This document shows, piece by piece, positions 1 through 64,000 of a stretch of 64,000 nucleotides of DNA; position 1 is the stretch's first letter; the number at the start of each line of letters is the position of its first letter. The stretch is taken from positions 5,988-69,987 of the forward strand of contig JBJOLT010000015.1 of the NCBI GenBank assembly GCA_046045415.1, in the 5' to 3' direction. This DNA is from Chloroflexota bacterium. GTDB lineage: Bacteria > Chloroflexota > Limnocylindria > Limnocylindrales > CSP1-4. The notes under the pieces are model-generated. The model was not told the DNA's origin. It saw only the letters and a program-made list of their open reading frames with translations, and searched no databases. Both the position numbers and the translations under genes were made by a program.

Positions 1-892
1 CGAAGAAGAAGGGGGTGAAGATCGCGCGGAGCGGGAGGATCTCGTGCTCCAGCTCCTTCGCGACCTCGGTCTCCGCGATGATCAGGCCGGCGACGAACGC
101 CCCGATGATCGCCGCGAGCCCGACGAAGTCGGCGAAGAGCGCGAGCGCGAGCATGAGGATGAGCGCGGGGACGAGCGGGGTCTCGGCGAACCGGGGGAAG
201 GTGAACGCCTCGCGCGGGAGGCCGCGGACTCGCCGCGCGACGGCGAACCCGAGGCCCACGAGGCCCACCGCGGAGACGGCGACGAGGAGGGTCGCGGCGG
301 AGACGTCCCCCTCCACGGCCCCGGTGAGGAGCCCGATCGCGATCAGCGCGAGGACGTCGTCGATCACGGCCGCCCCGAGGACGACCCGGGCGAACGGGCG
401 CGACAGGACCCCCATCTCCGCGAGGACCCGGCTCGTGATCCCGATGCTCGTGGCCGCGAGCGCGAGGCCGACGAAGGCGGCGCTCCCCGCCTCCTCGCCG
501 ACCGCGAGCGCGATCGCGACGCCCGCGCCGAGCGGGAGGAGCATCCCGATCACGGCGGTCGCCACCGCCGCCCGGCCGACGGCGAGGAGGTCGTCGGTCC
601 GGACCTCGAGCCCCACGGCGAAGAGGAGGATGACGACGCCGATCTCGGAGAAGGTGATCGCCGTCTCGCCCGGGACGACGAGCCCGAGCGCATGGGGACC
701 GACGAGGAAGCCGCCGACGAGCTCGCCGATGACGGCGGGCTGGCCGAGGCGCCGAGCGACCTCCTCGCCGAGCTTCGCCCCGACGAGGAGGATGAAGAGC
801 CCGAGGAGGACGTCGGTGGGCGCGCCGCCCGCCGCCGGCGCGGCGATACCGCCCGGCAGCGGCGGCGCGATGAGCGCGAGCAGCCCGTCCAT
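1..892 (-). CDS. Cation:proton antiporter (CPA2, Kef/NapA-type), N-terminal part. The C-terminus lies beyond the window start.
   Basis: Not in the ORF track because it runs off the window. Hand translation of the minus strand from ATG at 892 gives MDGLLALIAPPLPGG..VLLGLFILLVGAKLGEEVARRLGQPAVIGELVGGFLVGPHALGLV..GAAVIDDVLALIAIGLL. The product is multi-TM and matches the conserved N-terminal signature of the Na+/H+ and K+/H+ exchanger family. A GGGGAGGG Shine-Dalgarno lies about 4 nt upstream. Confidence 0.8.
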   Translation of the reverse strand, partial: MDGLLALIAPPLPGGIAAPAAGGAPTDVLLGLFILLVGAKLGEEVARRLGQPAVIGELVGGFLVGPHALGLVVPGETAITFSEIGVVILLFAVGLEVRTDDLLAVGRAAVATAVIGMLLPLGAGVAIALAVGEEAGSAAFVGLALAATSIGITSRVLAEMGVLSRPFARVVLGAAVIDDVLALIAIGLLTGAVEGDVSAATLLVAVSAVGLVGLGFAVARRVRGLPREAFTFPRFAETPLVPALILMLALALFADFVGLAAIIGAFVAGLIIAETEVAKELEHEILPLRAIFTPFFF

Positions 893-906
893 CGACCCTC
901 CCCGGC

Positions 907-932
907 GCGGGCGCCGGCCGTCCGGCGCCCGC
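907..932 (-). terminator. GC-rich stem-loop between the heliorhodopsin stop and the antiporter start. Possibly a U-tract-less terminator or attenuator.
   Basis: Perfect 11-bp stem GCGGGCGCCGG / CCGGCGCCCGC with a 4-nt loop. It starts 17 nt after the HeR stop (949-951) and is followed by the antiporter SD and ATG. There is no U-tract. Confidence 0.4.
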
Positions 933-948
933 GAGTCTCAGCGGCGGT

Positions 949-1770
949 TCAGCCGCCCGGGCGGAGCGTCCCCGTGAAGACCTGCCACGCGAGGAGGGTC
1001 TTCGCGATGAGGCTCATCGCCATGTACGTCTTCTCGCCGGCGAGGTAGTCCTTCCAGCGGCCCACCTGCTTGTACTGGAGGACCATCGTGATCGCGAAGA
1101 CGTTGAAGGCGAGGAAGAGCGACGCGATGATCGCGTAGACGAACGCCGGGATCTGCGCCTCCTCCGGGAGGTCCGGCTGGACGGAGTACGCGACGACGAG
1201 CCCGAGGATCGCGATCCACGGGATGATCCCGGCGATGCACCCGAAGATGTAGTGCTTCCAGTCGACCTTCTCGCCCTTGGCGAGCCGGCCCTCGTTCGCG
1301 GCCTCCATCGACCAGCCGAAGAGGTTCATCGCGACGTTGCAGCCGGCGATCGCGATGAGCGCCGAGAACTCGTTGATGAACGAGAGGCTGGAGATCGCGA
1401 GGATCATCACCGTCGAGCTGAACGCGTACTCCACCCAGCGGAGCGGGTTCATCCCCCGGGCGAGCCACCCCTCGTAGCGCGAGCGGAGGAACCAGCCGGC
1501 GGTCGCGTGGGCGAGCGCGCTCATCGCGAAGAAGCTCGCGATGAACCAGGCGAGCGGGATGTCGAAGAGGGCGAGCTGGACCTCCTCGAGGCCGGCGAAC
1601 GTGCCGTTCTCGAAGATCGGCTTCGCCGTCGTGATGAACGGCGCGAAGCGCGCCTCGGTCGTGCCGACCGCCACCATGACCACGGCCTGGATGCCGTGGA
1701 GGAGCGTGAGCGCGCGGTTCCACCGCGCGAGGGACCGGCTCCGGCCGGGATCGATCGCAGTCGCCGTCAT
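949..1770 (-). CDS. Heliorhodopsin (7-TM retinal protein, HeR family)
   Basis: The 273-aa ORF starts at ATG. It aligns full-length, from memory, with heliorhodopsin 48C12. Shared blocks are NPLRWVEYAFSSTVMIL (counterion Glu, E114 here), FGCIAGIIPWIAILG, PAFVYAIIASLFLAFN, LQYKQVGRWKDYLAGEKTYMAMSLIAKTLLAWQVFTGTL (Schiff-base Lys K257, codon AAG at 1002..1000), plus His25 and His88. An AAGGAG SD lies 11 nt upstream. Confidence 0.9.
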   Translation of the reverse strand: MTATAIDPGRSRSLARWNRALTLLHGIQAVVMVAVGTTEARFAPFITTAKPIFENGTFAGLEEVQLALFDIPLAWFIASFFAMSALAHATAGWFLRSRYEGWLARGMNPLRWVEYAFSSTVMILAISSLSFINEFSALIAIAGCNVAMNLFGWSMEAANEGRLAKGEKVDWKHYIFGCIAGIIPWIAILGLVVAYSVQPDLPEEAQIPAFVYAIIASLFLAFNVFAITMVLQYKQVGRWKDYLAGEKTYMAMSLIAKTLLAWQVFTGTLRPGG

Positions 1771-1864
1771 CGGTTCGTCGTCTCCTTCGAGCGCAACAAC
1801 ATTCCCGCGGGATGGGCCCGCACCCCTTCCGTTCGGCCGCGTCCTCGGCGCGGATGGCTCCCGG

Positions 1865-2965
1865 TCAGCGTCGGGCGACGTCCGGGTTCGGGAGGACGAT
1901 CTCGCCGACCGTCGCGACGAGGTCGTGGTACGACTTGATGAAGCCGCGGAGCGTCCGCATCGTCGCGCCGTACGAGTCGAACTCGTCGACCGTCATCCCG
2001 TCGGGCTCGTACGCGCGCCGGAAGTCCGGGATCCGCTCCTCGAGCTCCCGCACCGTCGCCGGGTCGACCGGCACCGCCATCCGCTCGACCGGGTCGATCC
2101 CGCTCGCGTTGAAGCGGGCCTGCCACGCGTGCGGCATCGTGAGGATGACGTCGCCGCCGACGAACTCGGTCCAGTGGAGCCGGTGGCGGTACGCGGCGGC
2201 GAGCGCCCGCGTCCGGTAGCCCCGTTCGCGGTAGATCGCGTAGGCCCGCTTGAAGGCGGCGACGCCCGCCCAGTTCGTCGCGTCGGGGTGGACCGCGATC
2301 GCGTCGCGCTCCACGAGGACCTTCATCCAGTCGTCGAGCCGCCCCACCATGAGCGTGCAGACGGGCGTCATCGACGCGACGTCGTGACCCGCCGCCTCGC
2401 GCCGGACGAGGCCGCGCTCCACCGCCTCGGCGACGGCGATCATCTGCGGGACGGTGAACGAGACGGTCGCGTTGACGCTCACCCCGTGGAAGGTCGCCTC
2501 CTCGATCGCGGCGATCCCGGCGCGCGTCGCGGGGAGCTTCACCTGGATGTTCGGCGCGAGCGCGGCGAAGCGGATCGCCTGCTCGAGCATCCGCTCCGGA
2601 TCGACGTAGAAGGTCGGGTTCGTCTGGAGCGAGAGGCGACCCTTGCGCCCCCCCTCTCGCTCGAAGACCGGCCAGAGGATCGCCGCGCCGCGGACGGCCA
2701 TCTCCTCGACGATCGCCCAGGTGAGGACCTCCTCGGTCCACGTCGGGTGCTCGGCGCGGAGGGCGAGGACCCGGTCGGTCCAGTGGGCCCGCTCCTTCTG
2801 CATCACCTCGAGGACGATCGACGGGTTCGAGGTGGCCCCGACGGCGCCCCGCTCGACGGCGTACGCGAGCTCCTCGACCGCGCACGAGTCGTTCCAGTAG
2901 TCGGTGAGGAAGCGGTCGGTCATCCGCTTCAGCGGGCTCTCGGTCGGCAGCATCGTCGTCGTCAT
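1865..2965 (-). CDS. Transaldolase-family class I aldolase/transferase (divergent, 366 aa)
   Basis: Contains ATSNPS, the active-site Lys context NIQVKLPAT, and MVGRLDDW (compare SPFVGRILDW in TalB). ATG start, 22 nt after the iolB stop. Confidence 0.8.
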   Translation of the reverse strand: MTTTMLPTESPLKRMTDRFLTDYWNDSCAVEELAYAVERGAVGATSNPSIVLEVMQKERAHWTDRVLALRAEHPTWTEEVLTWAIVEEMAVRGAAILWPVFEREGGRKGRLSLQTNPTFYVDPERMLEQAIRFAALAPNIQVKLPATRAGIAAIEEATFHGVSVNATVSFTVPQMIAVAEAVERGLVRREAAGHDVASMTPVCTLMVGRLDDWMKVLVERDAIAVHPDATNWAGVAAFKRAYAIYRERGYRTRALAAAYRHRLHWTEFVGGDVILTMPHAWQARFNASGIDPVERMAVPVDPATVRELEERIPDFRRAYEPDGMTVDEFDSYGATMRTLRGFIKSYHDLVATVGEIVLPNPDVARR

Positions 2966-2987
2966 CGTCGCGTCCCCATCGAGCGTC

Positions 2988-3827
2988 TCACGACCGCGGC
3001 GCGGCCGGGTCCCAGTCCATCAGCCAGCGGTGGTCCGGATCCACCGTGAAGTGCCAGGCCCGGTTCGGGCCCGCCATCACGTTCAGGTACCAGCCGTCGT
3101 ACCCGGCCGGTGCGCCGAACGGGTGATAGCCGCGCGGGACGAGGACGAGGTCGAGGTCGCCGACCGCGTAGGACTCGTCGAGCGAACGGTCCGCCGTGTA
3201 GACCCGCTGGAAGCCGAAGGCACCGGGCCGCGCGAACCGATAGAGGTAGAGCTCCTCGAGGAGCGCCTCGGTCGGCGGGTCCTCCGTATCGTGCTTGTGC
3301 GGCGGATAGCTCGACCAGTTCCCGCCCGGCGTGATCACCTCGAACGCGATGAGCCGGCCGGCCTCCATCGCGGGCGACATGAGGTGGTGGACCCGCCGCT
3401 CGGTGACGCCGCTCCCGCGCGTCTCGGCGCGGATCGCGTCGGCGGGGACGACCGCGGTCCGGTGGAGCGGGCCCGCCGGGGCCGAGGCGATCGCGACGAG
3501 CGAGTCGCGGGTCGCGGTCGCGGCGACGCCGACACCGGGTGCGACGAGGACGACCCCCGCGGGCGGGCCGTCGAAGACGGACGTCCGCGTCCCGACGGAC
3601 CCGGCGTCGACCCCGTCGAGCTCGATGCGGGCCGTCCCCTCGAGCACGAGGACGAGCCGCTCCCGGCCGTCCGCGGCAGGGCCGACCGAGCCGACCCGGT
3701 CGCCGTTCCGGAGCCGGTGGAGCTCGAGGCTCGTCCACGTCCAGCCGGCGTTCGACGGGTCGACCGCATGGACGAGCGACCCCGCGCCGGGACGGCGGAG
3801 GAGGGATCGGGCGCCCGCCGCGCTCAG
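2988..3827 (-). CDS. iolB: 5-deoxy-glucuronate isomerase IolB. Start uncertain, probably CTG at 3827.
   Basis: This is the C-terminal part of the over-extended ORF 2988..5462. It contains GGNWSSYPPHKHD, LEELYLYRF, FGFQRVYTADRSLDE, VPRGYHP and YLNVMAGP, matching B. subtilis IolB from memory. There is no in-frame ATG/GTG/TTG near the expected N-terminus (xSLLRRP). Confidence 0.85.
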   Translation of the reverse strand: MSAAGARSLLRRPGAGSLVHAVDPSNAGWTWTSLELHRLRNGDRVGSVGPAADGRERLVLVLEGTARIELDGVDAGSVGTRTSVFDGPPAGVVLVAPGVGVAATATRDSLVAIASAPAGPLHRTAVVPADAIRAETRGSGVTERRVHHLMSPAMEAGRLIAFEVITPGGNWSSYPPHKHDTEDPPTEALLEELYLYRFARPGAFGFQRVYTADRSLDESYAVGDLDLVLVPRGYHPFGAPAGYDGWYLNVMAGPNRAWHFTVDPDHRWLMDWDPAAPRS

Positions 3828-5725
3828 ATGAGCTCCCGACGCTGGGCGGCGAGTCCGCGCTCGTAGCGGTCGCGCGCCTCGCGGACGTTCTTCTGCGTGC
3901 TCGCCTCGGGGACCGGGACGTCCCACCAGCTCTCCTGGCCGGGGACGCGCCCCGCGGGGTCGGTCGGGACGACGACGACGGTCGGCCGGTCGCCGCCCCG
4001 CGCCCGGTCGAGGGCGGCGCGGATCTCGTCGGGTGTCCGCGCGGCGATCGCGACGGCTCCCATCGACTCGGCGTGGGCACGGAAGTCGATCGGGACCCAG
4101 TCGCCGACGAGCCGGTTCCGTGCCGGGTCGCGGAACCGGAGCTCGTTCCCGAAGTCGCGGACGCCCGAGCTCCGGGCGAGGTCCTGGATGCACTGGAACC
4201 CGTGGTTGTCGAGGACGACGATCGTGACGGGAAGCCGCTCGGCGACCGCGGTGACGATCTCGGAGTTCATCATCAGGTACGAGCCGTCGCCGACGATCAC
4301 GACGACCCGCCGGTCCGGCTCGGCGAGCTGGACGCCGAGCCCCGCCGCGATCTCGTAGCCCATGCACGAGTAGCCGTACTCGAGGTGGTACGCCTTCGGG
4401 TCCTCCGGCCGCCAGAGCTTCAGGAGGTCGCCCGGGAGGCTCCCCGCCGCGCAGACGACCGTCGCGTGGCCGCCGACCGCGTCGTTCACGATCCCGATGA
4501 TCTCCGGCTGGGCGAGGAGGCCGCCGTCGGCCGCGGCCGCCCCGCCGCTCCCGTGACGGTACCCGTCGACGCGGGCCTCCCACGTCCGCTTCTCCTCGGC
4601 GACCCGCTCCCGATAGCGGGGATCGGTCCCGGTCCAGCCGGCGGAGCGGAGCGCGGTCGCGAGCGCGACGAGGGCCTCGCGCGCGTCGGCGACGAGCGGC
4701 GTCGCCCGCATCTTCGCCGCGTCCATCCCGCCGATGTTGATCCCGATGAACGAGACGTCCGGATCCTGGAAGGCGGTCCGCGAGGCGGTGACGAAGTCGC
4801 CGAGCCGGCACCCCACCGAGACGACGAGGTCGGCGTCCCGTGCGAGCCGGTTCGCGGCGAGGCCGCCGGCGGACCCGACCGGGCCGACGTTCCACGGGTG
4901 GTCCCACGGGAGCGCGCCCTTCCCGGCCTGGCTCTCGGCGACGGGGATCCCGAAGTCGGTCGCGAGGGCGTCGAGCGCGGCGGACGCCTCGGCGTAGATG
5001 ACGCCGCCGCCGGCGACGACGATCGGCCGCTTCGCCGCCCGGATCCGCTCCACCGCCTCCGCGACGAACGCGGGCTCGGGGAGCGGCCGCCGGATCCGCC
5101 AGACCCGCTTCTCGAGGAACGAGACCGGCCAGTCGTACGCCTCCGCCTGGACGTCCTCCGGGAGGCTGATCGTCACCGCGCCCGTCTCGGCGGGGTCGGT
5201 GAGGATCCGGAACGCCTCGGGGAGGCTCGAGAGGAGCTGTTCCGGGCGGGAGATCCGGTCGAAGTAGCGCGAGACCGGCCGGAAGGCGTCGTTCGCGCTC
5301 ACGTCGCGCTCCACCGGGTGCTCGATCTGCTGGAGGACCGGATCGACGAGCCGGTTCGCGAAGTAGTCGGACGGGAGAAGGAGGACCGGGAGCCGGTTCA
5401 CCGTCGCGGTCGCGGCGCCGGTCACCATGTTCGTCGCCCCGGGCCCGATCGACGAGGTGCACGCGTAGGCGCGGAGCCGGTTCGCGTGCTTCGCGAAGGC
5501 GGTCGCGACGTGGACCTGCCCCTGCTCGTTCTGCGGCCGGTAGTACGGGAGCGCGACCTCGTCGCCGAGCTCCTCGAGCGCCTGGCCGAAGCCGGCGACG
5601 TTGCCGTGGCCGAAGATCCCCCAGACCCCGGCGATGAAGCGCCCCTCGCGTCCGTCCCGCTCGACGTGCTGCGCCGCGAGGTGGCGGACGAGCGCCTGCC
5701 CGACCGTGAGCCGTACCGTCTTCAC
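3824..5725 (-). CDS. iolD: 3D-(3,5/4)-trihydroxycyclohexane-1,2-dione acylhydrolase IolD (ThDP enzyme)
   Basis: 633 aa with a GTG start and an AGGAG SD. The N-terminus VRLTVGQALVRHL..GIFGHGNVAGFGQALEE and the block GSLPGDLLKLW..YHLEYGYSCMGYEIAAGLG..GDGSYLMMNSE match IolD. Confidence 0.9.
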   Translation of the reverse strand: MKTVRLTVGQALVRHLAAQHVERDGREGRFIAGVWGIFGHGNVAGFGQALEELGDEVALPYYRPQNEQGQVHVATAFAKHANRLRAYACTSSIGPGATNMVTGAATATVNRLPVLLLPSDYFANRLVDPVLQQIEHPVERDVSANDAFRPVSRYFDRISRPEQLLSSLPEAFRILTDPAETGAVTISLPEDVQAEAYDWPVSFLEKRVWRIRRPLPEPAFVAEAVERIRAAKRPIVVAGGGVIYAEASAALDALATDFGIPVAESQAGKGALPWDHPWNVGPVGSAGGLAANRLARDADLVVSVGCRLGDFVTASRTAFQDPDVSFIGINIGGMDAAKMRATPLVADAREALVALATALRSAGWTGTDPRYRERVAEEKRTWEARVDGYRHGSGGAAAADGGLLAQPEIIGIVNDAVGGHATVVCAAGSLPGDLLKLWRPEDPKAYHLEYGYSCMGYEIAAGLGVQLAEPDRRVVVIVGDGSYLMMNSEIVTAVAERLPVTIVVLDNHGFQCIQDLARSSGVRDFGNELRFRDPARNRLVGDWVPIDFRAHAESMGAVAIAARTPDEIRAALDRARGGDRPTVVVVPTDPAGRVPGQESWWDVPVPEASTQKNVREARDRYERGLAAQRRELI

Positions 5726-5771
5726 CCGATGCTCCTCTCGCGTCGCGACCCGCCGGGACGGACCGCTCGCG

Positions 5772-6776
5772 TCAGCGGTTCTTCCGCTCGTCGATGATGA
5801 TCGCGGCGACGATGATCACGCCCTTGACGACCTGCTGGTAGAAGGGCGAGACGTTCAGCAGGTCGAGGCCGTTGTTCATCACGCCGATGATCAGCGCTCC
5901 GACGACGGTCCCCCAGACGGTCCCGATCCCGCCCGCGAAGCTCGTCCCGCCGATGACGGCGGCCGCGATCGCGTCGAGTTCGTACCCCATCCCGAGGGCC
6001 GGCGTCGCCGACTCGACCCGGGCGGTGAGGACGACGCCGCCGAGGCCCGCGAGGAGCCCGGAGATCATGTAGATGAAGACCTTCGTCCGCGCGACGTTGA
6101 TCCCGGAGACCCGCGCCGCGGTCTCGTTCCCGCCGATCGCGTAGATGTGGCGGCCGAAGCGCGTGAAGTTCAGCATCACGTGCATGAGGACGACGACCGA
6201 GAGGAAGACGACGATCGGGACGGGGATCCCGAGGAGGTCGCCGCCGCCGATCCAGAGGAAGTCCTCGTTCAGCGTCGAGACCGGCCGCCCGTTCGAGTAG
6301 ATGTACCCGAAGCCGCGGGCCGCCGTCATCATCCCGAGCGTCGCGATGAACGGCGGGATCCTGAAGCCCGCGATGAGGAGGCCGTTCGTCATCCCGAGGA
6401 GGAGTCCGACGCCGAGGCCCGCGAGGACGGCGACGATCCCCGGGAGCTCGAGGCCCGGGTAGAGCGCCTGCTTCCAGCCGGGCTGCTGCACGAGGCTCGC
6501 GGCGACGAGCGCCGAGAAGCCGAGGATCGACCCGAGGGAGAGGTCGATCCCGAGCGTGATGATGCAGAGCATGACGCCGAGCGCGAGCAGGCCGATGACG
6601 GAGATCTGGCGCACGACGTTCAGCAGGTTCTGGCCCTGGACGAACGAGTTGTTCGGGGAGAAGACGGCGAGGATCGTGCACATCCCGAGGAAGATGAAGA
6701 CGATCAGGTACTTCCTCACGAAGCCGCTCGCGGCGGTCCGGTCGAAGCGGCCGGCGGCGGCCGGGGCAGCGGTCAT
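5772..6776 (-). CDS. Sugar ABC transporter permease (RbsC/IatP-like)
   Basis: 334 aa and multi-TM, with the typical AraH/RbsC family pattern (GIDLSLGS, NGRPV, ETAARVSGINV). GGAGGAAGAGG SD. Confidence 0.9.
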   Translation of the reverse strand: MTAAPAAAGRFDRTAASGFVRKYLIVFIFLGMCTILAVFSPNNSFVQGQNLLNVVRQISVIGLLALGVMLCIITLGIDLSLGSILGFSALVAASLVQQPGWKQALYPGLELPGIVAVLAGLGVGLLLGMTNGLLIAGFRIPPFIATLGMMTAARGFGYIYSNGRPVSTLNEDFLWIGGGDLLGIPVPIVVFLSVVVLMHVMLNFTRFGRHIYAIGGNETAARVSGINVARTKVFIYMISGLLAGLGGVVLTARVESATPALGMGYELDAIAAAVIGGTSFAGGIGTVWGTVVGALIIGVMNNGLDLLNVSPFYQQVVKGVIIVAAIIIDERKNR

Positions 6777-6791
6777 CGTCCTCTTCCTCCG

Positions 6792-8291
6792 TCAGGCCGC
6801 CGGGGCGGCGATCGTCGCCGCCTCGAGGACCTTCTCCTGCGTCACGTCCGCGCGGGTGAACTCGGCGGTGATCCGGCCCCCGGCCATCACGAGGACCCGG
6901 TCGCTCATCCCGAGGATCTCGGGGAGCTCCGACGAGACCATGAGGATCGCCTTCCCCTGCTTCGCGAGGCCGGACATGAGGCGGTGGATCTCCGCCTTCG
7001 CGCCGACGTCGATCCCGCGGGTCGGTTCGTCGATCATGAGGATCTCCGGGCCGGTGAGGAGCCAGCGCGAGACGAGCACCTTCTGCTGGTTCCCGCCGGA
7101 GAGGAGCCGGATCAGCTGGGCGAGGCTCGGCGTCTTGATCGCGAGCGCGTCCCGCTCGCGCGCGCACTCGACGTCCATCTGCCGCTTCCGGAGGAAGCCG
7201 CCGGGGCTGAACCGGGCGAGGCTCGCGACCGTCATGTTGTCGCGGACGGGGAGGACCCCCATGATCCCGGTCAGCTTCCGGTCCTCGGTGAGGAGGCCCA
7301 TCCCGGCGGCGATCGCGTCGGCGGGCTGACGGATCCGGATCGGCTTCCCCTCGACGAGGACCTCGCCGCGGTCCACCTTCGTGACGCCGAAGATCGCCTC
7401 GAGGACCTCGGTCCGCCCCGCGCCCATCAGCCCGGCGAGGCCGAGGATCTCGCCCCGGCGGAGGTCGAACGTGATGTCCTCGATGACGCCCTCGCGGGTG
7501 AGGCCGCGGACCGAGAGGACGACCTCGCCGATCGCGGCATGCTCCTTCGGGAAGAGGTGGGTCAGCTCGCGCCCGACCATGAGCGAGATGAGCTTCTGGC
7601 GGTCGAGCTCGCCGGCCTCCTTCGTGGCCACGTGCCGGCCGTCGCGGAAGACGGTGACGCGGTCGGCGATCCGGAAGACCTCGTCCATCTTGTGGGTGAT
7701 GTAGATGACCGCGACGCCGCTCCCGCGGAGCGACCGGATGATCCGGTGGAGGTGGGCGACCTCGCGCTCGCTGATCGCCGAGGTGGGCTCGTCCATGACG
7801 ATGAGCTTCGCGTCGTAGGAGATCGCCTTCGCGATCTCGACCATCTGCGTCTGCGCGACGCTCAGGGTCCGCATGACGGCGCGCGGGTCGATCTCGATCT
7901 CCCAGCGCGCGAAGAGCTCGCGGCTCGCGGCGATCATCCGGCGCCGGTCGACGAGACCGAGGCGGTTGAGCGGCTCCCGCCCGAGGAAGATGTTCTCCGC
8001 GACGATCATCTCGGGGACCGGCGCGAGCTCCTGGTGGATCATCGAGATCCCCAGCCGGAGCGCGGTCGCGCTGTCGGGGATCGCCACGTCCCGACCGTCG
8101 AAGTGGATCGTCCCGGCGTCGGCGTGGTAGATGCCGGCGAGGACCTTCATGAGCGTCGACTTGCCGGCGCCGTTCTCGCCCATGAGCGCATGGACCGTCC
8201 CGCGCTCGACCTCGAGGTGGACGTCGTCGAGCGCCTGGACGCCCGGGAACGCCTTCGAGATGCCCGTCATCCGGAGGAGCGGCTCACCCAT
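6792..8291 (-). CDS. Sugar ABC transporter ATP-binding protein (duplicated ATPase, RbsA/MglA/IatA-like)
   Basis: 499 aa with two ABC cassettes. It has Walker [10 protein letters not shown] and signature LSVAQTQ / LSGGNQQK. Confidence 0.9.
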
Positions 8292-8354
8292 CCCTGCCTC
8301 GCGACCTCAGGCTCGTCACACTGCCGCCGGTCACCGTGAACCGGCCCTGAAACG

Positions 8355-8390
8355 CCGTTCGGAGGCCCGGCGAACCGGGCCTCCGAACGG
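8355..8390 (-). promoter_or_regulatory. Intercistronic 16-bp perfect stem-loop with a UUCG tetraloop, between the binding-protein and ATPase genes
   Basis: CCGTTCGGAGGCCCGG cgaa CCGGGCCTCCGAACGG on the plus strand. On the transcribed minus strand the loop reads UUCG. It lies in the 152-nt spacer downstream of the SBP stop (8444) and upstream of the ATPase ATG (8291). Confidence 0.6.
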
Positions 8391-8443
8391 TACCACTCGC
8401 GGTGTTCGCTTCGACCGCCCCGGAGGGACGGCCTCGCGGGCTC

Positions 8444-9412
8444 CTAGTTGGCGCCCAGGTAGTCCGCGATGTTCGCCGGGGTCACGAGGACATACGGGAT
8501 GTCGACGTAATCCGGCACGGTCTTGCCGTTGATGAGGTCGACGGCCGCCTGGACGCCGCCGCCACCCTGGCCGCTCGCGTCCTGGAAGACGGTGACCTCG
8601 AGCTCGCCCGCCTGCATCGCGGCGAGCGCCTCGGAGGTCGCGTCGACACCGCCGACGAAGACCGTGTCGAGGAGCCCGGCCGCCTTGAGGGCGTTGATCG
8701 CGCCGAGCGCCATCTCGTCGTTGTTCGCGCAGACGACGTCACCGGCCTTGAGGATGCCCGACTGGATCCAGTTCTCGGTGATCGCCTGGCCCTTCGCGCG
8801 GTCCCAGTCGCCGGCCTGCGTCGCGGCGACCTTCATCCCGACCTTCGCCGCAACGTCGTTGCAGCCCTGGGTCCGGAGGACGGCCGCCTCGTTCGAGACC
8901 TGGCCCTGGAGGATGACGATGTCACCCTTGTTGCCGGCGAGCTTCGCGAGCTCCTCCATCTCGACCGTGCCCGCGTAGAGCGAGTCCGAGCCGACATAGG
9001 GGACCCCGGCCTGCGACGGGTTCCGGTTGACGTAGACGAGCGGGATCCCCGCCGCCTTCGCCGCATCGGTCATCGGGCCGGCGGCGCTGGTGTCGACCGG
9101 GACGACGACGATCGCGGAGACCTTCTGCGAGATGAAGTTCTCGACCTGGCTGAGCTGGGTCGCGACGTCATCCTTCGCGTCGGTGATGACGAGCTCGACG
9201 CCGAGCTCCTCCGCCTTCGCCTTCATGCCGTCCTGGACGCGGCTGAGGAACGTGTCGCTGTTCGGGAACGCGGCCCCGATCGTGATGTCGCCGCCGCCGC
9301 TCCCGCCGTCGGCGGGGGCCTCGGACTCGGTCGTGCTCCCGGAGCACGCCGCGACGACGAGCATCGCGGCCATCAGCAGGCTCGCGAGCTTCCCGGTGCG
9401 CTGGAACGCCAT
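8444..9412 (-). CDS. Sugar (inositol/ribose-type) ABC transporter substrate-binding lipoprotein
   Basis: 322 aa. It has a signal peptide with lipobox LVVAAC and a periplasmic-binding-protein type I pattern. AGAGGAGGA SD. Confidence 0.9.
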   Translation of the reverse strand: MAFQRTGKLASLLMAAMLVVAACSGSTTESEAPADGGSGGGDITIGAAFPNSDTFLSRVQDGMKAKAEELGVELVITDAKDDVATQLSQVENFISQKVSAIVVVPVDTSAAGPMTDAAKAAGIPLVYVNRNPSQAGVPYVGSDSLYAGTVEMEELAKLAGNKGDIVILQGQVSNEAAVLRTQGCNDVAAKVGMKVAATQAGDWDRAKGQAITENWIQSGILKAGDVVCANNDEMALGAINALKAAGLLDTVFVGGVDATSEALAAMQAGELEVTVFQDASGQGGGGVQAAVDLINGKTVPDYVDIPYVLVTPANIADYLGAN

Positions 9413-9496
9413 CTACGGATTCCTCCTCTGTCTCACCGATCGGCCGGTCCGTGCCCCGAGGGTCACGCGTCCCGTCGGTCGGTCATCGATTGCCGG

Positions 9497-9526
9497 ACGC
9501 TACCGAGCCGGCATCGCACGCGTCAA
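9497..9526 (-). promoter_or_regulatory. Candidate SigA-type promoter for the ABC/iol operon
   Basis: On the minus strand: TTGACG (9526..9521), an 18-nt spacer, then TAGCGT (9502..9497). It sits in a locally lower-GC 228-nt intergenic region, about 80 nt upstream of the SBP ATG. Confidence 0.35.
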
Positions 9527-9580
9527 GCGATGACGCGCGAGATGGCGACACTTTACGGTCTCCGGGCGCGCTCGTCATCA

Positions 9581-9602
9581 CCGATCCGCGACCGATCCGC
9601 GA
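9581..9602. repeat. Perfect 11-bp tandem direct repeat (CCGATCCGCGA x2) upstream of the candidate promoter
   Basis: Read directly: ccgatccgcga ccgatccgcga at 9581-9591 and 9592-9602. It could be an operator, but no regulator gene was recognised in the window. Confidence 0.5.
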
Positions 9603-9639
9603 CCGCGCCGAGTCCGACGGGCGCCGGGGGACGGGGCCC

Positions 9640-10569
9640 TCAGCGCGCCGGGAGCGGCCGACCGGGACCGAGGCCGATCCCCTCGAAGTAGACCCGGGTC
9701 CGGGTCGCGACGGGGAGCGGAGCGTCGAGCGCGCAGCCGAGCATGTCCTGCTCGACGATGCAGAAGAGGTCGCGGTCGAGCGCGGCGAGGGCGTCGAGGA
9801 CCGGCTCCATCGCCGGCTCCCCCTTCGGCGGCTCGATCATCACGCCGCGGCGGCAGGCCGGAGCGAAGCCCCACTGCTCGGCCTGGGCGCGGTCGCGGAC
9901 CGCCGGGTCCACCTGCTTGAGGTGGACGTACGCGATCCGCTCCGGGAAGTCGCGGATCAGCGCGAGGCTGTCGGCGCGGCCGTAGGCGACGTGGCCGGTG
10001 TCGAGGCAGAGGTTGACGTAGCGCGGGTCGGTCCCGTCGAGGAGGCGGACGATCTCGTCGTGCGTCTCGACATGGCTGTCCGCGTGCGAGTGGTAGACGA
10101 GCTTGAGGCCGTGCTGCTCGAGGAGGTACTTCCCGAGCTCGTCGTGGAGCGCCATCAGGTCGCGCCAGCCGTCGTCGGCGAGCGACCGGTCGATCGCCGG
10201 CTTGCCGTCGAGGTCGGTCGTCCCCTCGGGGAGGATCACGACGTACTCGGCGCCGAGCGGGAGGAGCGTCCGCGCCTCGGCGTCGCACGCCTCCTTCGCC
10301 TCCTGCCAGGCGGCACGCCCCCGCTGGAGCTTCGTCTGGACGGTCCCGCCGGTGAGCGTCAGGCCGCGCCGGCCCAGCTCCTCCTTGAGGCGGACCGGAT
10401 CGCTCGGGTTGTAGCCGTAGGGGCCGAGCTCCGTGTAGCGGTAGCCGGCCTTCGGGACCTCGTCGAGGTACTGCTCCCACGGGACCTGCTCGGGCGTGTA
10501 CGGGAACCAGACGCCCCAGGAGTCCGGGGCCGTCCCGAGGTGGAGCTTCGAGTAGTCGCGCGGGCTCAC
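9640..10569 (-). CDS. iolE: Xylose-isomerase-like TIM-barrel protein, IolE-like inosose dehydratase
   Basis: LGTAPDSWGVW, LVYHSHADSHVETHDEIVRLLDGTDPRYVNLCLDTGHVAY, VHLKQV and CIVEQD parallel B. subtilis IolE. I chose GTG at 10569 because GGAGGAGG lies 5 nt upstream. The ATG at 10617 used by the ORF track has no SD. Confidence 0.8.
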   Translation of the reverse strand: MSPRDYSKLHLGTAPDSWGVWFPYTPEQVPWEQYLDEVPKAGYRYTELGPYGYNPSDPVRLKEELGRRGLTLTGGTVQTKLQRGRAAWQEAKEACDAEARTLLPLGAEYVVILPEGTTDLDGKPAIDRSLADDGWRDLMALHDELGKYLLEQHGLKLVYHSHADSHVETHDEIVRLLDGTDPRYVNLCLDTGHVAYGRADSLALIRDFPERIAYVHLKQVDPAVRDRAQAEQWGFAPACRRGVMIEPPKGEPAMEPVLDALAALDRDLFCIVEQDMLGCALDAPLPVATRTRVYFEGIGLGPGRPLPAR

Positions 10570-10729
10570 GTGGTCCTCCTCCGTGCCGCGCCGGCGCCGC
10601 GTGAGCGCGTGGTCCATCTCGGCAACGGGACGAGACGCTATCGACCGGCCCGGCCCGTGTCAATCGCGGGGGGTCGCGCCGGGTCGGGGACGTCGTGCGG
10701 CCGCGTGGCGCGGGGCGCATCCTCTCGGC

Positions 10730-11707
10730 ATGCGCGCGCTCCCGCCCCCGCCGCTCCCGTCCAGGACCGCGTGGCTCCTCCTCGGCGGCCTCGTCGTCGT
10801 CTGGGGACTCCACTGGCCGATCGTGAAGGCGGTGCTCGGCGAGCTCCCGCCGATGACCTACGCGGCACTCCGGGTCGCGACCGCGATCCCGGCGGTCCTC
10901 CTCGTCCTCGGCGCCCGACGGGAGATCGAGCTCCCGCCGCGCGGCGACCTCCCGGTCCTCATCGTCGTCGGCCTCGGCCAGATCGCGATCGGGACGGCGA
11001 TCATGAACCTCGCCCTCCTCGTCGTCCCGGCGGGCCGCTCGTCGGTGCTCTCGTACACGACCCCGCTCTGGACCGCGCTCCTCGGCGCGGCGCTCCTCGG
11101 CCTCCGGCTCCGCCGGCGCGAGGGGCTCGGGGTCGCCGTCGGGGTCGTCGGGATGGGGCTCCTCTTCGCGGCCGGGCTGGGCGGCGGCGCGGGGACGGCG
11201 GATGCGGGCATGGGCGGGGCGGCGGGCGCCGGATCGGGCGCGGGGGTGGCTGCCGGGTCGTCCGGCCTCGTCGTCGGGAGCCTCGCGCTCGTCGCCGGGG
11301 CCGTCGTGAACGCCGGCGCGGTCCTCATGCTCCGTGCGCACCGGTGGCGGTCCACCCCGCTTCGCCTCCAGCCGTGGCAGCTCGCGATCGGCCTCGTCCC
11401 GCTCGCGATCCTCGCGGCGGTGCTCGAGGACCCGGCGACGATCGACCTCACCCCGACGCTCCTCCTCGCCGTCCTCTACAGCGGACCGCTCGCGACCGCC
11501 TTCGCGTTCTGGGCGTATCAGACGATCGCGCGGACCCTCACGCCGTCGCAGACGACGACCGGCCTCCTCGCCGTCCCGGTCGTCGGGCTCGCCTCGAGCG
11601 CGCTCTTCCTCGGCGAGCCCCTGGGTCCCGGGGACCTGGCGGGCTTCGCGACGACGCTCGCCGGGATCGCGCTCGTCGCGGGTCCGGGCCGCGTTCGCGA
11701 GCCGTGA
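10730..11707 (+). CDS. EamA/DMT-family transporter
   Basis: Two EamA-like 5-TM halves separated by a Gly-rich loop. The start is taken at the internal ATG (MRALPPP), because the upstream part of ORF 10583..11707 is Arg-rich and non-protein-like. Confidence 0.8.
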   Translation: MRALPPPPLPSRTAWLLLGGLVVVWGLHWPIVKAVLGELPPMTYAALRVATAIPAVLLVLGARREIELPPRGDLPVLIVVGLGQIAIGTAIMNLALLVVPAGRSSVLSYTTPLWTALLGAALLGLRLRRREGLGVAVGVVGMGLLFAAGLGGGAGTADAGMGGAAGAGSGAGVAAGSSGLVVGSLALVAGAVVNAGAVLMLRAHRWRSTPLRLQPWQLAIGLVPLAILAAVLEDPATIDLTPTLLLAVLYSGPLATAFAFWAYQTIARTLTPSQTTTGLLAVPVVGLASSALFLGEPLGPGDLAGFATTLAGIALVAGPGRVREP

Positions 11708-11795
11708 CGCGGGTCGTACGCTTGCCGGGGCGGCCGGCGGCCGTGCCGCGGCGGTCCTCGATGACGCTGCGGCCTGGCGGATGACGGGAGGGGCG

Positions 11796-13538
11796 ATGGG
11801 CGGAGGATCGACGCGGCTCGTCGGCGTGGCGGCGGCACCGGGGATCGCCCGCGGCGCCTGGGCCCGGATCGAGCGGCGGCCGCTCCCGCGGGGACGGACC
11901 GTCGGGCCGGGCGACGAGGCGGTGGACCGCGAGGTGGCGGCGCTCGCGGCCGCCGCGGCGGCGGCCGAGTCGGAGCTGAACGCCCTCGCGGCCCGGCTGA
12001 CCGAGGCGGGGCATGCCGACGAGGCCGGGATCTTCGCCGCGTCCGCGGCGATGGCCGCCGATCCGATGCTGATCGACGGCGCGACGGGACGGATCCGGGA
12101 CGGGCGGGTCGGCGGGGTCGACGCGATCCTCGCGGCAGGGGACGAGGTCGCCGCGATCCTCGCCGCGGTCGACGACGAGCTGATCCGGGCGCGGGCCGCC
12201 GACATCCTCGACGTCGCCGACCGGATCGCCCGCCACGTCGCCGGGCTCCCGACCGACGAGGTGACGCTCGGGGCCCCGGCGATCGTCGTCGCGGAGGACC
12301 TCCCGCCGTCGCTCACGGCGACGATCCCGAAGGATCGGCTCCTCGGGATCGCCCTCGCCGGCGGCTCGCCCACGGCGCACGCCGCCATCCTCGCCCGCGC
12401 CTACGGGATCCCCGCCGTCGTCGGCGTCCCCGGGATCCTCGATGCGGTGACGGCCGCGGGACACGCGAGCGAGGTGGCGCTCGACGGGTCGACCGGGGAG
12501 GTCCTGATCGCGCCGACCGCCGCGGAGGTCGCCGAGCTGGACCGGCGCGCCGCCCGCCTCTCCGCCGACCGGGACCGCGACCTGGCCGAGGCGGCCCTGC
12601 CGTCGGCGACCCGCGACGGGACGCCGGTCGCGCTCCTCGCGAACATCGGGACCCCGGACGAGGCCGAGCGGGCGATCGCCCTCGGCGCGCGGGGCGTGGG
12701 TCTCTTCCGGACCGAGTTCCTCTTCCTCGAGCGGCCGGTCGCGCCGACGGAGGACGAGCAACTGGCCGCCTACCGTCGCGTCGTCGAGCGCTTCGCGGGC
12801 GACCCGGTGACGATCCGGCTCCTCGACGTCGGGGGCGACAAGCCGCTCCCCTACCTCCCGATCCCGCGGGAGGAGAACCCGTTCCTCGGCGTCCGCGGGC
12901 TCCGGCTCGCCGTCGACCGCCCGGAGGTCTTCCTCACCCAGCTTCGCGCCTGCATGCGGGCCGCGGCCGCCGGCCCGGTGAAGGTGATGGCGCCGATGAT
13001 CGCCGACCACGACGACGTCGGCCTCCTCGTCGAGCTCACGGCGCGCGCGCGGGCCGACCTCGCGGCCGCGGGCGTCGACCACGGCGAGATCTCGCTCGGC
13101 GTCATGCTCGAGGTCCCGTCGGCGATCCTCACCGCGGACACCTGGCTCGGGGAGGTCGCGTTCGCCAGCCTCGGCACGAACGACCTGACGCAGTACGCGC
13201 TCGCGATCGACCGCGGGAACCCCGCCGTCGAGCGCTACCGCGACTCGCTCCATCCCGCCGTCCTCCGGCTCGTCGCGCTCTCGGTGGAGAGCGCGCGGCG
13301 GACCGGGGCCGAGCTCTCCGTCTGCGGGGAGATGGCCGGCGATCCGGTCGCGGCGCTCGCCCTCGTCGGCCTCGGGATCCGCTCGCTCAGCATGGGAGCG
13401 ACGAGTCTCCCGGCCGTCCGGCGCGCGATCCGCGGGAGCGACCTCGCGACGCTCGAGGCGGCCGCGGCGGCGGCGCTCGTCGACGACTCGGCGCGCGCGG
13501 TGCGGGAGCGCTTCGCGGCACTCCTCGGCTCCGCCTGA
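11796..13538 (+). CDS. ptsI: Phosphoenolpyruvate-protein phosphotransferase (PTS enzyme I)
   Basis: 580 aa. It has the phospho-His motif GGSPTAHAAILARAYGIPAV, plus GLFRTEFLF and the catalytic Cys CGEMAGDP. ATG at 11796 follows GGGAGGGG. An alternative ATG lies at 11781. Confidence 0.85.
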   Translation: MGGGSTRLVGVAAAPGIARGAWARIERRPLPRGRTVGPGDEAVDREVAALAAAAAAAESELNALAARLTEAGHADEAGIFAASAAMAADPMLIDGATGRIRDGRVGGVDAILAAGDEVAAILAAVDDELIRARAADILDVADRIARHVAGLPTDEVTLGAPAIVVAEDLPPSLTATIPKDRLLGIALAGGSPTAHAAILARAYGIPAVVGVPGILDAVTAAGHASEVALDGSTGEVLIAPTAAEVAELDRRAARLSADRDRDLAEAALPSATRDGTPVALLANIGTPDEAERAIALGARGVGLFRTEFLFLERPVAPTEDEQLAAYRRVVERFAGDPVTIRLLDVGGDKPLPYLPIPREENPFLGVRGLRLAVDRPEVFLTQLRACMRAAAAGPVKVMAPMIADHDDVGLLVELTARARADLAAAGVDHGEISLGVMLEVPSAILTADTWLGEVAFASLGTNDLTQYALAIDRGNPAVERYRDSLHPAVLRLVALSVESARRTGAELSVCGEMAGDPVAALALVGLGIRSLSMGATSLPAVRRAIRGSDLATLEAAAAAALVDDSARAVRERFAALLGSA

Positions 13539-13601
13539 GCGCGAACGGGACCGGCCGCTCCGCGCCGGGTCCCGGATCCGGAGCCCGCGGGGCCAGGCGC
13601 G

Positions 13602-14102
13602 TCAGGCGGGGACGGCTCCCTCGAGGACGAGGAGCGCCGTCTTCCGATCGAGCCCGCCGCCGAACCCGGTGAGGCTCCCGTCCGAGCCGACGACCCGGTG
13701 GCACGGGACGACGATCGAGAGCGGGTTCCGCCCGACGGCGCCGCCGACGGCCCTGCCCGCACCGGGCCGGCAGATCCGCGCGGCGATCTCGCCGTACGTC
13801 GTCGTCGTGCCGTACGGGATCGACCGGAGCGCCTCCCAGACGGCGAGCTGGAACGGGGTCCCCGCTGGGTCGAGGTCGAGGTCGAACGAGCGGCGGCGAC
13901 CGGCGAAATACTCGTCGAGCTGGCGGCCCACCGCGGCGAACGCGTCGGGCGCCTCGCGCCACCCGTCGGTCTCCCCCGGCCCGAACCGGGCACCCTCCAT
14001 GTGGATCGCGGAGAGCCGGACCCCCCGCCCCCCGGGTCCCGCGGGCTCGCCGACGAGGAGGAGCGGGCCGATCGGGCTCGGATGACGGGCGTGGATCTGC
14101 AT
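13602..14102 (-). CDS. ogt: Methylated-DNA--protein-cysteine methyltransferase
   Basis: 166 aa with PCHRVV, YGEIA and FQLAVWEAL. ATG at 14102 follows GAGGAGG. The remainder of ORF 13602..14588 is a spurious extension. Confidence 0.9.
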   Translation of the reverse strand: MQIHARHPSPIGPLLLVGEPAGPGGRGVRLSAIHMEGARFGPGETDGWREAPDAFAAVGRQLDEYFAGRRRSFDLDLDPAGTPFQLAVWEALRSIPYGTTTTYGEIAARICRPGAGRAVGGAVGRNPLSIVVPCHRVVGSDGSLTGFGGGLDRKTALLVLEGAVPA

Positions 14103-14336
14103 CTCTCGGCCTCCTCGGGTCGACGGGGCGGGGCGGTGGCGCGGGACGGTCGATGACGACGGTCCGGGGAGGATGCCACGGGTGCGATGCCCTCGTCCGT
14201 TACGGCCGGTGGCGCCCGTTCTGGTGAATCCGGTGCGGGGCGGAAACGTTCGGCTCGACTCCCCCCTTTCCGCCGCGTGCGGGGCGGGGCATCCTCGGCG
14301 GGCGGTGTCCCGTCCGGTCGCCGCGGAGGAGGGAAT

Positions 14337-14654
14337 ATGGACCCGGAGTACATCCCCGGGGGACGGTGGGTGCGGGTGCTCGCTGCCGACGGAACGATCG
14401 TCGAGCCGCGGGGCCGCTGGCACCTGGCGACCGAGGACCCGTCGACCGAGCTCGACGACACCCCCCGACGGGCCGAGCTCGTCTGCGGGCGGGAACTGCG
14501 CGCGACCCGTGCGCGCGGCGAGGAGCTCGCCTTCGTGGCGACCCTGCCGCTCGCGAACCTGTGCGTCGCCTGTCACCGCGAGTGGCACCGCGAGCAGCTG
14601 ATGGCGCTCCGCGCCTCGAAGTCGAAGGGGTCGGCCGCGTTCCTCCCCGCCTGA
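14337..14654 (+). CDS. Hypothetical small protein (105 aa) with a Cys/His cluster
   Basis: ATG at 14337 follows GGAGGAGGG. The composition is protein-like (MDPEYIPGGRWVRVLAADGTIVEPRGRWHLATED..NLCVACHREWHREQL). No family recognised. Confidence 0.5.
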   Translation: MDPEYIPGGRWVRVLAADGTIVEPRGRWHLATEDPSTELDDTPRRAELVCGRELRATRARGEELAFVATLPLANLCVACHREWHREQLMALRASKSKGSAAFLPA

Positions 14655-14717
14655 CGGAGCCCGGCCGGCGGACCGCGCCGGCCGATCGGTCCCGCAGCGT
14701 GCGTCGACCGCGGCGTC

Positions 14718-14794
14718 TGGTCGGGGCGGCCGGATTCGAACCGGCGATCTCGTGCTCCCAAAGCACGCGCGTTGCCAGACTACGCCACGCCCCG
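14718..14794 (-). tRNA. tRNA-Pro (anticodon UGG), with encoded CCA
   Basis: Cloverleaf folded by hand: acceptor CGGGGCG/CGCCCCG, D-stem GCGT/ACGC, anticodon stem CGTGC/GCACG with loop TTTGGGA, T-arm GCCGG-TTCGAAT-CCGGC, discriminator A plus CCA. 77 nt. Confidence 0.9.
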
Positions 14795-14805
14795 ACGGGC
14801 GAAGA

Positions 14806-15501
14806 CTACTCGACCGGTCGCGCCCGTCCCCGGCGCCGCCGGACGAGCCAGACGGCCGCGAGCCCGACTGCCGCGACGAGCGCCGCGAGGACGAGCCGCT
14901 CGACGGGCTTGAGGACGTCGACGATCCCCTCCCACGCGGCGCCGAGGGCGACGCCCGCCCCGACGAGGAGGATCACCCACGGGAGCGACCCGATCGCCGT
15001 GTAGACGACGAACGGGAGCCGCGGCATCCGGGCGATCCCCGCGGCGAAGCTGACGAGCGAGCGGATCACCGGGAAGACCCGTCCGACGAGCGCGGCCTTC
15101 CTGCCGTGGGCGGCGAAGAAGCGCTCCGCGGCGGCGAGATCGTCGGGCGAGAGGAGGAGGAAGCGGCCGTACCGGAGGAGGAGCGGCCGCCCGCCGCGCG
15201 CGCCGATCTCGTAGGCGATGACGGCGCCGACGACCGAGCCGATGTCGCCCGCGATGACGATCGCGACCGGGTTCCAGCGGGCCCCGGTGAGCGGCTCGAT
15301 CGCGGTCGGGTCGGAGACGAGGAAGCCCGCGAACGGGAGGATCAGCTCGGACGGGAGCGGGACGACGACGCTCTCGACCGCGACCATGACGGCGACCCCG
15401 ACGTAGCCGATGACGCCGTAGATCGTGACGACGGCCTCGCGTACCGGGCCGTCGAGGAAGTCGAACACGCGGCGGGTCTCCCGGTCGGGCGGCCGGTGCA
15501 C
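14806..15501 (-). CDS. DedA-family membrane protein
   Basis: 231 aa. It has the SNARE-associated/DedA pattern (ESVVVPLPSELILPFAGFL, GRVFPVIRSLVSFAAGIARM). Exact GTG start uncertain. Confidence 0.85.
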   Translation of the reverse strand: MHRPPDRETRRVFDFLDGPVREAVVTIYGVIGYVGVAVMVAVESVVVPLPSELILPFAGFLVSDPTAIEPLTGARWNPVAIVIAGDIGSVVGAVIAYEIGARGGRPLLLRYGRFLLLSPDDLAAAERFFAAHGRKAALVGRVFPVIRSLVSFAAGIARMPRLPFVVYTAIGSLPWVILLVGAGVALGAAWEGIVDVLKPVERLVLAALVAAVGLAAVWLVRRRRGRARPVE

Positions 15502-15543
15502 GGCTCCTGCCGCGCGACGGACGCCTGAGGATTCTCCCCGATT

Positions 15544-16195
15544 TCAGAACCCGAGGCGGGCGAGCCGCGGCGCCATCCGGCGCGCCGCCCCCGCCCGGTG
15601 GCTGATCGCGTGCTTCTCCGCGGCCGATCGCTCGCCGAGCGTCCGCCCGTCGGCCGGGTCGGCGAGCGGGACGAAGATCGGGTCGTAGCCGAAGCCGCCG
15701 TCGCCACGCGGGCCGGCGGCGATCCGGCCGCGGCAGGTCCCGCGGACGAGCATGACGGGGATCCCGCCCCGCGGCCCGGCGGCGTCCGGGAGCGCGAGCG
15801 CGAGGACGCAGACGTAGCGGGCGCCACGGCGCTCCGGCGGGAGGCCGGCGAGCGCGCCGAGCAGCTTCTCGTTGTTCGCCCGGTCGGTCGCGTCCGGCCC
15901 GGCGTACCGCTTCGTCCGGACGCCCGGCCCGCCGCCGAGCGCGTCGACCTCGAGTCCCGAGTCGTCGGCGAGCGTCGGGAGGCCGGAGCGGCGCGCATAG
16001 GCGCGGGCCTTGAGCGCCGCGTTCGCGGCGAACGTCTCGCCGGGCTCGTCGACCTCGTCGGGGATCCCGAGATCGTCGAGGTCCACGAGTTCCGCCCGCG
16101 TGACGTGGAGGAGCTCGCGGAGCTCGCGGAGCTTGTGGTGCGAGCGGGTCGCGACGAGGAGGCGCGGCCGGGCGCCCCGGGCGGGCCCGCTCAGC
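15544..16195 (-). CDS. rdgB: dITP/XTP pyrophosphatase (RdgB/HAM1). Start uncertain, probably CTG at 16195.
   Basis: This is the C-terminal part of ORF 15544..17535. It contains [37 protein letters not shown] and SHR. There is no in-frame ATG/GTG/TTG for more than 30 codons upstream of LLVATRS. Confidence 0.85.
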
Positions 16196-16925
16196 GGCGG
16201 ATCCCGGCGATCGTCTCCGCCTGGGCGGCGAACAGCGTCGCGAGCCCGTCGTTCGCGAGGTCGAGCAGCGTATCGACGGCCGGCCGGTCGAACGGCTTCC
16301 CCTCCGCGGTCCCCTGAAGCTCGACGTACGTCCCCGCATCCGTCCCGACGACGTTGAAGTCGACGTCGGCCCGCGAGTCCTCGGAGTAGTCGAGGTCGAG
16401 GTACGGGACGCCGTCGACGAGCCCGACGCTCACCGCGGCGACGTGGCCGACGATCGTCCGCTCGAAGCCGCCGGCGATGAGCGCGGCGGCGAGCGCGACG
16501 TAGCCGCCGGTGATCGAGGCGGTCCGCGTCCCGCCGTCCGCCTGGAGGACGTCGCAGTCCACCGTCACCGTCCGCTCGCCGAGCTTCGCGAGGTCGATGA
16601 CGCCGCGGAGCGAGCGCGCGATGAGCCGCTGGATCTCGTGGGTCCGGCCGCCGAGCCGACCCTTCACGGACTCGCGCGGGCTCCGCTCCGCGGTCGCGCG
16701 GGGGAGCATCGCGTACTCGGCGGTGACCCAGCCGGTCCCCTTGCCGCGAAGGTGCGGCGGGATCCGCTCCTCGATCGTCGCGGCGCAGAGGACGCGCGTC
16801 CCCCCGAACGAGATGATGCACGAGCCCTCGGCCCACTTCTGGACCCCGAGCTCGATCGAGACGGGGCGGAGCTGGTGCGGCTGGCGTCCGTCCTCGCGGA
16901 TCCGGGCGCCGTTCCCGATCGTCAT
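16191..16925 (-). CDS. rph: Ribonuclease PH
   Basis: 244 aa with [22 protein letters not shown] and [21 protein letters not shown] at 16925 follows GAGGAGG and overlaps the mazG stop (ATGA). Confidence 0.9.
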
Positions 16926-18085
16926 CGTGTCGCCTCCTCGGCCTTCGCCGCGTCCCAGAGCCGGTCGAGCTCGTCGAAGTCGAGGTCGCGGAGCGCGACC
17001 CCGCGGCTCGCCGCCTGCCGCTCGACGCTCCGGAAGCGGCGGCGGAACTTCTCGTTCGCCGCCCGGAGCGCCGCCTCGGCCTCCACGCCGTGCCGCCGGG
17101 CGAGGTTGACGACGACCATGAGGAGGTCGCCGAGTTCCTCGCGGCGGTGCTCGTGCCCGTCGGCGTCGAGGACCTCGCCGAGCTCCTCGCGCACCTTCTC
17201 GACGATCCCGTCGACGGTGGGCCAGTCGTAGCCGAGCGAGGCGGCCCGCTCCTGCATCTCCTGGCTCGCGGCGAGCGCCGGCATCGCCCGGCTGATCCCG
17301 TCGAGCGCGCTCTTCGGCGGCGCGGCGCTCCCCGCCTCGTCGGCCGCGGCGCTCGCCGCCTCGGCGGCCCGCCGCTCGTCCGCCTTGATCCGCTCCCACT
17401 GGCGGTTGACGTCGGACGAGGTCTCGGCGACCGCGTCGGCGAAGACGTGGGGGTGGCGGCGGACGATCTTCCGCCCGAGCGTCTCCCAGACGTCGGCGAG
17501 GTCGAAGACCCCGGCCTCCGCGGCGATCTCCGCATGGAGGACGACCTGGAGGAGGAGGTCGCCGAGCTCCTCGGCGAGCGCCGGGGTGGACCCGCGCTCC
17601 AGCGCGTCGTAGACCTCGTACGCCTCCTCGAGGAGGTGCTTGCGGAGCGACTCGTGCGTCTGCTCGCGATCCCACGGGCAGCCGTCCGGGGCCCGGAGCC
17701 GGTGGGAGATCCACGGGAGCGCCCACGGTCCGGTGGGCCCCTCGTCCACCGGGAGCGGGGCGAGGTAGACGGGCGCCGCGAGATCGCCGGCCGCCAGCTC
17801 CCCGACGGTCGTCGGCTCCGGCTGTCCGAACCGTCCCACCGGGTGGCCGCCCGGGTAGAGGCGGCGGAGGAGGGCGAGCGGGTCGGTCGCCCGCGGCCCG
17901 TGGCGGCCCGGGAGCGGCCCGGCGGACGTGGGCTCGCCTCCGAGGAGCGCGAGCGGGACGACGACGAGCGGGCGGGACGGCTCGATCGGGATCGCGGCGA
18001 GCTGCTCGGCAGGGGCGATCTGGAGCCCGGCGGCGGGGTCGAGCCCCCACCGGAGGCGCGCCTCGCGGACGAGCGCGTCGAGCAC
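16922..18085 (-). CDS. mazG: MazG-family nucleoside triphosphate pyrophosphohydrolase with an N-terminal extension
   Basis: 387 aa with two MazG repeats ([34 protein letters not shown], then [25 protein letters not shown]). Confidence 0.85.
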
Positions 18086-18094
18086 CGACGCGAC

Positions 18095-19819
18095 CTAGAT
18101 CAGGTCCGTCGGGAAGGGCTCGACCGTGATCTCGGCGCCGGCCTTCTGCTCGTCGTACCAGTTCCGGAAGGCGTTCGCGCGGAGCGTCGCGATCTGGTCG
18201 CCCTCGGGCTTCCTCGTGGCCTCCTCGGCGACGAGGAAGATCGTCCAGCCGCTCGAGGACTCGAGGACCTCGCTGACCGACCCGATCGGCGCGGCGAAGA
18301 TCGCCGTCTCGAGCTCCTGCTCGATCTGGCCCTTCGCGATCCAGCCCATGTCGCCGCCGCGCGTCGCATCGTCGCCCTCGGAGCTCTCGCGTGCGATCGC
18401 CGCGAAGTCCGCACCGGGTGCGCTCGCCTGCGTCCGGAGCGTCGCGATCCGCTCGGCGCCGGCCGCACGACGTCCCTCGTACCGGATCACGTGCCAGCCG
18501 AACGACGAGCGGACCGGGGCGAGGATCTGTCCTTCCGCGAGCCCGTCGGCGAAGATCGCCGCCCCGAACGCCGGGTCGACGTCCGCCTCGGCGAACCAGG
18601 GGAGGTCCCCGCCGTTCGCACCGGAGCCCTTGTCGTCGCTCTGCGAGGTCGCGAGCTCCGCGAAGCGCGACGGGTCGGCGACGAGCTGCTCGTAGACGGT
18701 GTTCGCCGACGCCTCGGCCGCCGCCCACGCGGGATCGCCGGAGGAGAAGCTGCCGGAGGCGCTCGGATCGCCGCCGGGCGAGAAGAGGATGTGCGACGAC
18801 TTCGCCTGCTCGACGGCCGCAGCGGAGGGATCGCCCTGGACGACGATCCGGCTGACGCGCCGCTGGACCGTCTCGCTCTCGACCGCGTCGGCGGTGATCT
18901 TGTCCTCGAGAGCGGTCCGGGCGAGCTCGCCGCGGAGGAGCTCGCGGTACGCCTCGATCGGGATGTCGGCGTCCTCGATCGCCTGCTGGTAGTTCGGGTC
19001 GACCTGCGACGCGACGATCTCGGTCACGCGGCCGATCCGGTAGGTCCCCTCGAACGCCTCGATCACGTCGGTGATCCCGTCCTTCTCGAGCGCGAAGAGC
19101 GCGGTGAGGAAGGGGTCCGGCTCGTCCGTCAGCGAGACGTAGCCGAGGTCGCCGCCGTTCGCGGCGCTCGGATCGGTGGAGACGGCGGTCGCGACCTCCT
19201 CCCACGCCTTCCCGGCGCGGACGTCGGCGAGCGCCTGCTCGGCCCGCTTCCGGGCGTCCTCGGCGGTGTCGCCCGAGGTCCCCGAGGCGGTGACCGAGAT
19301 GAGCCACGCCTTCCGGACCTCCGGCGCGGTCGCCTCCTTCAGGAGGGCCGCGTCGACCGCCTCGTCGGTCACCCCGACCCCCTCGCGCTCGGCGAGCTGG
19401 ATCCGGAGCGTGGAGTCGACGAGGTCCTCGAGCGAGGAGTCGGGGAGGAGCTGCGACTTGATCTGGAGATCCTGGAACTGCGCGTCCGCCTGGGCCTGGC
19501 TGATCCGCCCGGCGCTCAGCGCGTTCTGGACGTTCGACGAGAGCCGCTGGAGCCGCCACGTGTCGGCGAGGACGCGGTGGCGGAGGTCGTCCTTCGTCAG
19601 CGTCTCGCCGTTCACGACGGCGACGGTGCTGAAGTGGTCGCTCCAGTACGACGCGACGCCGGCGCCGACGAGGAGGACGACGCCGAGGATCGTCGAGCCG
19701 ACGAGGAAGAGGTTGACGTAGAGGGTCCGGCGGGCGCCGTGGTCGATCGGCTGGCGGGGCCGCCGGGCGGCGGGCGTGGGTCGAAGGCTCATGCGGTTCG
19801 GGGTCCCTGTTCGTCGCAC
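18095..19819 (-). CDS. Membrane-anchored parvulin-type peptidyl-prolyl isomerase (PrsA/SurA-like, multi-domain)
   Basis: 574 aa with one N-terminal TM segment. GGDLGYV, GGDLPWF and GGDMGWI rotamase-type motifs recur. Alternative start at ATG 19792. Confidence 0.8.
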
Positions 19820-19864
19820 GGCGGGGGGAGGCCGGCGGAGGTGGTGGTCGAGATCGGTCGCATG

Positions 19865-21166
19865 CTACCGCATCGACCAGCCGGCGCCGAGCCTGAGGAC
19901 CTGACGCGGGCGGAGCTGCCGGCCGCGGGAGGTGTTCGTCGTGTCGACGACGAGCGAGGCCGTCGCATAGACCGCCGCCCAGTCGATCGCGGCATGGGGC
20001 GTGAGCGCCACGACGACATCCGATCCGGCGAGGAGCGGCTCGAGCGCCGTCGAGGTCCGCTCGGTCCCGGCGGCATCGGCGAAGCGAGGGACGTGCGGGT
20101 CGTGGTACTCGACCGCCGCGCCGCGCTCGGCGAGGAGCGCGATCACGTCCGCCGCCGGCGAGTTCCGGGGATCCCGGACGTCGGCCTTGAAGGCGACCCC
20201 GAGGACCCCCACCCGCGCTCCCTTGAGGGCGCGGCCGCGGTCGTTCAGCGCCTCGGCGACGAGGTCCGCGACGTGGCGCGGCATCGCGAGGTTGATGTCG
20301 CCGGCGAGCTCGACGAACCGGTCGACGAAGTCGAACTCGCGGGCCCGCCACGAGAGGTAGTAGGGATCGACCGGGATGCAGTGGCCGCCGACCCCCGGCC
20401 CGGGCCGGAACGGCATGAAGCCGAACGGCTTCGTCGCCGCCCCGTCGATCACCTCCCAGACGTCGAGCCCCATCCGCTCGCAGAGGAGGGCGAGCTGGTT
20501 GACGAGCGCGATGTTCACGTTCCGGAAGACGTTCTCGAGGAGCTTGGCGAGCTCGGCCGCGTCGGGCGAGCTCATCTCGACGACCGTCGCGTTGATCCGG
20601 CGGAGGAGCGTCGCCGCCCGGGCGGTCGCCGCGGGTCCGAGGCCGCCGACGAGCCGCGGGACGTCGCGCCGCGCGCTCGCCGGGTCGCCGGGGTTCACCC
20701 GCTCGGGTGCGAAGGCGAGGTCGAAGTCCCGGCCCGCGGCGAGTCCGCCCGCCTCGAGCGCGGCCCGGAACGGGCCGGTCGTCGTCCCGGGGAAGGTCGT
20801 CGACTGGAGGACGACGAGCTGGCCTCGCCGGAGCGAGCCGCGGACGAGCGCGGCGGCCGAGAGGACCGGCTCGAGATCGGGGTCCTTCGAGCGGGTGATC
20901 GGCGTGGGGACGCAGACGAAGAGCCCGTCGACCGCCCCGAGGTCGGCATCGTCGACGTGGGCGATCGACAGGCCGGTCCCGAGCGCCGCCCGGAGCCGCG
21001 CGTCGTCGACGTCGTCGATCGGCGAACGTCCCGCCGCCAGCTCGGCGACGCGCTCGCGGCTCGCATCGACGCCGACGACCTCGAGGCCCGCCTCGACGAA
21101 CGAGATCGCGAGCGGGAGCCCGACGTAGCCGAGCCCGACGATCGCGAGGCGCTGGTCGGCGGTCAT
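19865..21166 (-). CDS. UDP-glucose/GDP-mannose dehydrogenase-family nucleotide-sugar dehydrogenase (copy 1, WecC/TviB-like)
   Basis: 433 aa with [30 protein letters not shown] and [13 protein letters not shown] at 21166 overlaps the upstream GT stop (ATGA). Confidence 0.85.
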
Positions 21167-22380
21167 CCGGACGAGGATACCGGACGTCCCGGGCCGCTCA
21201 TCAGGCGATCGACGACCGCGAGGTAGCGCGGCGCCTCCGCCTCCCACGAGCGCTCCCGGGCGAGCGCGAGCGTCCGTCCGACCCGCGCCGCCCGCGCCTC
21301 GGGCTCGTCGACGAGCGAGAGGATCGCGGCGGCCATCGCGGCGGCGTCCCCCGGCTCGTACGCGAGGACGCTCCCGGGCGGGCAGGTCGCCTCGACCATC
21401 GGGAGCCGGGTCGCGACGACCGGCTTCCCCATCGCCGCGTACTCGAAGATCTTCGTGGAGAGGCTGACGTCCGTGAAGGCGTCGCGGCGGGTCGGGGCGA
21501 GCCCGACGTCGGCGGCCGCGAGGACGGCGGGGACCTCCTCGAGCGGGATCCGGCCGTGGAGGCGGACGCGGTCGGCGATCCCGCGCGCGGCGGCGAGGGC
21601 GGCGAGCGCGGGGGCGGTGTCGCCCCGGCCGTAGATGTCGAACACGAGCGCGAGCTCCGGGCGCCGCTCGCGGATGAGCGCGACCGCCTCGACGGCCACG
21701 TCGACCTCGTAGGTCGGCGTGAGGGCGCCCGCGTAGACGAGCCGGAGCGTCCCGTCGGCCATGAACGCGCGGACCGGATGGGCCGCGGGGTCGAAGCGGG
21801 CGAGGGCGGCGAGGTTCCGGACGACGCTCACCTTCCGCACCGGGACGCCGGCGGCGAGGAGCCGCGCCTCCAGCGCCTCGTTCACGACGAGGACCTCCGA
21901 TGCGATCGCGACGGCGAGCCGCTCCTGGAGGACGAGGAGCGCGTGGGCGACGGGGTTCGCGGCCGCCGGGAAGCGGCTCCGGAAGAACTCGGGCATCGCC
22001 TCGTGGAAGTCGACGAGGAGCGGGACCCCGGCGAGCCGGAGCGGGAGCGCCGCGGCCGCGAGCAGGTCGGGGATCGTGTGGACCTGGACGAGCCCGTACC
22101 GGCGGCGGCGGTGCGCCCGGACGAGCGCGATCGTCGAGCGGACGAGGAAGTCGAGGTACTCGGCGGCGTACCGGCCGATCCCCGCCCCCTGGTGGCGCTG
22201 GACCCCGAGCCGGGCGACCCGGACCCCGGCGATCGTCGCCTCCGACGGCTCCCCCGGCCGCCGGAGCGCGATGACGTCGACCTCGCGGCCGGCGGCGACG
22301 AGCGCCTCGGCCTCGCGCCTGACGCGCGGATCCTCGTCGTAGTACGAGTGGACGATCATGCAGACCGGCGGGCGGCTCAC
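21163..22380 (-). CDS. Glycosyltransferase, GT4-type (GT-B fold)
   Basis: 405 aa with a C-terminal [17 protein letters not shown] motif. GTG start at 22380 or ATG at 22359. Confidence 0.85.
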
Positions 22381-22440
22381 CCGCTGATGCTATCGGCTCG
22401 GCCGCCGCCACCGTGCGGGGGCGTGCTACCGTGCGCGCCG

Positions 22441-23334
22441 ATGGAGAGAAGCCCCGCGCCGGCCGCCGAGGACGGCGTCGCGCTCCGCTCGACCGCCGAC
22501 CGGCCGGGACCGCTCGGGCTGATCCGCGAGGCGATCGCCGAGACCGCGTCCCGCCGCCGGCTGATCCGCTACCTCGTCCAGGCGGACCTGAAGAAGAAGG
22601 GGTCGGACACCCTCCTCGGGAACGTCTGGTGGATCCTCGACCCGCTCCTCCAGATGGCGGTCTACGTCGTCCTCGTCACCGTCATCTTCCAGCGGACGGT
22701 CCCGGACTACCCGCTCTTCATCTTCGCGGCGATCCTCCCGTGGAAGTGGTACACGAGCAGCGTGAGCGACGCGATCGGCTCGGTCGTCGGCCAGGAGCGG
22801 CTCATCAAGCAGATCCACTTCCCGAAGCTGATCCTCCCGACCGCGACGACGGTCGCGGGGATCGCGAACTTCGGCTTCGGGCTCGTCGCCCTCGCCGGGC
22901 TCCTCGTCGTCTTCTACGCGGACCGCGCGTCGCCGTACCTCCTCCTCCTCCCGGCGATCGCCGCGGTCCAGCTCGTCCTGACGCTCGCGGTCGCGTACGT
23001 CGTCTCCGCCGTGAACGTCTTCTTCCGCGACGTCGCGAACGTGAGCCGGCACGCGCTCCGGATCTGGTTCTACCTCTCGCCCGGGCTCTACGGCGCCGAC
23101 GCGATCGAGGCGCTCAGCGAGACGAACCCGCTCGTCGCCGACCTCATGCGGCTCAACCCGTTCTACACGCTCTTCGAGTCGTACCGGGCGGTGATCTACG
23201 GGACGGCGGCCGGCGGGCCGACGAGCCCGCCGTGGGCGGAGCTCGCCGCGTGGGGCCTCGGTTCGGTCGTCCTCCTCGCGCTCGCGACGTTCGTCTTCAA
23301 GCGGCTCGAGCCCGCGTTCGCGAAGGTCCTCTGA
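22441..23334 (+). CDS. ABC-2 type polysaccharide/teichoic-acid exporter permease (Wzm/TagG-like)
   Basis: 297 aa with DLKKKGSDTLLGNVWWILDPLLQM and 6 predicted TM segments. It is the internal part of ORF 21556..23334. Confidence 0.85.
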   Translation: MERSPAPAAEDGVALRSTADRPGPLGLIREAIAETASRRRLIRYLVQADLKKKGSDTLLGNVWWILDPLLQMAVYVVLVTVIFQRTVPDYPLFIFAAILPWKWYTSSVSDAIGSVVGQERLIKQIHFPKLILPTATTVAGIANFGFGLVALAGLLVVFYADRASPYLLLLPAIAAVQLVLTLAVAYVVSAVNVFFRDVANVSRHALRIWFYLSPGLYGADAIEALSETNPLVADLMRLNPFYTLFESYRAVIYGTAAGGPTSPPWAELAAWGLGSVVLLALATFVFKRLEPAFAKVL

Positions 23335-24179
23335 TGGCCGACGAGCGACTCCATCCCGACGCGGTCGACGCGACCGCCCCGACGGTGATCGACGTCCATG
23401 GGCTCGGCGTCCGCTACAGCCTTCGGCTGACCCGTCGGAACACCGTCCGGCAGTCCTTCGCGAACCTGCTGAAGCCGCGCGAGGGCCCGACCGACTTCTG
23501 GGCGCTCCGCGACGTGACGTTCCGGCTGATGCGGGGCGAGTCGCTCGCGGTGATCGGGCCGAACGGCGCCGGGAAGTCGACGCTCCTCCAGGCGCTCGCC
23601 GGGATCATCACGCCGTCCGAGGGGGAGATCGCCGTCCGCGGCCAGATCTCGAGCCTCCTGACGCTCGGCGCCGGCTTCGACGCGGAGCTGAGCGGGCGCG
23701 ACAACATCATGCTCGCCGGCGCGTTCATGGGGATGGACCACCGGGAGATCGAGCGGCGGATCGACGGGATCATCGCGTTCGCGGACATCGGCCAGTTCAT
23801 CGACGCCCCGATCAAGACGTACTCGTCCGGGATGCGGGCGCGGCTCGGCTTCTCGATCGCGACCTCGGTCGACCCGGACATCCTCCTCCTCGACGAGGTC
23901 CTCGCGACCGGCGACCAGGTCTTCCGGGCGAAGTCGCAGGCGCGGGTCCTCGAGCTCGTCCGCGCGGCGAAGGGGATCGTCCTCGTGACCCACGACATGA
24001 ACTGGGTGACCGAGTTCTGCAACCGGGCGCTCCTCCTCGAGGGAGGCCGGATCGTCGCCGAGGGGGATCCGGCGGAGATCGTCGCGATCCACCGCGAGCA
24101 CTCCGAGCGGGTGAAGGCCGAGAAGCTCGCCGAGGCGGCGCGGCTCCTCGCGGGCGCGCGCGAGGGCGGCGGCCGCTAG
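23334..24179 (+). CDS. Polysaccharide/teichoic-acid exporter ATP-binding protein (Wzt/TagH-like, short form)
   Basis: 281 aa with Walker A GPNGAGKST, YSSGMRARLGF and LLLDEVLATGD. The ATG overlaps the permease stop (TGATG). There is no C-terminal carbohydrate-binding extension. Confidence 0.9.
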   Translation: MADERLHPDAVDATAPTVIDVHGLGVRYSLRLTRRNTVRQSFANLLKPREGPTDFWALRDVTFRLMRGESLAVIGPNGAGKSTLLQALAGIITPSEGEIAVRGQISSLLTLGAGFDAELSGRDNIMLAGAFMGMDHREIERRIDGIIAFADIGQFIDAPIKTYSSGMRARLGFSIATSVDPDILLLDEVLATGDQVFRAKSQARVLELVRAAKGIVLVTHDMNWVTEFCNRALLLEGGRIVAEGDPAEIVAIHREHSERVKAEKLAEAARLLAGAREGGGR

Positions 24180-25579
24180 GCCGGGACCGGCGGGCGCCCG
24201 CCCGCGGGCGGCGGGGCGTCAAGAGGCGGCGGCGCGTCGCGGGGCGGCGGGGGGACGAGCCGTGCCGCGAGCGCGAGGTACGGGACGACGGCGGTCTCCC
24301 AGTTGTACCGCTCCCTGGCGGCGGCGAGCGCGCGGGCCCGCATCGCCTCGCGCTCGTCCGACGGGGCCTCGAGGACCGCTCGGAGCGCCCGCCGCAGGTC
24401 GGCGACGTCGCCCGGGTCCGCGACCGCGCCGATCCGCTCCGCCTCGAGGATCGAGCGCATCACCTCGAGGTCGCGGCCGAGGACGATCGGGGTCCCCGCG
24501 GCGAGCGACTCCCAGAACTTGTTCGGCGTCGAGAGCCGCTGGTTCAGCGAGCCCGCGGGGACGGCGATGATCGTCGCGTCGGCGGAGGCGGTCCAGGCCG
24601 GGACGTCGTCGGGGTGCACCGGCGGGAGCGTCACGTGGCGGCCGGCGTAGCGCGGGTCGCGGTCGCGCTCGCGGAGCCGCTCCGCCCACGGCCCGAAGCC
24701 CAGCATGACGAGCGCCGCGTCCTCGAGGCCGAGGACCGCCTCGGCGGCCTCCTCGAGCCCGCGCTCTCGGCCGAGCCGCCCGAGCCAGAGGACGACGCGC
24801 CGCTCCGGCGGGAGTCCGGCCGCCGCGCGGATGAGGTCGGGCCGGCGCGCGGGCGGGTCCCATCGCGGCTGGCAGTTCGCGAGGACGGTCGGGCGGGTCC
24901 GGACCGGCCAGGTCGCCGCGAGGTGGTCGGCGAGCGGCTCGTTCACGGTCACGACCGCGTCGGCGCGCCGGACCCAGCCCCGCTCCCGTGCCGCGTAGGC
25001 GGCGACGAGCGGGCGCGGCAGCCCGGCGACGTTGTTCGACTCGAGGATCACGTCGATCACGTCGTAGACGACCCGGCCCTCGCGGCCCGCGCGGCGCGCG
25101 GCCGCGGCGAGCGGGAGCGCCACCCCGACGGTGAGGATCCCGCACGCGTGGTAGAGATCGGCCGGCGGCAGCTCCGCGCGGAGCGCCGCCCACCAGCCGC
25201 GGGCGTTGAGCGGCCAGGCGAGCGCCTTGGCGGCGACGTCGACGAGCCGTCGGATCGCCGCGAGCGGCCCGCGCCGACGGCCGCGCGAGCCGGTGGCGGC
25301 GCCGACCGCGTACCGGGCGAACGGGCCGCGCGGACGGTAGCGGCGGATGACGACCCCGGAGCGGCCGTCACGCTCCGTCTCGGGGACCTCGGGGCGCGCG
25401 GCCTCCGCGAGCGCGGCGATCTCCACCTCGAACCCGGCCCCCTCGAGACTCCGGGCGACGCGGAGGCCGCGCGAATAGGGAGCGGCGGCGTTCGCGACGA
25501 GGACGACGGCGCGCCGCACGGGCGGGGGCGCCGGCGGCGGGGCGACCGGGCGGGGGGCGCGACCGGCGGGGCCGCTCAC
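24176..25579 (-). CDS. Glycosyltransferase, tandem paralog A (GT-B fold)
   Basis: This is the C-terminal part of ORF 24176..26698. It contains VYDVIDVILESNN and SLNQRLSTPNKFWESLAAGTPIV. GTG at 25579 overlaps the paralog B stop (GTGA). Alternative GTG at 25519. Confidence 0.8.
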   Translation of the reverse strand: MSGPAGRAPRPVAPPPAPPPVRRAVVLVANAAAPYSRGLRVARSLEGAGFEVEIAALAEAARPEVPETERDGRSGVVIRRYRPRGPFARYAVGAATGSRGRRRGPLAAIRRLVDVAAKALAWPLNARGWWAALRAELPPADLYHACGILTVGVALPLAAAARRAGREGRVVYDVIDVILESNNVAGLPRPLVAAYAARERGWVRRADAVVTVNEPLADHLAATWPVRTRPTVLANCQPRWDPPARRPDLIRAAAGLPPERRVVLWLGRLGRERGLEEAAEAVLGLEDAALVMLGFGPWAERLRERDRDPRYAGRHVTLPPVHPDDVPAWTASADATIIAVPAGSLNQRLSTPNKFWESLAAGTPIVLGRDLEVMRSILEAERIGAVADPGDVADLRRALRAVLEAPSDEREAMRARALAAARERYNWETAVVPYLALAARLVPPPPRDAPPPLDAPPPAGGRPPVPA

Positions 25580-26973
25580 CACGGCCGTCCGGTCAGACGC
25601 CCGTACTCCTCGACGAGGAGTCCCATCTGGCGTTCCCACGAGTACGGGCCGTGCGCCGCGGCGAGGGCGCGGTCGCGGAGCGCGCGCCGCTCCGCCGGCG
25701 GCGCGTCGAGGATCGCCCGGATCGCCGCCGCGATCGCCGCGGGGTCGGTGGGGTCGACGAGCCGGCCGCAGCCGGTCTCCCGGACGATCGCCGCCATCCC
25801 GGGGAGGTCGCTCGCGACGACCGGGACCCCGGCCGCCATCGCCTCGAAGAGCTTGTTCGGCGTCGTCAGCCGGTGGTTGAGCGTCGAGGGCTGGATCGGC
25901 ATCGCGACGACGTCGGCCGCCGCGACCCAGCCGAGGAGCTCCGCCGGCGGGACCGCGGGGAGGAGCCGGACGCGCCCGGCCGCGGGGCCGGCCGGATCCG
26001 CCGCGATCCGCTCCAGCTCCCCGGCGAGCGGCCCGTACCCGAGGAGGACGAGCACCGCGTCCGGGACCCCGCCGATCGCGGCGACGAGCTGCTCGATCCC
26101 GCGATGCGGCGCCAGCCCGCCCTGGTAGAGGACGACGCGCGTCCCGGCGGCGAGTCCGAGCGCTTCGTGGAAGCGGCGCACGGGCGGGTCGCCGGGGTCG
26201 AAGCGGTACGAGCAGTTCATGACGATCGCCGGGAGCGGGACGCCGAAGCGGTCGGCCATCACCTCCGCGTACGGCCGGTTGACCGTCATCACCCGGTCCG
26301 CGCGGCGGGCCCAGCCGCGCTCGACCCGGCCGAGGAGCCGGCGCGCCGGACCGGGGAGACGCGCGAGGTTGTTCGCATCGACGTAGATGTCGCGCGCGTC
26401 GTAGACGACCCGGCCGCCGCGGGCGGCGGCGACCGCGAGCGCGACCGGGATCCCCATGTACGCCATCCCGTGGACGACGTCGGCCGGTGGGGCGACCGCC
26501 CGGGCGGCACGTGCCTGGGACCGGACGGTGAGCGCGATCGCGGCGATCCGGACGGCGGCCGCCACCGCGCGCCGGAGCCGGCCGCGGGACGCGACGCGGG
26601 ATGGCGCGGCGGCCGCCACGCCCGTCGCCGCGGCGTCCGTCGCCGCCGCGTCCGTCGTCGCCGCGCCCGTCGCCGCGGCGCGTCGCCCGGAGCGCCACCG
26701 GGCGACGGCTCGCCGGATCGGGGCCGGGAGCGGAAGGCCGTCCGCGGCGGAGACGGGAAGACGGACGATCCGGTAGCCGGCCGGATCGCGCGCCTCGGCG
26801 GGGAGGCCCGGCGCGAGCCGCGCGAGGACGGTCACCTCGTGGCCGCGGGCGGCGAGCGCGCTCGCGATCCGGAAGGTCCGTGAGTCGAACTCGCCGGTCG
26901 TCGGGAGGACGATCGTGCAGCGCTGCGGGACCGGCGCGTTCGAGCCGTCCGCCGCGGCGCGTCCCCCGCTCAC
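25576..26973 (-). CDS. Glycosyltransferase, tandem paralog B (GT-B fold) with a low-complexity insert
   Basis: Contains VYDARDIYVDANN and STLNHRLTTPNKLFEAMAAGVPVV. GTG at 26973 overlaps the paralog C stop (GTGA). Confidence 0.8.
   Translation of the reverse strand: MSGGRAAADGSNAPVPQRCTIVLPTTGEFDSRTFRIASALAARGHEVTVLARLAPGLPAEARDPAGYRIVRLPVSAADGLPLPAPIRRAVARWRSGRRAAATGAATTDAAATDAAATGVAAAAPSRVASRGRLRRAVAAAVRIAAIALTVRSQARAARAVAPPADVVHGMAYMGIPVALAVAAARGGRVVYDARDIYVDANNLARLPGPARRLLGRVERGWARRADRVMTVNRPYAEVMADRFGVPLPAIVMNCSYRFDPGDPPVRRFHEALGLAAGTRVVLYQGGLAPHRGIEQLVAAIGGVPDAVLVLLGYGPLAGELERIAADPAGPAAGRVRLLPAVPPAELLGWVAAADVVAMPIQPSTLNHRLTTPNKLFEAMAAGVPVVASDLPGMAAIVRETGCGRLVDPTDPAAIAAAIRAILDAPPAERRALRDRALAAAHGPYSWERQMGLLVEEYGRLTGRPW
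26624..26683. repeat. Imperfect 15-nt tandem repeat (4 units) inside glycosyltransferase paralog B
   Basis: Units are gtcgccgcggcgtcc, gtcgccgccgcgtcc, gtcgtcgccgcgccc and gtcgccgcggcgcgt. They encode the T-(G/D)-A-A-(A/T) pentapeptide tract AATGAATTDAAATDAAATGVAAAA. Confidence 0.6.
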
Positions 26974-28382
26974 GCCGTCGTCCGCACCGGCCCGGCCGCC
27001 GTGAGCTCCTCGTAGAGCCGGATCAGCCCGGCCGATTCGGTCTCCCAGTTCCAGCGACCGTGCGCGGCCGCGAGGCAGCGCGCCCGGAGCGTCGCCATCC
27101 CGTCCGGGGGCAGGGCGAGGAGCTCGGCGATCCCCCGGGCGAGCGCCGGGACCGACGCGGGGTCGCAGACGACCCCGAGCGGGCCCGCCGGGTCGCCGAG
27201 GACGATCCGCCGCATCTCGGGGAAGTCGCTCGCGACGACCGGGACGCCGGCCGCGAGGCACTCGAAGAGCTTGTTCGGCGTCGAGAGCGCGTGGTTGAGC
27301 GTCGAGGCCTGGATGGCGACGACACCGACGTCGGCGCCGGCGACCCACTCGACGAGCTCGTCGGGCGGGACGGCGTCGAGGACGTGGAGCCGACCGCCGT
27401 AGCGGGGGTCCGCCGCGGCGCGGTCGAGGTCCTCGCGCATCCGCCCGTAGCCGAGGTAGACCGCGTGGACCCGCTCGAGGCCCGGCTCGAGGATCGCGGC
27501 CGCGAGCTCCTCCAGCCCGCGGTGCGCCGAGAAGCCGCCGTGATAGAGCGCGATCGGCTCACCGGCGGGGACCCCGGCGGCGGTCCTCAGCAGGTCGCGC
27601 CGCTCGATCCGACGCTCGTGGCGGGCCGGCGTGTTGTGGAGGACGACGGTCCGCCGGGGCGCGTACCGGCGCCCGAGCTCCTCCGCGAGCGAGACGTTCA
27701 CGGTCACGAGCGCGTCGGCGGCCGCGACCCAGCGCGCCTCGAGGCGCCGGAACCGGTCGCGGATCCAGCGTGGCCGGTGGGCGTTCGTCCCCGACTCGAG
27801 GAAGATCTCGTGGCTGTCGTAGACGACGCGGCCGCCGTTCCGCGCCGCGGCCCGGAGCGCGGCCGGGAGACCCGTCAGGTCGTGCCCGTGGTAGACGTCG
27901 GCGAGCGGCGCCGCCCGGGCCGCGGCGTCCGCCCAGCCGAGGATCGCGAAGCGCCAGCGGACGAGCCAGTCGAGCAGCGTCCCGCCGGGCGGCTGCGGCC
28001 TCCCGCGCCCCCACGCGAGGTACCACGCGCCGCGGACGACGACCCACGGCATCGCGACGACGGCGAGGGCGGCCGCCGCGGCCGCGTTCAGGAGCCCGAT
28101 CGGGAAGCGGCCGAGCGCGTGCCGGAGCCGGAAGAGGAGCCACGAGCGGGCCCGCCACGGGTAGCGCGCCCAGATCCACCAGCGTCGCCACGCGTGCGGG
28201 ATCGGGACGCGGACGATCTCGACGCCGTCGCGCGTCTCGCGGTCACCCACCCGCGCCGCCGGGTCGGTCGGGCGGGCGAGGATCGTCACCTCGTGACCGG
28301 CCGCGGCGAGCGTCCCCGCCTCGCGGAGCACCCGCGCGTCGGTCCGGCAGTCGTTGAAGACGAACATGACGACGCGGCTCAT
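26970..28382 (-). CDS. Glycosyltransferase, tandem paralog C (GT-B fold)
   Basis: 470 aa. Starts MSRVVMFVFNDCRTDARV and contains VYDSHEIFLESG and STLNHALSTPNKLFECLAAGVPVV. ATG at 28382 overlaps the epimerase stop (ATGA). Confidence 0.85.
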   Translation of the reverse strand: MSRVVMFVFNDCRTDARVLREAGTLAAAGHEVTILARPTDPAARVGDRETRDGVEIVRVPIPHAWRRWWIWARYPWRARSWLLFRLRHALGRFPIGLLNAAAAAALAVVAMPWVVVRGAWYLAWGRGRPQPPGGTLLDWLVRWRFAILGWADAAARAAPLADVYHGHDLTGLPAALRAAARNGGRVVYDSHEIFLESGTNAHRPRWIRDRFRRLEARWVAAADALVTVNVSLAEELGRRYAPRRTVVLHNTPARHERRIERRDLLRTAAGVPAGEPIALYHGGFSAHRGLEELAAAILEPGLERVHAVYLGYGRMREDLDRAAADPRYGGRLHVLDAVPPDELVEWVAGADVGVVAIQASTLNHALSTPNKLFECLAAGVPVVASDFPEMRRIVLGDPAGPLGVVCDPASVPALARGIAELLALPPDGMATLRARCLAAAHGRWNWETESAGLIRLYEELTAAGPVRTTA

Positions 28383-29497
28383 CGGACGCCACCGGCCTCG
28401 AGCGCCGTGACGATCGCCTCGGCCGCTCCGGCCGGCGCGAGGGCGACGGTCGCGGCCCGCTCCCGTGCCGCGGCCGGGGCCGACGACGGCGGTGCGAGGC
28501 GATCGAGCGCCGCGACGGCGAGCGCCGCATCGCGGCCGACGAGGACCGTCAGCCCGCGCGGATCGGCAGCCGCCTCGACCCACTCGGTCGTCCCGCGGAG
28601 CACGAGGCACGGCACCGCGAGCCAGGCGGCCTCGCGCTGGACGCCGCCGGAATCCGTGAGGACGGCGGCGGCGTGGAGCTGCAGGGCGAGCGAGGTCCGG
28701 TAGCCCTGCGGCTCGAGGATCGCGACGCTCGCGGGGAGCTCGATCCCGGCGGCGTCGAGCGCCGCCCGGGTCCCCGGGTGGAGCGCGAGGACGACGGGCC
28801 GCTCCGGGGTGGCGACGGCGGCGAGGAGCGCGCTCCAGCCGCGGAGCGCCGCCTCGTCGCGGTTCTCGGCGCGGTGGACCGTCGCGAAGCAGTAGCCGCC
28901 CGGCCGGAGCGGGATCCCGAGGCGCTCCCCGATCGCGGCGACGGGCGCCGGGTCGCGGATCGCCGCGAGCGTCCGTGCCGCGAGATCCTGCATCAGGTCG
29001 CCGACGAGCGTGACGCCCTCCCCGATCCGTTCGGCCTCGAGGTTCGCGACGGCCGCCGGGGTCGGGGCGAAGCGCCAGCGGGCGAGGTGATCGGCGACGA
29101 TCCGGTTCCGCTCCTCCGGCATCGCCCGGTCGAAGCTCCGGAGCCCCGCCTCGACGTGCGCGAGCGGGATCCCCGCCCGGGTCGCGGCGAGCGCCCCGGC
29201 GAGCGTCGAGTTCGTGTCGCCGTAGACGAGGACCGCGTCCGGGCGCCACTCGGCGAGGAGCGGGTCGAGCGCGTCGAGCATCCGGGCGACCTGCTCGCCG
29301 GCCGTCCCGCCGCCGATCCCGAGGGAGCGGTCGGGCTTCGGGAGGCCGAGCTCGGCGAAGAAGGCGCCGGCCATCGCCTCGTCGTAGTGCTGGCCGGTGT
29401 CGACGAAGCGCTCGTCATGGCGTGCGCGGAGGACCGGGCCGAGCGCCGCCGCCTTGATCAACTGGGGGCGCGTCCCGAGGACGCTGACGATCCGCAC
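28379..29497 (-). CDS. UDP-N-acetylglucosamine (or UDP-GlcNAc3NAcA) 2-epimerase, WecB/WbpI-like
   Basis: 372 aa with VLGTRPQLIKAA, YGDTNSTLAGALAA, HVEAGLRS and TDSGGVQREA. Confidence 0.9.
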   Translation of the reverse strand: MRIVSVLGTRPQLIKAAALGPVLRARHDERFVDTGQHYDEAMAGAFFAELGLPKPDRSLGIGGGTAGEQVARMLDALDPLLAEWRPDAVLVYGDTNSTLAGALAATRAGIPLAHVEAGLRSFDRAMPEERNRIVADHLARWRFAPTPAAVANLEAERIGEGVTLVGDLMQDLAARTLAAIRDPAPVAAIGERLGIPLRPGGYCFATVHRAENRDEAALRGWSALLAAVATPERPVVLALHPGTRAALDAAGIELPASVAILEPQGYRTSLALQLHAAAVLTDSGGVQREAAWLAVPCLVLRGTTEWVEAAADPRGLTVLVGRDAALAVAALDRLAPPSSAPAAARERAATVALAPAGAAEAIVTALEAGGVR

Positions 29498-29525
29498 GCG
29501 GAGAGCCTACCCGCCGCCGGGCGGG

Positions 29526-30956
29526 TCAGCGGCGCGCGGCGGGACGGCGGACGGCGGACGGGACCCCGACGCCGTGGTAGGCGACCCCGCGCGGGAGGGC
29601 GAGCGACCGAAGGCTGTTCCGGCCGTCGTAGAGGACCTGCAGGTGCGGGAAGCAGCCGAAGTCGAGCGTCGCGAAGCGGGGATCCGCGGTCTGGGTGACG
29701 ATCGCGAGCGCGTCGCTCCGCTCGCCCCAGCGGTACGGGGCGGCGCCGAGGGCGGCCGTCTCCGCCTCGTCGAGGAGCGGGTCGTAGGCGGCGACGCGGG
29801 CGCCGTGGAAGGTGAGGCGCTCGATCAGCGGGACCGCCCGGCTGTAGGCGAGCTCCTTCACCCCGTGGCGGTAGGTGAGCCCGAGGACGAGGATCGTCGT
29901 CCCGTCGAGCCCGCCGAGCGCCCGCTGGAGCGCCCTGACCGCGACGCCGACCTGCCCGTCGTTCGTCTTCCGCGACGTCGCGACGAGCTCCATCTCCGGG
30001 GCGCGACTGAGGAGGAAGTGCGGATAGACCGGGATGCAGTGGCCCCCGACGCCGATCCCGGGCTGGTGGATGTGCGAGTAGGGCTGGCTGTTCGCCGCGT
30101 CGATCACCTCCTGGATGTCGACGCCGACCCGGTCGGCATAGCGCGCGAACTCGTTCGCGAGCGCGATGTTCACGTCGCGGTAGGTGGTGTCGGCGAGCTT
30201 GCTGAACTCGGCCGCCTCGGCCGACGACATCGCGACGATCTCCGCGTCGAGGACGGACGCGTAGAAGCGGGCGGCGAGGTCGGTCGCCTCGGGCGTCAGC
30301 CCCCCGACGAGCTTCGGATAGGCGGCGAGGTTCCGGAGCGCCGCCCCGCTGTAGAGCCGCTCCGGCGAGAAGGCGACGTGGAGGTCGCGCTCGATCGACG
30401 TGCCGCTCGCCGCCTCGAGCTTCGGCGCGAAGCGGCCGCGCGTGTCCCCGACCGGGAGCGTGGTCTCGAAGATGACGAGCGAGCCCGGATGGACCCCGGG
30501 CGCGATCGACGCGACCGCGGCGTCCATGTAGCGGTAGTCCGGCTGGTGGGCGTCGTCGAGCATGACCGGGACGATGAGGACGACGACGTCGGACTCGCGC
30601 GCCGCGGCGGCGGCATCGGTCGTCGCGCGGAGCCGGCCGGCGGCGTGGGCGCCCGCGACGAGCTCGGCGAGCCCCGGCTCGTCGTCGACGTGCGACTCGC
30701 CCCGATTGATCGAGTCGACGACCTCGCGTCGGACGTCGACGGCGACGACCTCCCAGCCGTGCGAGGCGTACTGGGCGCAGAGCGGGAGCCCCATCTTGCC
30801 GGCGCCGATCACCGCGACCCGGCCGGCGGTCCCCTCCTCGCCGGTCCACGGGGAGACCCGGCGCGTCTCGCCGTGCGGGCACGGCGCCGCCGGGAGCTCG
30901 ATCGAGCCGCCGAGGAGGCTCGGCCCCGTCGCGCTCGGGCGGGCGACGATCCTCAT
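29526..30956 (-). CDS. Nucleotide-sugar dehydrogenase (copy 2, WbpA-like UDP-GlcNAc 6-dehydrogenase candidate)
   Basis: 476 aa with VAVIGAGKMGLPLC and [18 protein letters not shown] at 30956 overlaps the upstream stop (ATGA). About 45 aa of unusual N-terminal lead precede the Rossmann fold. Confidence 0.8.
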   Translation of the reverse strand: MRIVARPSATGPSLLGGSIELPAAPCPHGETRRVSPWTGEEGTAGRVAVIGAGKMGLPLCAQYASHGWEVVAVDVRREVVDSINRGESHVDDEPGLAELVAGAHAAGRLRATTDAAAAARESDVVVLIVPVMLDDAHQPDYRYMDAAVASIAPGVHPGSLVIFETTLPVGDTRGRFAPKLEAASGTSIERDLHVAFSPERLYSGAALRNLAAYPKLVGGLTPEATDLAARFYASVLDAEIVAMSSAEAAEFSKLADTTYRDVNIALANEFARYADRVGVDIQEVIDAANSQPYSHIHQPGIGVGGHCIPVYPHFLLSRAPEMELVATSRKTNDGQVGVAVRALQRALGGLDGTTILVLGLTYRHGVKELAYSRAVPLIERLTFHGARVAAYDPLLDEAETAALGAAPYRWGERSDALAIVTQTADPRFATLDFGCFPHLQVLYDGRNSLRSLALPRGVAYHGVGVPSAVRRPAARR

Positions 30957-32005
30957 CGGGCCGGGAGCCGCGCGGCGAGGGCGGAGAGGTCGGACGGGCG
31001 CCCGGCGTCGGCGGATTCGAGGAGTGCGGTGGCGATCGCGACCGCCCAGAGGCCGTCCTCGACGTCGACTGCGGGGCGGCCGCCGCCCCGGACCGTCGCG
31101 AGGAAGGCGTCGATCTCCGCGACGAGCGGCTCCCGGTTCTCGACCGGGATCTCCGCGACGTCGCCGGCGAACGTCGTCGCGTAGCCCCCGAGCGTCTGCG
31201 GGTTCGCGACGTCGGCCTTCGTGAAGGTGAGGCGCTGCGTCAGGTAGTCGAGCTCGAACATCCCCTCCTCGCCGATGACGGTCAGCTGGCGTCGCTTCGC
31301 GGGCGTCAGCCAGTTGACGTCGATCATCCCGGTCGCGCCCGACGGGAAGTGGAGGAGGCCGAAGAGGAGGTCCTCGTGCGTCGCGTGGATCCGCTGCGCA
31401 TGCTCGGCGTAGGCGCGGGAGGGGCGCTCGCCGGCGATCCAGCAGAGCATGTCGGCATCGTGCGTGCCGAGGTCCACCGTCACCCCGACGTCGCGGATCC
31501 GCGCGGGGAACGGGCCGGCGCGCCGGCTCGCGATCGCGTAGACCGTCGAGAGGGCGCCCCCCCGGAGGAGCTCGCCGAGCCGGAGGACGGCGGGGTTGAA
31601 GCGCTCGACGTGGCCGACCTGGACCGGGACACCCGCGGCGCGGGAGGCCTCGACGATCCGGAGCCCCTCCTCCACCGACGCGGCGAGCGGCTTCTCGACG
31701 AGGAGCGCGACGCCCCGCTCGATCGCGGCGAGCGCGAGCGGGAGGTGGGCGGTCGTCGGCGCCGCGACGACGACCGCGTCGAGCTCCGCCTCGGCGATCA
31801 TCGCGAGCGGCTCGGAGAAGCCCTGTGCGCCCGATCGCGCCACCGCCTCCTCGACCGCGGCGGCCGCGGGGTCCGCGACCGCGACGAGCCGGCAGCCGGG
31901 CTGCGCGGCGAGGACGCGGAGATGGTTCCGTCCCATCGAGCCGAGTCCCGCGAGGCCGACGCGGACCTCGCGCTCGCCGACCGGCGTCCAGCGCGCGGGG
32001 CTCAT
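30953..32005 (-). CDS. Gfo/Idh/MocA-family oxidoreductase (WbpB-like)
   Basis: 350 aa with VGLAGLGSMGRNHL and EKPLA. ATG at 32005. Confidence 0.85.
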   Translation of the reverse strand: MSPARWTPVGEREVRVGLAGLGSMGRNHLRVLAAQPGCRLVAVADPAAAAVEEAVARSGAQGFSEPLAMIAEAELDAVVVAAPTTAHLPLALAAIERGVALLVEKPLAASVEEGLRIVEASRAAGVPVQVGHVERFNPAVLRLGELLRGGALSTVYAIASRRAGPFPARIRDVGVTVDLGTHDADMLCWIAGERPSRAYAEHAQRIHATHEDLLFGLLHFPSGATGMIDVNWLTPAKRRQLTVIGEEGMFELDYLTQRLTFTKADVANPQTLGGYATTFAGDVAEIPVENREPLVAEIDAFLATVRGGGRPAVDVEDGLWAVAIATALLESADAGRPSDLSALAARLPAR

Positions 32006-32015
32006 CGGGCGGGGC

Positions 32016-33116
32016 TCATCGGGGGGCGGCGTCCCCGTGCCGCGCGACGGCGGCCCGGACGGCGCCGATCACCGTCGCCTGCTCGTCGGCGGTCAGGTTG
32101 GGGTGCATCGGGAGGGCGATCGTCCGCGCCGCCGCGGCGTCGGTCACCGGGAGGTCGGCGTGGAGGCCGCGCTCCATCACGTACTCCTGCCGGTGGACCG
32201 GGAGCGGGTAGTAGACGTCGGCGCCGACCCCGTTCTCCCGGAGATCGGCGAGGATCGCGTCGCGCGCGCCGCCGACCTCGACGGTGTACTGGTGATAGAC
32301 GTGCGTCCGTCCCTCGGGCGTGACCGGGAGCCGGACCGGGAGATCGGCGAACGCCTCGTCGTACCGACCGGCGATCGCCTGGCGGCGTGCGGTGTTCCGC
32401 TCGAGCTTGTCGAGCTGGACGAGCCCGATCGCCGCGTTCAGGTTCGTCATCCGGAAGTTGTAGCCGAGGATCTCGAACGCGTAGCGGGTCCGCATCCCCT
32501 GGTTGCGGTAGAGCCGGAGCCAGTCGGCGAGCCGGTCGTCGTTCGTCGTCACCATCCCGCCCTCGGCGGTCGTCATGTTCTTCGTCGCGTAGAAGCTGAA
32601 GGCGCCGTGGCCGAACGAGCCGGCGCGGCGGCCGCGGTAGGTCGCCCCGTGCGCCTGGCAGGCGTCCTCCACGACCGCGATCCCGTGGCGGTCGGCGATC
32701 GCGCAGATCATGTCCATGTCGGCGACGAGGCCGAAGAGATGGACCGGGACGATCGCGCGGGTCCGCGGCGTGATCGCCTTCTCGATCAGCTTCGCGTCGA
32801 TGACGTAGGTGTCCGGCTCGATGTCGACGAAGACCGGGGTGGCGCCGGTGAAGAGGATCGAGTTCGCCGTCGCCGCGAACGTGTGCGCGACGGTGATCGC
32901 CTCGTCGCCGGGGCCGAGCCCGAGGCCGGCGAAGATCGCCATCTCGGCGAGCGTCCCGTTGCCGAACGCGATCGCGTGGCGGACGCCGCACATCGCGGCG
33001 AACCGCTCCTCGAACTCCGCGACCTGCTTCCCCTGGGCGATCATCCCGCTCCGGAGGACCTCGGTCACCGCCTCGATCTCCTCGGGACCGATGTCCGGCT
33101 TCGCGATCGGGATCAT
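32016..33116 (-). CDS. DegT/DnrJ/EryC1/StrS-family PLP aminotransferase (WbpE-like)
   Basis: 366 aa starting MIPIAKPDIGPEEIEAV. Contains FSFYATKNMTTAEGG (PLP Lys) and YHQYTV. ATG at 33116 overlaps the acetyltransferase stop (ATGA). Confidence 0.9.
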   Translation of the reverse strand: MIPIAKPDIGPEEIEAVTEVLRSGMIAQGKQVAEFEERFAAMCGVRHAIAFGNGTLAEMAIFAGLGLGPGDEAITVAHTFAATANSILFTGATPVFVDIEPDTYVIDAKLIEKAITPRTRAIVPVHLFGLVADMDMICAIADRHGIAVVEDACQAHGATYRGRRAGSFGHGAFSFYATKNMTTAEGGMVTTNDDRLADWLRLYRNQGMRTRYAFEILGYNFRMTNLNAAIGLVQLDKLERNTARRQAIAGRYDEAFADLPVRLPVTPEGRTHVYHQYTVEVGGARDAILADLRENGVGADVYYPLPVHRQEYVMERGLHADLPVTDAAAARTIALPMHPNLTADEQATVIGAVRAAVARHGDAAPR

Positions 33117-33787
33117 GCGCTCGCTCCATCGGCTGGGGCGTCGGCCCGCTCGGCGAGCGCGTCGGCCCTGGGGTCGTACCGGTAGGCGCGCCCGCATCGG
33201 GCGCAGTGGAGACTCGGATCGTGAGCGTACAACTCGGGCTTCCCCGGCGCCGGGTTCCCGTGCTCGTCCTTCAGCCGGTCGCCGCACGCGCAGACCCAGC
33301 CGATCCGGCGGGCCGGGTTGCCGGCGACGAGCGCGTGGTCGGGGACGGTCCTCGTGACGACCGCCCCGGCCCCGACGGTCGCGAAGCGCCCGACGTCCAC
33401 CCCCGCGACGACGACGGCGCCCGCACCGATCGAGCAGCCGTAGCGGAGCGTGATCGGGCTGACGACCCAGTCGGCGGCGCGGGCGAGCTCGCCGGTCGCG
33501 GTGATCGCGCGGGGGAACCGGTCGTTCGTGAGGATCGCGTTCGGGCCGATGAAGACGCCGTCCTCGACCGTGACGCCGTGGTAGACGAGCGCGGCGTTCT
33601 GGATCTTCACCCGGTCGCCGATGACGACGTCCTCGTCGATGAACGCATCGCGGCCCACGATGCAGCCCGCGCCGATCGTCGCGCGGTTCCGCACCTGGGC
33701 GCGGTGCCAGACGCTCGATCCGGCGCCGATCGCGACGTCCGCCTCGATGTCGGCCGACGGGTGGACGCGCGCAGAGGGGTCGATCAC
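33113..33787 (-). CDS. Left-handed beta-helix (hexapeptide) N-acetyltransferase (WbpD-like) with a C-terminal Cys-rich tail
   Basis: 224 aa with hexapeptide repeats (IGAGSSV, IGAGCIV, IGDRVKI, IGAGAVV). The tail is WVCACGDRL...HCARCG. GTG at 33787. Confidence 0.85.
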   Translation of the reverse strand: MIDPSARVHPSADIEADVAIGAGSSVWHRAQVRNRATIGAGCIVGRDAFIDEDVVIGDRVKIQNAALVYHGVTVEDGVFIGPNAILTNDRFPRAITATGELARAADWVVSPITLRYGCSIGAGAVVVAGVDVGRFATVGAGAVVTRTVPDHALVAGNPARRIGWVCACGDRLKDEHGNPAPGKPELYAHDPSLHCARCGRAYRYDPRADALAERADAPADGASA

Positions 33788-33863
33788 GGGTGGGAAGGGC
33801 TCCTTCGACGGCGCGCGACGGGGGCTCGGCGAGCGCGGCGCGAGCGCGACCGAGGCGTGGCGG

Positions 33864-33869
33864 AGTATA
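33864..33869 (-). promoter_or_regulatory. Candidate -10 box (TATACT) for the minus-strand wbp/glycosyltransferase operon
   Basis: This is the only AT-rich hexamer in the 178-nt spacer upstream of the acetyltransferase gene. It fits TAnnnT. No convincing -35. Confidence 0.3.
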
Positions 33870-33965
33870 CCGGAGCGGCCCTTCGGGACCCGGCGGGCGA
33901 CGGGCCGATCCCGTCGGTCCGACGCGCTCGGGCAGGTGGGCGCGGGCCGGTCGCCCTCCCCGGCC

Positions 33966-34796
33966 TCATCGCCGGCGGACCGCCGCCGCGACGGCCGCAC
34001 CCTGGCGGAGGAGCGCGCGGACGAGGCGCTCGACGAGCCGGCCCGCTCCGGTCGCACGGAGCTCGTCGCGGCGGAGGGCGAGGACGAGGACGAGCGCCTC
34101 CCAGATGATCCGGCGCGACATCTTCGAGCGGCCCACCCGACGGTCGCGGAAGGTGATCGGGACCTCCCGGATCCGTGCGCGGCCCCGCGCGGCCCGGTAG
34201 GTCATCTCGATCTGGAAGACGTAGCCGCCGGCATGGATCCCGCCGAGGTCGATCGCCGCGAGCGTCGCGGCGCGCCACGCCTTGAAGCCGCCGGTGAGGT
34301 CGCCCGGGCCGAGCCGGAGGACGAGCTTGGCGAAGAGGCTCCCGCCGCGGGAGACGATCCGACGACCGATCCCCCAGTCCTCGACCCGCCCGCCGCGGCA
34401 GTACCGAGAGCCGATGACGAGGTCGGCCTCGCCGCGCTCGAGCGGCCCGAGGAGCGCCGGCAGCGCGTCAGGATCGTGGGACCAGTCGGCATCCATCTGG
34501 ACGACGGTCCCGGCACCGCCGGCGAGGGCGACCCCGAAGCCGTCGACGTAGGCGCGCCCGAGTCCCTCCTTCCCGGCTCGATGGCGGACCCTGATCCGCG
34601 GGTCGGCGGCGGCGAGCTCGTCGGCGAGCCGGCCGGTCCCGTCCGGCGAGGCGTCGTCGACGACGAGGAGCGTCGCCTCGGGGAGCGCCTCGAGGATGGC
34701 GCGCGCGATCGGGGCGAGGTTCTCCGCCTCGTCGTACGTCGGGAGGACCACCCACGTCCCGGCGGGACGGGGCTCCGCGGTCGTTCGGCGCGCCAC
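33966..34796 (-). CDS. Polyprenol-phosphate mannose/glycose synthase (GT2, Ppm1/DPM1-like)
   Basis: 276 aa with VVLPTYDEAENL, VVDDASPDGT, VQMDADWSHDP and GGFKAW. Confidence 0.85.
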   Translation of the reverse strand: MARRTTAEPRPAGTWVVLPTYDEAENLAPIARAILEALPEATLLVVDDASPDGTGRLADELAAADPRIRVRHRAGKEGLGRAYVDGFGVALAGGAGTVVQMDADWSHDPDALPALLGPLERGEADLVIGSRYCRGGRVEDWGIGRRIVSRGGSLFAKLVLRLGPGDLTGGFKAWRAATLAAIDLGGIHAGGYVFQIEMTYRAARGRARIREVPITFRDRRVGRSKMSRRIIWEALVLVLALRRDELRATGAGRLVERLVRALLRQGAAVAAAVRRR

Positions 34797-34880
34797 GCCC
34801 GGGAGTGTAGGGCAGGTCCGGCGGCCCCTCCCGGGGCGCCGCGTGGCCTGCGGGTCAGCGGGAGGGCCGCGGCCCGCAGG

Positions 34881-36668
34881 TCAGCGGAGCGGGATCGAGA
34901 GCTGCGCCACGCCGCGGAGCCCGAGGAGGTCGGTCCCGCTCACGGCGATCGAGAGGCGACCGGCCGTCCCGCCCCGGAGGACGGGGATCCGGGCGACCCA
35001 GCGGTCGCCCTCGAGGACCATCCGGACGCTCCGCGCCGCGAGGCCGGGCTGCATGACGCGGGCGACCGGCGGCGCGGCGACCGGCTCGGCCGCGGCCGCG
35101 GTGAGGACGAGGATCCCGCCCCGGACGGCGATCGAGCGGCCGGTCGCGAGGGCGAACGGCCCGACCCCGATCGGCACCCCGATCCGGGTCGCGAGCCCGC
35201 CCGACGCCGCGACGACGCTCGCCCGGTACGTGCCCGGCGCGACGGGGCGGCCGTCCGCCCCGATCCCGTCCCAGGGGACGGCGTGGAACCCGGCCCCCCG
35301 CGGCGCTCGCGGGGCGACGGTCGCGACGGTCCGGCCGGCCGCGTCGAGGATCGCGACCGAGACGGTGGCGGCCGCCGCGAGCGTGAACGAGACCTCGGTC
35401 GCGCCGGGGGCGGTCCCGTTCGGGTCCGCCGGCCAGATCGCGGGGAGGCTCGTGGCGACCCCCGCGAGCGCCGTGTGGACGGCGATCCGCTTCTGGAGCG
35501 GCGGCGCCACGTTCCCGGCCGCGTCGCGGGCGGAGACGGTCGCGACGTACCGTCCGTCGGGGACGACCGCGCCCGCGTCGTCGCGCCCGTCCCACGTGAC
35601 GGTCGTCCGTCCCGGAGCGACGGGGAGCGACCAGGCGCGGACCGGGCCGCCTCCCTCCGCGGCGATCGCGACCTCGAGCAGGCCGCCCTCGCCGAGGGCG
35701 AGCGGGAGTGCGATCGACTCGCCGACGCCGTCGCCGTTCGGCGAGAAGGTGACGGGGGCGAGGGCGTTCCCGACCGCGACGAGCGTCGGCGGGGCGACGT
35801 CGGGGGGCGGGGCGACGACCGGGGCGCCGAGCGCCGGATCGAACGGCGCGAGCGGGTCGGACGAGGTCGCGCCGCGGACGGCGTCGGTCGTGAGCGACGG
35901 GTCGCCGAGGAACGAGCGGTAGAAGCCGGTCGTCGGCGTCTCCGGATCGAGCTGGCCGAGCCGGCCGGGCGTCCGGACGCTCTGGAAGGGGATGAGGTTC
36001 CAGTTCGCCCCCGGCGCGACCCGCCAGAGCGAGTCGAGCGTCTGGCTCGTCGCGAAGAGCGCGTTCATGTAGTAGACGGAGCCGCGGTGCGCGTCCGCGA
36101 TGACGGCGCCCGCGCCCGCCGCGCTCCAGCCGGCCGCCATGTTGTCGACGCGCTGCTGCGCGACGTCGATCGTCGGCTCGCCCCGGCCCGGCTCGGAGTT
36201 CCCCGAGGCGTAGCAGAGGTGGTGGAGGAGGACGAGGGCACCCGGCGCCAGCCTCACCTCGGCGGCGAGATACGCCTCGCCCCAGTAGCGGGTCGTGGAG
36301 TCGCCGCTCCCCGGATACGGGTTGAGGCCGAGGCCGTCCTGGGTCGCCGGGAGGAGCGTGGTCGAGTACGGGCTCGGGAACCCGTTCCCGTGGCCGAGGT
36401 AGACGACGACGTTCGCGCCCTGGAGCGCCGGCTTCGCGAGCTCCCACGTCGCGTTCGGGGAGTAGAGGGTCGTGACGTCGCTCGTCCACCGGCGGGCCTC
36501 CGCGGCGATCGCCTCCGCCTCGCTCCGATACGAGGAGGTCATCGAGCCGGCGGGGCCGACGATGACGACGACCTTCGGCGGGGTCGCGGCGGCGACCGGC
36601 GGGGCGGCGAGCCCGAGGGAGCCGGCGGCGGCGAGTGCCGCGAGGATGACGGCGACGAGTCGGTTCAC
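34881..36668 (-). CDS. Secreted protein: N-terminal domain with clan-CD-like His/Cys motifs plus two FlgD-Ig-like domains
   Basis: 595 aa with signal peptide VNRLVAVILAALAAAGSLGLAAPPVAAA. It contains ANVVVYLGHGNG and ALVLLHHLCYASGN, then FSPNGDG..VTWDGRDDAGAVVPDGRYV..ARDAAGN and a second WDG..G..V..GTY module. Confidence 0.75.
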   Translation of the reverse strand: MNRLVAVILAALAAAGSLGLAAPPVAAATPPKVVVIVGPAGSMTSSYRSEAEAIAAEARRWTSDVTTLYSPNATWELAKPALQGANVVVYLGHGNGFPSPYSTTLLPATQDGLGLNPYPGSGDSTTRYWGEAYLAAEVRLAPGALVLLHHLCYASGNSEPGRGEPTIDVAQQRVDNMAAGWSAAGAGAVIADAHRGSVYYMNALFATSQTLDSLWRVAPGANWNLIPFQSVRTPGRLGQLDPETPTTGFYRSFLGDPSLTTDAVRGATSSDPLAPFDPALGAPVVAPPPDVAPPTLVAVGNALAPVTFSPNGDGVGESIALPLALGEGGLLEVAIAAEGGGPVRAWSLPVAPGRTTVTWDGRDDAGAVVPDGRYVATVSARDAAGNVAPPLQKRIAVHTALAGVATSLPAIWPADPNGTAPGATEVSFTLAAAATVSVAILDAAGRTVATVAPRAPRGAGFHAVPWDGIGADGRPVAPGTYRASVVAASGGLATRIGVPIGVGPFALATGRSIAVRGGILVLTAAAAEPVAAPPVARVMQPGLAARSVRMVLEGDRWVARIPVLRGGTAGRLSIAVSGTDLLGLRGVAQLSIPLR

Positions 36669-36812
36669 GCGATCGAGACCTCCGCTCTGCGAGGGAGGAC
36701 GATCGTGGGCGCGGCCCGGGGTGGTGCGCAGCCGTGCGAAGGTCCGCGGGTCGCTGGCCCCTTCGTCCGGCTGTGCCCGGTGCGCGGACGCCCACGGCGG
36801 GGCGGCCGCCCG

Positions 36813-37796
36813 CTACGGGACCGGGGTCGGGCTCGGCGCGGCGGGGTCGGGGGTGACGAACGGCTGCTCCGAGTCGGGGAGCGTCCCGTCGTCGTTCGTC
36901 ACCTCGGTCGGCTGCTCGCCGAGGTCCGGGAGGCCGCCCTCGTAGTCGGTGATGACGAGGACGTACTCGAGCCGGTCGAGGTCGGCGGTCGGCTGGAGGT
37001 AGGCGGTCTGGACGACCGCGTTCGCGTCGCGGATCACGTCGACGACCTGGCCGACGACGAGGCCCTTCGGATACGGGGAGCGGACCCCCGACTGGAGCTC
37101 GATCCCGGCGGTGACCACCTCGTCGCCGATGAGGATCTTCTCCGTCGAGTCGATGTTCCGCATGACGAGGACGCCGCCGAGCTGGCCGTCGATCTCCCCG
37201 GTCGCGGCGCTCGCCTGCAGCTGGCCGATCACCGTCGAGCTCGTGTCGTTGATGAGGACGACGTTCGCGGCATCGCGGCCGACCTGGACGACCCGGCCGG
37301 CGAGCGCGCCGCCCGCCGCGATGACGACGTCGCCGACGGCGATCCCCTGCGCGGTCCCGACGTCGATCGTGATCACCCGTCGGAAGTCGGACGCATCACG
37401 GCCGATGACGATCGCGGTGACGGTCGCGAACTGGAGTCCGTTCCGGAGCTGGAGGAGCCCGGTGAGGAGCTCGTTCTCCCGCGCGAGCTCGACCGCCCGG
37501 GCGTTCTCGGCCCGGAGCCGCGCGTTCTCGTCGATGAGCCGGGCGTTGTCGCGCCGGAGCCCGTCGATCTCGGTGAGCGCCGCGGTGATGGACGCCCCCG
37601 TCCTCGCGACCGAGGTGAGCGCCGCCTGGAGCGGCCGGAAGGCGAAGCCGATCCCCTTCTGGACCTCGACGATCGGCTCGGCGCTCGAGAAGGCCATGAG
37701 GACGACCGTCGCGACGAGGAAGACGACGTACGTGGCGACCCGCCGCCGCGCGGCGCGCGCGGCGAGGGCGGCGGCGGAGGGACCGACCCCGGCCAT
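36813..37796 (-). CDS. mreC: Rod shape-determining protein MreC
   Basis: 327 aa with an N-terminal TM segment, a coiled coil (LRRDNARLIDENARLRAENAR) and beta-barrel domains (GIAVGDVV, GRVVQV). Coordinates are taken from the ORF track. Confidence 0.9.
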   Translation of the reverse strand: MAGVGPSAAALAARAARRRVATYVVFLVATVVLMAFSSAEPIVEVQKGIGFAFRPLQAALTSVARTGASITAALTEIDGLRRDNARLIDENARLRAENARAVELARENELLTGLLQLRNGLQFATVTAIVIGRDASDFRRVITIDVGTAQGIAVGDVVIAAGGALAGRVVQVGRDAANVVLINDTSSTVIGQLQASAATGEIDGQLGGVLVMRNIDSTEKILIGDEVVTAGIELQSGVRSPYPKGLVVGQVVDVIRDANAVVQTAYLQPTADLDRLEYVLVITDYEGGLPDLGEQPTEVTNDDGTLPDSEQPFVTPDPAAPSPTPVP

Positions 37797-37814
37797 CGAC
37801 GACCCGGGCCCGGG

Positions 37815-38867
<1,053 letters not shown>

Positions 38868-38907
38868 CCGGGCGTGTGTCCCCACGGGCTGGTGATGAAG
38901 GCACCGC

Positions 38908-38913
38908 AGTATA
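38908..38913 (-). promoter_or_regulatory. Candidate -10 box (TATACT) upstream of mreB
   Basis: An AT-rich TAnnnT hexamer in the 86-nt radC-mreB spacer, about 40 nt upstream of the mreB ATG. Confidence 0.3.
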
Positions 38914-38953
38914 CCCGCCGCCCCCACGCGGACTCTCGGGAGCGATGCGGCGC

Positions 38954-39724
38954 TCACTCCGCCGCGCGTGCCGCCGACGGCCCCCGGTCGAAGGCGACGC
39001 CACGGTCGCGGAGGCTGACGAACGCGTCGTGCCCGACGACGAGGTGGTCGAGGACCTCGACGTCGAGGAGCCGGCCGGCCGCGAGCGCCTCGGCGGTGAG
39101 ATGGAGGTCGTCGGGGCTCGGGGTCGGGTCGCCCGACGGGTGGTTGTGGACGAGGATCACCCCGACGGCGTTCTCCCGGACCGCGTCGCGGAAGAGCTCC
39201 CCCACCCGGACGAGCGACGCGCTCACGTTCCCCTGGTAGACCGTGACGACCCGGAGGACGGCGTTCCGGCTGTTGAGGAGGACGACCCGGAGCTCCTCGC
39301 GCTCGAGCCGGCCCATCTGGAGGACGAGCCGGTCGGCGATGTCCCTCGGGGAGCGGACGATCCAGCGGCCGGTCGGCCAGTCGGCGAGGAGGCGGCGACC
39401 GAGCTCGAAGGCCGCGACGAGGCGCGCCGCCCGCGCGGCACCGACCCCCGGGAGCGAGTCGAGCTCCGACGGCGCGGCCCGCGCGAGACCGCTCAGCCCG
39501 TCATGGCGGGCGAGCGCGTCCTCGGCGATCGCGACGGCGCTCGCGCCCCGGACGCCGCTCCCCCAGAGGAGCGCGATCAGCTCGGCCGAGGTGAGGCCGG
39601 CGACCCCGCGCTGGACGAGGCGCTCACGGGGTCGCTCCGCGGCGGGGAGCTCCCTGATCGTGCGACCCGGCCGTGCCGCCCGCCCCCGGGGCGCCATGCC
39701 CGTCCCGTCTCCGCTCACGTCCAC
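38954..39724 (-). CDS. radC: RadC-family JAB/MPN-domain protein (UPF0758)
   Basis: Contains ERPRERL, ELIALLWGSG and HNHPSGDPTPSPDD. Alternative start at ATG 39697. The radC-mreB-mreC order matches that in B. subtilis. Confidence 0.85.
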   Translation of the reverse strand: MDVSGDGTGMAPRGRAARPGRTIRELPAAERPRERLVQRGVAGLTSAELIALLWGSGVRGASAVAIAEDALARHDGLSGLARAAPSELDSLPGVGAARAARLVAAFELGRRLLADWPTGRWIVRSPRDIADRLVLQMGRLEREELRVVLLNSRNAVLRVVTVYQGNVSASLVRVGELFRDAVRENAVGVILVHNHPSGDPTPSPDDLHLTAEALAAGRLLDVEVLDHLVVGHDAFVSLRDRGVAFDRGPSAARAAE

Positions 39725-39887
39725 CCCGACCTCCAGCGCTGGATCCCCGGACCCGGACGACGGAGCCCGCCGATTCCCCCGCCATCCGGATCCGGGGACG
39801 AGGCGAGACTAGGCGGCGCCGCTCACCGGTCGATCGACGGGGCCTCCACCCGGGCTCGCCGCCGGCGCCGTCGTCGGGCGAGGGCCG

Positions 39888-40946
39888 TCAGGTGCCGGCG
39901 AGGTTCGAGGCCGCCTGCGCGACGACGATGAGGGCGCCGTTGAACGCGGCGTGGAGGCCGATCGCGGCGTAGAGCGACCGGCGGCGGAGGAAGATCCAGC
40001 CGAGGGCGATCGCGACGGGGAGCCGTCCCGCGAAGCCGACGGCGGCGATCCCGACCGCCTCGCCGAACGTCGGGGCGCTGACGGCGATCACGTGGACGAG
40101 CGCGAAGAAGAGTGCCCCCCGGACGAGGGCCGCCCGCTCGCCGATCGCCCGCGCCCAGGCGGTCGTCGCGAAGCCGCGGAAGAAGATCTCCTCGCCGATC
40201 GGCGCGACGATCGCCGCCGTCACGAGGTTCAGCGCGAGGCCGGCCGCGTCGGTCGCCTCGGGGAGCGCGGGCTCCGGGGTCGATCCGACGACGCGGATGA
40301 GGAGGTCGAGGAGGAGTCCGGTGACGAGGACGACCGGCGCCGCGAGGAGCGCACCGGCGAGGAGCTCGCGGAGCGCCCGTCCGGGCGGCACGGCGAGGCC
40401 GATCTCCGACCACGAGAGCGCGCCGGACCCCACGACGAGGAGGCGGACGAGGACGAGGTAGACGACGCCGGTCGCGAGGACGGAGGCGAGCGCCGTCGTC
40501 GGCGAACGCGCCGGGACGCCGGCCGCACCGAGGAGCGCCACGAGGAGGGCGACGAGGAGGAGGGTGAGCGGGATCGTCGCCGCGAAGACGAGGAAGGGCG
40601 ACGGGCCGCGATACGGCGCCGCGCCGCCGTCGCTCCCGTGATCGTCGTCGCCCACCGCATCCGGCGACCCGCGGCGCCGTTCGAGCGCCTGGGAGCCGGC
40701 GCCGCCGAAGAGGCCGAGGCCGAGGAAGAGGAGGCCTGCGAGCAGCAGGCCGCTCGCCGCCGCCCGCCCGCCGGCGAGGAGCGAGACGAGGATCAGGCCG
40801 CCGCCGACGATCGTGAGGAGCCAGGCGACGAGGTAGAGGCCGGGCGCAGCACGGCGGTCGAGGCCGAACGTCGCGCTCCCCGGCGGCCCTGCCCGCGTCG
40901 GCTCGGGCGCGGCTCCGGGCGGCTCCTCGCGGGTCGGGTCGGTCAC
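39888..40946 (-). CDS. CPBP-family intramembrane glutamic endopeptidase (CAAX protease/Abi)
   Basis: Multi-TM, with motifs PIGEEIFFRG, FFALVH and HAAFN. GTG at 40946 overlaps the upstream stop (GTGA). The rest of ORF 39888..41189 is a spurious extension. Confidence 0.8.
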   Translation of the reverse strand: MTDPTREEPPGAAPEPTRAGPPGSATFGLDRRAAPGLYLVAWLLTIVGGGLILVSLLAGGRAAASGLLLAGLLFLGLGLFGGAGSQALERRRGSPDAVGDDDHGSDGGAAPYRGPSPFLVFAATIPLTLLLVALLVALLGAAGVPARSPTTALASVLATGVVYLVLVRLLVVGSGALSWSEIGLAVPPGRALRELLAGALLAAPVVLVTGLLLDLLIRVVGSTPEPALPEATDAAGLALNLVTAAIVAPIGEEIFFRGFATTAWARAIGERAALVRGALFFALVHVIAVSAPTFGEAVGIAAVGFAGRLPVAIALGWIFLRRRSLYAAIGLHAAFNGALIVVAQAASNLAGT

Positions 40947-41560
40947 CGCTCCGGCAGCGACCCGGTGGCTGCGCTCGCGCTCGGCTGCTTCGACGGCGCG
41001 GTCGCGGACGACGGAGCGCGACCGGCGGCGGCCGGGCCGCCCGCGGTCGCCTCCGACCCGGCCGGTGCCGACTCGCTCGCCCGCTCCCCGAGGTCGCGGC
41101 CGCACCAGGCGCAGAGGAGCCAGTCGGTCGCGACGAGGCGGCTGCACCCCGGGCACGGCCGGCTCAGCCGCACCCGGCAAGAGGGACACGCGATCCAGTC
41201 GTCGCGGACGCGCCGGCGGCAGCGCGGGCAGGACCCCGACGCGTCCACCTCGGCGAGGAGCGCCTCCTGCGCGAGCGTCCGCTCGTAGACGTCGTCCGTC
41301 CGCTCCTGGGGCCGGATCAGCCGGTAGAGGAGGACGGCGGCCGGGAAGAGGATGGGCGTGAAGACGACGATGACGGCCGCGGCGACGTACGGGAGGACGG
41401 CGTTGTCGGTCCGGAGCTGGAGGTCGCGGAAGGCCCAGTACGCGGACGCGAGCCAGAGGACGACCCAGTAGATCGCGAAGGCGCGGATCCCGAGCTGGAC
41501 GATCGGGCTCCCGAGGAAGCCGCCGATCGCGCCGGTGATCCCGTCGATGATGTCGGCCAT
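40943..41560 (-). CDS. Membrane protein with a C-terminal double zinc-ribbon (4x CxxC) and a Ser/Ala-rich tail
   Basis: 205 aa starting MADIIDGITGAIGGFLGSP, with 2 TM segments. The ribbon region is CPRCRRRV..CPSCRVRL..CPGCSRLV..CAWCGRDL. Confidence 0.7.
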   Translation of the reverse strand: MADIIDGITGAIGGFLGSPIVQLGIRAFAIYWVVLWLASAYWAFRDLQLRTDNAVLPYVAAAVIVVFTPILFPAAVLLYRLIRPQERTDDVYERTLAQEALLAEVDASGSCPRCRRRVRDDWIACPSCRVRLSRPCPGCSRLVATDWLLCAWCGRDLGERASESAPAGSEATAGGPAAAGRAPSSATAPSKQPSASAATGSLPER

Positions 41561-41618
41561 CGGGTCGTGGGGGCCTCCGTCGCTGCCCCGGCGCGGCGCC
41601 GCGGGGCGGAGCGCGAGT

Positions 41619-42518
41619 CTAGCAGGCGTCCGGCCCGGCTCGGCCGAGGAGCGAGGAGGTCGCGACGACCGCGAGGAGGGCGAGCGAGCCGCCCCACGCC
41701 CCGACGAAGAGAAGGGCGAGCGGGAGGGCGGCGGGACTCCCGATCGCGAGGGCGTCGCCGGCCGCCTCCCAGGCGAACCGCGCGAGCGCGAGCGACGGGA
41801 CGACGAGGAGGGCGGTGCGGGCGGCGTCGCGGAGTCCGCCGCGGACGAGCTCCCCGGGCCGTCGGATCGCCGCGGCGAGGGCGGCCGCGACCGCGCTCCC
41901 GGACCCCGTGCCGTCGACCGCGACCCGCCGGGCGGCGACGCCCCCGAGCCGGCTCGCGAGGAGCCACGCCGCTCCCACGAGGAGGAGGACGTCGGCGGCA
42001 CCCGCCGCGACCCTGAGCGGGAGGGCGACGGCGGGGTCCGATGGGCCGGTCAGCTCCCCGTACGCCACCGCGACGAGCCGGGGCACCGACCATGCGAGGG
42101 CGACGCCGAGCGGGATCGCGAGGAAGGCGCGGACGGCGAGGATCCGGAGCGGGTCGCCGCGCCGGGGAGTGGCGACGGGCACGACCCTCCCGTCGGCTCC
42201 GGCCGCGGTACGGAGGAGGGCGGCCTCGACGACCGCCGCGACGAGTCCCGCGCCGGCGAGCCAGCCGGCGACCCCGAGGACGGCGGACGCGATCGCGCCG
42301 AGCAGGGCGGGCGAGGGGCCGGACGGCGTGATCGCCGTCGGGCCGACGAAGGTGGCGACCCCGACGGACGACGGGAGGACGACGACCGGGAGGAGCGCGA
42401 CCGCGAGCCAGCCGTGGAGGAGCGCGACCGCGAGCGCGGCGGGCCAGAGGTCGCGTCGCGCGAGTGCCGCCCGGAGGCCGAGCGGCCCGCCGCTCATCCG
42501 GGCCGGGCCGTCCCGCAT
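41619..42518 (-). CDS. Hypothetical integral membrane protein (Ala/Leu-rich, about 7 TM)
   Basis: 299 aa with an ATG start 8 nt after the UPF0182 stop. The hydrophobic periodicity is consistent with a membrane protein. No family recognised. Confidence 0.6.
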   Translation of the reverse strand: MRDGPARMSGGPLGLRAALARRDLWPAALAVALLHGWLAVALLPVVVLPSSVGVATFVGPTAITPSGPSPALLGAIASAVLGVAGWLAGAGLVAAVVEAALLRTAAGADGRVVPVATPRRGDPLRILAVRAFLAIPLGVALAWSVPRLVAVAYGELTGPSDPAVALPLRVAAGAADVLLLVGAAWLLASRLGGVAARRVAVDGTGSGSAVAAALAAAIRRPGELVRGGLRDAARTALLVVPSLALARFAWEAAGDALAIGSPAALPLALLFVGAWGGSLALLAVVATSSLLGRAGPDAC

Positions 42519-42525
42519 CCGGACG

Positions 42526-45500
42526 TCACGGGGCGGGGCTGGCGCCGCCGGTCAGCTCGGCGAGCTGGCTGAGCGCCTCCTCGACGAGCGCGATCTCGCT
42601 CCCGTACGTGGCGAAGTCGCCGCGGCGGAGCGCCGCCTGCGCGAGCTCGAAGTGAAGGTTCGCGTACTCGATGAGCGCCGCGACGTCGCCGGTCGGCGGG
42701 GTCGGCGCGGGGCTCCCGCCCGGCGCCGGCGTCGGGGTCGGCGTCGCACCGCCCGAGCCGCCCGAGCCGCCCGAACCCCCGGAGCCGCCGGTCCCGTTCG
42801 AGGCGAGCTGCGCCTCGAGGGCCTCCTCGAGCGTGTCGCCCCAGACGACGGTCGTCGAGGTCGCGATGATCACCTTCTGGAGCTCGGGGAAGGCGGAACT
42901 CGTCGACTGCAGGTAGATCGGCTGGAGGTAGATGAGCGAGTCCTGGATCGGCATGACGATCAGGTTCCCGCGGATCACCCGGCTCCCGGCCTGGCTCCAG
43001 AGGCTGATCTGCGCGCTGATCGTCGGATCGGCGTCGATCCGCGCCTCGATCTGGTTCGGGCCGAGGACCGACGTGTTCTCCGGGAACTTGTGGACCCGGA
43101 CCTCGCCGTACGCCTCGCCGTCGTTCCGGGCCGCGATCCACGCGATCATGTTCGGCCGCCGCTGCGGGACCATCGGCTGGAGGAGGAGGAACTCGGTCGC
43201 GGTCTCCCCGGGCATCCGCATCTGGACGTAGTACGCCTCGGCGGGGAGCGTCTGGTCGCTCCCCGAGTCGACCGGGACGGTCCAGAGGTCCTCGCGGTTG
43301 TAGAAGGCGGCCGGGTCGCTCACGTGGTAGGTGGCGTAGAGGCGCGTCTGGACGTTGAAGAGCTCCTCCGGGTAGCGGACGTGCGAGCGGAGATCCTCGG
43401 GGAGCTCGTCGAGCGGCCGGAAGAGCGTCGGGAAGACGCCGCCGTAGGCCCGGACGAGCGGGTCGTCGGTGTCCGCGACGTAGAAGCTCATCGTCCCGTC
43501 GTACGCGTCCATGACGACCTTCACGGAGTTCCGGATGTAGTTGAACGGAAGGTCGCCGAGCCCGGTCCCGGGGAGTTCGAGCGGATCGAAGCGCTGGGCG
43601 TTCGGGAAGCGGTCGCTCACGGAGTAGGCGTCCTGGATCCAGACGAGCCGGCCGTCCTCGCGGATGACGAGGTACGGATCCTTGTCGTACCGGAGGAAGG
43701 GGGCGACGAGCCGGAGCCGCTCCTCGAGCGATCGGTGGAAGAGGATCTGGCTCTCCGAGGTGACCTGGTCGCTGATGAAGAGGTTCAGGTCGCGGAAGCG
43801 CGCGGCGAAGAGGAGCCGCGTCAGCGTGTTGTCGATGCGGACGCCGGTCGTGCCGGTCCAGCGGGTCTGCTGCCCGAGCCCGGCCGAGCCGCCCTCCGCG
43901 TCGCTCCCGACCGGGTAGTCGAACTCGCTCTGGCGGGCGCCGACGAGGACCCAGTCGCTCGGGCGCTCGCCGAAGTAGATCCGGAACTGGTCGATCGACG
44001 GCGCGCCGTCGACGGAGACGGGCGGGAGATCCTTGACGTAGAGGTTCGGCTGGCCGCTCTGCGTCGCCTCGTTCACCGGGACGAGGACCGCCCCGACGCC
44101 GTGCGTGAAGGTGATCTTCTGGTTGACCCACGAGTTCGCCTGCGGGTTCTTCTCGGGGGCGAGCTCGCGCGCCGAGAGCATCACCTGGCGCTGCTCGCCG
44201 TCGATCAGATAGCGGTCCGTGTCGACGTCGACGAACTCGTAGTACTGGCGGACCGTCTGGACCTGGTCGATGACGTCGCGGAGCGGCCGGTAGTCCCAGA
44301 CGCGGGCGCTCCGGAAGGTCTCGTCCTCGGCGGCGACGCTCGCCGCGGTGAGGGGCGCCTCGCCGCCGTAGTCGACCTGGCGCCAGTCGTCGAGGTCGTA
44401 GGCGAGCCGCGTCATCTCGATGTTGTTCCGGATGTACGGCTGCTCCTGGGCGAACTGGTTCGGGACGACGGTGAAGCGCTGGATGAACTCCGGGTAGAGC
44501 GTCCCGAGGACGACGGATGCGCCGAGCCAGATCGCGACCGTCATCGCGAGCGGCCAGACCATGTTCGTGAAGGCGCCGCCGACGAGGAACGCGGCGGCGA
44601 GCGCTGCGATCGCCGTGAGGACGTCGAGGCCGAGGAAGCGGGCGTTCGCGTCCGTGTAGCTGACGCCGGTGGCGACGCCCTGGGCGCCGTAGACGAGCTC
44701 GTACTTGTCGAGCTGGTACCCGGCGGCGACCGAGAGGAGGTAGAGGCCGGCGAGGACGCCGATGTGGACCCGGATCGGCGTCGTGGGGCGGAGGTCACCG
44801 CGGAGCCCCGCGAGGAGGTACCGGGCGCCGGCGACGATGAGCGCGCCGACGACGAGCCCGTTGAGGACCGACTGGACGAGCCGGAGGAACGGGAGGTCGA
44901 AGAGGAAGAACGAGATGTCCTGCCCGAAGACCGGGTCCGGGGCGGCCGCACCGGCGGCGTCGAACGGGACGCGGTTGAGGTAGAGCTGGATCGTCTCCCA
45001 CGACCCGGCGGCCGCGGCGCCGATCCCGAGCGCGAGGAGGAGCGAGAGGCCGACGATGAGCGGGATCCCGACCGGCCCGAGATCGGGCATCGAGGCGCCC
45101 GGCGTCACGTCGCGGGCCCCGCCCGACCGGGCCCGGTAGCGGTCGTCGCCCTGACCGGAGACGGTCCAGCCGCGCTCCCCGGCGGCGGCCGCCTCGTTCA
45201 TCCGGTCGATGAGGCGGGCGAGGGTCCCGCGGCCGTCCGGATCCGGCGGCGGGCCGAGCCGACCGGCGACCCAGAGGTTCCCGAGCAGGAAGAGGAGCGC
45301 GACGGCGAGGGCGGCGGCGAAGAGGATCAGCTGCGTCCCGACGCGGGTCCAGAAGACGTCGTCGTAGCCGACGCTCGTGAACCAGATCGCGTCGGTCCAG
45401 AGGTCGAGGACGAAGCCGCCGAGGAGGAAGACGAGGAAGGCGACCCCGGCGACGACGGTGAGGGAGACCTGGCGGACGGCGCCGATCCCGGCGCCGTCGT

Positions 45501-45717
45501 TCGGTCCGCCGGCGCCCCGGCGCGGCGGGCGCGGCCCGGACCCGCCGGGTCCGTCGGCGCGGGGCCGCCGGATCGGCTCCGGCTCGTCGTCCGCGTCCCG
45601 GTCGCCGGGGTCGCGCGGACCGCTCTCGCCGGGCGGCCGCTCGCCGCGGGCCATCGCGGCCTCGGCTTCCTGGCGGCGCCGCAGCTCTTCCATGAACTCG
45701 CCGAAGAGGTCCTTCAT
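42526..45717 (-). CDS. UPF0182-family large membrane protein (COG1615)
   Basis: 1063 aa. An N-terminal disordered segment is followed by multiple TM helices and then a large extracytoplasmic domain. Length and architecture match actinobacterial UPF0182. The C-terminal tail is Gly/Ser-rich (GGSGGSGGSGGSGG). Confidence 0.85.
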   Translation of the reverse strand: MKDLFGEFMEELRRRQEAEAAMARGERPPGESGPRDPGDRDADDEPEPIRRPRADGPGGSGPRPPRRGAGGPNDGAGIGAVRQVSLTVVAGVAFLVFLLGGFVLDLWTDAIWFTSVGYDDVFWTRVGTQLILFAAALAVALLFLLGNLWVAGRLGPPPDPDGRGTLARLIDRMNEAAAAGERGWTVSGQGDDRYRARSGGARDVTPGASMPDLGPVGIPLIVGLSLLLALGIGAAAAGSWETIQLYLNRVPFDAAGAAAPDPVFGQDISFFLFDLPFLRLVQSVLNGLVVGALIVAGARYLLAGLRGDLRPTTPIRVHIGVLAGLYLLSVAAGYQLDKYELVYGAQGVATGVSYTDANARFLGLDVLTAIAALAAAFLVGGAFTNMVWPLAMTVAIWLGASVVLGTLYPEFIQRFTVVPNQFAQEQPYIRNNIEMTRLAYDLDDWRQVDYGGEAPLTAASVAAEDETFRSARVWDYRPLRDVIDQVQTVRQYYEFVDVDTDRYLIDGEQRQVMLSARELAPEKNPQANSWVNQKITFTHGVGAVLVPVNEATQSGQPNLYVKDLPPVSVDGAPSIDQFRIYFGERPSDWVLVGARQSEFDYPVGSDAEGGSAGLGQQTRWTGTTGVRIDNTLTRLLFAARFRDLNLFISDQVTSESQILFHRSLEERLRLVAPFLRYDKDPYLVIREDGRLVWIQDAYSVSDRFPNAQRFDPLELPGTGLGDLPFNYIRNSVKVVMDAYDGTMSFYVADTDDPLVRAYGGVFPTLFRPLDELPEDLRSHVRYPEELFNVQTRLYATYHVSDPAAFYNREDLWTVPVDSGSDQTLPAEAYYVQMRMPGETATEFLLLQPMVPQRRPNMIAWIAARNDGEAYGEVRVHKFPENTSVLGPNQIEARIDADPTISAQISLWSQAGSRVIRGNLIVMPIQDSLIYLQPIYLQSTSSAFPELQKVIIATSTTVVWGDTLEEALEAQLASNGTGGSGGSGGSGGSGGATPTPTPAPGGSPAPTPPTGDVAALIEYANLHFELAQAALRRGDFATYGSEIALVEEALSQLAELTGGASPAP

Positions 45718-45799
45718 CGTCTCGCGATCTCTCGTGGGCGGTGGGACTCAGGGGTCGAGGGGGTCGGGCGTCTGGGAGGAAGCGTACGACGAATCCCGT

Positions 45800-46255
45800 T
45801 CAGGGGCTGCCGAGCCGCTCCGCCGCACGCCGGAACCCGTCGAGCGCGGTCGCCGCGAGCTCCGACGGCTCCATCGTCGCGGCCCGCATCGGCTCCCAGC
45901 GGAAGCCCGCGACGACGATCGCGGGCGCGGTCCACGGGCGCCCCTCGTCCTCCGGGGCGACGCCGAGCCGGAGGCGGATCATCTGCCGTCCGCCCTCCTC
46001 GAGGATCATCCCGGAGAGGGCGCCCGCGAGCGCCGGGCCGAGCCGGGCGAGCGGCGGGTCGGCGGGCGGGCCGGAGCGCGGCGCGAGGGCGCGGAGCGGG
46101 ACGATCCCCGCGTCGTCGGCGACCCAGAGGAGCGCGAGCCACCAGCCCTCGAGGTCGCGGACCTCCGAGACCCCGGCGCGGAGCGTCCCGCCGGGGGCGC
46201 GGACCTCGACCTCGGGGGCGACCGAGCTCCCGGGGACCGCGAGCCGGTCGCTCAT
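45800..46255 (-). CDS. Hypothetical protein (151 aa)
   Basis: ATG at 46255 overlaps the stop of the small zinc-ribbon ORF (ATGA). The composition is protein-like ([42 protein letters not shown]). No family recognised. Confidence 0.5.
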   Translation of the reverse strand: MSDRLAVPGSSVAPEVEVRAPGGTLRAGVSEVRDLEGWWLALLWVADDAGIVPLRALAPRSGPPADPPLARLGPALAGALSGMILEEGGRQMIRLRLGVAPEDEGRPWTAPAIVVAGFRWEPMRAATMEPSELAATALDGFRRAAERLGSP

Positions 46256-46500
46256 CGGCGCCCGGACCGGTCCTCCTCGCCCTCGTCGGTCCCGATCAGG
46301 AGGCGGAGGAGGAGGCCGCGGCGCGGCCGGGGACGCTCGGGGAGGGCGACGGTCGTGACGCCGGGGATCGGCGGGAGCTCGTCCTCTGCGGCGCCCGGCT
46401 TCGGGAGCGTCGCGCCGCACGACGGACAGACGGCGGCCGACTTCGCCCGCGACGCCTTCGGGAGCGGCTCCGAGCACCAGGGGCAGGCGGTCACTCCCAT
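46252..46500 (-). CDS. Small zinc-ribbon protein (82 aa)
   Basis: Starts [33 protein letters not shown] (CxxC-x15-CxxC). ATG at 46500 overlaps the guaA 3' end by 10 nt. Confidence 0.5.
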
Positions 46501-48236
46501 TCGATCGTCGCCGGCGGCTTCGAGCTGATGTCGTAGACGACGCGGTTCACGCCGGGCACCTCGTTCACGATCCGGGCGGAGATCCGCCCGAGGACGTCGT
46601 ACGGGAGCTTCGCCCAGTCGGCGGTCATCCCGTCCTCGGAGGTGACGGCGCGGATCGCGACGACGTTCGCGTAGGTGCGGCCGTCGCCCATGACGCCGAC
46701 GGAGCGGACCGGGGTGAGGATCGCGAACGACTGCCAGACGCTCCGGTAGAGGCCGGCCGCCTTGATCTCGTCGATCACGATCCAATCCGCCTCGCGGAGC
46801 GTGTCGAGCCGCTCGGCGGTCACCTCGCCGATGATCCGGATCGCGAGGCCGGGGCCGGGGAAGGGCTGGCGCTGGACCATCGCCTCCGGGAGCCCGAGCT
46901 CCAGCCCGACGACCCGGACCTCGTCCTTGAAGAGGTACCGGAGCGGCTCGATCAGCTGGAACCGGAGGTCCGCCGGGAGGCCGCCGACGTTGTGGTGCGT
47001 CTTGATCTTCTGGGCGGTCTTCGTGTCCGAGGTGGCCGACTCGATCACGTCTGGGTAGAGGGTCCCCTGGGTGAGGAAGTCGATCCGCCCGAGCTTCGTC
47101 GCCTCCTCCTCGAAGACGCGGATGAACTCGTCGCCGATGATCCGGCGCTTCTGCTCCGGGTCGATGACCCCCGCGAGCCGGGCGAGGAAGCGCTCCCGCG
47201 CGTCGACCATCACGAGCCGCATCCCGAGGTTCGCCTCGAAGGTCGCGCGGAGGAGCTCCGACTCCTTCTTCCGCATCAGCCCGTGGTCGACGTAGATGCA
47301 CGTGAGCCGGTCGCCGACCGCGCGATGGACGAGCGCCGCCGCGACCGCCGAGTCCACCCCGCCGGAGAGCGCGCAGATCACCTTCCCGTCGGAGCCGGTG
47401 GACGCGGCGTGCCCGTCGACCCGGTCGCGGATCTCCGCGACGGTCGTCTCGATGAAGTTCGCCGGGGTCCACGCGGGGGCGATCCGGGCGATCCCGGTCA
47501 CGAAGTTGCGGAGGAGGTCCTTGCCGCGCGGCGTGTGGACGACCTCGGGGTGGAACTGGATCCCGTAGAGGCGCCGGTCCGGGGCGGCGAGCCCCGCGTA
47601 CGGCGTCGAGTCGGTCTGGGCGGTCGCGACGAAGCCCTCGGGGAGCCGGGTGATCGAGTCGCCGTGGCTCATCCAGACCGGCTGATCCCGCTCGAGCCCG
47701 GCGAAGAGCGCGTCCGACTCGCTCGTCACGTGGACCGACGCCGGCCCGTACTCGCGCTTCGCGGAGGCGGCGACCTCGCCGCCGAGCTCGCGCGCCATCA
47801 GCTGCGCGCCGTAGCAGATCCCGAGGACCGGGAGCCGGCCGCCCCAGATCGAGGCGTGCGGCCGCGGCGCCCCGGCGTCGTAGACGGAGTTCGGGCCGCC
47901 GGAGAGGATCACCGCGCGGACGCCGCGTCGCTCGAGCTCGTCGACCGGCGTGTCGTGCGGGAGGAGCTCGGAGTAGACGTTCAGCTCGCGGACCCGGCGG
48001 GCGATCAGCTGCGCGAACTGGCTCCCGAAGTCGAGGACGGCGACGACGCCCGGCTCCGGGACGATCGCGGCCGTCGGCGGCGGGTCCGACGGCGCCCGCG
48101 ACGGCGCGGGCGCATCGAGCGCGACCTCGAGATAGGCCTCGACCTCCGCGTCGTCGGGCGCGAGGACCCGGTGCCCGGCGTTCGCCGCGTCGCCGTGGAC
48201 GGTCTTCCCGCGCTCGGTCCTCCCGCGCTCGGTCAC
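46491..48236 (-). CDS. guaA: GMP synthase (glutamine-hydrolysing) with an N-terminal extension of about 65 aa
   Basis: Contains [39 protein letters not shown] and a C-terminal ATIEWE. The only canonical in-frame start is GTG at 48236. Confidence 0.9.
48204..48233. repeat. 15-nt tandem duplication at the guaA 5' end ([10 protein letters not shown])
   Basis: cttcccgcgctcggt (48204-48218) and cctcccgcgctcggt (48219-48233), with one mismatch. Confidence 0.7.
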
Positions 48237-48294
48237 GCTCGATCGATCCTCCGTCGGCCGCGTCCACCCCGTCCGCGACAGTCTATCGGTGGGC

Positions 48295-48717
48295 TCACGA
48301 CCGGTTCCGCATCGCCTCGGCGGCCATCGCGAGGTAGCCGTCGATCCGCTCGACGACGACCGGCGGCGTCCCGAGCTCGGCCGCCGTCACGGCGAGCGAG
48401 GCGCGCATCGCCTCGAGCCAGTGGTCGCGCTCCTCCGGCCCGATCGGGAACTCGAAGTGACGCGCTCGGAGGCGGGGGTGGCCGCGCTCGGCGGAGTAGG
48501 TCGTCGGGCCGCCCCAGTACTGGGCGAGGAAGAGGGTGAGGCGGCGTCGGGCGGGGCCGAGGTCATCCCGCTCGGGGTAGAGGCGAAGGAGGACCTCGTC
48601 GGTCGCCACCCGATCGTAGAAGCCGTCGACGAGCCGCTCGAAGAACGGCATCCCGCCGGCGGCCTCGAAGACGCTCGTCTCGTCGTCGGCTCCGGCGGCG
48701 GCCGGTTCGCTCGTCAC
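48295..48717 (-). CDS. glbO: Group II truncated haemoglobin (GlbO/trHbO)
   Basis: Contains [42 protein letters not shown] and ERDHWL, matching M. tuberculosis GlbO from memory. GTG at 48717, 10 nt after the guaB3 stop. Confidence 0.85.
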
Positions 48718-48727
48718 GGGTCCCGGG

Positions 48728-49918
48728 TCAGCCGCCGCGCTGCCAGCTCTTCCCCTCGGTCTGCACCGACGGGGCATGGACGATCTCGACCGCCTGCATC
48801 TCGCGGAGCGTGCGGGCCCCGAGGGCGGCCATCGACTGGCGGAGCGCGCCGACGAGGTTCTCGGAGCCGTCGGTGACGCGCGCCGGGCCGAAGAGGATCC
48901 GCTCGAGGCTCCCGACCGTCCCGACCGAGATCCGCGTCCCGCGCGGGAGCGTCGGCGACGGGGCGGCCATCCCCCAGTTCGTCCCCCGGCCGGGCGCCTC
49001 CTCGGCGCGGGCGAGCGGCGAGCCGAGCATCACCGCATCCGCTCCGGCGGCGATCGCCTTCGCCAGCTCGCCGCCCCGGCGCATCCCGCCGTCGGCGACG
49101 ACCGGGACGTACCGGCCGGTCTCCTTCATGTACGCGTCGCGCGCGGCGGCGACGTCGGCGATCGCGGTGACCTGCGGGACGCCGATCCCGAGGACCTCGC
49201 GCGTCGTGCACGCGGCCCCGGGCCCGACGCCGACGAAGACCGCGGCGGCGCCCTGCTCCATGAGGGCGAACGCCGCTTCCGCGTTCGTCGTGTTCCCGAC
49301 CGCGACCGGGATCGGCATGAAGCGGGTGAAGTCGCCGAGCTCGAGCGGCTCGTAGCCGGTCGCGAGGTGGCGGGCGCTGCTCACCTGGCTCTGGACGAGG
49401 AAGAGGTCGGCGCCGTGCTCGGCGCAGAAGGGACCCCACCGTCGGGCCGCGGCGGGGGTGGCGGCCACCGCGACCTTCGAGCCGGCGTCGCGGATCGCGG
49501 CGAGGCGTCGGGCGACGAGCTCCTCCTGAAGAGGCTCGGCGTATGCCGCCGCGAGCAGCCCCTGGACCTCGTCCTTCGGCGCGGCCGCGATCCGGGCGAG
49601 GACGGCGTCGGGGTCGGGGAAGCGACCCTGGACGCCCTCGAGGTTGAGGACCGCGAGCCCGCCGAGGCGGGCGAGCTCGCCGGCGAGCCGCGCGTCGACG
49701 ACGGCGTCCATCGCGGCGGCGAGGACCGGGATCGCGAGCGGGATCCCGGCGAAGACCTGGGAGAGGTCGACGTCGCCGGGCTCGACCGTGCTCGTTCCGG
49801 GAGCGAGCGAGACGTCCTCGAAGCCGTAGGTCGGGCGGATCGCATCGACCTTCGAGCGGAAGACCCGCCGGGCCGCGGGATCGGTCGCCGAGACCGGGAC
49901 GCCTCTTCCGTGCTGCAA
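48728..49918 (-). CDS. GuaB3-type IMP dehydrogenase-family protein (no CBS pair)
   Basis: Contains YGFEDVSLAPG, IPVLAAAMD, GVGPGAACTTREVLGIGVPQ and ADGGMRRGGELAKAIAAGADAVMLG. I chose TTG at 49918 because a GGAGGG SD lies 5 nt upstream. The track ORF starts at GTG 49969. Confidence 0.8.
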   Translation of the reverse strand: MQHGRGVPVSATDPAARRVFRSKVDAIRPTYGFEDVSLAPGTSTVEPGDVDLSQVFAGIPLAIPVLAAAMDAVVDARLAGELARLGGLAVLNLEGVQGRFPDPDAVLARIAAAPKDEVQGLLAAAYAEPLQEELVARRLAAIRDAGSKVAVAATPAAARRWGPFCAEHGADLFLVQSQVSSARHLATGYEPLELGDFTRFMPIPVAVGNTTNAEAAFALMEQGAAAVFVGVGPGAACTTREVLGIGVPQVTAIADVAAARDAYMKETGRYVPVVADGGMRRGGELAKAIAAGADAVMLGSPLARAEEAPGRGTNWGMAAPSPTLPRGTRISVGTVGSLERILFGPARVTDGSENLVGALRQSMAALGARTLREMQAVEIVHAPSVQTEGKSWQRGG

Positions 49919-50067
49919 CGCGGCCCTCCAGGGTTGCCGGCGCTGCCGGCGGGGGTGAGCGGGTTGCACGCCAGTCTACAGCGGCGCCGCGGAGGCGGCC
50001 GGATCGACGACCCCGATCGACGTGCCGCACCGGCGTCCGGCCGCGCCGCGCAGCCGTGGCGCGTCCC

Positions 50068-50556
50068 TCAGGTCAGTGCCCGGGCCCCCGCGAGCGTCAG
50101 CTCGAACCAGACGGCGCGCGCCGGGTCCGCGAGATCCTCGGCGATCCGCCGGAGCGCCTCGCGATAGCCGGGCCAGACGACCTCGGCGATCGCGTCCTCG
50201 ATCGGGACCCACCGGTGCCCGTCGTGCTCGTGCGAACGGACGGGCTCGATCCCCGGGCGGACGACGACGGCGAAGACCGCGCTCAAGACGACGGCGTCGA
50301 CCGACGGCTCGTGGAACTGGTTCACGAGGTCGAGGTCGTAGAAGGCCTCGATCCCGTCGGCGGCGATCCCGGTCTCCTCGGCGAGCTCGCGGAGCGCGCC
50401 GAAGGTGATCCGCTCCCCCGGCTCGAGCGACCCGGAGACGCACTGCCAGAGGCCGGGGAGGATCCGGCCCGGGGCGCGGCGGAGGAGCAGGGTCTCGAGG
50501 CGGTCGCCGGCGCGCCGGACGACCCAGCAGTCGACGAGGTCCGGCCTGAGGCTCAC
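50068..50556 (-). CDS. NUDIX hydrolase
   Basis: 162 aa from GTG 50556. Nudix box GSLEPGERITFGALRELAEETGI. Confidence 0.8.
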   Translation of the reverse strand: MSLRPDLVDCWVVRRAGDRLETLLLRRAPGRILPGLWQCVSGSLEPGERITFGALRELAEETGIAADGIEAFYDLDLVNQFHEPSVDAVVLSAVFAVVVRPGIEPVRSHEHDGHRWVPIEDAIAEVVWPGYREALRRIAEDLADPARAVWFELTLAGARALT

Positions 50557-50569
50557 GGGGCGGCGGCGA

Positions 50570-50899
50570 TCAGAGCCGCTCGAACCGCTCGACCGGGACG
50601 ACGAAGACCGTCGCCCCGCCGATCTCCACCTCGAGCGGGTACGGCATGAAGAACTCGCCCGGCTCGACGATCGGCGGCAGCGGGTCGACGACCTGGGTCC
50701 GGGCGCGGCACGTCTCGCGGACGATCCCGAGGATCTCGTCGATCCGATCCTCCTCGGCGCCGACGAGGACGGTCGCGTTCGACTGGCGGAGGAACCCGCC
50801 CGACGACTGGAGGCGGGTCGCCCGGTGGTCGGCGGCGAGGAGCGCCTCGACGAGCGGGCCCGCATCCTCGCCGTGGACGATCGCGATGACGAGCTTCAC
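50570..50899 (-). CDS. darA: PII-like cyclic-di-AMP receptor DarA/PstA (YaaQ family)
   Basis: The 109-aa product aligns end to end with B. subtilis YaaQ from memory: MKLVIAIV, TRLQSSGGFLRQSNATVLVG, PYPLEVEIGGATVFVVPVERF. Confidence 0.9.
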   Translation of the reverse strand: MKLVIAIVHGEDAGPLVEALLAADHRATRLQSSGGFLRQSNATVLVGAEEDRIDEILGIVRETCRARTQVVDPLPPIVEPGEFFMPYPLEVEIGGATVFVVPVERFERL

Positions 50900-50990
50900 G
50901 GGGACGAGTATCGGTCAGGCGGGCCGCCGGGTCCACCCTCCCGGGGACGGTCGGGGGACCGGCCCGGGGAGGGGGCTCGTCGCGACCCCC

Positions 50991-50996
50991 TACAAT
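50991..50996 (+). promoter_or_regulatory. Candidate -10 box (TACAAT) for the GAF-GGDEF gene
   Basis: A near-consensus hexamer in the 95-nt divergent spacer. It overlaps the ATG used by the ORF track. It is followed by GGAGGAGGAG and then GTG at 51025. Confidence 0.35.
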
Positions 50997-51024
50997 GCGC
51001 GGGACGACCCCGGAGGAGGAGCTG

Positions 51025-52047
51025 GTGGCGATCGAGGGACCCGGCACGGAGACGAAGCTCGACGCGCTGACCGACGCAGCGGCTGCGCTCGCGCGGGCGA
51101 GCGACCTCGACGCCGCGATCGGGGCGATCCTCGACGCGACCGTCGGCGCGGTCGGCGCGACCGCCGGCGCGGTCTTCCTCCGCCAGCCCGACTCGCCGAT
51201 CCTCTACGTCGCCGCCCGCCACGGCCTCGACGACGCCGCGGTCGCGACCTTCGAGCGCGAGGTCGAGGACCCGGCCCACCCGGTCGCCGCCGCCGCCCGC
51301 GACGTCGCCGCGGTCTTCGACCGCCCGGTCGTCGGCGCCGAACCGCGGGCCCGCTCGGCGGCGGACCTCCCGCTCGTCGTCACCCACGAGGGCCTCGACC
51401 TCGCCCTCGGCGTGATGACGCTCGCCTGGGCGAGCGCGCGGACGACCTCCCGGAGCGAGCAGCAGCTCGCGCGCGCCGCCGCGGACCTCATCGCCGCCGC
51501 GGTCGACCGGGCGCACCTCGGCGCGCTCCTCGCCGAGCGGGCGGAGTGGTACGAGCGGCTCACCCACACGGACGCCCTCACCGGGCTCGCGAACCGGCGG
51601 ACCTTCGAGCGGGTCCTCGAGATGGACCTCGCCCGGGCCGCGCGGCAGCGGACCGAGCTCTCGCTCGTCGTCTTCGACGTCGACGACTTCGGGAACCTGA
51701 ACGCGACCCGCGGCCACGCCGTCGGCGACGACGTCCTCCGGACGATCGCCGCGACGATCGCGGAGGGGGTCCGCCTCGTCGACACCGTCGCCCGGCTCGG
51801 ACCGGACGAGTTCATCGTCAGCGCCCCCGGGGCGGGCGGCGTCGTCGTCGCCCGCCGCATCCTCGCGACGCTCGCGGCCGGGAACGCGGAGGGCGGGGAG
51901 CCGTTCACCACCTCCGCCGCCGTCGTCCGCTACCCGAGCGACGGGGCGGACGGTCCGGAGCTGATCGCGGCCGCCGAGGCGGCGATCGCCCGGGCGAAGG
52001 CGCAGGGCCCCGGTTCGGTCGAGGCCGCGGAGTACCTCGCGCCCTAG
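51025..52047 (+). CDS. GAF-domain protein with a degenerate GGDEF domain (GPDEF, with RxxD retained)
   Basis: Contains DALTGLANRR, FDVDDFGNLNATRGHAVGD and RLVDTVARLGPDEF. GTG at 51025 follows GGAGGAGGAG. The alternative ATG at 50995 has no SD. Confidence 0.8.
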   Translation: MAIEGPGTETKLDALTDAAAALARASDLDAAIGAILDATVGAVGATAGAVFLRQPDSPILYVAARHGLDDAAVATFEREVEDPAHPVAAAARDVAAVFDRPVVGAEPRARSAADLPLVVTHEGLDLALGVMTLAWASARTTSRSEQQLARAAADLIAAAVDRAHLGALLAERAEWYERLTHTDALTGLANRRTFERVLEMDLARAARQRTELSLVVFDVDDFGNLNATRGHAVGDDVLRTIAATIAEGVRLVDTVARLGPDEFIVSAPGAGGVVVARRILATLAAGNAEGGEPFTTSAAVVRYPSDGADGPELIAAAEAAIARAKAQGPGSVEAAEYLAP

Positions 52048-52727
52048 GCCCCGGGCGTCCCGACGGCGAGCCCGAGCCGCCGGACCGCATCGGCGAGCGA
52101 GCCCGCGACCGTCGCCTCGTCGCGAGTCGCGTCGACGACGACCCAGCGGGCCGGGTCCTCGGCCGCGAGCCGGAGGAAGCCCGCCCGGACCCGCTCGTGG
52201 AACGCGACGTCGAAGGCCGACTCGAACCGGAGATGCTCGTCGGAGCCCTTCCGCGCGAGACCGGCGGCGACCGGGACGTCGAGGAGGATCGTGAGGTCCG
52301 GCCGGAGGCCGCCGGTCGCGTAGGCGCCGATCGCCCGGAGCTCGTCGACCGGCTGCCCGGAGCCGAAGCCCTGGTAGGCGAGCGTCGAGTCCGCGTACCG
52401 GGCGACGATGACGACCTCGCCGCTCGCGAGCGCCGGCTCGATCACCTCGTCGACGTGCTGGGCGCGGGCGGCGTTGAAGAGGAGGACGTCGGTCCGCGGC
52501 CCGATCGGGACCTCGGCCGGGTCCGCGCGGAGGAGCAGCTCGCGGATCCGCTCGCCGGCGGCCGTCCCCCCCGGCTCCCGCGAGAGCCTCACCCGGTGCC
52601 CGGCGGCGGTGAGCGCCGCGGCGAGCCGGGCCGCCTGCGAGGTCTTGCCGCTCCCGTCGGGGCCCTCGATCGTGATGAACCGGCCGCGCGCGGCGTGCTG
52701 CCGGGGAGGGGCGGTCGGGTCGCTCAC
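52044..52727 (-). CDS. tmk: Thymidylate kinase
   Basis: 227 aa with FITIEGPDGSGKTS, REPGGT and DRY-like ARYADSTLAYQG. GTG start. Confidence 0.9.
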   Translation of the reverse strand: MSDPTAPPRQHAARGRFITIEGPDGSGKTSQAARLAAALTAAGHRVRLSREPGGTAAGERIRELLLRADPAEVPIGPRTDVLLFNAARAQHVDEVIEPALASGEVVIVARYADSTLAYQGFGSGQPVDELRAIGAYATGGLRPDLTILLDVPVAAGLARKGSDEHLRFESAFDVAFHERVRAGFLRLAAEDPARWVVVDATRDEATVAGSLADAVRRLGLAVGTPGA

Positions 52728-52788
52728 CGGGCGAGTCTACCGTCGCGACCCGGCCCGGCGCCGTCCGCGGTGCTAGGCTTCCGACCCG

Positions 52789-54243
52789 ATGAAGGACCTC
52801 GCCGACCTCGCGCTCGACACCGCCACCGCAGCCGGCGCCGGCTATGCCGACGTCCGGATCGTCGAGCGGACGGAGGAGTCCGTGACGGTCCGCTCCGGGC
52901 GGCTCGAGGCCGCCGCCTCCGGGGCGGAGGACGGGGTCGGGGTGCGGGTCCTCGTCGACGGTGCGTGGGGCTTCGCGGCGACCCACCGACTCGAGCGACA
53001 GGACGTGGAGCGGGTCGCCGCCGAGGCGGTCGAGATCGCCCGGGCGTCCGCCACCGCGCTCAGGACCCCGGTCCGGCTCGACGACCGGCCGGTCGCGCGG
53101 GGCCGCTACGAGACGCCGTGCGCGGAGGACCCGTTCGCCGTCCCGCTCGAGCAGAAGGTCGCCGAGCTCCTCGCCGCCGATGCCGAGATGGGCCGGGTGA
53201 AGGGCATCGCGTGGACGGAGGCGACCTACGGGGCGCGACGCGAGCGGAAGACGTTCGCCGCCTCGGACGGCTCCTTCGTGGAGCAGACGATCGTCCACGC
53301 CGGGGCGGGCATCGAGGCGAACGCCGTCGAGGGCGACGAGCACCAGCGGCGGAGCTACCCGATGGACACCGGCTCGTGGCGATCCGCGGGCTACGAGCAC
53401 ATCCGCGGCCTCGGGCTCGTCGAGAACGCCGGGCGGATCGCCGAGGAGGCGGTCGCGCTCCTCTCCGCGCCGCAGTGCCCGTCGGGCCGGATGACGGTGA
53501 TCCTCGACCCGAGCCAGCTCTACCTCCAGGTCCACGAGAGCTGCGGCCACCCGACCGAGCTCGACCGGGTCTTCGGGACCGAGGCGTCGTACGCCGGCAC
53601 TAGCTTCCTCACGACGGACAAGCTCGAGGCCGGCTTCCGGTACGGCTCCGACCTCGTGACGATCGTCGCCGACGCGACCGAGCCGGGAGGCCTCGGCACC
53701 TTCGGCTGGGACGACGAAGGGGTCGCCGCCCAGCGGGTCCCGCTCGTCGAGGACGGGATCTTCGTCGGCTACCTCTCGTCCCGCGAGACGGCCCCGCGGA
53801 TCGGGCGACGGAGCGGCGGGGCGATGCGGGCCGACGGCTGGAACCGGATCCCGCTCATCCGGATGACGAACGTCAGCCTCGTGCCGCGCGACGGGATGTC
53901 GCTCGGGCAGATCATCGAGTCGACCGACGACGGCCTCTACCTCGTGACGAACCGCTCGTGGTCGATCGACGACCGGCGGCTCAACTTCCAGTTCGCGACC
54001 GAGGTCGCGTACGAGGTGAAGGGCGGGAAGATCGGCCGGCTCCTGAAGAACCCGACGTACACCGGGATCACGCCCGAGTTCTGGCGCTCGTGCGACGCCG
54101 TCGCGGACGCGAGCAGCTACCGGATGTTCGGGACCCCGAACTGCGGGAAGGGCGAGCCCGGCCAGGTCGGCTTCGTCGGCCACGGGGTGAGCGGCGCCCG
54201 GTTCCGCGACGTCCAGGTCGGGGTCGGGAAGTGGCGCGGATGA
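52789..54243 (+). CDS. tldD: TldD-family metallopeptidase
   Basis: 484 aa with the HESCGHPTE metal motif, plus GTFGWDDEG and RMTN. Confidence 0.9.
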   Translation: MKDLADLALDTATAAGAGYADVRIVERTEESVTVRSGRLEAAASGAEDGVGVRVLVDGAWGFAATHRLERQDVERVAAEAVEIARASATALRTPVRLDDRPVARGRYETPCAEDPFAVPLEQKVAELLAADAEMGRVKGIAWTEATYGARRERKTFAASDGSFVEQTIVHAGAGIEANAVEGDEHQRRSYPMDTGSWRSAGYEHIRGLGLVENAGRIAEEAVALLSAPQCPSGRMTVILDPSQLYLQVHESCGHPTELDRVFGTEASYAGTSFLTTDKLEAGFRYGSDLVTIVADATEPGGLGTFGWDDEGVAAQRVPLVEDGIFVGYLSSRETAPRIGRRSGGAMRADGWNRIPLIRMTNVSLVPRDGMSLGQIIESTDDGLYLVTNRSWSIDDRRLNFQFATEVAYEVKGGKIGRLLKNPTYTGITPEFWRSCDAVADASSYRMFGTPNCGKGEPGQVGFVGHGVSGARFRDVQVGVGKWRG

Positions 54244-55604
54244 GGTACGCGCCGCCCCCGCGCGATCCCGCGCCGACGCTCGAGCTCGCCGAGGCCGCGG
54301 TCCGGCACGCGCTCGACGCCGGGGCCGACGAGGCCGAGGCGGTGGTCCTCGCGAGCGACTCGGCACTCACCCGCTTCGCGAACAGCGAGATCCACCAGAA
54401 CGTCGCCGAGCGGAGCCTCGAGGTCCGGCTCCGGTTCATCCGCGACGGCCGGTCCGGGGTCGTCACCGCCGACGCGACGGACGACGAGGGGCTCCGCCGG
54501 CTCGCCGGATCGGCCGCCGGCCTGACGAGGCTCCTCGAGCCGCAGCCGGACCTCCCGTCGCTCCCCGACCCGACGCCGCTCCCAGAGGTGACCGGCGCGT
54601 TCGCCGAGGCGACGGCGACGGCGTCGCCGGCGATGCGGGCCGAGGGGGCACGGGCCGTGATCGCGGCGGCCGACGCGGCGGGTGTCGGGTCGTTCGGTTC
54701 GTTCACGACCTCGGTCGACTGGACGGCCGTCGTCAACTCGCGCGGGATCCGCGTCGCGGAGGCGCGGACCCGGGCGCACCTCGTCACGGTCGCGATGGGC
54801 CCGGACGAGGGGACGGGCTACGCGGAGTCGTGCGCGGTCGACGTCGGCACGATCGACGCGGCGGCGCTCGGCCGGGAGGCGGCCGCGACCGCCCGTGCCT
54901 CGGCGCGTCCGGTGGACATCGCCCCGGGCGACTACCCGGTCGTCCTCGCGGAGTACGCGGTCGGCGACATCCTCGACTACCTCGGCTACTGCGGCTTCTC
55001 CGCCCTCGCCGTCCAGCAGGGACGCTCGTTCTTCGAGGCGGGGAAGCGGATCGGCTCGCCCCTCGTGACGATCTGGGACGACGCGCTCGACCCGGCCGGG
55101 ACGCCGGCGTCGTTCGACTTCGAGGGCGTCGCGAAGCAGCGGGTCCCGCTCGTCGTCGACGGGGTCTGCCGCGAGATCGTCCACGACGCGGCGACGGCCG
55201 CCGCCGCGGGACGCCGCTCGACGGGCCACGGCCTCCCCGCGCCGAACACGTGGGGCCCCTTCCCGCTCAACATGGTGATGCGCGCCGGCGACGCGAGCCG
55301 CGACGAGCTGATCGGCGGCCTGGAGCGGGGGCTCCTCGTGACGCGGATCTGGTACTCGAACCCGGTCCACCAGAAGCAGCTGATCATGACCGGGATGACC
55401 CGCGACGGGACCTTCCTCGTCGAGGGCGGACGGATCGTCGGACCGGTCCGGAACCTCCGCTTCACGCACAGCTATCTCGATGCGCTCGCCGCGACGAGCG
55501 CGGTCGGCCGCGAGCGGCGGACGATCTCGGGGATGCTCGGCACGTACGTCGTCCCGTCGATCCGGGCCGACTCGTTCACGTTCACGGGCGCGACGGAGCG
55601 CTGA
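54240..55604 (+). CDS. pmbA: PmbA/TldE-family partner protein
   Basis: 454 aa. ATG at 54240 overlaps the tldD stop (ATGA). It has TldD/PmbA-fold motifs (FDFEGV, TRIWYSN) but no HExxxH. Confidence 0.9.
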   Translation: MRYAPPPRDPAPTLELAEAAVRHALDAGADEAEAVVLASDSALTRFANSEIHQNVAERSLEVRLRFIRDGRSGVVTADATDDEGLRRLAGSAAGLTRLLEPQPDLPSLPDPTPLPEVTGAFAEATATASPAMRAEGARAVIAAADAAGVGSFGSFTTSVDWTAVVNSRGIRVAEARTRAHLVTVAMGPDEGTGYAESCAVDVGTIDAAALGREAAATARASARPVDIAPGDYPVVLAEYAVGDILDYLGYCGFSALAVQQGRSFFEAGKRIGSPLVTIWDDALDPAGTPASFDFEGVAKQRVPLVVDGVCREIVHDAATAAAAGRRSTGHGLPAPNTWGPFPLNMVMRAGDASRDELIGGLERGLLVTRIWYSNPVHQKQLIMTGMTRDGTFLVEGGRIVGPVRNLRFTHSYLDALAATSAVGRERRTISGMLGTYVVPSIRADSFTFTGATER

Positions 55605-55623
55605 CTTCGCGGGAGGCGGACGG

Positions 55624-56613
55624 ATGGCGAAGATCGGCTACGCGGCGATGCTCGAGCAGTTCCACCCGACGGACCTGCTCGACTGGTGCGCGCAGGCGGA
55701 GGCGGCGGGGTTCTCGGCGGGCTTCATGGTCTCCGAGCACTTCCACCCGTGGACGCCGCAGCAGGGCCAGTCCGCCTTCGCGTGGAGCTTCATGGGGGCG
55801 CTCGGGACGCGGACGTCGCTCCCGTTCGGCACCGCCGTCACCTGCCCCGGCTTCCGCTACCACCCGGCGGTCATCGCCCATGCCGCCGCGACGCTCGGTG
55901 CGATGTTCCCCGGCCGCTTCTACCTGGGGCTCGGCGCCGGGGAGGCGCTCAACGAGCACGTCGTCGGGTCGTTCTGGCCGGAGATCGGCGTCCGGAGCGC
56001 GATGATGTTCGAGTCGATCGAGATCATCAACAAGCTCTTCACCGGCGAGGTCGTCAAGCACAAGGGCGAGTACTTCACGCTCGAGAGCGCCCGTCTCTAC
56101 ACCCGCCCGGAGAAGCCGGTCCCGATCCTCGTCGCCACCGCGGGCCCGGTGAACGCGAAGAAGACCGGGAAGTACGCGGACGGGATCATCACCGTCGGCG
56201 CGGCGGACGAGAAGATCGCGATGCTCTGGGGGAAGTACGAGGAGGGCGCGAAGGAGGCGGGCAAGGACGTCACGACGACGCCGAAGCTCCTCCAGATCCA
56301 CGTCTCCTGGGCGCGGACCGACGACGAGGCGGTCGAGAACGCGATGAAGGAGTGGCCGAACGGCGGGATGCCCTTCCCGAAGCAGGACATCAAGAACCCG
56401 GAGGACTTCGCCGCGATGGCGAAACTCGTCAGGCCGGAGGACTTCAAGAACCGCGTCCTCATGACGTCCGATCTCGGCAGGCACATCGCCCACATCCAGC
56501 ACTACGTCGACATGGGCTTCGACGAGGTCCACGTCCACAACGTCGGCCGGAACCAGGCCGAGTTCATCGAGGTCTTCGGGAAGGACGTCATCCCGGCCCT
56601 CAGGCTCGGGTAG
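55624..56613 (+). CDS. LLM-class F420-dependent oxidoreductase, glucose-6-phosphate dehydrogenase (Fgd) family
   Basis: 329 aa with SEHFHPW, FRYHPAVIAHAAATLG and GLGAGEALNEH, paralleling M. tuberculosis Fgd1 from memory. GGGAGG SD. Confidence 0.85.
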   Translation: MAKIGYAAMLEQFHPTDLLDWCAQAEAAGFSAGFMVSEHFHPWTPQQGQSAFAWSFMGALGTRTSLPFGTAVTCPGFRYHPAVIAHAAATLGAMFPGRFYLGLGAGEALNEHVVGSFWPEIGVRSAMMFESIEIINKLFTGEVVKHKGEYFTLESARLYTRPEKPVPILVATAGPVNAKKTGKYADGIITVGAADEKIAMLWGKYEEGAKEAGKDVTTTPKLLQIHVSWARTDDEAVENAMKEWPNGGMPFPKQDIKNPEDFAAMAKLVRPEDFKNRVLMTSDLGRHIAHIQHYVDMGFDEVHVHNVGRNQAEFIEVFGKDVIPALRLG

Positions 56614-56616
56614 CCG

Positions 56617-57039
56617 TCAGCGGCGGGCGCCTCGTCCGTCGAAGAACCCGAGCCGGACGAGCAGGTCCCGGTTCGCCGCCACCGCCGCGTAGAGGAGCCG
56701 GACCGCGCGACGGAACGGGGTGACGCCGAGCCACGGGCGGACCGCGCCGCCCCCCGGGAGCCGGACCGCGATCGCGAGGATCGCGTCGCCGCCACGCGCC
56801 ACCTCCCCGCTCCGCGGGTCGACGACGGTGAGCGCCTCGGCGAGATCGTGCGTCCCTGCAGCCGCGCGCACGTGGTCGTGGGCGGACCCGGGCGCCTCGG
56901 CGAGCGGGAGCAGCTCGAACGCCCGGCGGCCCCTCGGCCCGGCATCCCAGCGCCGGAGGTGCGCGACCGCCCAGCGGCAGAACGAGCACTCCCCGTCGTA
57001 GAGGACGACGAGCGACCCGGCGCCCCCGGTCAGCCCCAC
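56617..57039 (-). CDS. DCC-family thiol-disulfide oxidoreductase (DUF393)
   Basis: 140 aa with the [15 protein letters not shown] motif. GTG at 57039 overlaps the end of the upstream gene by 10 nt. Confidence 0.8.
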
Positions 57040-59144
57040 GAGCTGCGGGCCGTCTCGGGGTAGAGCCTGACGCGCCGGTACGGCTCCCGGCCGCGGGACC
57101 GCGAGACGACGTTCGCGCGCTCGGCGAGCTGGTGCTGGAGGCGGCGGATGTACGCGTTCTGCGGCGAGAGCTCCACCGGCTCCGAGCCGTGGAGGACGAG
57201 CCCGATCCCCTCCTCGGCCTCGCGGAGCGCCGCCTCGCGCGGGTCGATCGCGAGCGAGAAGATCGAGGTGAGGCTCGCCTCCATCTGGAGGACCGTGTTG
57301 CTCTTCAGGACGTAGACGGGCATCGAGCGCTCCTCCGCCTCGCGGAGCTGCGGCGTCTTCTGGCGGTACTCGCTCTTCAGCACCATGACGACGTCGGCCT
57401 CGTCCACGTCGCGCGCGACGACGACGGGGAGCTGGAGCTCGCGGACCGCCTGCTCGAGCCGCTTCCGGCTCACCCCGATCGGCAGGACCCGGATCGTCGG
57501 GAGGATCGACCCCTCCTCGTCGTCGTACCCGGCGTCCGCGTCTGCGCCGGACCCGAAGGCCTCGGCGGCGAGCTGCTCCGCGTTGACCGGGCCGGTCCCC
57601 TCCTCGGCCCGGAGCGACGTGATCGCCCGCTCCGCCTGGTCGAGCCACTCCTGCTGGCGGCGGAGCTCCCGGGCGTCGCGGGCGCGCGGCTCCGGGGAGG
57701 GGACGGCGCCGCGCTCGAGCGGACCGCGGTCCGCGATCTCGCCGATGACGAACGGGACGCCCGGCACGGTCGGCGCCGCGCCGCCGGGGGCGGCCGGACC
57801 GACTGCGAGGTCGCGACCGGAGAGCCGCTCCCCGGGGAGCGAGTACGGTCCCCCGGGCGGGCCGCCGTCGCCGCGGTCGTGGCGGGTGCCGGTCCCGCGA
57901 CCCGCCGACTCGCGGCCGCCCGGCTCGCGGCCGCGCGCCCCCCGCCAGCCGCCGGACTGACCGGGCCGGTACCCCGGGCGGTACGCCGCTCCCTGCTCCC
58001 CGTGGCCGCCGCGGTACGAGCCACCGCGCCAGCCCGGCTCCATCCGCCATGGCGCGCCGCCACCGACGAGGCCGGCGAAGCGCTCGGTGCCGAGACGCTC
58101 GCGCGGCGACGGGCGCGGCCGCGACTGGGACCGGTGGACCCCCTCCTCGTCGCGCCACCGGAGCTCCGGCGCCTCGGGCTCCCCGCGGAGGAGCGAGTCG
58201 ACGGTCTCCGCGACGTCGGCGTGGACGATCACCCGGTCGCGGTCCTGGATCTCGATGACGACGTCGAAGGTGGGCGGCGCCTTCCGCTCGAGGACGCTCT
58301 TCTGCGAGCGGCGGCGGCGGGCTTCCTCGTCGCCGAGCGTGACGCTCTGGATCCCGCCGATCAGGTCCGAGAGGGTCGGGTTGAGCATCAGGTTGTCGAG
58401 GTTGTTCCCGTGCGCCGTCCCGATCAGCTGGACGCCCCGCTCCGCGATCGTCCGGGCGGCCTGCGCCTCGAGCTCCGTCCCGATCTCGTCGATGACGATC
58501 ACCTGGGGCATGTGGTTCTCGACCGCCTCGATCATCACCTCGTGCTGGAGCGAGGGCGTCCGGACCTGCATCCGGCGCGCCTTGCCGATCGCCGGATGCG
58601 GGATGTCGCCGTCCCCGGCGATCTCGTTCGACGTGTCGACGACGACGACCCGCTTGCGGAGGTCGTCGGCGAGGACGCGCGCCGCCTCGCGGAGCATCGT
58701 CGTCTTGCCGATCCCCGGGCGGCCCATGATGAGGATCGACTTCCCGCTCTCGACGAAGTCCCCGATGATCTCGATCGTCCCGAAGACGGCGCGCCCGATC
58801 CGGCAGGTGAGCCCGACGATCTTCCCGTTCCGGTTCCGGATGGCGCTGATCCGGTGGAGCGTCCGCTCGATGCCCGCCCGGTTGTCGTCGCCGAACGACC
58901 CGATGTGGTCGACGACGTAGCCGATGTCGGCCTCGGTGACCTCGCGCTCGAGGAGCATCACCTCGTCGTTCGGGAAGCGCGCCTCGGGACGCCGGCCCAG
59001 GTCGAGGACGACCTCGATGAGGTCGGACCGGTCCGGGAGGGCGCGGACGGCGGCGACCACCTCCGGCGGGAGCGCCGTCAGGAGGAGCTCGAGGTCGTCG
59101 GCCGCCTCGCGGCGGGTGGCTGCGGTCGGGCGCGGGTCGGGCAC
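57030..59144 (-). CDS. SpoIIIAA/Ycf45-like AAA ATPase fused to a C-terminal R3H domain through a Gly/Arg-rich linker
   Basis: About 704 aa with Walker [10 protein letters not shown] and Walker B VIVIDEIG. The RGG-type linker reads [34 protein letters not shown]. The C-terminus is [33 protein letters not shown] (R3H). GTG at 59144 follows GGAAGGAGAG. Alternative GTG at 59159. Confidence 0.8.
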
Positions 59145-59161
59145 GGTCTCTCCTTCCACGC

Positions 59162-60202
59162 TCAGCGGATCGCGGGGACGAGCGCCGGCTGGGCGACGCG
59201 GACGAGCGTCTCCTTCAGGAGGAGGACGACGCTCGCGACCGTCGCGAAGCCCGCCTCCTCGAGGCGGCGGTCGAGCGGCGCCTCGTACGTGCGGACCGGG
59301 GAGATGACGCCGTGCTCCCGCCGGTCGCCGCCGCGATGCTCGGCGATGACGCCGAGACCGTGGCGGATCGCGCCGGACGGGTCGGCCCCGGGACGGGCGA
59401 TCACCTTGAGGTAGTGCGGCTGGTCCGCCTCCGCGACCCCCACCTGGACGAAGGCGTCGAGGAGCGTCCCGTCCTCGCCCCCGTCCTCGGCCTCGACGAC
59501 GAACGAGCGGACGTCCGCGAAGCGGAGGAGCGGCGCGAGGCTGGAGCGCGGGACGCGCCACGCGCCGCCCTGCCGCTCCCAGTCGACGAGCCGGTAGGCC
59601 TCGAGCCGCCGGACGGGGACCGGGGTCGTCGCCTCGTAGAGGCGGCTGAGCGCGAGGGCGTCGAGCGGGGTCGTCGGCCGGATCCGTGCCGCGGCGATCT
59701 CGTCCCGGCCCATCGGCTCGGGGAGCGGCCGGTCGGCCGGGCGGACCATCACGAGCTCCTCGCCGTAGCGGGCGAAGCCCGACTGCATGAAGAGCTCGAC
59801 GTTCCCCGCCCGGTCGAGGCACGCGACGTGGAGGCGGATCGCCCCGCGCCGGGACCCCTCGCGCATCAGCTGCTGGAGGAGGCGGAAGCGGATGTCGCCG
59901 GCGGTCGCCGCCCCGATCGCGTCGAGCTCCACGATCGTCCACTCGTCGCGATGGCCGTCCCGCTCGACCCTCAGGAGGCCCGCGACGGTCCCCGACTCCT
60001 CGTAGACGTAGAGCAGGTCATGCGGGCTGAAGGCGCCGAGGGGGAGCCGGAAGAGACTGAAGACGCCGATCGGCGGACCGCTCACCGGCAGCCCGAGCGA
60101 GCGGGTCTCCTGCGCCTCCCGCTCGGCGAGCCGGGAGAGCTCCCCGAGCGCGGCGAGGTCCGTGAGGCGCGCGATCCGGACCTTCCCGGGGCGCGCGCTC
60201 AT
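59162..60202 (-). CDS. GNAT-family N-acetyltransferase (tandem GNAT-like halves)
   Basis: 346 aa. ATG at 60202 overlaps the pdxT stop (ATGA). It has a GNAT-like core ([40 protein letters not shown]). Confidence 0.7.
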
Positions 60203-60885
60203 CCGCCGACCCGCTCCCCTGCCGACCGGCGGGTGGGGTGGCGGCGGCGACCGGATCCCTCGCCGGGCTGCTCGTGCTCGGTCGCCATCGTCGCGACGAG
60301 GCGGTGGAAACGGGTCTCCCCCGCGAGCTCCGGATGGAAGGCGGTCGCGATGACGTTCCGCTCGCGGACGGCGACGATCCGGCCGTCCTCGAGCCGGGCG
60401 AGGACGTCGACGCCGGGCCCGACCCGCTCGATGACCGGCGCGCGGATGAAGACCGCCCGGACCGGCTGGTCGCCGAGGACGGGGACGGGAAGGTCCGCCT
60501 CGAACGAGTCGAGCTGGCGGCCGAACGCGTTCCGCGCGACCGTGACGTCGAGGAGGGGGAAGACCGGCTCGTCCCCGCCCGAGATCTCCTTCGCGAGGAT
60601 GATCATCCCGGCGCACGTCCCGAAGATCGGCGCGCCGCGGGCCGCGAGCTCGAGCACCGGCTCCCGGAGCCCCCATCGATCGATCAGCTTCCGCATCGTC
60701 GTGCTCTCGCCGCCGGGGAGGATCAGGCCGCTCACCCCGGCGAGGTCGCGGGGAAGGCGCACCTCGACCGCCTCGACGCCGATCCGGCGGAGGAGCTGGA
60801 CGTGCTCGATGAACGCCCCCTGGAGGGCAAGGACCCCGATCCTCACGAGAGGGGTGCCGCCGCGCGGATCGCTCGCACCGGCCAC
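60199..60885 (-). CDS. pdxT: Pyridoxal 5'-phosphate synthase glutaminase subunit PdxT
   Basis: Contains IGVLALQGAF, PGGESTT, GTCAGMI and FHPE. Alternative GTG start at 60846. The C-terminal tail is unusually long and charged. Confidence 0.9.
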   Translation of the reverse strand: MAGASDPRGGTPLVRIGVLALQGAFIEHVQLLRRIGVEAVEVRLPRDLAGVSGLILPGGESTTMRKLIDRWGLREPVLELAARGAPIFGTCAGMIILAKEISGGDEPVFPLLDVTVARNAFGRQLDSFEADLPVPVLGDQPVRAVFIRAPVIERVGPGVDVLARLEDGRIVAVRERNVIATAFHPELAGETRFHRLVATMATEHEQPGEGSGRRRHPTRRSAGERVGG

Positions 60886-60898
60886 CCGAGCCGGCCCA

Positions 60899-61783
60899 CT
60901 ACCAGCCGCGGACCGCCAGGCGCTCGTGCTCCGGGATCGCCTCGAGGGCGATCCCTCGCATCGCCCCGCCGAGCCCCTTCGAGACGTCGGCGATGATCGC
61001 CGGGTCCTCGAAGTGCGTCGTCGCCTGGACGATCGCGTTCGCCATCCTCGCCGGCGACTCGCTCTTGAAGATCCCCGAGCCGACGAACACCCCCTCGGCC
61101 CCGAGGTGCATCGCGAGCGCGGCGTCCGCCGGGGTCGCGATCCCGCCGGCGACGAAGTTCACCACCGGGAGCTTCCCCGCACGGGCGACCTCGCGGACGA
61201 GGTCGAGCGGCGCCTGCAGCTCCTTCGCCGCGACGAAGAGCTCGTCGTCGCGCATCGACGCGAGCCGGCGGATCTCGGCGTTCACGGTCCGGATGTGGCG
61301 GACGGCCTCGACGATGTTCCCGGTCCCCGCCTCGCCCTTCGTCCGCATCATCGCGGCGCCCTCGCTGATCCGGCGGAGGGCCTCGCCGAGGTTCCGCGAG
61401 CCGCAGACGAACGGGACCTTGAAGGCGTGCTTGTCGATGTGGTTCGACTCGTCGGCGGGGGTGAGGACCTCCGACTCGTCGATGTAGTCGACGCCGAGCG
61501 CCTCGAGGACCTGCGCCTCGACGATGTGGCCGATCCGGGCCTTCGCCATGACCGGGATCGTCACGGCGTCCATGATCCCGACGATCATCTCGGGGTCGCT
61601 CATCCGGGCGACGCCGCCCGAGGCGCGGATGTCGGAGGGGACGCGCTCGAGCGCCATGACGGCGACGGCGCCGGCGTCCTCCGCGATCTTCGCCTCGTCG
61701 GGGGTGACGACGTCCATGATGACGCCGCCCTTGAGCATCTGCGCGAGGCCCGTCTTGGTCGCCCAGGTGGAGGTCTCGGTCAT
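60899..61783 (-). CDS. pdxS: Pyridoxal 5'-phosphate synthase lyase subunit PdxS
   Basis: 294 aa with [24 protein letters not shown] and TKGEAGTGN. Highly conserved. Confidence 0.95.
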
Positions 61784-61884
61784 GATCGGATCGGTCCTTC
61801 AGCGGTGGTGGTCGCGCCGAACGCCGCCGGGACGGCCCCGGCCCCGCGTCCGCACCTGATCATTCGCGGCCACCGCCTCCGCGG

Positions 61885-61890
61885 ATTATC
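61885..61890 (-). promoter_or_regulatory. Candidate extended -10 box (TGcGATAAT) for pdxS
   Basis: This is the only AT-rich hexamer in the 155-nt spacer. It lies about 100 nt upstream of the pdxS ATG and just downstream of the VOC-gene hairpin. Confidence 0.3.
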
Positions 61891-61908
61891 GCACGCGTGG
61901 TCGAACGG

Positions 61909-61937
61909 CCCGGCGACCGTCCGGTCCGGTCGCCGGG
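61909..61937 (-). terminator. Stem-loop immediately after the VOC-gene stop (10-bp perfect stem, 9-nt loop)
   Basis: CCCGGCGACC gtccggtcc GGTCGCCGGG, starting 1 nt after the stop at 61939-61941. There is no long U-tract. Confidence 0.4.
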
Positions 61938-61938
61938 C

Positions 61939-62727
61939 TCATCGCCCCCCGCCGAGGACGAGCCAGCGGCAGCCGAGGAGCTCCGCGCACCGGAGCTCGC
62001 CCGCGGGCGTCCCGGCGACCCGGAGGACGACCGTCGCGACCGGCGGATCCCCCGGCGGCCGCGTCGGCACGAGGCGGAGCGTCGCGGCGCCGATCGCCGC
62101 GTCACGGGCGCCGCGACCGGCGAGCGACGGCCGGAACGGCCCGATCCCCGCGCCGACGAGGAGACGCATCCCGATCCGGTGGGTCTCGGCGACCGGGAGC
62201 TCGAGCCGCTCGAGCCTCACGGGTCCGCCGATCGGATGGGCCTCGGCCGCCCGCGCCGCCCGCTCCGCGGGCGTCCATTCGGCCGCGGCGCCGTCGTGCT
62301 CGATGAGGAACGGGGGTTCGAGGGGGCCGAGGCGGGACGCGGCGGCGAGCCGCCAGCGGACGACCCGGCCGTCCGGCCGCGTCCGCTCCCCGTCCAGCGG
62401 CCCGGCGAGGTCGGCGCCGCCGGCCCGCAGCCGGTCGACCTCGACGTCGAGCCGCTCGGTCGCCACGGCCCACGTCGCGAGCCCGCCGCCCGCCGCGAGC
62501 GTCCGGACGGTCGGCGCCCCGACCCAGGAGGCGGCGGCGAGCGTCGGGTCGCGCACCCCGATCAGCTCGAGGTAGGTGTCGCCGAGCCAGACGAGCCGGT
62601 TGAAGGTCCCGAGCCGCGCATGGTCGCCACCGCCGGTCGCCCGGAGGCCGAGCTCGCGCTCGAGGAGCGCCGCCGCGCCGTCGGGGTCGGCGACGGCGAT
62701 GACGAGGTGGTCGATCCGGGTCGGCAC
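61939..62727 (-). CDS. VOC/glyoxalase-like domain protein
   Basis: 262 aa from GTG 62727, starting VPTRIDHLVIAVADPDGAAALLERELGL..YLELIGV. Confidence 0.7.
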   Translation of the reverse strand: MPTRIDHLVIAVADPDGAAALLERELGLRATGGGDHARLGTFNRLVWLGDTYLELIGVRDPTLAAASWVGAPTVRTLAAGGGLATWAVATERLDVEVDRLRAGGADLAGPLDGERTRPDGRVVRWRLAAASRLGPLEPPFLIEHDGAAAEWTPAERAARAAEAHPIGGPVRLERLELPVAETHRIGMRLLVGAGIGPFRPSLAGRGARDAAIGAATLRLVPTRPPGDPPVATVVLRVAGTPAGELRCAELLGCRWLVLGGGR

Positions 62728-62783
62728 GTGCGCAGCGTAGCGCCGCGACGACGCGCCCCCGGGGCGGTACCCTCTCGTGGCGC

Positions 62784-62975
62784 ATGGAGGGTCCGATGAC
62801 GAGCGACTACGCGACGACGCGCGAGCGGCTCCTAGCTGAGCACGCCGAGGCGCGGCGCCGCCGCGACGCGGCGGAGCACGGGAGCGACGCCCACCGAAAG
62901 GCGATCGCCGAGGTCGGCCGGATCGAGGTCGAGCTCGCGCGACTCGCGAGGGACCAGGACCCGCCGCTCGTCTGA
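62784..62975 (+). CDS. Small helical hypothetical protein (63 aa)
   Basis: Protein-like charged helical composition (ERLLAEHAEARRRRDAAEHGSDAHRKAIAEVGRIEVELARLARD). No family recognised. Confidence 0.45.
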   Translation: MEGPMTSDYATTRERLLAEHAEARRRRDAAEHGSDAHRKAIAEVGRIEVELARLARDQDPPLV

Positions 62976-63050
62976 CGCGGCGCGATCCGCGAGCTGCCCG
63001 GTCCGTGGTCCGCACGGACCGCGACCCGGACCCCTGCTAGCATCGCGGCG

Positions 63051-63566
63051 ATGGATGGGGTCGTCCTCGTGCTCAACCAGAACTACGAGCCGCTGAACGT
63101 CTGCAACCTGCCTCGCGCGTTCCGGCTCGTCTTCGGGTCGAAGGCCGAGGTGATCGAGTACGACCACCAGGTGATCCGGACGCCACGGGAGAGCTACCGC
63201 GCCCCGTCGGTGATCCGGCTCCAGCACCAGGTCCGCCGGCCGCGGCCCCGGGTGAAGCTCTCGCGCCGGGAGGTCTTCAATCGCGACCGGCACACCTGCC
63301 AGTACTGCGGGCGGCAGGCGAACGACCTGACGCTCGACCACGTGGTCCCGCGCCGCCATGGCGGCGGCCACTCGTGGGAGAACCTCGTCGCCGCCTGCAA
63401 GGCGTGCAACCACCGCAAGGGCTCCCGGACCCCGGAGGAGGCGCATCTCAGGCTCGTCCGCCCGCCGTTCGAGCCGCGGAGCGACGTCTACTCGCTCTTC
63501 ACCCCCTACCTGGACGACGCGCGGAACGAGGCCTGGCGCGGCTACCTCTTCCTCGGTCGGAGCTGA
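63051..63566 (+). CDS. HNH endonuclease-family protein
   Basis: 171 aa with CQYCG..LTLDHVVPRRHGGGHSWENLVAACKACNHRKG. Confidence 0.85.
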   Translation: MDGVVLVLNQNYEPLNVCNLPRAFRLVFGSKAEVIEYDHQVIRTPRESYRAPSVIRLQHQVRRPRPRVKLSRREVFNRDRHTCQYCGRQANDLTLDHVVPRRHGGGHSWENLVAACKACNHRKGSRTPEEAHLRLVRPPFEPRSDVYSLFTPYLDDARNEAWRGYLFLGRS

Positions 63567-63609
63567 GGCGATCGGCGCGCCGGTCGCCCCGCCCGCGCTC
63601 CCCCCGGCG

Positions 63610-64000
63610 GTGGGGGCGCTCCTCGACGAGCTGGTGGACGCCGGTCACGCGGCCTTCGTCGTCGGCGGGTCCCTCCGCGACGCGCTCCTCGGCCGACCGG
63701 CGGAAGACTGGGATCTCGCGACGGACGCACGGCCGGAGCGGCTCCTCGAGCTCCACCCCGAGGCGCTCTACAAGAACCGCTTCGGGACGGTGATCGTCCG
63801 GCGCGACGAGGTCGCGTACGAGATCACGACGTTCCGGAGCGACCACGAGTACACGGACTTCCGCCGGCCGGGGCGGGTCGAGTTCGGGTCGTCGATCGAG
63901 GAGGACCTCGCTCGCCGGGACTTCACGGTGAACGCGATGGCGTGGGGGCGCCGACCCGGCGAGGCCGCCCCCGCGTACGTCGACCCGTACGGCGGCCGTG
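63610..64000 (+). CDS. cca: CCA tRNA nucleotidyltransferase / poly(A) polymerase family, N-terminal part (runs off the window end)
   Basis: Not in the ORF track. Hand translation gives LLDELVDAGHAAFVVGGSLRDALLGRPAEDWDLATDA..RFGTV..YEITTFR..EEDLARRDFTVNAMAW. The start is uncertain; GTG at 63610 is the nearest canonical codon. Confidence 0.75.
   Translation, partial: MGALLDELVDAGHAAFVVGGSLRDALLGRPAEDWDLATDARPERLLELHPEALYKNRFGTVIVRRDEVAYEITTFRSDHEYTDFRRPGRVEFGSSIEEDLARRDFTVNAMAWGRRPGEAAPAYVDPYGGR

What the first reader, a model, noticed from the sequence alone, without database searches (positions are those of the whole stretch)
39888..45717. Four-gene membrane operon: UPF0182, polytopic protein, zinc-ribbon membrane protein and CPBP protease
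The large UPF0182 protein of unknown function (1063 aa) is followed after 8 nt by a 299-aa polytopic protein. A 2-TM protein carrying four CxxC pairs (a double zinc ribbon) comes next. A CPBP/Abi intramembrane glutamic protease follows, and its GTG overlaps the preceding stop (GTGA). The tight linkage suggests one envelope complex that combines a protease, a cytoplasmic zinc-ribbon sensor or adaptor, and UPF0182. This would give a functional handle on a widespread uncharacterised actinobacterial family.
Basis: inference. Interest (0 to 1): 0.5.

Follow-up and report, generated by a model that had tools for sequence, protein, structure and literature searches.

The report
Clade-specific UPF0182, zinc-ribbon, CPBP membrane gene cluster
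The four membrane-protein genes are real and stay together (with a fifth, overlooked gene) across one class of soil Chloroflexota, but the linkage is absent in other phyla and sometimes lacks UPF0182 itself, so it is a local clue and not a general key to the UPF0182 family.

Summary
All four genes exist on the minus strand as described: UPF0182 (1063 aa), an orphan polytopic protein B (299 aa), a 2-TM double-zinc-ribbon protein C (205 aa) and a CPBP protease D (352 aa, GTGA overlap). There are three corrections. The host is a Chloroflexota MAG (Candidatus Limnocylindria-like), not an actinobacterium. The A-B gap is 7 nt, not 8. A conserved 151-aa gene (up2, 45800-46255) sits just upstream.

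The order guaA-(up1)-up2-UPF0182-B-(Y)-C-D-radC-mreBC recurs in about 90 related loci. D follows C in 50/50 testable cases, and B or Y precedes C in 46/46. In 70 UPF0182 loci from other phyla, no B, C, D or up2 homolog lies within 10 kb. There UPF0182 sits among purine or arginine genes. In 4 of 26 clade loci, up2 is followed directly by B with no UPF0182.

The best reading is two tightly coupled pairs (UPF0182+B; C+D) held side by side in one clade. They may share a role in membrane or envelope homeostasis, but they are not shown to form one complex. The cluster consists of ordinary family members in a new, lineage-restricted arrangement. Interest is modest.

The parts
45800..46255 (-). up2: a conserved 151-aa soluble protein of unknown function, 82 nt upstream of UPF0182.
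42526..45717 (-). A: UPF0182 family protein, 1063 aa. It has 7 N-terminal TM helices, a large non-membrane domain, a Gly/Ser/Pro/Thr-rich linker and a conserved C-terminal helical segment.
   Evidence: PF03699, E=6.7e-258. Hydropathy. There are 10,550 family representatives at E<=1e-3. No relative has a solved structure by sequence.
41619..42518 (-). B: orphan polytopic membrane protein, 299 aa (292 aa if it starts at Met8). It starts 7 nt after the UPF0182 stop.
41561..41618 (-). B-C spacer of 58 nt, the only sizeable gap inside the cluster. In relatives this position holds an extra gene Y, or a 100-170 nt gap precedes C.
   Evidence: GGAGG lies 13 nt upstream of C's ATG. No promoter-like or terminator-like site was found here by the simple scan.
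40943..41560 (-). C: 205-aa membrane protein. It has a highly conserved 2-TM hairpin (residues about 19-79; 41324..41506), a conserved juxtamembrane helix, a double zinc ribbon (residues 111-154; 41099..41230), and a variable tail that ends in a conserved ...LPER.
   Evidence: PF12773, E=2.3e-8. There are 1167 homologs and the top 120 are at least 50% identical. The invariant columns include all eight Cys and the WLAxAYWAFRD motif. The TM domain matches no Pfam family.
39888..40946 (-). D: CPBP (Rce1-like/Abi) intramembrane glutamic protease, 352 aa, about 8 TM segments. Its GTG start overlaps C's stop (GTGA). The catalytic core spans residues 237-337 (39936..40238).
   Evidence: PF02517, E=6.4e-16. 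The motifs EEIFFR252, FALVH281 and HAAFN332 are present and conserved in orthologs. D follows C in 50/50 testable loci.

Best explanation
The genes form a co-directional cluster, up2-UPF0182-B-C-D, that is conserved across a Candidatus Limnocylindria-like clade of Chloroflexota. It sits between guaA and the radC-mreBC cell-shape genes. The cluster is best read as two tightly coupled gene pairs placed side by side, not as one obligate machine.

Shown:
- The gene identities.
- The close spacing of UPF0182 with B (7 nt here, at most 31 nt in relatives).
- The stop/start overlap of C with D.
- Intact catalytic motifs in D.
- The conserved hairpin and eight invariant Cys in C.
- The restriction of the cluster to one clade.

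Inferred, pair 1: UPF0182 does here what is proposed for its actinobacterial homologs. It would act as an extracytoplasmic scaffold on a 7-TM base, working in membrane-protein quality control. B would be its clade-specific membrane partner.

Inferred, pair 2: C inserts as a hairpin, with the N-terminus and the zinc ribbon both in the cytoplasm. C is the dedicated partner of the intramembrane protease D, either as its substrate (cleaved near the conserved juxtamembrane helix or C-terminal tail) or as its regulator.

Inferred, both pairs: they probably act in the same membrane or envelope homeostasis pathway and may be co-transcribed. UPF0182 is not required in cis.
For: - Families and motifs.
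- Conserved order in 10 genome loci plus 3 further loci.
- Conserved order in 80 metagenome loci chosen by C alone: D downstream 50/50, B or Y upstream 46/46 after correcting filter artefacts, radC 24/25.
- Foreign genes have been inserted at guaA|up1, D|radC and radC|mreB, but never inside up2..D apart from Y.
- A-to-B spacing is always at most 31 nt (n=35). The C-D overlap or near-abutment is seen in most loci.
- Two-module reading: a 58-170 nt gap or gene Y always precedes C. UPF0182 is missing from an otherwise intact cluster in L092, L116, L120 and L148.
- UPF0182 role: the preprint 10.1101/2025.11.14.688347 reports phenotypic correlation with ftsH and yccA in three actinobacteria and a predicted tetrameric dome.
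Against: - There is no direct evidence of co-transcription or physical interaction.
- guaA and radC are equally syntenic, so conserved order may be inheritance and not selection.
- Outside the clade, none of the 70 UPF0182 loci has B, C, D or up2 nearby.
- B and up2 gave no informative fold match.
- The topology of C and any cleavage by D are inferred only.
- The FtsH link comes from an unreviewed preprint on a different phylum.
Confidence: 0.5

Rival explanations
1. Single obligate envelope complex. UPF0182, B, C and D assemble into one machine in which the CPBP protease is the catalytic unit, the zinc ribbon is a cytoplasmic sensor or adaptor, and UPF0182 is the extracytoplasmic part.
For: All genes are co-directional and tightly spaced, and they are kept as a block in about 90 loci while the flanks are rearranged.
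Against: UPF0182 is absent from an otherwise intact cluster in 4 of 26 loci, and these loci are not nearest relatives of each other. UPF0182 occurs without B, C or D in 70 of 70 loci from other phyla. A spacer or the variable gene Y separates the two halves.
Confidence: 0.15
2. Synteny by descent only. The two pairs, or all four genes, are functionally unrelated neighbours in a stable chromosomal segment (guaA ... mreBC) of one clade.
For: guaA, radC and mreB are conserved in the same order. guaA-UPF0182 adjacency also occurs in outgroups L014 and L016, where the downstream genes are purD and purE or purB. UPF0182 neighbourhoods elsewhere are unrelated housekeeping genes.
Against: Insertions have repeatedly broken guaA|up1, D|radC and radC|mreB but not up2..D. 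The clade is not shallow: UPF0182 is 48-64% identical, D 38-59% and B 30-45%. The 4-nt C/D overlap and the 7-nt A/B gap argue at least for pairwise coupling.
Confidence: 0.3
3. C and D form a regulated-proteolysis signalling pair, analogous to a membrane anti-sigma factor and its site-1 protease. D cleaves C and releases the zinc-ribbon domain to act on a cytoplasmic target.
For: C has a cytoplasmic metal-binding domain tethered by TM helices. D has intact protease motifs, and the two genes are translationally coupled.
Against: No sigma factor or transcription regulator was found among the neighbours tested. C has CxxC ribbons and no HxxxCxxC anti-sigma motif. C's most conserved part is the membrane hairpin, not the ribbon surface.
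Confidence: 0.08

Closest known systems
UPF0182 family (PF03699), e.g. M. smegmatis MSMEG_1959, M. tuberculosis Rv3193c, C. diphtheriae DIP0733
   Same: The full-length Pfam match is 858 bits. The protein has 7 N-terminal TM helices plus a large non-membrane domain and a C-terminal helical segment. This matches the family description in the preprint.
   Different: It scores below the cut-offs of all three NCBIfam UPF0182 models (728 vs 995, 720 vs 949, 501 vs 1254). It has a longer N-terminal tail and TM2-TM3 loop; most relatives align only from about residue 220. It is encoded in Chloroflexota with clade-specific neighbours. No ftsH or BI-1/YccA-like gene was found among the neighbours tested.
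CPBP / Rce1-like / Abi intramembrane glutamic proteases (PF02517)
   Same: The Pfam match is above the cut-off. All three signature motifs (EExxxR, FxxxH, HxxxN) and a polytopic architecture are present.
   Different: It does not reach the cut-off of any named NCBIfam CPBP subfamily: ABC_perm_CPBP, MrtS, MrtJ, Mrt_core, PEP-CTERM CAAX or MrtC. It has an N-terminal extension of about 230 aa with extra TM helices. It is always paired with a 2-TM zinc-ribbon protein, a pairing I found in no paper.
Double zinc ribbon (DZR, PF12773) proteins
   Same: It has four CxxC pairs and matches the full 45-position profile above the cut-off. This holds in 20 of 20 homologs.
   Different: The ribbon is fused to a very conserved 2-TM hairpin domain that matches no Pfam family. 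JGI's automatic name for the family, 'RNA polymerase subunit RPABC4/Spt4', looks like a zinc-ribbon artefact.
Proposed UPF0182-YccA-MSMEG4237-FtsH membrane-protein quality-control network (bioRxiv 10.1101/2025.11.14.688347)
   Same: UPF0182 is associated with small or polytopic membrane partners and with a membrane protease.

Membership tests
UPF0182 (PF03699) | Pfam profile match above the gathering score over the full profile | tested here: met
   858.3 bits against a cut-off of 27; profile positions 2-770 of 770
UPF0182 (PF03699) | About 7 N-terminal TM helices followed by a large extracytoplasmic domain (as described in the preprint) | tested here: met
   There are seven hydrophobic segments between residues 77 and 408, then about 650 non-hydrophobic residues. 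The sidedness is inferred.
UPF0182 (PF03699) | Membership of a curated NCBIfam UPF0182 model (PRK00068, PRK02509, PRK12438) | tested here: not met
   727.9 vs 995, 719.6 vs 949 and 501.2 vs 1254 bits. It is a family member but lies outside those curated subgroups.
UPF0182 (PF03699) | Functional link to FtsH/YccA | not testable with these tools
   Only literature on Actinobacteria is available. ftsH is adjacent to UPF0182 only in L073.
CPBP / Rce1-like (PF02517) | Pfam profile match above the gathering score | tested here: met
   58.9 bits against a cut-off of 22.4; residues 237-337
CPBP / Rce1-like (PF02517) | Catalytic motifs EExxxR, FxxxH and HxxxN/D (established definition of the family, from my own knowledge) | tested here: met
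   EEIFFR at 252, FALVH at 281 and HAAFN at 332; conserved in orthologs
CPBP / Rce1-like (PF02517) | Named functional subfamily (MrtS, MrtJ, MrtC, PEP-CTERM CAAX, ABC-permease fusion) | tested here: not met
   All matches are far below the curated cut-offs.
CPBP / Rce1-like (PF02517) | Proteolytic activity | not testable with these tools
   This needs biochemistry.
Double zinc ribbon (PF12773) | Profile match above the gathering score and four CxxC pairs | tested here: met
   34.5 bits against a cut-off of 27.3. The CxxC pairs are at 111, 125, 136 and 150. All eight Cys are invariant in 20 homologs, and 20 of 20 homologs match.
UPF0182-YccA/FtsH module (preprint) | A BI-1/YccA-like or FtsH partner encoded with UPF0182 | tested here: not met
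   [not shown]
Anti-sigma factor / site-1 protease pair | An adjacent ECF sigma factor and an HxxxCxxC anti-sigma domain | tested here: not met
   No sigma factor domain was found in the flanking genes tested. C carries only CxxC ribbons.
PLDc_N-type 2-TM hairpin (PF13396; a resemblance recalled from memory) | Pfam profile match | tested here: not met
   There was no match at E<=5 in the window's C, and PF13396 is not among the 25 (of 48) families listed for its 19 homologs.

The most novel reading that the evidence does not exclude
In Limnocylindria, UPF0182 works with a dedicated set of partners encoded beside it. These are cytoplasmic up2, polytopic B, the zinc-ribbon hairpin protein C and the CPBP intramembrane protease D. 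Together they would form a membrane-protein quality-control or regulated-proteolysis module in which a CPBP protease takes the place, or works alongside, the FtsH/YccA partners proposed for Actinobacteria. That would give the first genetically linked protease partner for the UPF0182 family, and a defined substrate or regulator for a bacterial CPBP.
Probability: 0.15. Interest if true: 0.6.

Novelty: new member of a known kind. Interest (0 to 1): 0.3.

Why it matters
UPF0182 is a very large family with no solved structure. It has 10,550 representatives at 50% identity, no PDB relative by sequence, and only a recent, indirect functional proposal. Most bacterial CPBP proteases lack known substrates.

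A conserved cluster that places a CPBP, an invariant zinc-ribbon hairpin protein and UPF0182 together offers testable pairings: C with D, and UPF0182 with B. The value is limited for three reasons. The linkage is confined to one uncultured clade. UPF0182 can drop out of the cluster. The organisms are not genetically tractable.

The negative result is also useful. Across many phyla, UPF0182 has no conserved membrane or protease neighbour, so gene context will not solve the function of the family in general.

Tried and rejected
- B as a duplicated piece of the UPF0182 membrane domain. hhalign probability is 0.07%. Rejected.
- C's hairpin as a PLDc_N domain (recalled from memory). PF13396 does not appear at E<=5 for the window's C, nor among the 25 families listed for its homologs. 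Rejected.
- C-D as an anti-sigma/protease pair. There is no sigma factor nearby and no ZAS motif. Kept only as a low-probability rival.
- The AlphaFold-database fold library (afdb50) was unavailable.
- Enrichment of ftsH near UPF0182. There is one adjacent case (L073) and one FtsH-like AAA gene within 4 kb (L017) among 75 loci. This is not distinguishable from chance.
- Weak B-profile hits in L014 and L016 (E=6e-8 and 1e-5). They fall on ORFs that overlap other called genes in high-GC DNA, so I treated them as compositional.
- A promoter/terminator scan and an Rfam scan found nothing informative in the cluster.
- The apparent absences of D or UPF0182 in L125, L126, L141, L142 and L157 were artefacts of my position filter.
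Full report
**1. Observation**

The window is about 74% GC. On the minus strand, the ORF table and the sequence itself show four genes:
- A: 42526..45717, 1063 aa.
- B: 41619..42518, 299 aa.
- C: 40943..41560, 205 aa.
- D: 39888..40946, 352 aa.

All four genes have the third-position GC of real genes in this genome, 0.95-0.97.

Family assignments:
- A is UPF0182, E=6.7e-258.
- B has no Pfam or NCBIfam match.
- C is a double zinc ribbon, PF12773, E=2.3e-8, above the cut-off.
- D is Rce1-like/CPBP, PF02517, E=6.4e-16.

Hydropathy gives 7 TM segments in A, about 5-7 in B, 2 in C and about 8 in D. C carries CPRC111, CPSC125, CPGC136 and CAWC150. D carries EEIFFR252, FALVH281 and HAAFN332.

**2. 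Host and surroundings**

C is 100% identical to a protein of an NCBI 'Chloroflexota bacterium' MAG. Its close relatives are labelled Candidatus Limnocylindrales, an order of Chloroflexota. The host is therefore not an actinobacterium.

All flanking genes lie on the same strand. Upstream are an IMPDH-like gene (48728..49969) and guaA (46491..48236). Downstream are radC (38954..39724), mreB (37815..38957) and mreC (36813..37796). These are followed by a FlgD-Ig protein and a sugar-nucleotide and glycosyltransferase cluster.

The apparently empty 770 bp between guaA and UPF0182 holds a real gene, up2 (45800..46255, 151 aa). It is 56-59% identical to the gene in the same position in relatives. It has 422 homologs, nearly all 152 aa long, and none has a Pfam domain.

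**3. Conservation inside the clade**

Contigs that encode C homologs were examined, along with the ten genome loci whose UPF0182 is 44-64% identical to A. All show the order guaA-(up1)-up2-UPF0182-B-(Y)-C-D-radC-...-mreB-mreC. Y is an extra gene of 231-484 aa between B and C. It is present in 29 of 54 loci and absent in the window, L009, L011 and L088.

A metagenome scan seeded with C alone returned 80 more loci. After correcting filter artefacts, the counts among testable loci were:

| Feature | Count |
|---|---|
| D downstream of C | 50 of 50 |
| B or Y upstream of C | 46 of 46 |
| radC after D | 24 of 25 |

Spacing is informative. The A-to-B spacing is never more than 31 nt (n=35). C and D overlap by 4 nt or abut in most loci. 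A gap of 100-170 nt, or gene Y, always precedes C.

Foreign genes have been inserted at guaA|up1 (L007, L008, L009, L011), at D|radC (a GDT1 gene in L005) and at radC|mreB (L005, L086, L088). None has been inserted inside up2..D.

Divergence within the clade is substantial:

| Protein | Identity to the window (%) |
|---|---|
| guaA | 82-91 |
| UPF0182 | 48-64 |
| C | 49-66 |
| D | 38-59 |
| B | 30-45 |

guaA of the nearest outgroups is 77-79% identical.

**4. UPF0182 can be missing**

In L092, L116, L120 and L148, up2 is followed directly by B. No UPF0182 remnant was detectable at E<=10 in L092 and L116. That is 4 of 26 loci in which both up2 and B are visible. By C sequence, the closest relatives of these four include loci that do carry UPF0182 (L155, L166, L152), so the loss or relocation seems to have happened more than once. 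A Limnocylindrales MAG (L074) carries a divergent UPF0182 (36% identity) in an unrelated context.

**5. Outside the clade**

UPF0182 is a very large family, with 10,550 representatives at E<=1e-3. The 70 other loci come from the following groups:
- Dehalococcoidia
- Dormibacterota
- Methylomirabilota
- Bacillota
- Patescibacteria
- Cyanobacteria
- Acidobacteriota
- Gemmatimonadota
- Deltaproteobacteria
- three Actinomycetes MAGs
- Methanosarcinales

Profile HMMs built from the clade's B, C, D and up2 find nothing within +-10 kb in these loci. The only exception is a small zinc-ribbon ORF on the opposite strand in L075. I ran a Pfam scan of all TM-rich or Cys-rich neighbours. PF02517 and PF12773 were not among the 25 families shown, out of 63 matched.

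Instead, UPF0182 lies between guaA and purD-purE or purB (L014, L016), or between argB-like and argD-like genes (L012). In L073 it lies directly after an FtsH gene. ftsH adjacency is not enriched overall.

One caveat applies. The 80 loci are the best-scoring of at least 599, and only three are actinobacterial.

**6. The individual proteins**

- *C.* The most conserved part of C is the membrane hairpin with the following helix. The motifs are Y..V.WLAxAYWAFRD.Q.R..N..PY and RP.E....ER.LA.EA..AE. All eight Cys are also invariant. The hairpin matches no Pfam family. The tail is variable but ends in a conserved ...LPER, whose codons also carry the GGAG just before D's start. The motif persists as LPEG in L086, where D starts 40 nt later.
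- *D.* Its motifs are conserved in orthologs. It reaches no named CPBP subfamily cut-off.
- *UPF0182 and D.* Neither has a sequence relative with a solved structure.

**7. Literature**

A 2026 preprint (10.1101/2025.11.14.688347) reports on knockdown of the M. smegmatis UPF0182 gene MSMEG1959. The knockdown phenotypes resemble those of ftsH, yccA and the small TM protein MSMEG4237. Similar correlations are reported in C. glutamicum and B. breve. AF3 predicts a tetrameric dome that binds YccA and MSMEG4237. Another preprint finds recurrent MSMEG_1959 mutations under ethidium bromide selection. No paper links CPBP proteases with zinc-ribbon partners.

**8. Interpretation**

The cluster is real and is under some selection as a block within one clade. 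Its internal structure, the variable Y, the dispensable UPF0182 and the lack of any such linkage elsewhere all point to two coupled pairs that share a location and perhaps a pathway: UPF0182+B and C+D. They do not point to one obligate complex.

The mechanism I commit to, which is inferred, has three parts:
- D is an active intramembrane glutamic protease whose dedicated partner is C, either as substrate or as regulator.
- UPF0182, with B, acts in membrane-protein homeostasis as proposed for Actinobacteria.
- The two pairs contribute to the same envelope-maintenance function, next to the mre cell-shape operon.

Confidence is about 0.5 for the two-module reading. It is much lower for any specific biochemical step.

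**9. Novelty and score**

Every recognisable gene is an ordinary member of a known family. B, up2 and C's hairpin are clade-restricted orphans. The arrangement itself has not been described, but it is lineage-specific and gives only a weak handle on UPF0182 in general. Interest is 0.3. The most novel reading not excluded is a CPBP-based UPF0182 proteostasis module, with probability about 0.15.

Noticed in passing
[not shown]
   Followed up: yes
L092 6388-7883; L116 2789-4424; L120 2-1154; L148 3-1259: Four related loci keep guaA-up1-up2-B-(Y)-C-D-radC but have no UPF0182 between up2 and B, with no remnant in L092 and L116. By C sequence they are not each other's closest relatives, which suggests repeated loss or relocation.
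   Followed up: partly
L073 8023-9843 and 9989-12856: In one Chloroflexota MAG, an FtsH gene (AAA plus Peptidase_M41) lies directly upstream of UPF0182 on the same strand. This fits the preprint's FtsH link, but such adjacency is not enriched across the 75 loci.
   Followed up: partly
L014 8246-14785; L016 3196-11227; L012 9034-14000: Outside the clade, UPF0182 is embedded in housekeeping biosynthesis genes. It lies in guaA-UPF0182-purD-purE or purB in a Chloroflexota MAG and a Dormibacterota MAG, and between an amino-acid kinase (argB-like) and a class-III aminotransferase (argD-like) in Dehalococcoidia.
   Followed up: partly
window 40943-40970 (-) and the C termini of homologs (alignment A5): C's variable, disordered tail ends in a conserved ...(G/D)SLPER, with Glu at position -2 in at least 90% of homologs. 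The codons also carry the GGAG just before D's overlapping start. The motif persists as LPEG where D starts 40 nt later (L086). It could be an RBS constraint or a recognition tail for the CPBP protease.
   Followed up: partly
L002 4525-5460; L005 7113-7898; L086 7420-8874: Gene Y, an unannotated protein of 231-484 aa, sits between B and C in about half of the clade loci (29 of 54). It is absent from the window, L009, L011 and L088. A second small gene, up1, between guaA and up2, is likewise absent from the window.
   Followed up: partly
L074 (Candidatus Limnocylindrales MAG), UPF0182 at 2624-5353: A Limnocylindrales genome carries a divergent UPF0182 (36% identical to the window's) in a different context, without guaA, B, C or D. 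It may be a second paralog or a relocated copy.
   Followed up: no
C family, table: JGI's automatic name for this membrane zinc-ribbon family is 'RNA polymerase subunit RPABC4/transcription elongation factor Spt4'. This is almost certainly a zinc-ribbon-driven misannotation.
   Followed up: no
window 34881-36668 (-): The gene right after mreC, where mreD is often found, encodes a 595-aa protein with two FlgD Ig-like domains. It is followed by a GT2 glycosyltransferase and a sugar-nucleotide and polysaccharide gene cluster (28379-34796).
   Followed up: no
window 14721-14794 (-): This single tRNA gene is the only Rfam match at gathering threshold in the whole 64-kb window.
   Followed up: no

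What the first reader, a model, noticed from the sequence alone, without database searches (positions are those of the whole stretch)
50570..52727. Second-messenger corner: c-di-AMP receptor DarA, a divergent degenerate GAF-GGDEF protein and tmk
DarA/YaaQ is a near full-length match to the Firmicute PII-like c-di-AMP receptor, and such a receptor is unexpected in a high-GC actinobacterial-type genome. As in B. subtilis (tmk-yaaQ), it is linked to tmk. Here, however, a GAF-GGDEF gene is inserted between them on the opposite strand. The A-site of that GGDEF domain is degenerate: GPDEF replaces GGDEF, and the FKxxND Lys and Asp are replaced (FGNLNA). The RxxD inhibitory site exactly five residues upstream (RLVD-TVARL-GPDEF) is intact. 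The GAF-GGDEF protein is therefore more likely a c-di-GMP or other-ligand receptor than a cyclase.
Basis: partly seen in the sequence, partly recalled or inferred. Interest (0 to 1): 0.5.

Follow-up and report, generated by a model that had tools for sequence, protein, structure and literature searches.

The report
DarA receptor beside degenerate GAF-GGDEF gene
A soil Chloroflexota (Limnocylindria) genome carries an ordinary c-di-AMP receptor gene (darA) back-to-back with a GAF-GGDEF gene whose catalytic site is spoiled but whose c-di-GMP-binding site is intact; the parts are known kinds, and only their strictly conserved pairing is new.

Summary
On the minus strand, darA (50570-50899) is a gapless, full-length PstA/DarA homolog with every mutationally validated c-di-AMP contact kept. 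tmk (52044-52727) is a bona fide dTMP kinase.

The stated reason for surprise is wrong. The genome is Chloroflexota, class Limnocylindria, not actinobacterial. PstA homologs in green non-sulfur bacteria were reported in 2015.

New here:
- The GGDEF gene belongs to a Limnocylindria-specific ortholog family, about 340 aa long.
- Divergent darA lies next to it in 47 of 48 metagenome loci that hold enough upstream DNA.
- All four I-site residues (R214, R260, D263, R288) are invariant in the orthologs. The transition-state Lys and the R446 phosphate clamp are lost family-wide.
- The second Gly of GGDEF was replaced repeatedly. GPDEF marks a whole clade.
- The gene is under strong purifying selection (dN/dS 0.07).

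It is most likely a c-di-GMP-binding effector or sensor, not a cyclase. A functional DarA-GGDEF link is possible but unproven. No cyclase or phosphodiesterase for either messenger lies in the 64 kb. Interest is low to moderate.

The parts
50570..50899 (-). darA: PII-like c-di-AMP receptor of the PstA/DarA family, 109 aa, GTG start
   Evidence: PF06153 scores 124.9 bits over the full length. The alignment to PstA, DarA and Lmo2692 structures is gapless. K2, D12, R26, T28, G34-G35-F36-L37, N41, T43, G47, R67, G94-G95-A96 and F99 are kept, read against the residues listed in PMC4316997. dN/dS is 0 against strain L004, with 10 synonymous and 0 non-synonymous differences.
50068..50556 (-). NUDIX hydrolase gene, 13 nt downstream of darA and probably co-transcribed with it
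   Evidence: PF00293 scores 66 bits. The best NCBIfam hit is NudB-like at 48 bits, below its cut-off. The gene is adjacent to darA in many relatives, but the gap ranges from -7 to 2554 nt.
50900..51024 (.). Divergent promoter region between darA and the GGDEF gene
   Evidence: Alignment-free comparison of 67 loci. The region is non-conserved apart from the promoter-like hexamers listed in the following parts.
50907..50912 (-). darA -10 hexamer GATACT, 7 nt before the GTG start, which implies a leaderless mRNA
   Evidence: A TATACT/GATACT hexamer ends 6-8 nt before the darA start codon in 55 of 67 loci. No Shine-Dalgarno is present. Coordinates were verified.
50930..50935 (-). darA -35 hexamer TGGACC, with a 17-nt spacer
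   Evidence: TTGACC or TGGACC lies 17-18 nt upstream of the -10 hexamer in 22 loci. Coordinates were verified.
50991..50996 (+). GGDEF-gene -10 hexamer TACAAT, which overlaps the ORF-caller's ATG at 50995
   Evidence: TACGAT, TACAAT or a similar hexamer is present in 63 of 67 loci. Coordinates were verified.
51012..51027 (+). Shine-Dalgarno GGAGGAGGAG followed by the probable true start codon GTG (51025)
   Evidence: Ortholog N-termini align to residue 11 of the 350-aa ORF. Orthologs are 337-340 aa long. Relatives show CAGGAG followed by GTG.
50995..52047 (+). GAF-GGDEF protein gene: 350-aa ORF, probably 340 aa from 51025
   Evidence: PF00990 scores 105.6 bits. The AF2 model has pLDDT 91.3. 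The Foldseek top hit is Dcsbis/PA2771, a GAF-GGDEF diguanylate cyclase (4zmu, E 1e-16). dN/dS is 0.07 against L004.
51046..51429 (+). GAF domain; ligand unknown
   Evidence: A profile of 20 ortholog N-termini hits PDB GAF domains (DosT/DevS, CyaB2, NifA) at E 2e-5 to 1e-3. A GAF-only model has pLDDT 91.2. The best Foldseek matches are PtsP GAF domains, TM 0.71-0.74.
51451..51567 (+). Long linker helix (residues 153-191) joining GAF to GGDEF
   Evidence: DSSP on the AF2 model gives H153-191. That it acts as a dimerising signalling helix, as in other sensor DGCs, is an inference.
51565..52026 (+). GGDEF domain
   Evidence: The Pfam stretch covers residues 191-338.
51634..51636 (+). R214, equivalent to PleD R313 (the I-site Arg contributed to the neighbouring protomer)
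   Evidence: The D193-D228 segment registers without gaps against PleD D292-D327. R214 is invariant in A1. Residue roles are taken from PMC7288161.
51688..51705 (+). FGNLNA in place of FKxxND: K332 becomes Gly233, N335 is kept (N236), D336 becomes Ala237
   Evidence: Across the family, position 233 is A31/R26/G25 and position 237 is A53/E33/D12. K332 is described as the transition-state stabiliser in PMC12943098.
51772..51783 (+). I-site RxxD (R260-L-V-D263), five residues before GPDEF
   Evidence: R260 and D263 are present in 121 of 121 orthologs, and RLVDTV(A/G)R is almost invariant.
51799..51813 (+). Degenerate A-site motif GPDEF (G369 becomes Pro270)
   Evidence: Position 270 is G104/A8/P7 across the family. 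GPDEF is shared by the clade of the query plus P0121-P0126, down to 59% identity. The G-to-A change at this position is the routine DGC-dead allele (PMC11575326).
51856..51858 (+). R288, equivalent to PleD R390 (third I-site residue)
   Evidence: Present in 121 of 121 orthologs. Its role is taken from PMC7288161.
51994..52011 (+). AKAQGP: K442 equivalent kept (K335), R446 equivalent lost (P339)
   Evidence: Aligned against AK..GR(N/S) of PA0575 and WspR. Across the family, position 339 is R42/P25/A19.
52044..52727 (-). tmk, dTMP kinase, convergent with the GGDEF gene. The two stop codons overlap in the palindrome CTAG (52044-52047)
   Evidence: TIGR00041 scores 157.1 bits against a cut-off of 83.25, and PF02223 scores 151.6 bits. 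The stop-codon overlap was verified.

Best explanation
This is a housekeeping nucleotide-metabolism neighbourhood of a Candidatus Limnocylindria (Chloroflexota) genome. The gene order is guaA, globin, IMPDH-like, NUDIX, darA | GAF-GGDEF | tmk, tldD, pmbA. The ancient tmk-darA pair has been separated by a lineage-specific GAF-GGDEF gene on the opposite strand.

darA:
- Shown: it encodes a PstA/DarA-type PII-like protein.
- Inferred: it forms a trimer, binds c-di-AMP at the subunit interfaces through T28, the G34-L37 T'-loop, N41, G47 and F99, and signals through its long B'-loop to a partner that is not identified.
- Inferred: it is transcribed as a leaderless mRNA from its own sigma-70-type promoter, together with a NUDIX gene.

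GAF-GGDEF protein:
- Shown (AF2 model): a soluble protein built as GAF, long helix, GGDEF.
- Shown: it keeps the Mg- and guanine-binding residues (D228, D271, E272, N236, D245).
- Shown: it has lost the second Gly of GGDEF (to Pro), the transition-state Lys (to Gly), the adjacent Asp (to Ala) and the phosphate-clamp Arg (to Pro).
- Shown: it keeps a complete four-residue I-site (R214, R260, D263, R288).
- Inferred: it makes little or no c-di-GMP. Instead it binds intercalated c-di-GMP dimers at the I-site, and possibly GTP at the crippled A-site. It would act as a GAF-modulated c-di-GMP (or GTP) sensor or effector.

The pairing: the two genes are fired from back-to-back promoters within about 100 bp, and this arrangement is almost universal for the GGDEF family. 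By default I treat the pairing as inherited synteny with possible co-regulation. Direct DarA-GGDEF signalling is a minority possibility.
For: Taxonomy and synteny:
- DarA homologs at 75-81% identity carry Chloroflexota or Limnocylindrales names.
- Syntenic MAG contigs L007, L010, L011, L012 and L014 were found. The lineage was looked up.

DarA:
-, with ligand-contact residues read against PMC4316997 and PMC4475381.
- Purifying selection is shown.

tmk-darA ancestry: the genes are adjacent and co-directional in L015-L046 and other loci spanning Bacillota, Dormibacteria and Chloroflexia.

GGDEF architecture; GAF domain.

A-site and I-site residue mapping:
- HMMER alignments to WspR, PA0575 and PleD chains.
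- Residue roles from PMC12943098 and PMC7288161.

Family statistics:
- R260, D263 and R288 are present in 121 of 121 orthologs. Second-Gly counts are G104/A8/P7. K332 is replaced by A, R or G, and R446 by R42/P25/A19.
- R214 is invariant in A1.
- GPDEF is a clade synapomorphy. GADEF, GSDEF and RADAF arose independently in several lineages.
- G-to-A at this position is the standard inactivating allele.
- dN/dS is 0.07, so the gene is not a decaying pseudogene.

Pairing and promoters:
- 47 of 48 loci carry divergent darA, with a median gap of 101 bp.
- Promoter hexamers.
Against: - Nothing was measured. c-di-AMP binding by this DarA, and loss of cyclase activity and c-di-GMP binding by this GGDEF protein, are predictions from sequence.
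- The NCBIfam DarA equivalog model scores 127.3 bits, below its 140-bit cut-off.
- Two PstA pocket residues differ: N24 is Asp and Q108 is Arg.
- 104 of 121 orthologs still read GGDEF, and the metal- and guanine-binding residues are invariant. This is what one expects of enzymes. The family may be made of slow cyclases, and Pro at the second position has never been tested.
- No diadenylate cyclase, EAL, HD-GYP, PilZ or second GGDEF gene lies in the 64 kb. It is therefore not shown that the organism makes either messenger.
- The promoter and leaderless-mRNA assignments rest on conserved hexamers only.
Confidence: 0.65

Rival explanations
1. The GAF-GGDEF protein is still an active diguanylate cyclase, perhaps a slow one. 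It would be regulated by its GAF domain and by product inhibition at the I-site, and GPDEF would be a tolerated variant.
For: - D228, D230, N236, G240, G244, D245, D271 and F273 are invariant, E272 is near-invariant (120 of 121), and K/R335 is kept across most of the family. 104 of 121 orthologs read GGDEF.
- PF00990 scores 105.6 bits.
- The best structural matches are active DGCs, including the GAF-GGDEF enzyme Dcsbis.
- An RxxD I-site is itself typical of active, feedback-inhibited DGCs.
- Purifying selection is strong.
Against: - In this protein four A-site positions are hit at once: G369P, K332G, D336A and R446P.
- Replacing the second Gly by Ala is the routine way to kill DGCs.
- To my knowledge, only first-position variants (A/S-GDEF) have been reported active.
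- Substitutions at the second Gly recur independently in the family while the I-site never changes. This is the pattern expected if binding, not catalysis, is what selection maintains.
Confidence: 0.2
2. DarA and the GAF-GGDEF protein form one signalling module. Apo-DarA or c-di-AMP-bound DarA would bind the GAF-GGDEF protein through its B'-loop, or the two would be co-regulated from the shared promoter region. Either way, c-di-AMP status would be coupled to c-di-GMP signalling.
For: - Divergent darA is present in 47 of 48 loci found through the GGDEF family, down to 37% GGDEF identity.
- The darA-GGDEF gap never exceeds 456 bp. The neighbouring junctions were opened repeatedly: a 1.5-kb anti-sigma/sigma insert sits between GGDEF and tmk in 25 of 42 loci, and up to 2.5 kb separates NUDIX from darA.
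- PII-type proteins act through protein partners, and DarA/PstA partners are almost unknown. GlnR was first proposed as one in a 2026 preprint, PMC13484208.
Against: - The whole guaA-to-pmbA region is syntenic within this one class, so the adjacency may simply be inherited.
- Any insertion into a 100-bp region that holds two promoters would be selected against whatever the functions of the two genes.
- No shared operator is conserved in the intergenic region.
- Limnocylindria that lack the GGDEF gene keep darA, with the same leaderless-type promoter (L013, L015).
- No paper links the two.
Confidence: 0.15
3. The DarA homolog of this lineage recognises a ligand other than c-di-AMP, or none at all, and has been kept only as a PII-like scaffold.
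For: - The NCBIfam equivalog score falls short of its cut-off (127.3 against 140 bits).
- N24 is Asp and Q108 is Arg in the pocket.
- No DAC gene lies in the window.
Against: - Every residue whose mutation abolishes or weakens binding (T28, N41, GGFL, F36) is kept. So are G47 and F99, which give adenine specificity.
- Listeria PstA lacks R26 and still binds, so single pocket changes are tolerated.
- Q108 to Arg preserves a phosphate-binding side chain.
- By general knowledge, DAC-domain cyclases occur in Chloroflexota. This was not tested here.
Confidence: 0.07

Closest known systems
PstA / DarA (YaaQ) PII-like c-di-AMP receptors of S. aureus, L. monocytogenes and B. subtilis (PDB 4d3h, 4rww, 4rle; Pfam PF06153)
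   Same: - The length is the same (109 aa) and the alignment is gapless.
- The TxLxxxGGFLxxxNxT T'-loop motif, the D12-R67 pair, the GGA motif and F99 are all present.
- The short T'-loop and long B'-loop layout matches.
- The gene is linked to tmk.
- Identity to Staphylococcus and Bacillus homologs is about 47-49%.
   Different: - The host is Chloroflexota (Limnocylindria), not Bacillota.
- N24 is Asp, Q108 is Arg, and G40/T42 are Ser/Ala.
- The gene is not co-transcribed with tmk. It has its own leaderless-type promoter, a NUDIX gene downstream and a divergent GGDEF gene upstream.
- It scores below the NCBIfam equivalog cut-off.
Degenerate-GGDEF c-di-GMP receptors that bind through the I-site (for example PelD of P. 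aeruginosa and PopA of C. crescentus; recalled from the literature, with PelD and I-site receptors listed in PMC7288161)
   Same: The fold is GGDEF. The GG(D/E)EF motif is non-canonical, and the RxxD lies five residues upstream together with the partner Arg residues.
   Different: - The A-site here is only partly degenerate: the metal- and guanine-binding residues are kept.
- The input domain is a single cytoplasmic GAF domain, and there is no membrane or receiver domain.
- Most orthologs keep GGDEF.
- c-di-GMP binding is untested.
Dcsbis (PA2771), a GAF-GGDEF diguanylate cyclase of P. aeruginosa (PDB 4zmu)
   Same: The two-domain architecture and size are the same. It is the best full-length structural match (E 1e-16) and also a sequence hit over residues 97-341. 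It too has an I-site.
   Different: Dcsbis is an active GGDEF enzyme. Here the motif is GPDEF and K332, D336 and R446 are lost. Identity is only about 24%.
GTP-sensing degenerate GGDEF domain of C. crescentus CC3396/PdeA (cited)
   Same: The A-site is catalytically dead but may still bind GTP, because the base- and metal-binding residues are kept.
   Different: CC3396 uses that domain to activate a fused EAL domain. No output domain is fused here.

Membership tests
PstA/DarA c-di-AMP receptor (PF06153; NCBIfam NF058593) | Full-length match to the family profile above the curated cut-off | tested here: met
   Pfam PF06153 scores 124.9 bits against a cut-off of 27, covering profile positions 1-108 of 109.
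PstA/DarA c-di-AMP receptor (PF06153; NCBIfam NF058593) | Score above the NCBIfam 'equivalog' cut-off for DarA | tested here: not met
   127.3 bits against a cut-off of 140. The model appears tuned to close (Bacillota-type) sequences. NCBI nevertheless names near relatives 'cyclic-di-AMP receptor'.
PstA/DarA c-di-AMP receptor (PF06153; NCBIfam NF058593) | Ligand-contact residues T28, G34-G35-F36-L37, N41, G47 and F99 (with R26), whose mutation abolishes or weakens binding | tested here: met
   All are present at identical positions in the gapless alignment, read against PMC4316997 and PMC4475381. Q108 is Arg and N24 is Asp.
PstA/DarA c-di-AMP receptor (PF06153; NCBIfam NF058593) | Short T'-loop, long B'-loop (residues 68-92), the D12-R67 pair, the G94-G95-A96 motif and K2 | tested here: met
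   There are no indels relative to 4d3g, 4rww and 4rle, and the residues are present.
PstA/DarA c-di-AMP receptor (PF06153; NCBIfam NF058593) | Specific c-di-AMP binding and trimer formation | not testable with these tools
   This needs DRaCALA or ITC and SEC-MALS on purified protein.
PstA/DarA c-di-AMP receptor (PF06153; NCBIfam NF058593) | A diadenylate cyclase (DAC domain) in the same genome | tested here: inconclusive
   No DisA_N/DAC domain is found among the 56 called genes of the 64-kb window. The rest of the genome is not available.
Active diguanylate cyclase (GGDEF, PF00990) | GGDEF-domain fold and profile match | tested here: met
   PF00990 scores 105.6 bits and TIGR00254 scores 102.8 bits. 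The AF2 model and Foldseek agree.
Active diguanylate cyclase (GGDEF, PF00990) | Canonical GG(D/E)EF (or A/S-GDEF) active-site hairpin | tested here: not met
   The motif is GPDEF at residues 269-273. Replacing the second Gly is the standard inactivating mutation.
Active diguanylate cyclase (GGDEF, PF00990) | Metal ligands (PleD D327, E370) and guanine-binding N335 and D344 | tested here: met
   D228, D271, N236 and D245 are present.
Active diguanylate cyclase (GGDEF, PF00990) | Transition-state Lys (K332) and phosphate-binding K442 and R446 | tested here: not met
   K332 is Gly233 and R446 is Pro339. K442 is kept as K335.
Active diguanylate cyclase (GGDEF, PF00990) | Conversion of GTP to c-di-GMP | not testable with these tools
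   An enzyme assay is needed.
I-site c-di-GMP-binding (receptor-type) GGDEF domains | RxxD five residues upstream of the GG(D/E)EF position | tested here: met
   The sequence reads RLVD-TVARL-GPDEF. R260 and D263 are present in 121 of 121 orthologs.
I-site c-di-GMP-binding (receptor-type) GGDEF domains | Partner arginines equivalent to PleD R390 and R313 | tested here: met
   R288 is present in 121 of 121 orthologs. R214 is invariant in A1.
I-site c-di-GMP-binding (receptor-type) GGDEF domains | c-di-GMP binding that depends on the RxxD motif, and a downstream output | not testable with these tools
   This needs binding assays with an R260A/D263A control. No output domain or partner has been identified.
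GAF sensor domain | Profile match or GAF fold | tested here: met
   Pfam GAF_3 scores 25.1 bits, below its cut-off of 27. However, the ortholog profile hits PDB GAF domains at E 2e-5. The GAF-only model (pLDDT 91) matches PtsP GAF domains with TM 0.71-0.74.
dTMP kinase (tmk) | Equivalog-level profile match | tested here: met
   TIGR00041 scores 157.1 bits against a cut-off of 83.25.

The most novel reading that the evidence does not exclude
In Limnocylindria, the GAF-GGDEF protein is the long-sought kind of direct DarA partner, or a co-regulated counterpart. The divergent pair would then be a dedicated node that couples c-di-AMP status to c-di-GMP signalling or GTP sensing, next to the guanine- and thymidine-nucleotide genes (IMPDH-like, guaA, tmk, NUDIX).
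Probability: 0.15. Interest if true: 0.65.

Novelty: new member of a known kind. Interest (0 to 1): 0.3.

Why it matters
DarA/PstA is the most conserved stand-alone c-di-AMP receptor, yet its partners have stayed obscure for a decade. A first target, GlnR, was only proposed in a 2026 preprint, and a genetic link to thymidine starvation was reported in 2025.

Two observations here bear on that gap:
- tmk-darA adjacency extends from Bacillota into Chloroflexota and Dormibacteria. This supports a deep functional tie between DarA and thymidylate metabolism.
- In one uncultured soil class, darA is almost always paired head-to-head with a GGDEF protein that has an invariant I-site. This offers a cheap, testable candidate for c-di-AMP/c-di-GMP cross-talk.

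If the pairing is only inherited synteny, the locus is ordinary: a standard receptor next to one more degenerate GGDEF protein.

Tried and rejected
- **Actinobacterial origin: rejected.** The nearest homologs and syntenic contigs are Chloroflexota / Limnocylindria.
- **'DarA is unexpected here': rejected.** About 2,000 homologs were scored, most of the top ones from Chloroflexota-type metagenome contigs. Campeotto 2015 already lists green non-sulfur bacteria.
- **Riboswitch or other known RNA in the darA/GGDEF intergenic region: none.** The Rfam gathering scan of the whole window found only a tRNA at 14721-14794.
- **Other second-messenger genes in the window: none.** The Pfam scan of all 56 called genes found no DAC, EAL, HD-GYP, PilZ or second GGDEF domain.
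- **Pseudogene or recent decay of the GGDEF gene: rejected.** dN/dS is 0.07, and GPDEF is shared across a clade with about 40% divergence.
- **Hypr (cGAMP-making) GGDEF: rejected.** The specificity position keeps Asp (D245, equivalent to PleD D344), not Ser.
- **darA's leaderless promoter arose because the GGDEF insertion cut it off from tmk: rejected.** L013 and L015, which lack the GGDEF gene, have the same -10-like hexamer 7 nt before the ATG.
- **GAF ligand: not resolved.** The fold search gives only generic GAF matches (PtsP, DosS/DosT, phytochromes) at 12-21% identity.
- **Shared operator in the intergenic region: not found.** Only the two promoters' hexamers are conserved. The GC-rich inverted repeat at about 50937-50975 is confined to near-identical strains.
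- **First GC3-based gene call was too strict.** It was replaced by a start-trimmed scoring.

Full report
**1. What is at the coordinates**

ORF listing and profile searches confirm the three genes.

- **darA, 50570-50899 (-), 109 aa.** It matches Pfam PF06153 (CdAMP_rec) over essentially the whole profile at 124.9 bits. It aligns without a single gap to S. aureus PstA (4d3g/4d3h, E 7e-31), Listeria PstA (4rww) and B. subtilis YaaQ/DarA (4rle).
- **tmk, 52044-52727 (-).** It passes the dTMP-kinase equivalog model at 157 bits against a cut-off of 83.
- **GAF-GGDEF gene, 50995-52047 (+).** PF00990 scores 105.6 bits.
FGNLNA is at 51688-51705, RLVD at 51772-51783 and GPDEF at 51799-51813.

**2. Whose genome it is**

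- The window has 70-79% G+C, but it is not actinobacterial.
- The DarA protein occurs identically on six metagenome contigs with the same gene order.
- Its closest homologs (75-81% identity) are named Chloroflexota or Candidatus Limnocylindrales by NCBI.
- A scan of one genome per species returned Limnocylindria and Chloroflexota MAGs first, then Dormibacteria, then Bacillota at 40-49% identity.
- Several of these MAG contigs share the whole pmbA-tldD-tmk-GGDEF-darA-NUDIX-IMPDH-like-globin order at 57-80% protein identity.
- Limnocylindria is a class of Chloroflexota.
- Choi et al. reported PstA absent from Actinobacteria. Campeotto et al. had already noted homologs in 'green non-sulfur bacteria', with three copies in Sphaerobacter and Thermomicrobium.

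**3. DarA in detail**

Because the alignment to PstA is gapless, PstA numbering applies directly.

- **Kept:** K2, D12, R26, T28, G34-G35-F36-L37, N41, T43, G47, R67, G94-G95-A96 and F99.
- **Functional basis:** these include the residues whose mutation abolishes or weakens binding (T28A, N41A, GGFL-to-AAAA, F36A). G47 and F99 explain adenine specificity.
- **Differences:** N24 is Asp and Q108 is Arg. The NCBIfam DarA equivalog model scores 127 bits, below its 140-bit cut-off.
- **Selection:** against a close strain (L004) the gene shows 10 synonymous and 0 non-synonymous differences.

I file it as a PstA/DarA-family member. c-di-AMP binding is inferred and was not tested.

**4. The tmk link**

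tblastn of the window's proteins on 86 loci shows tmk immediately upstream of darA and co-directional with it. This holds in Bacillota, Halanaerobiales, Dormibacteria, Chloroflexia, Anaerolineae and some Limnocylindria such as L015.

The pair is therefore ancient. That fits recent genetics linking PstA to thymineless death (PMC12802241).

In Limnocylindria the junction is an insertion hot spot:
- L013 carries an ABC-2 transporter and a LuxR-type regulator there.
- The window's lineage carries the GAF-GGDEF gene there.

**5. The GAF-GGDEF protein**

*Architecture*
- An AF2 model built on 56 orthologs has pLDDT 91.3. It shows a GAF domain (residues ~18-145), a long helix (153-191) and a GGDEF domain (192-344).
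- The best full-length structural match is Dcsbis/PA2771, a GAF-GGDEF cyclase (4zmu, E 1e-16).
- The GAF assignment is just below the Pfam cut-off for the single sequence (25.1 against 27 bits).
- It is secured by an ortholog profile that hits PDB GAF domains at E 2e-5.
- It is also secured by a GAF-only model matching PtsP GAF domains at TM 0.71-0.74.
- The GAF ligand is unknown.

*Residue mapping.* I mapped the GGDEF domain onto PleD using the HMMER alignments and published residue roles.
- **Kept:** the metal ligands (D228 = D327; D271/E272 = E370/E371), the guanine binders (N236 = N335; D245 = D344) and K335 (= K442).
- **Lost:** G369 is Pro270, the transition-state K332 is Gly233, D336 is Ala237, and the phosphate-clamp R446 is Pro339.
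- **I-site complete:** R260 and D263 (RxxD), R288 (= R390) and R214 (= R313).

**6. The ortholog family**

A database search found 461 proteins at E <= 1e-10, and the best 120 are about 340 aa long. The counts below come from 121 aligned sequences, that is the query plus those 120, and from alignment A1 of 56 orthologs.

- R260, D263 and R288 are present in 121 of 121. R214 is invariant in A1.
- D228, D230, N236, G240, G244, D245, D271, E272 and F273 are invariant or nearly so.
- The K332 position is A/R/G (31/26/25).
- The D336 position is A/E/D (53/33/12).
- The R446 position is R/P/A (42/25/19).
- The second Gly of GGDEF is G in 104, A in 8 and P in 7.

On a neighbour-joining tree, GPDEF is shared by the whole clade holding the window's protein (P0121-P0126, down to 59% identity). 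GADEF, GSDEF and RADAF appear independently in several other lineages.

GADEF is the routine engineered DGC-dead allele.

The window's gene is under strong purifying selection, with 40 synonymous against 8 non-synonymous differences versus L004 and dN/dS of 0.07.

The pattern is an I-site that never changes and an A-site that erodes repeatedly. It favours a protein whose maintained function is nucleotide binding rather than catalysis, at least in the GPDEF clade. Most of the family could still be slow, product-inhibited cyclases, and I keep that as the main rival (0.2).

**7. The pairing with darA**

A metagenome scan with the ortholog alignment returned 80 loci.

- Of the 48 loci with at least 700 bp upstream of the GGDEF gene, 47 carry divergent darA.
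- The darA-GGDEF gap has a median of 101 bp and a maximum of 456 bp.
- The GGDEF-tmk gap is bimodal. It is at most 161 bp in 17 loci and about 1.5 kb in 25 loci.
- The 1.5-kb insert contains an RskA-like anti-sigma gene in L099, and presumably its sigma factor.
- The NUDIX-darA gap ranges up to 2.5 kb.

So darA-GGDEF is the tightest junction of the neighbourhood, and the GGDEF family is essentially never found away from darA.

This is suggestive, but it does not prove coupling. All loci belong to one class with generally conserved synteny. A 100-bp region that holds two promoters would resist insertions in any case.

**8. The intergenic region**

Comparison of 67 loci gives the following.

- A TATACT/GATACT hexamer ends 6-8 nt before the darA start codon in 55 loci. 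In the window it is GATACT at 50907-50912.
- A TTGACC/TGGACC -35 hexamer sits 17-18 nt upstream in 22 loci. In the window it is at 50930-50935.
- There is no Shine-Dalgarno, so darA is probably translated from a leaderless mRNA.
- On the other strand, a TACGAT/TACAAT hexamer is present in 63 loci. In the window it is at 50991-50996.
- The ATG called at 50995 lies inside this hexamer.
- Orthologs start at the position of residue 11, behind a GGAGGAGGAG Shine-Dalgarno (51012-51021). GTG 51025 is therefore the likely start, giving 340 aa.
- The leaderless-type hexamer also occurs in Limnocylindria without the GGDEF gene. It is not a by-product of the insertion.
- No conserved operator and no Rfam family were found.

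**9. Rest of the window**

A Pfam scan of the 56 genes I called found no diadenylate cyclase, EAL, HD-GYP, PilZ or second GGDEF domain. Whether the organism makes c-di-AMP or c-di-GMP cannot be decided from these 64 kb.

**10. Verdict**

- The components are ordinary members of known kinds: a PstA/DarA receptor in a phylum where it is already known, and one more partly degenerate GAF-GGDEF protein.
The family analysis strengthens it.
- The one new element is the near-universal head-to-head pairing of darA with this invariant-I-site GGDEF family in Limnocylindria. I found no paper that describes it.
- I give 0.15 to the reading that this is a true c-di-AMP/c-di-GMP coupling module, which would deserve about 0.65 interest. 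Overall interest is 0.3.

Noticed in passing
window 949-1770 (-): A heliorhodopsin gene (Pfam PF18761, 262 bits over the full profile) lies between a Na+/H+ exchanger fragment and a transaldolase gene.
   Followed up: no
window 50995-51027 (+): The longest-ORF start of the GGDEF gene (ATG 50995) sits inside the conserved TACAAT -10 box. GTG 51025, behind GGAGGAGGAG, is the likely start. Automatic annotation on related contigs also aa.
   Followed up: yes
window 50900-50935 (-), and 67 related loci: darA appears to be leaderless. A TATACT/GATACT hexamer ends 6-8 nt before the start codon in 55 of 67 loci, and there is no Shine-Dalgarno. The same is seen in Limnocylindria without the GGDEF gene (L013, L015). 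Dormibacteria and Bacillota instead show Shine-Dalgarno-like sequences.
   Followed up: partly
L099 7064-8600 (and about 25 other loci, between the GGDEF gene and tmk): Many relatives carry a 1.5-kb insert with an RskA-like anti-sigma factor (N-terminal zf-HC2-type motif) and presumably an ECF sigma gene between the GGDEF gene and tmk. The window lacks this insert, and there the two genes' stop codons overlap (CTAG, 52044-52047).
   Followed up: partly
L013 5600-9960: In a Limnocylindria MAG without the GGDEF gene, an ABC-2 transporter pair and a 575-aa LuxR-type regulator occupy the tmk-darA junction. This junction seems to be a recurrent insertion site for regulatory genes.
   Followed up: no
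window 50937-50975: A GC-rich inverted repeat (CCCTCCCGGGG ... CCCGGGGAGGG) lies between the two divergent promoters. It is recognisable only in near-identical strains (L001-L006) and is not conserved in more distant relatives.
   Followed up: partly
window 46491-50556 (-): Downstream of darA on the same strand lie four genes: a NUDIX hydrolase, an IMPDH-related protein of 396-413 aa (its Pfam IMPDH match spans residues 48-328), a truncated (group 2-like) bacterial globin, and guaA. This makes a guanine-nucleotide flavoured neighbourhood next to a GTP-binding-type GGDEF domain.
   Followed up: no
window 57030-59159 (-): A 709-aa protein combines a SpoIIIAA-like P-loop ATPase region, a 'PTPase' domain (PF25516) and a C-terminal R3H domain, with a long low-complexity Gly/Arg-rich linker.
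   Followed up: no
window 2988-10617: An inositol-catabolism-like cluster is present. It holds IolB/KduI, an IolD-type TPP enzyme, a sugar ABC transporter (permease, ATPase, binding protein) and a xylose-isomerase-like TIM-barrel protein.
   Followed up: no
window 21556-22389 (+): The first ~280 codons of the long ORF 21556-23334 have no Pfam match and an odd Asp/Glu/Arg-rich composition. Only the part from about 22390 onward resembles an ABC-2 permease, weakly (23.6 bits). The true gene is probably shorter.
   Followed up: partly
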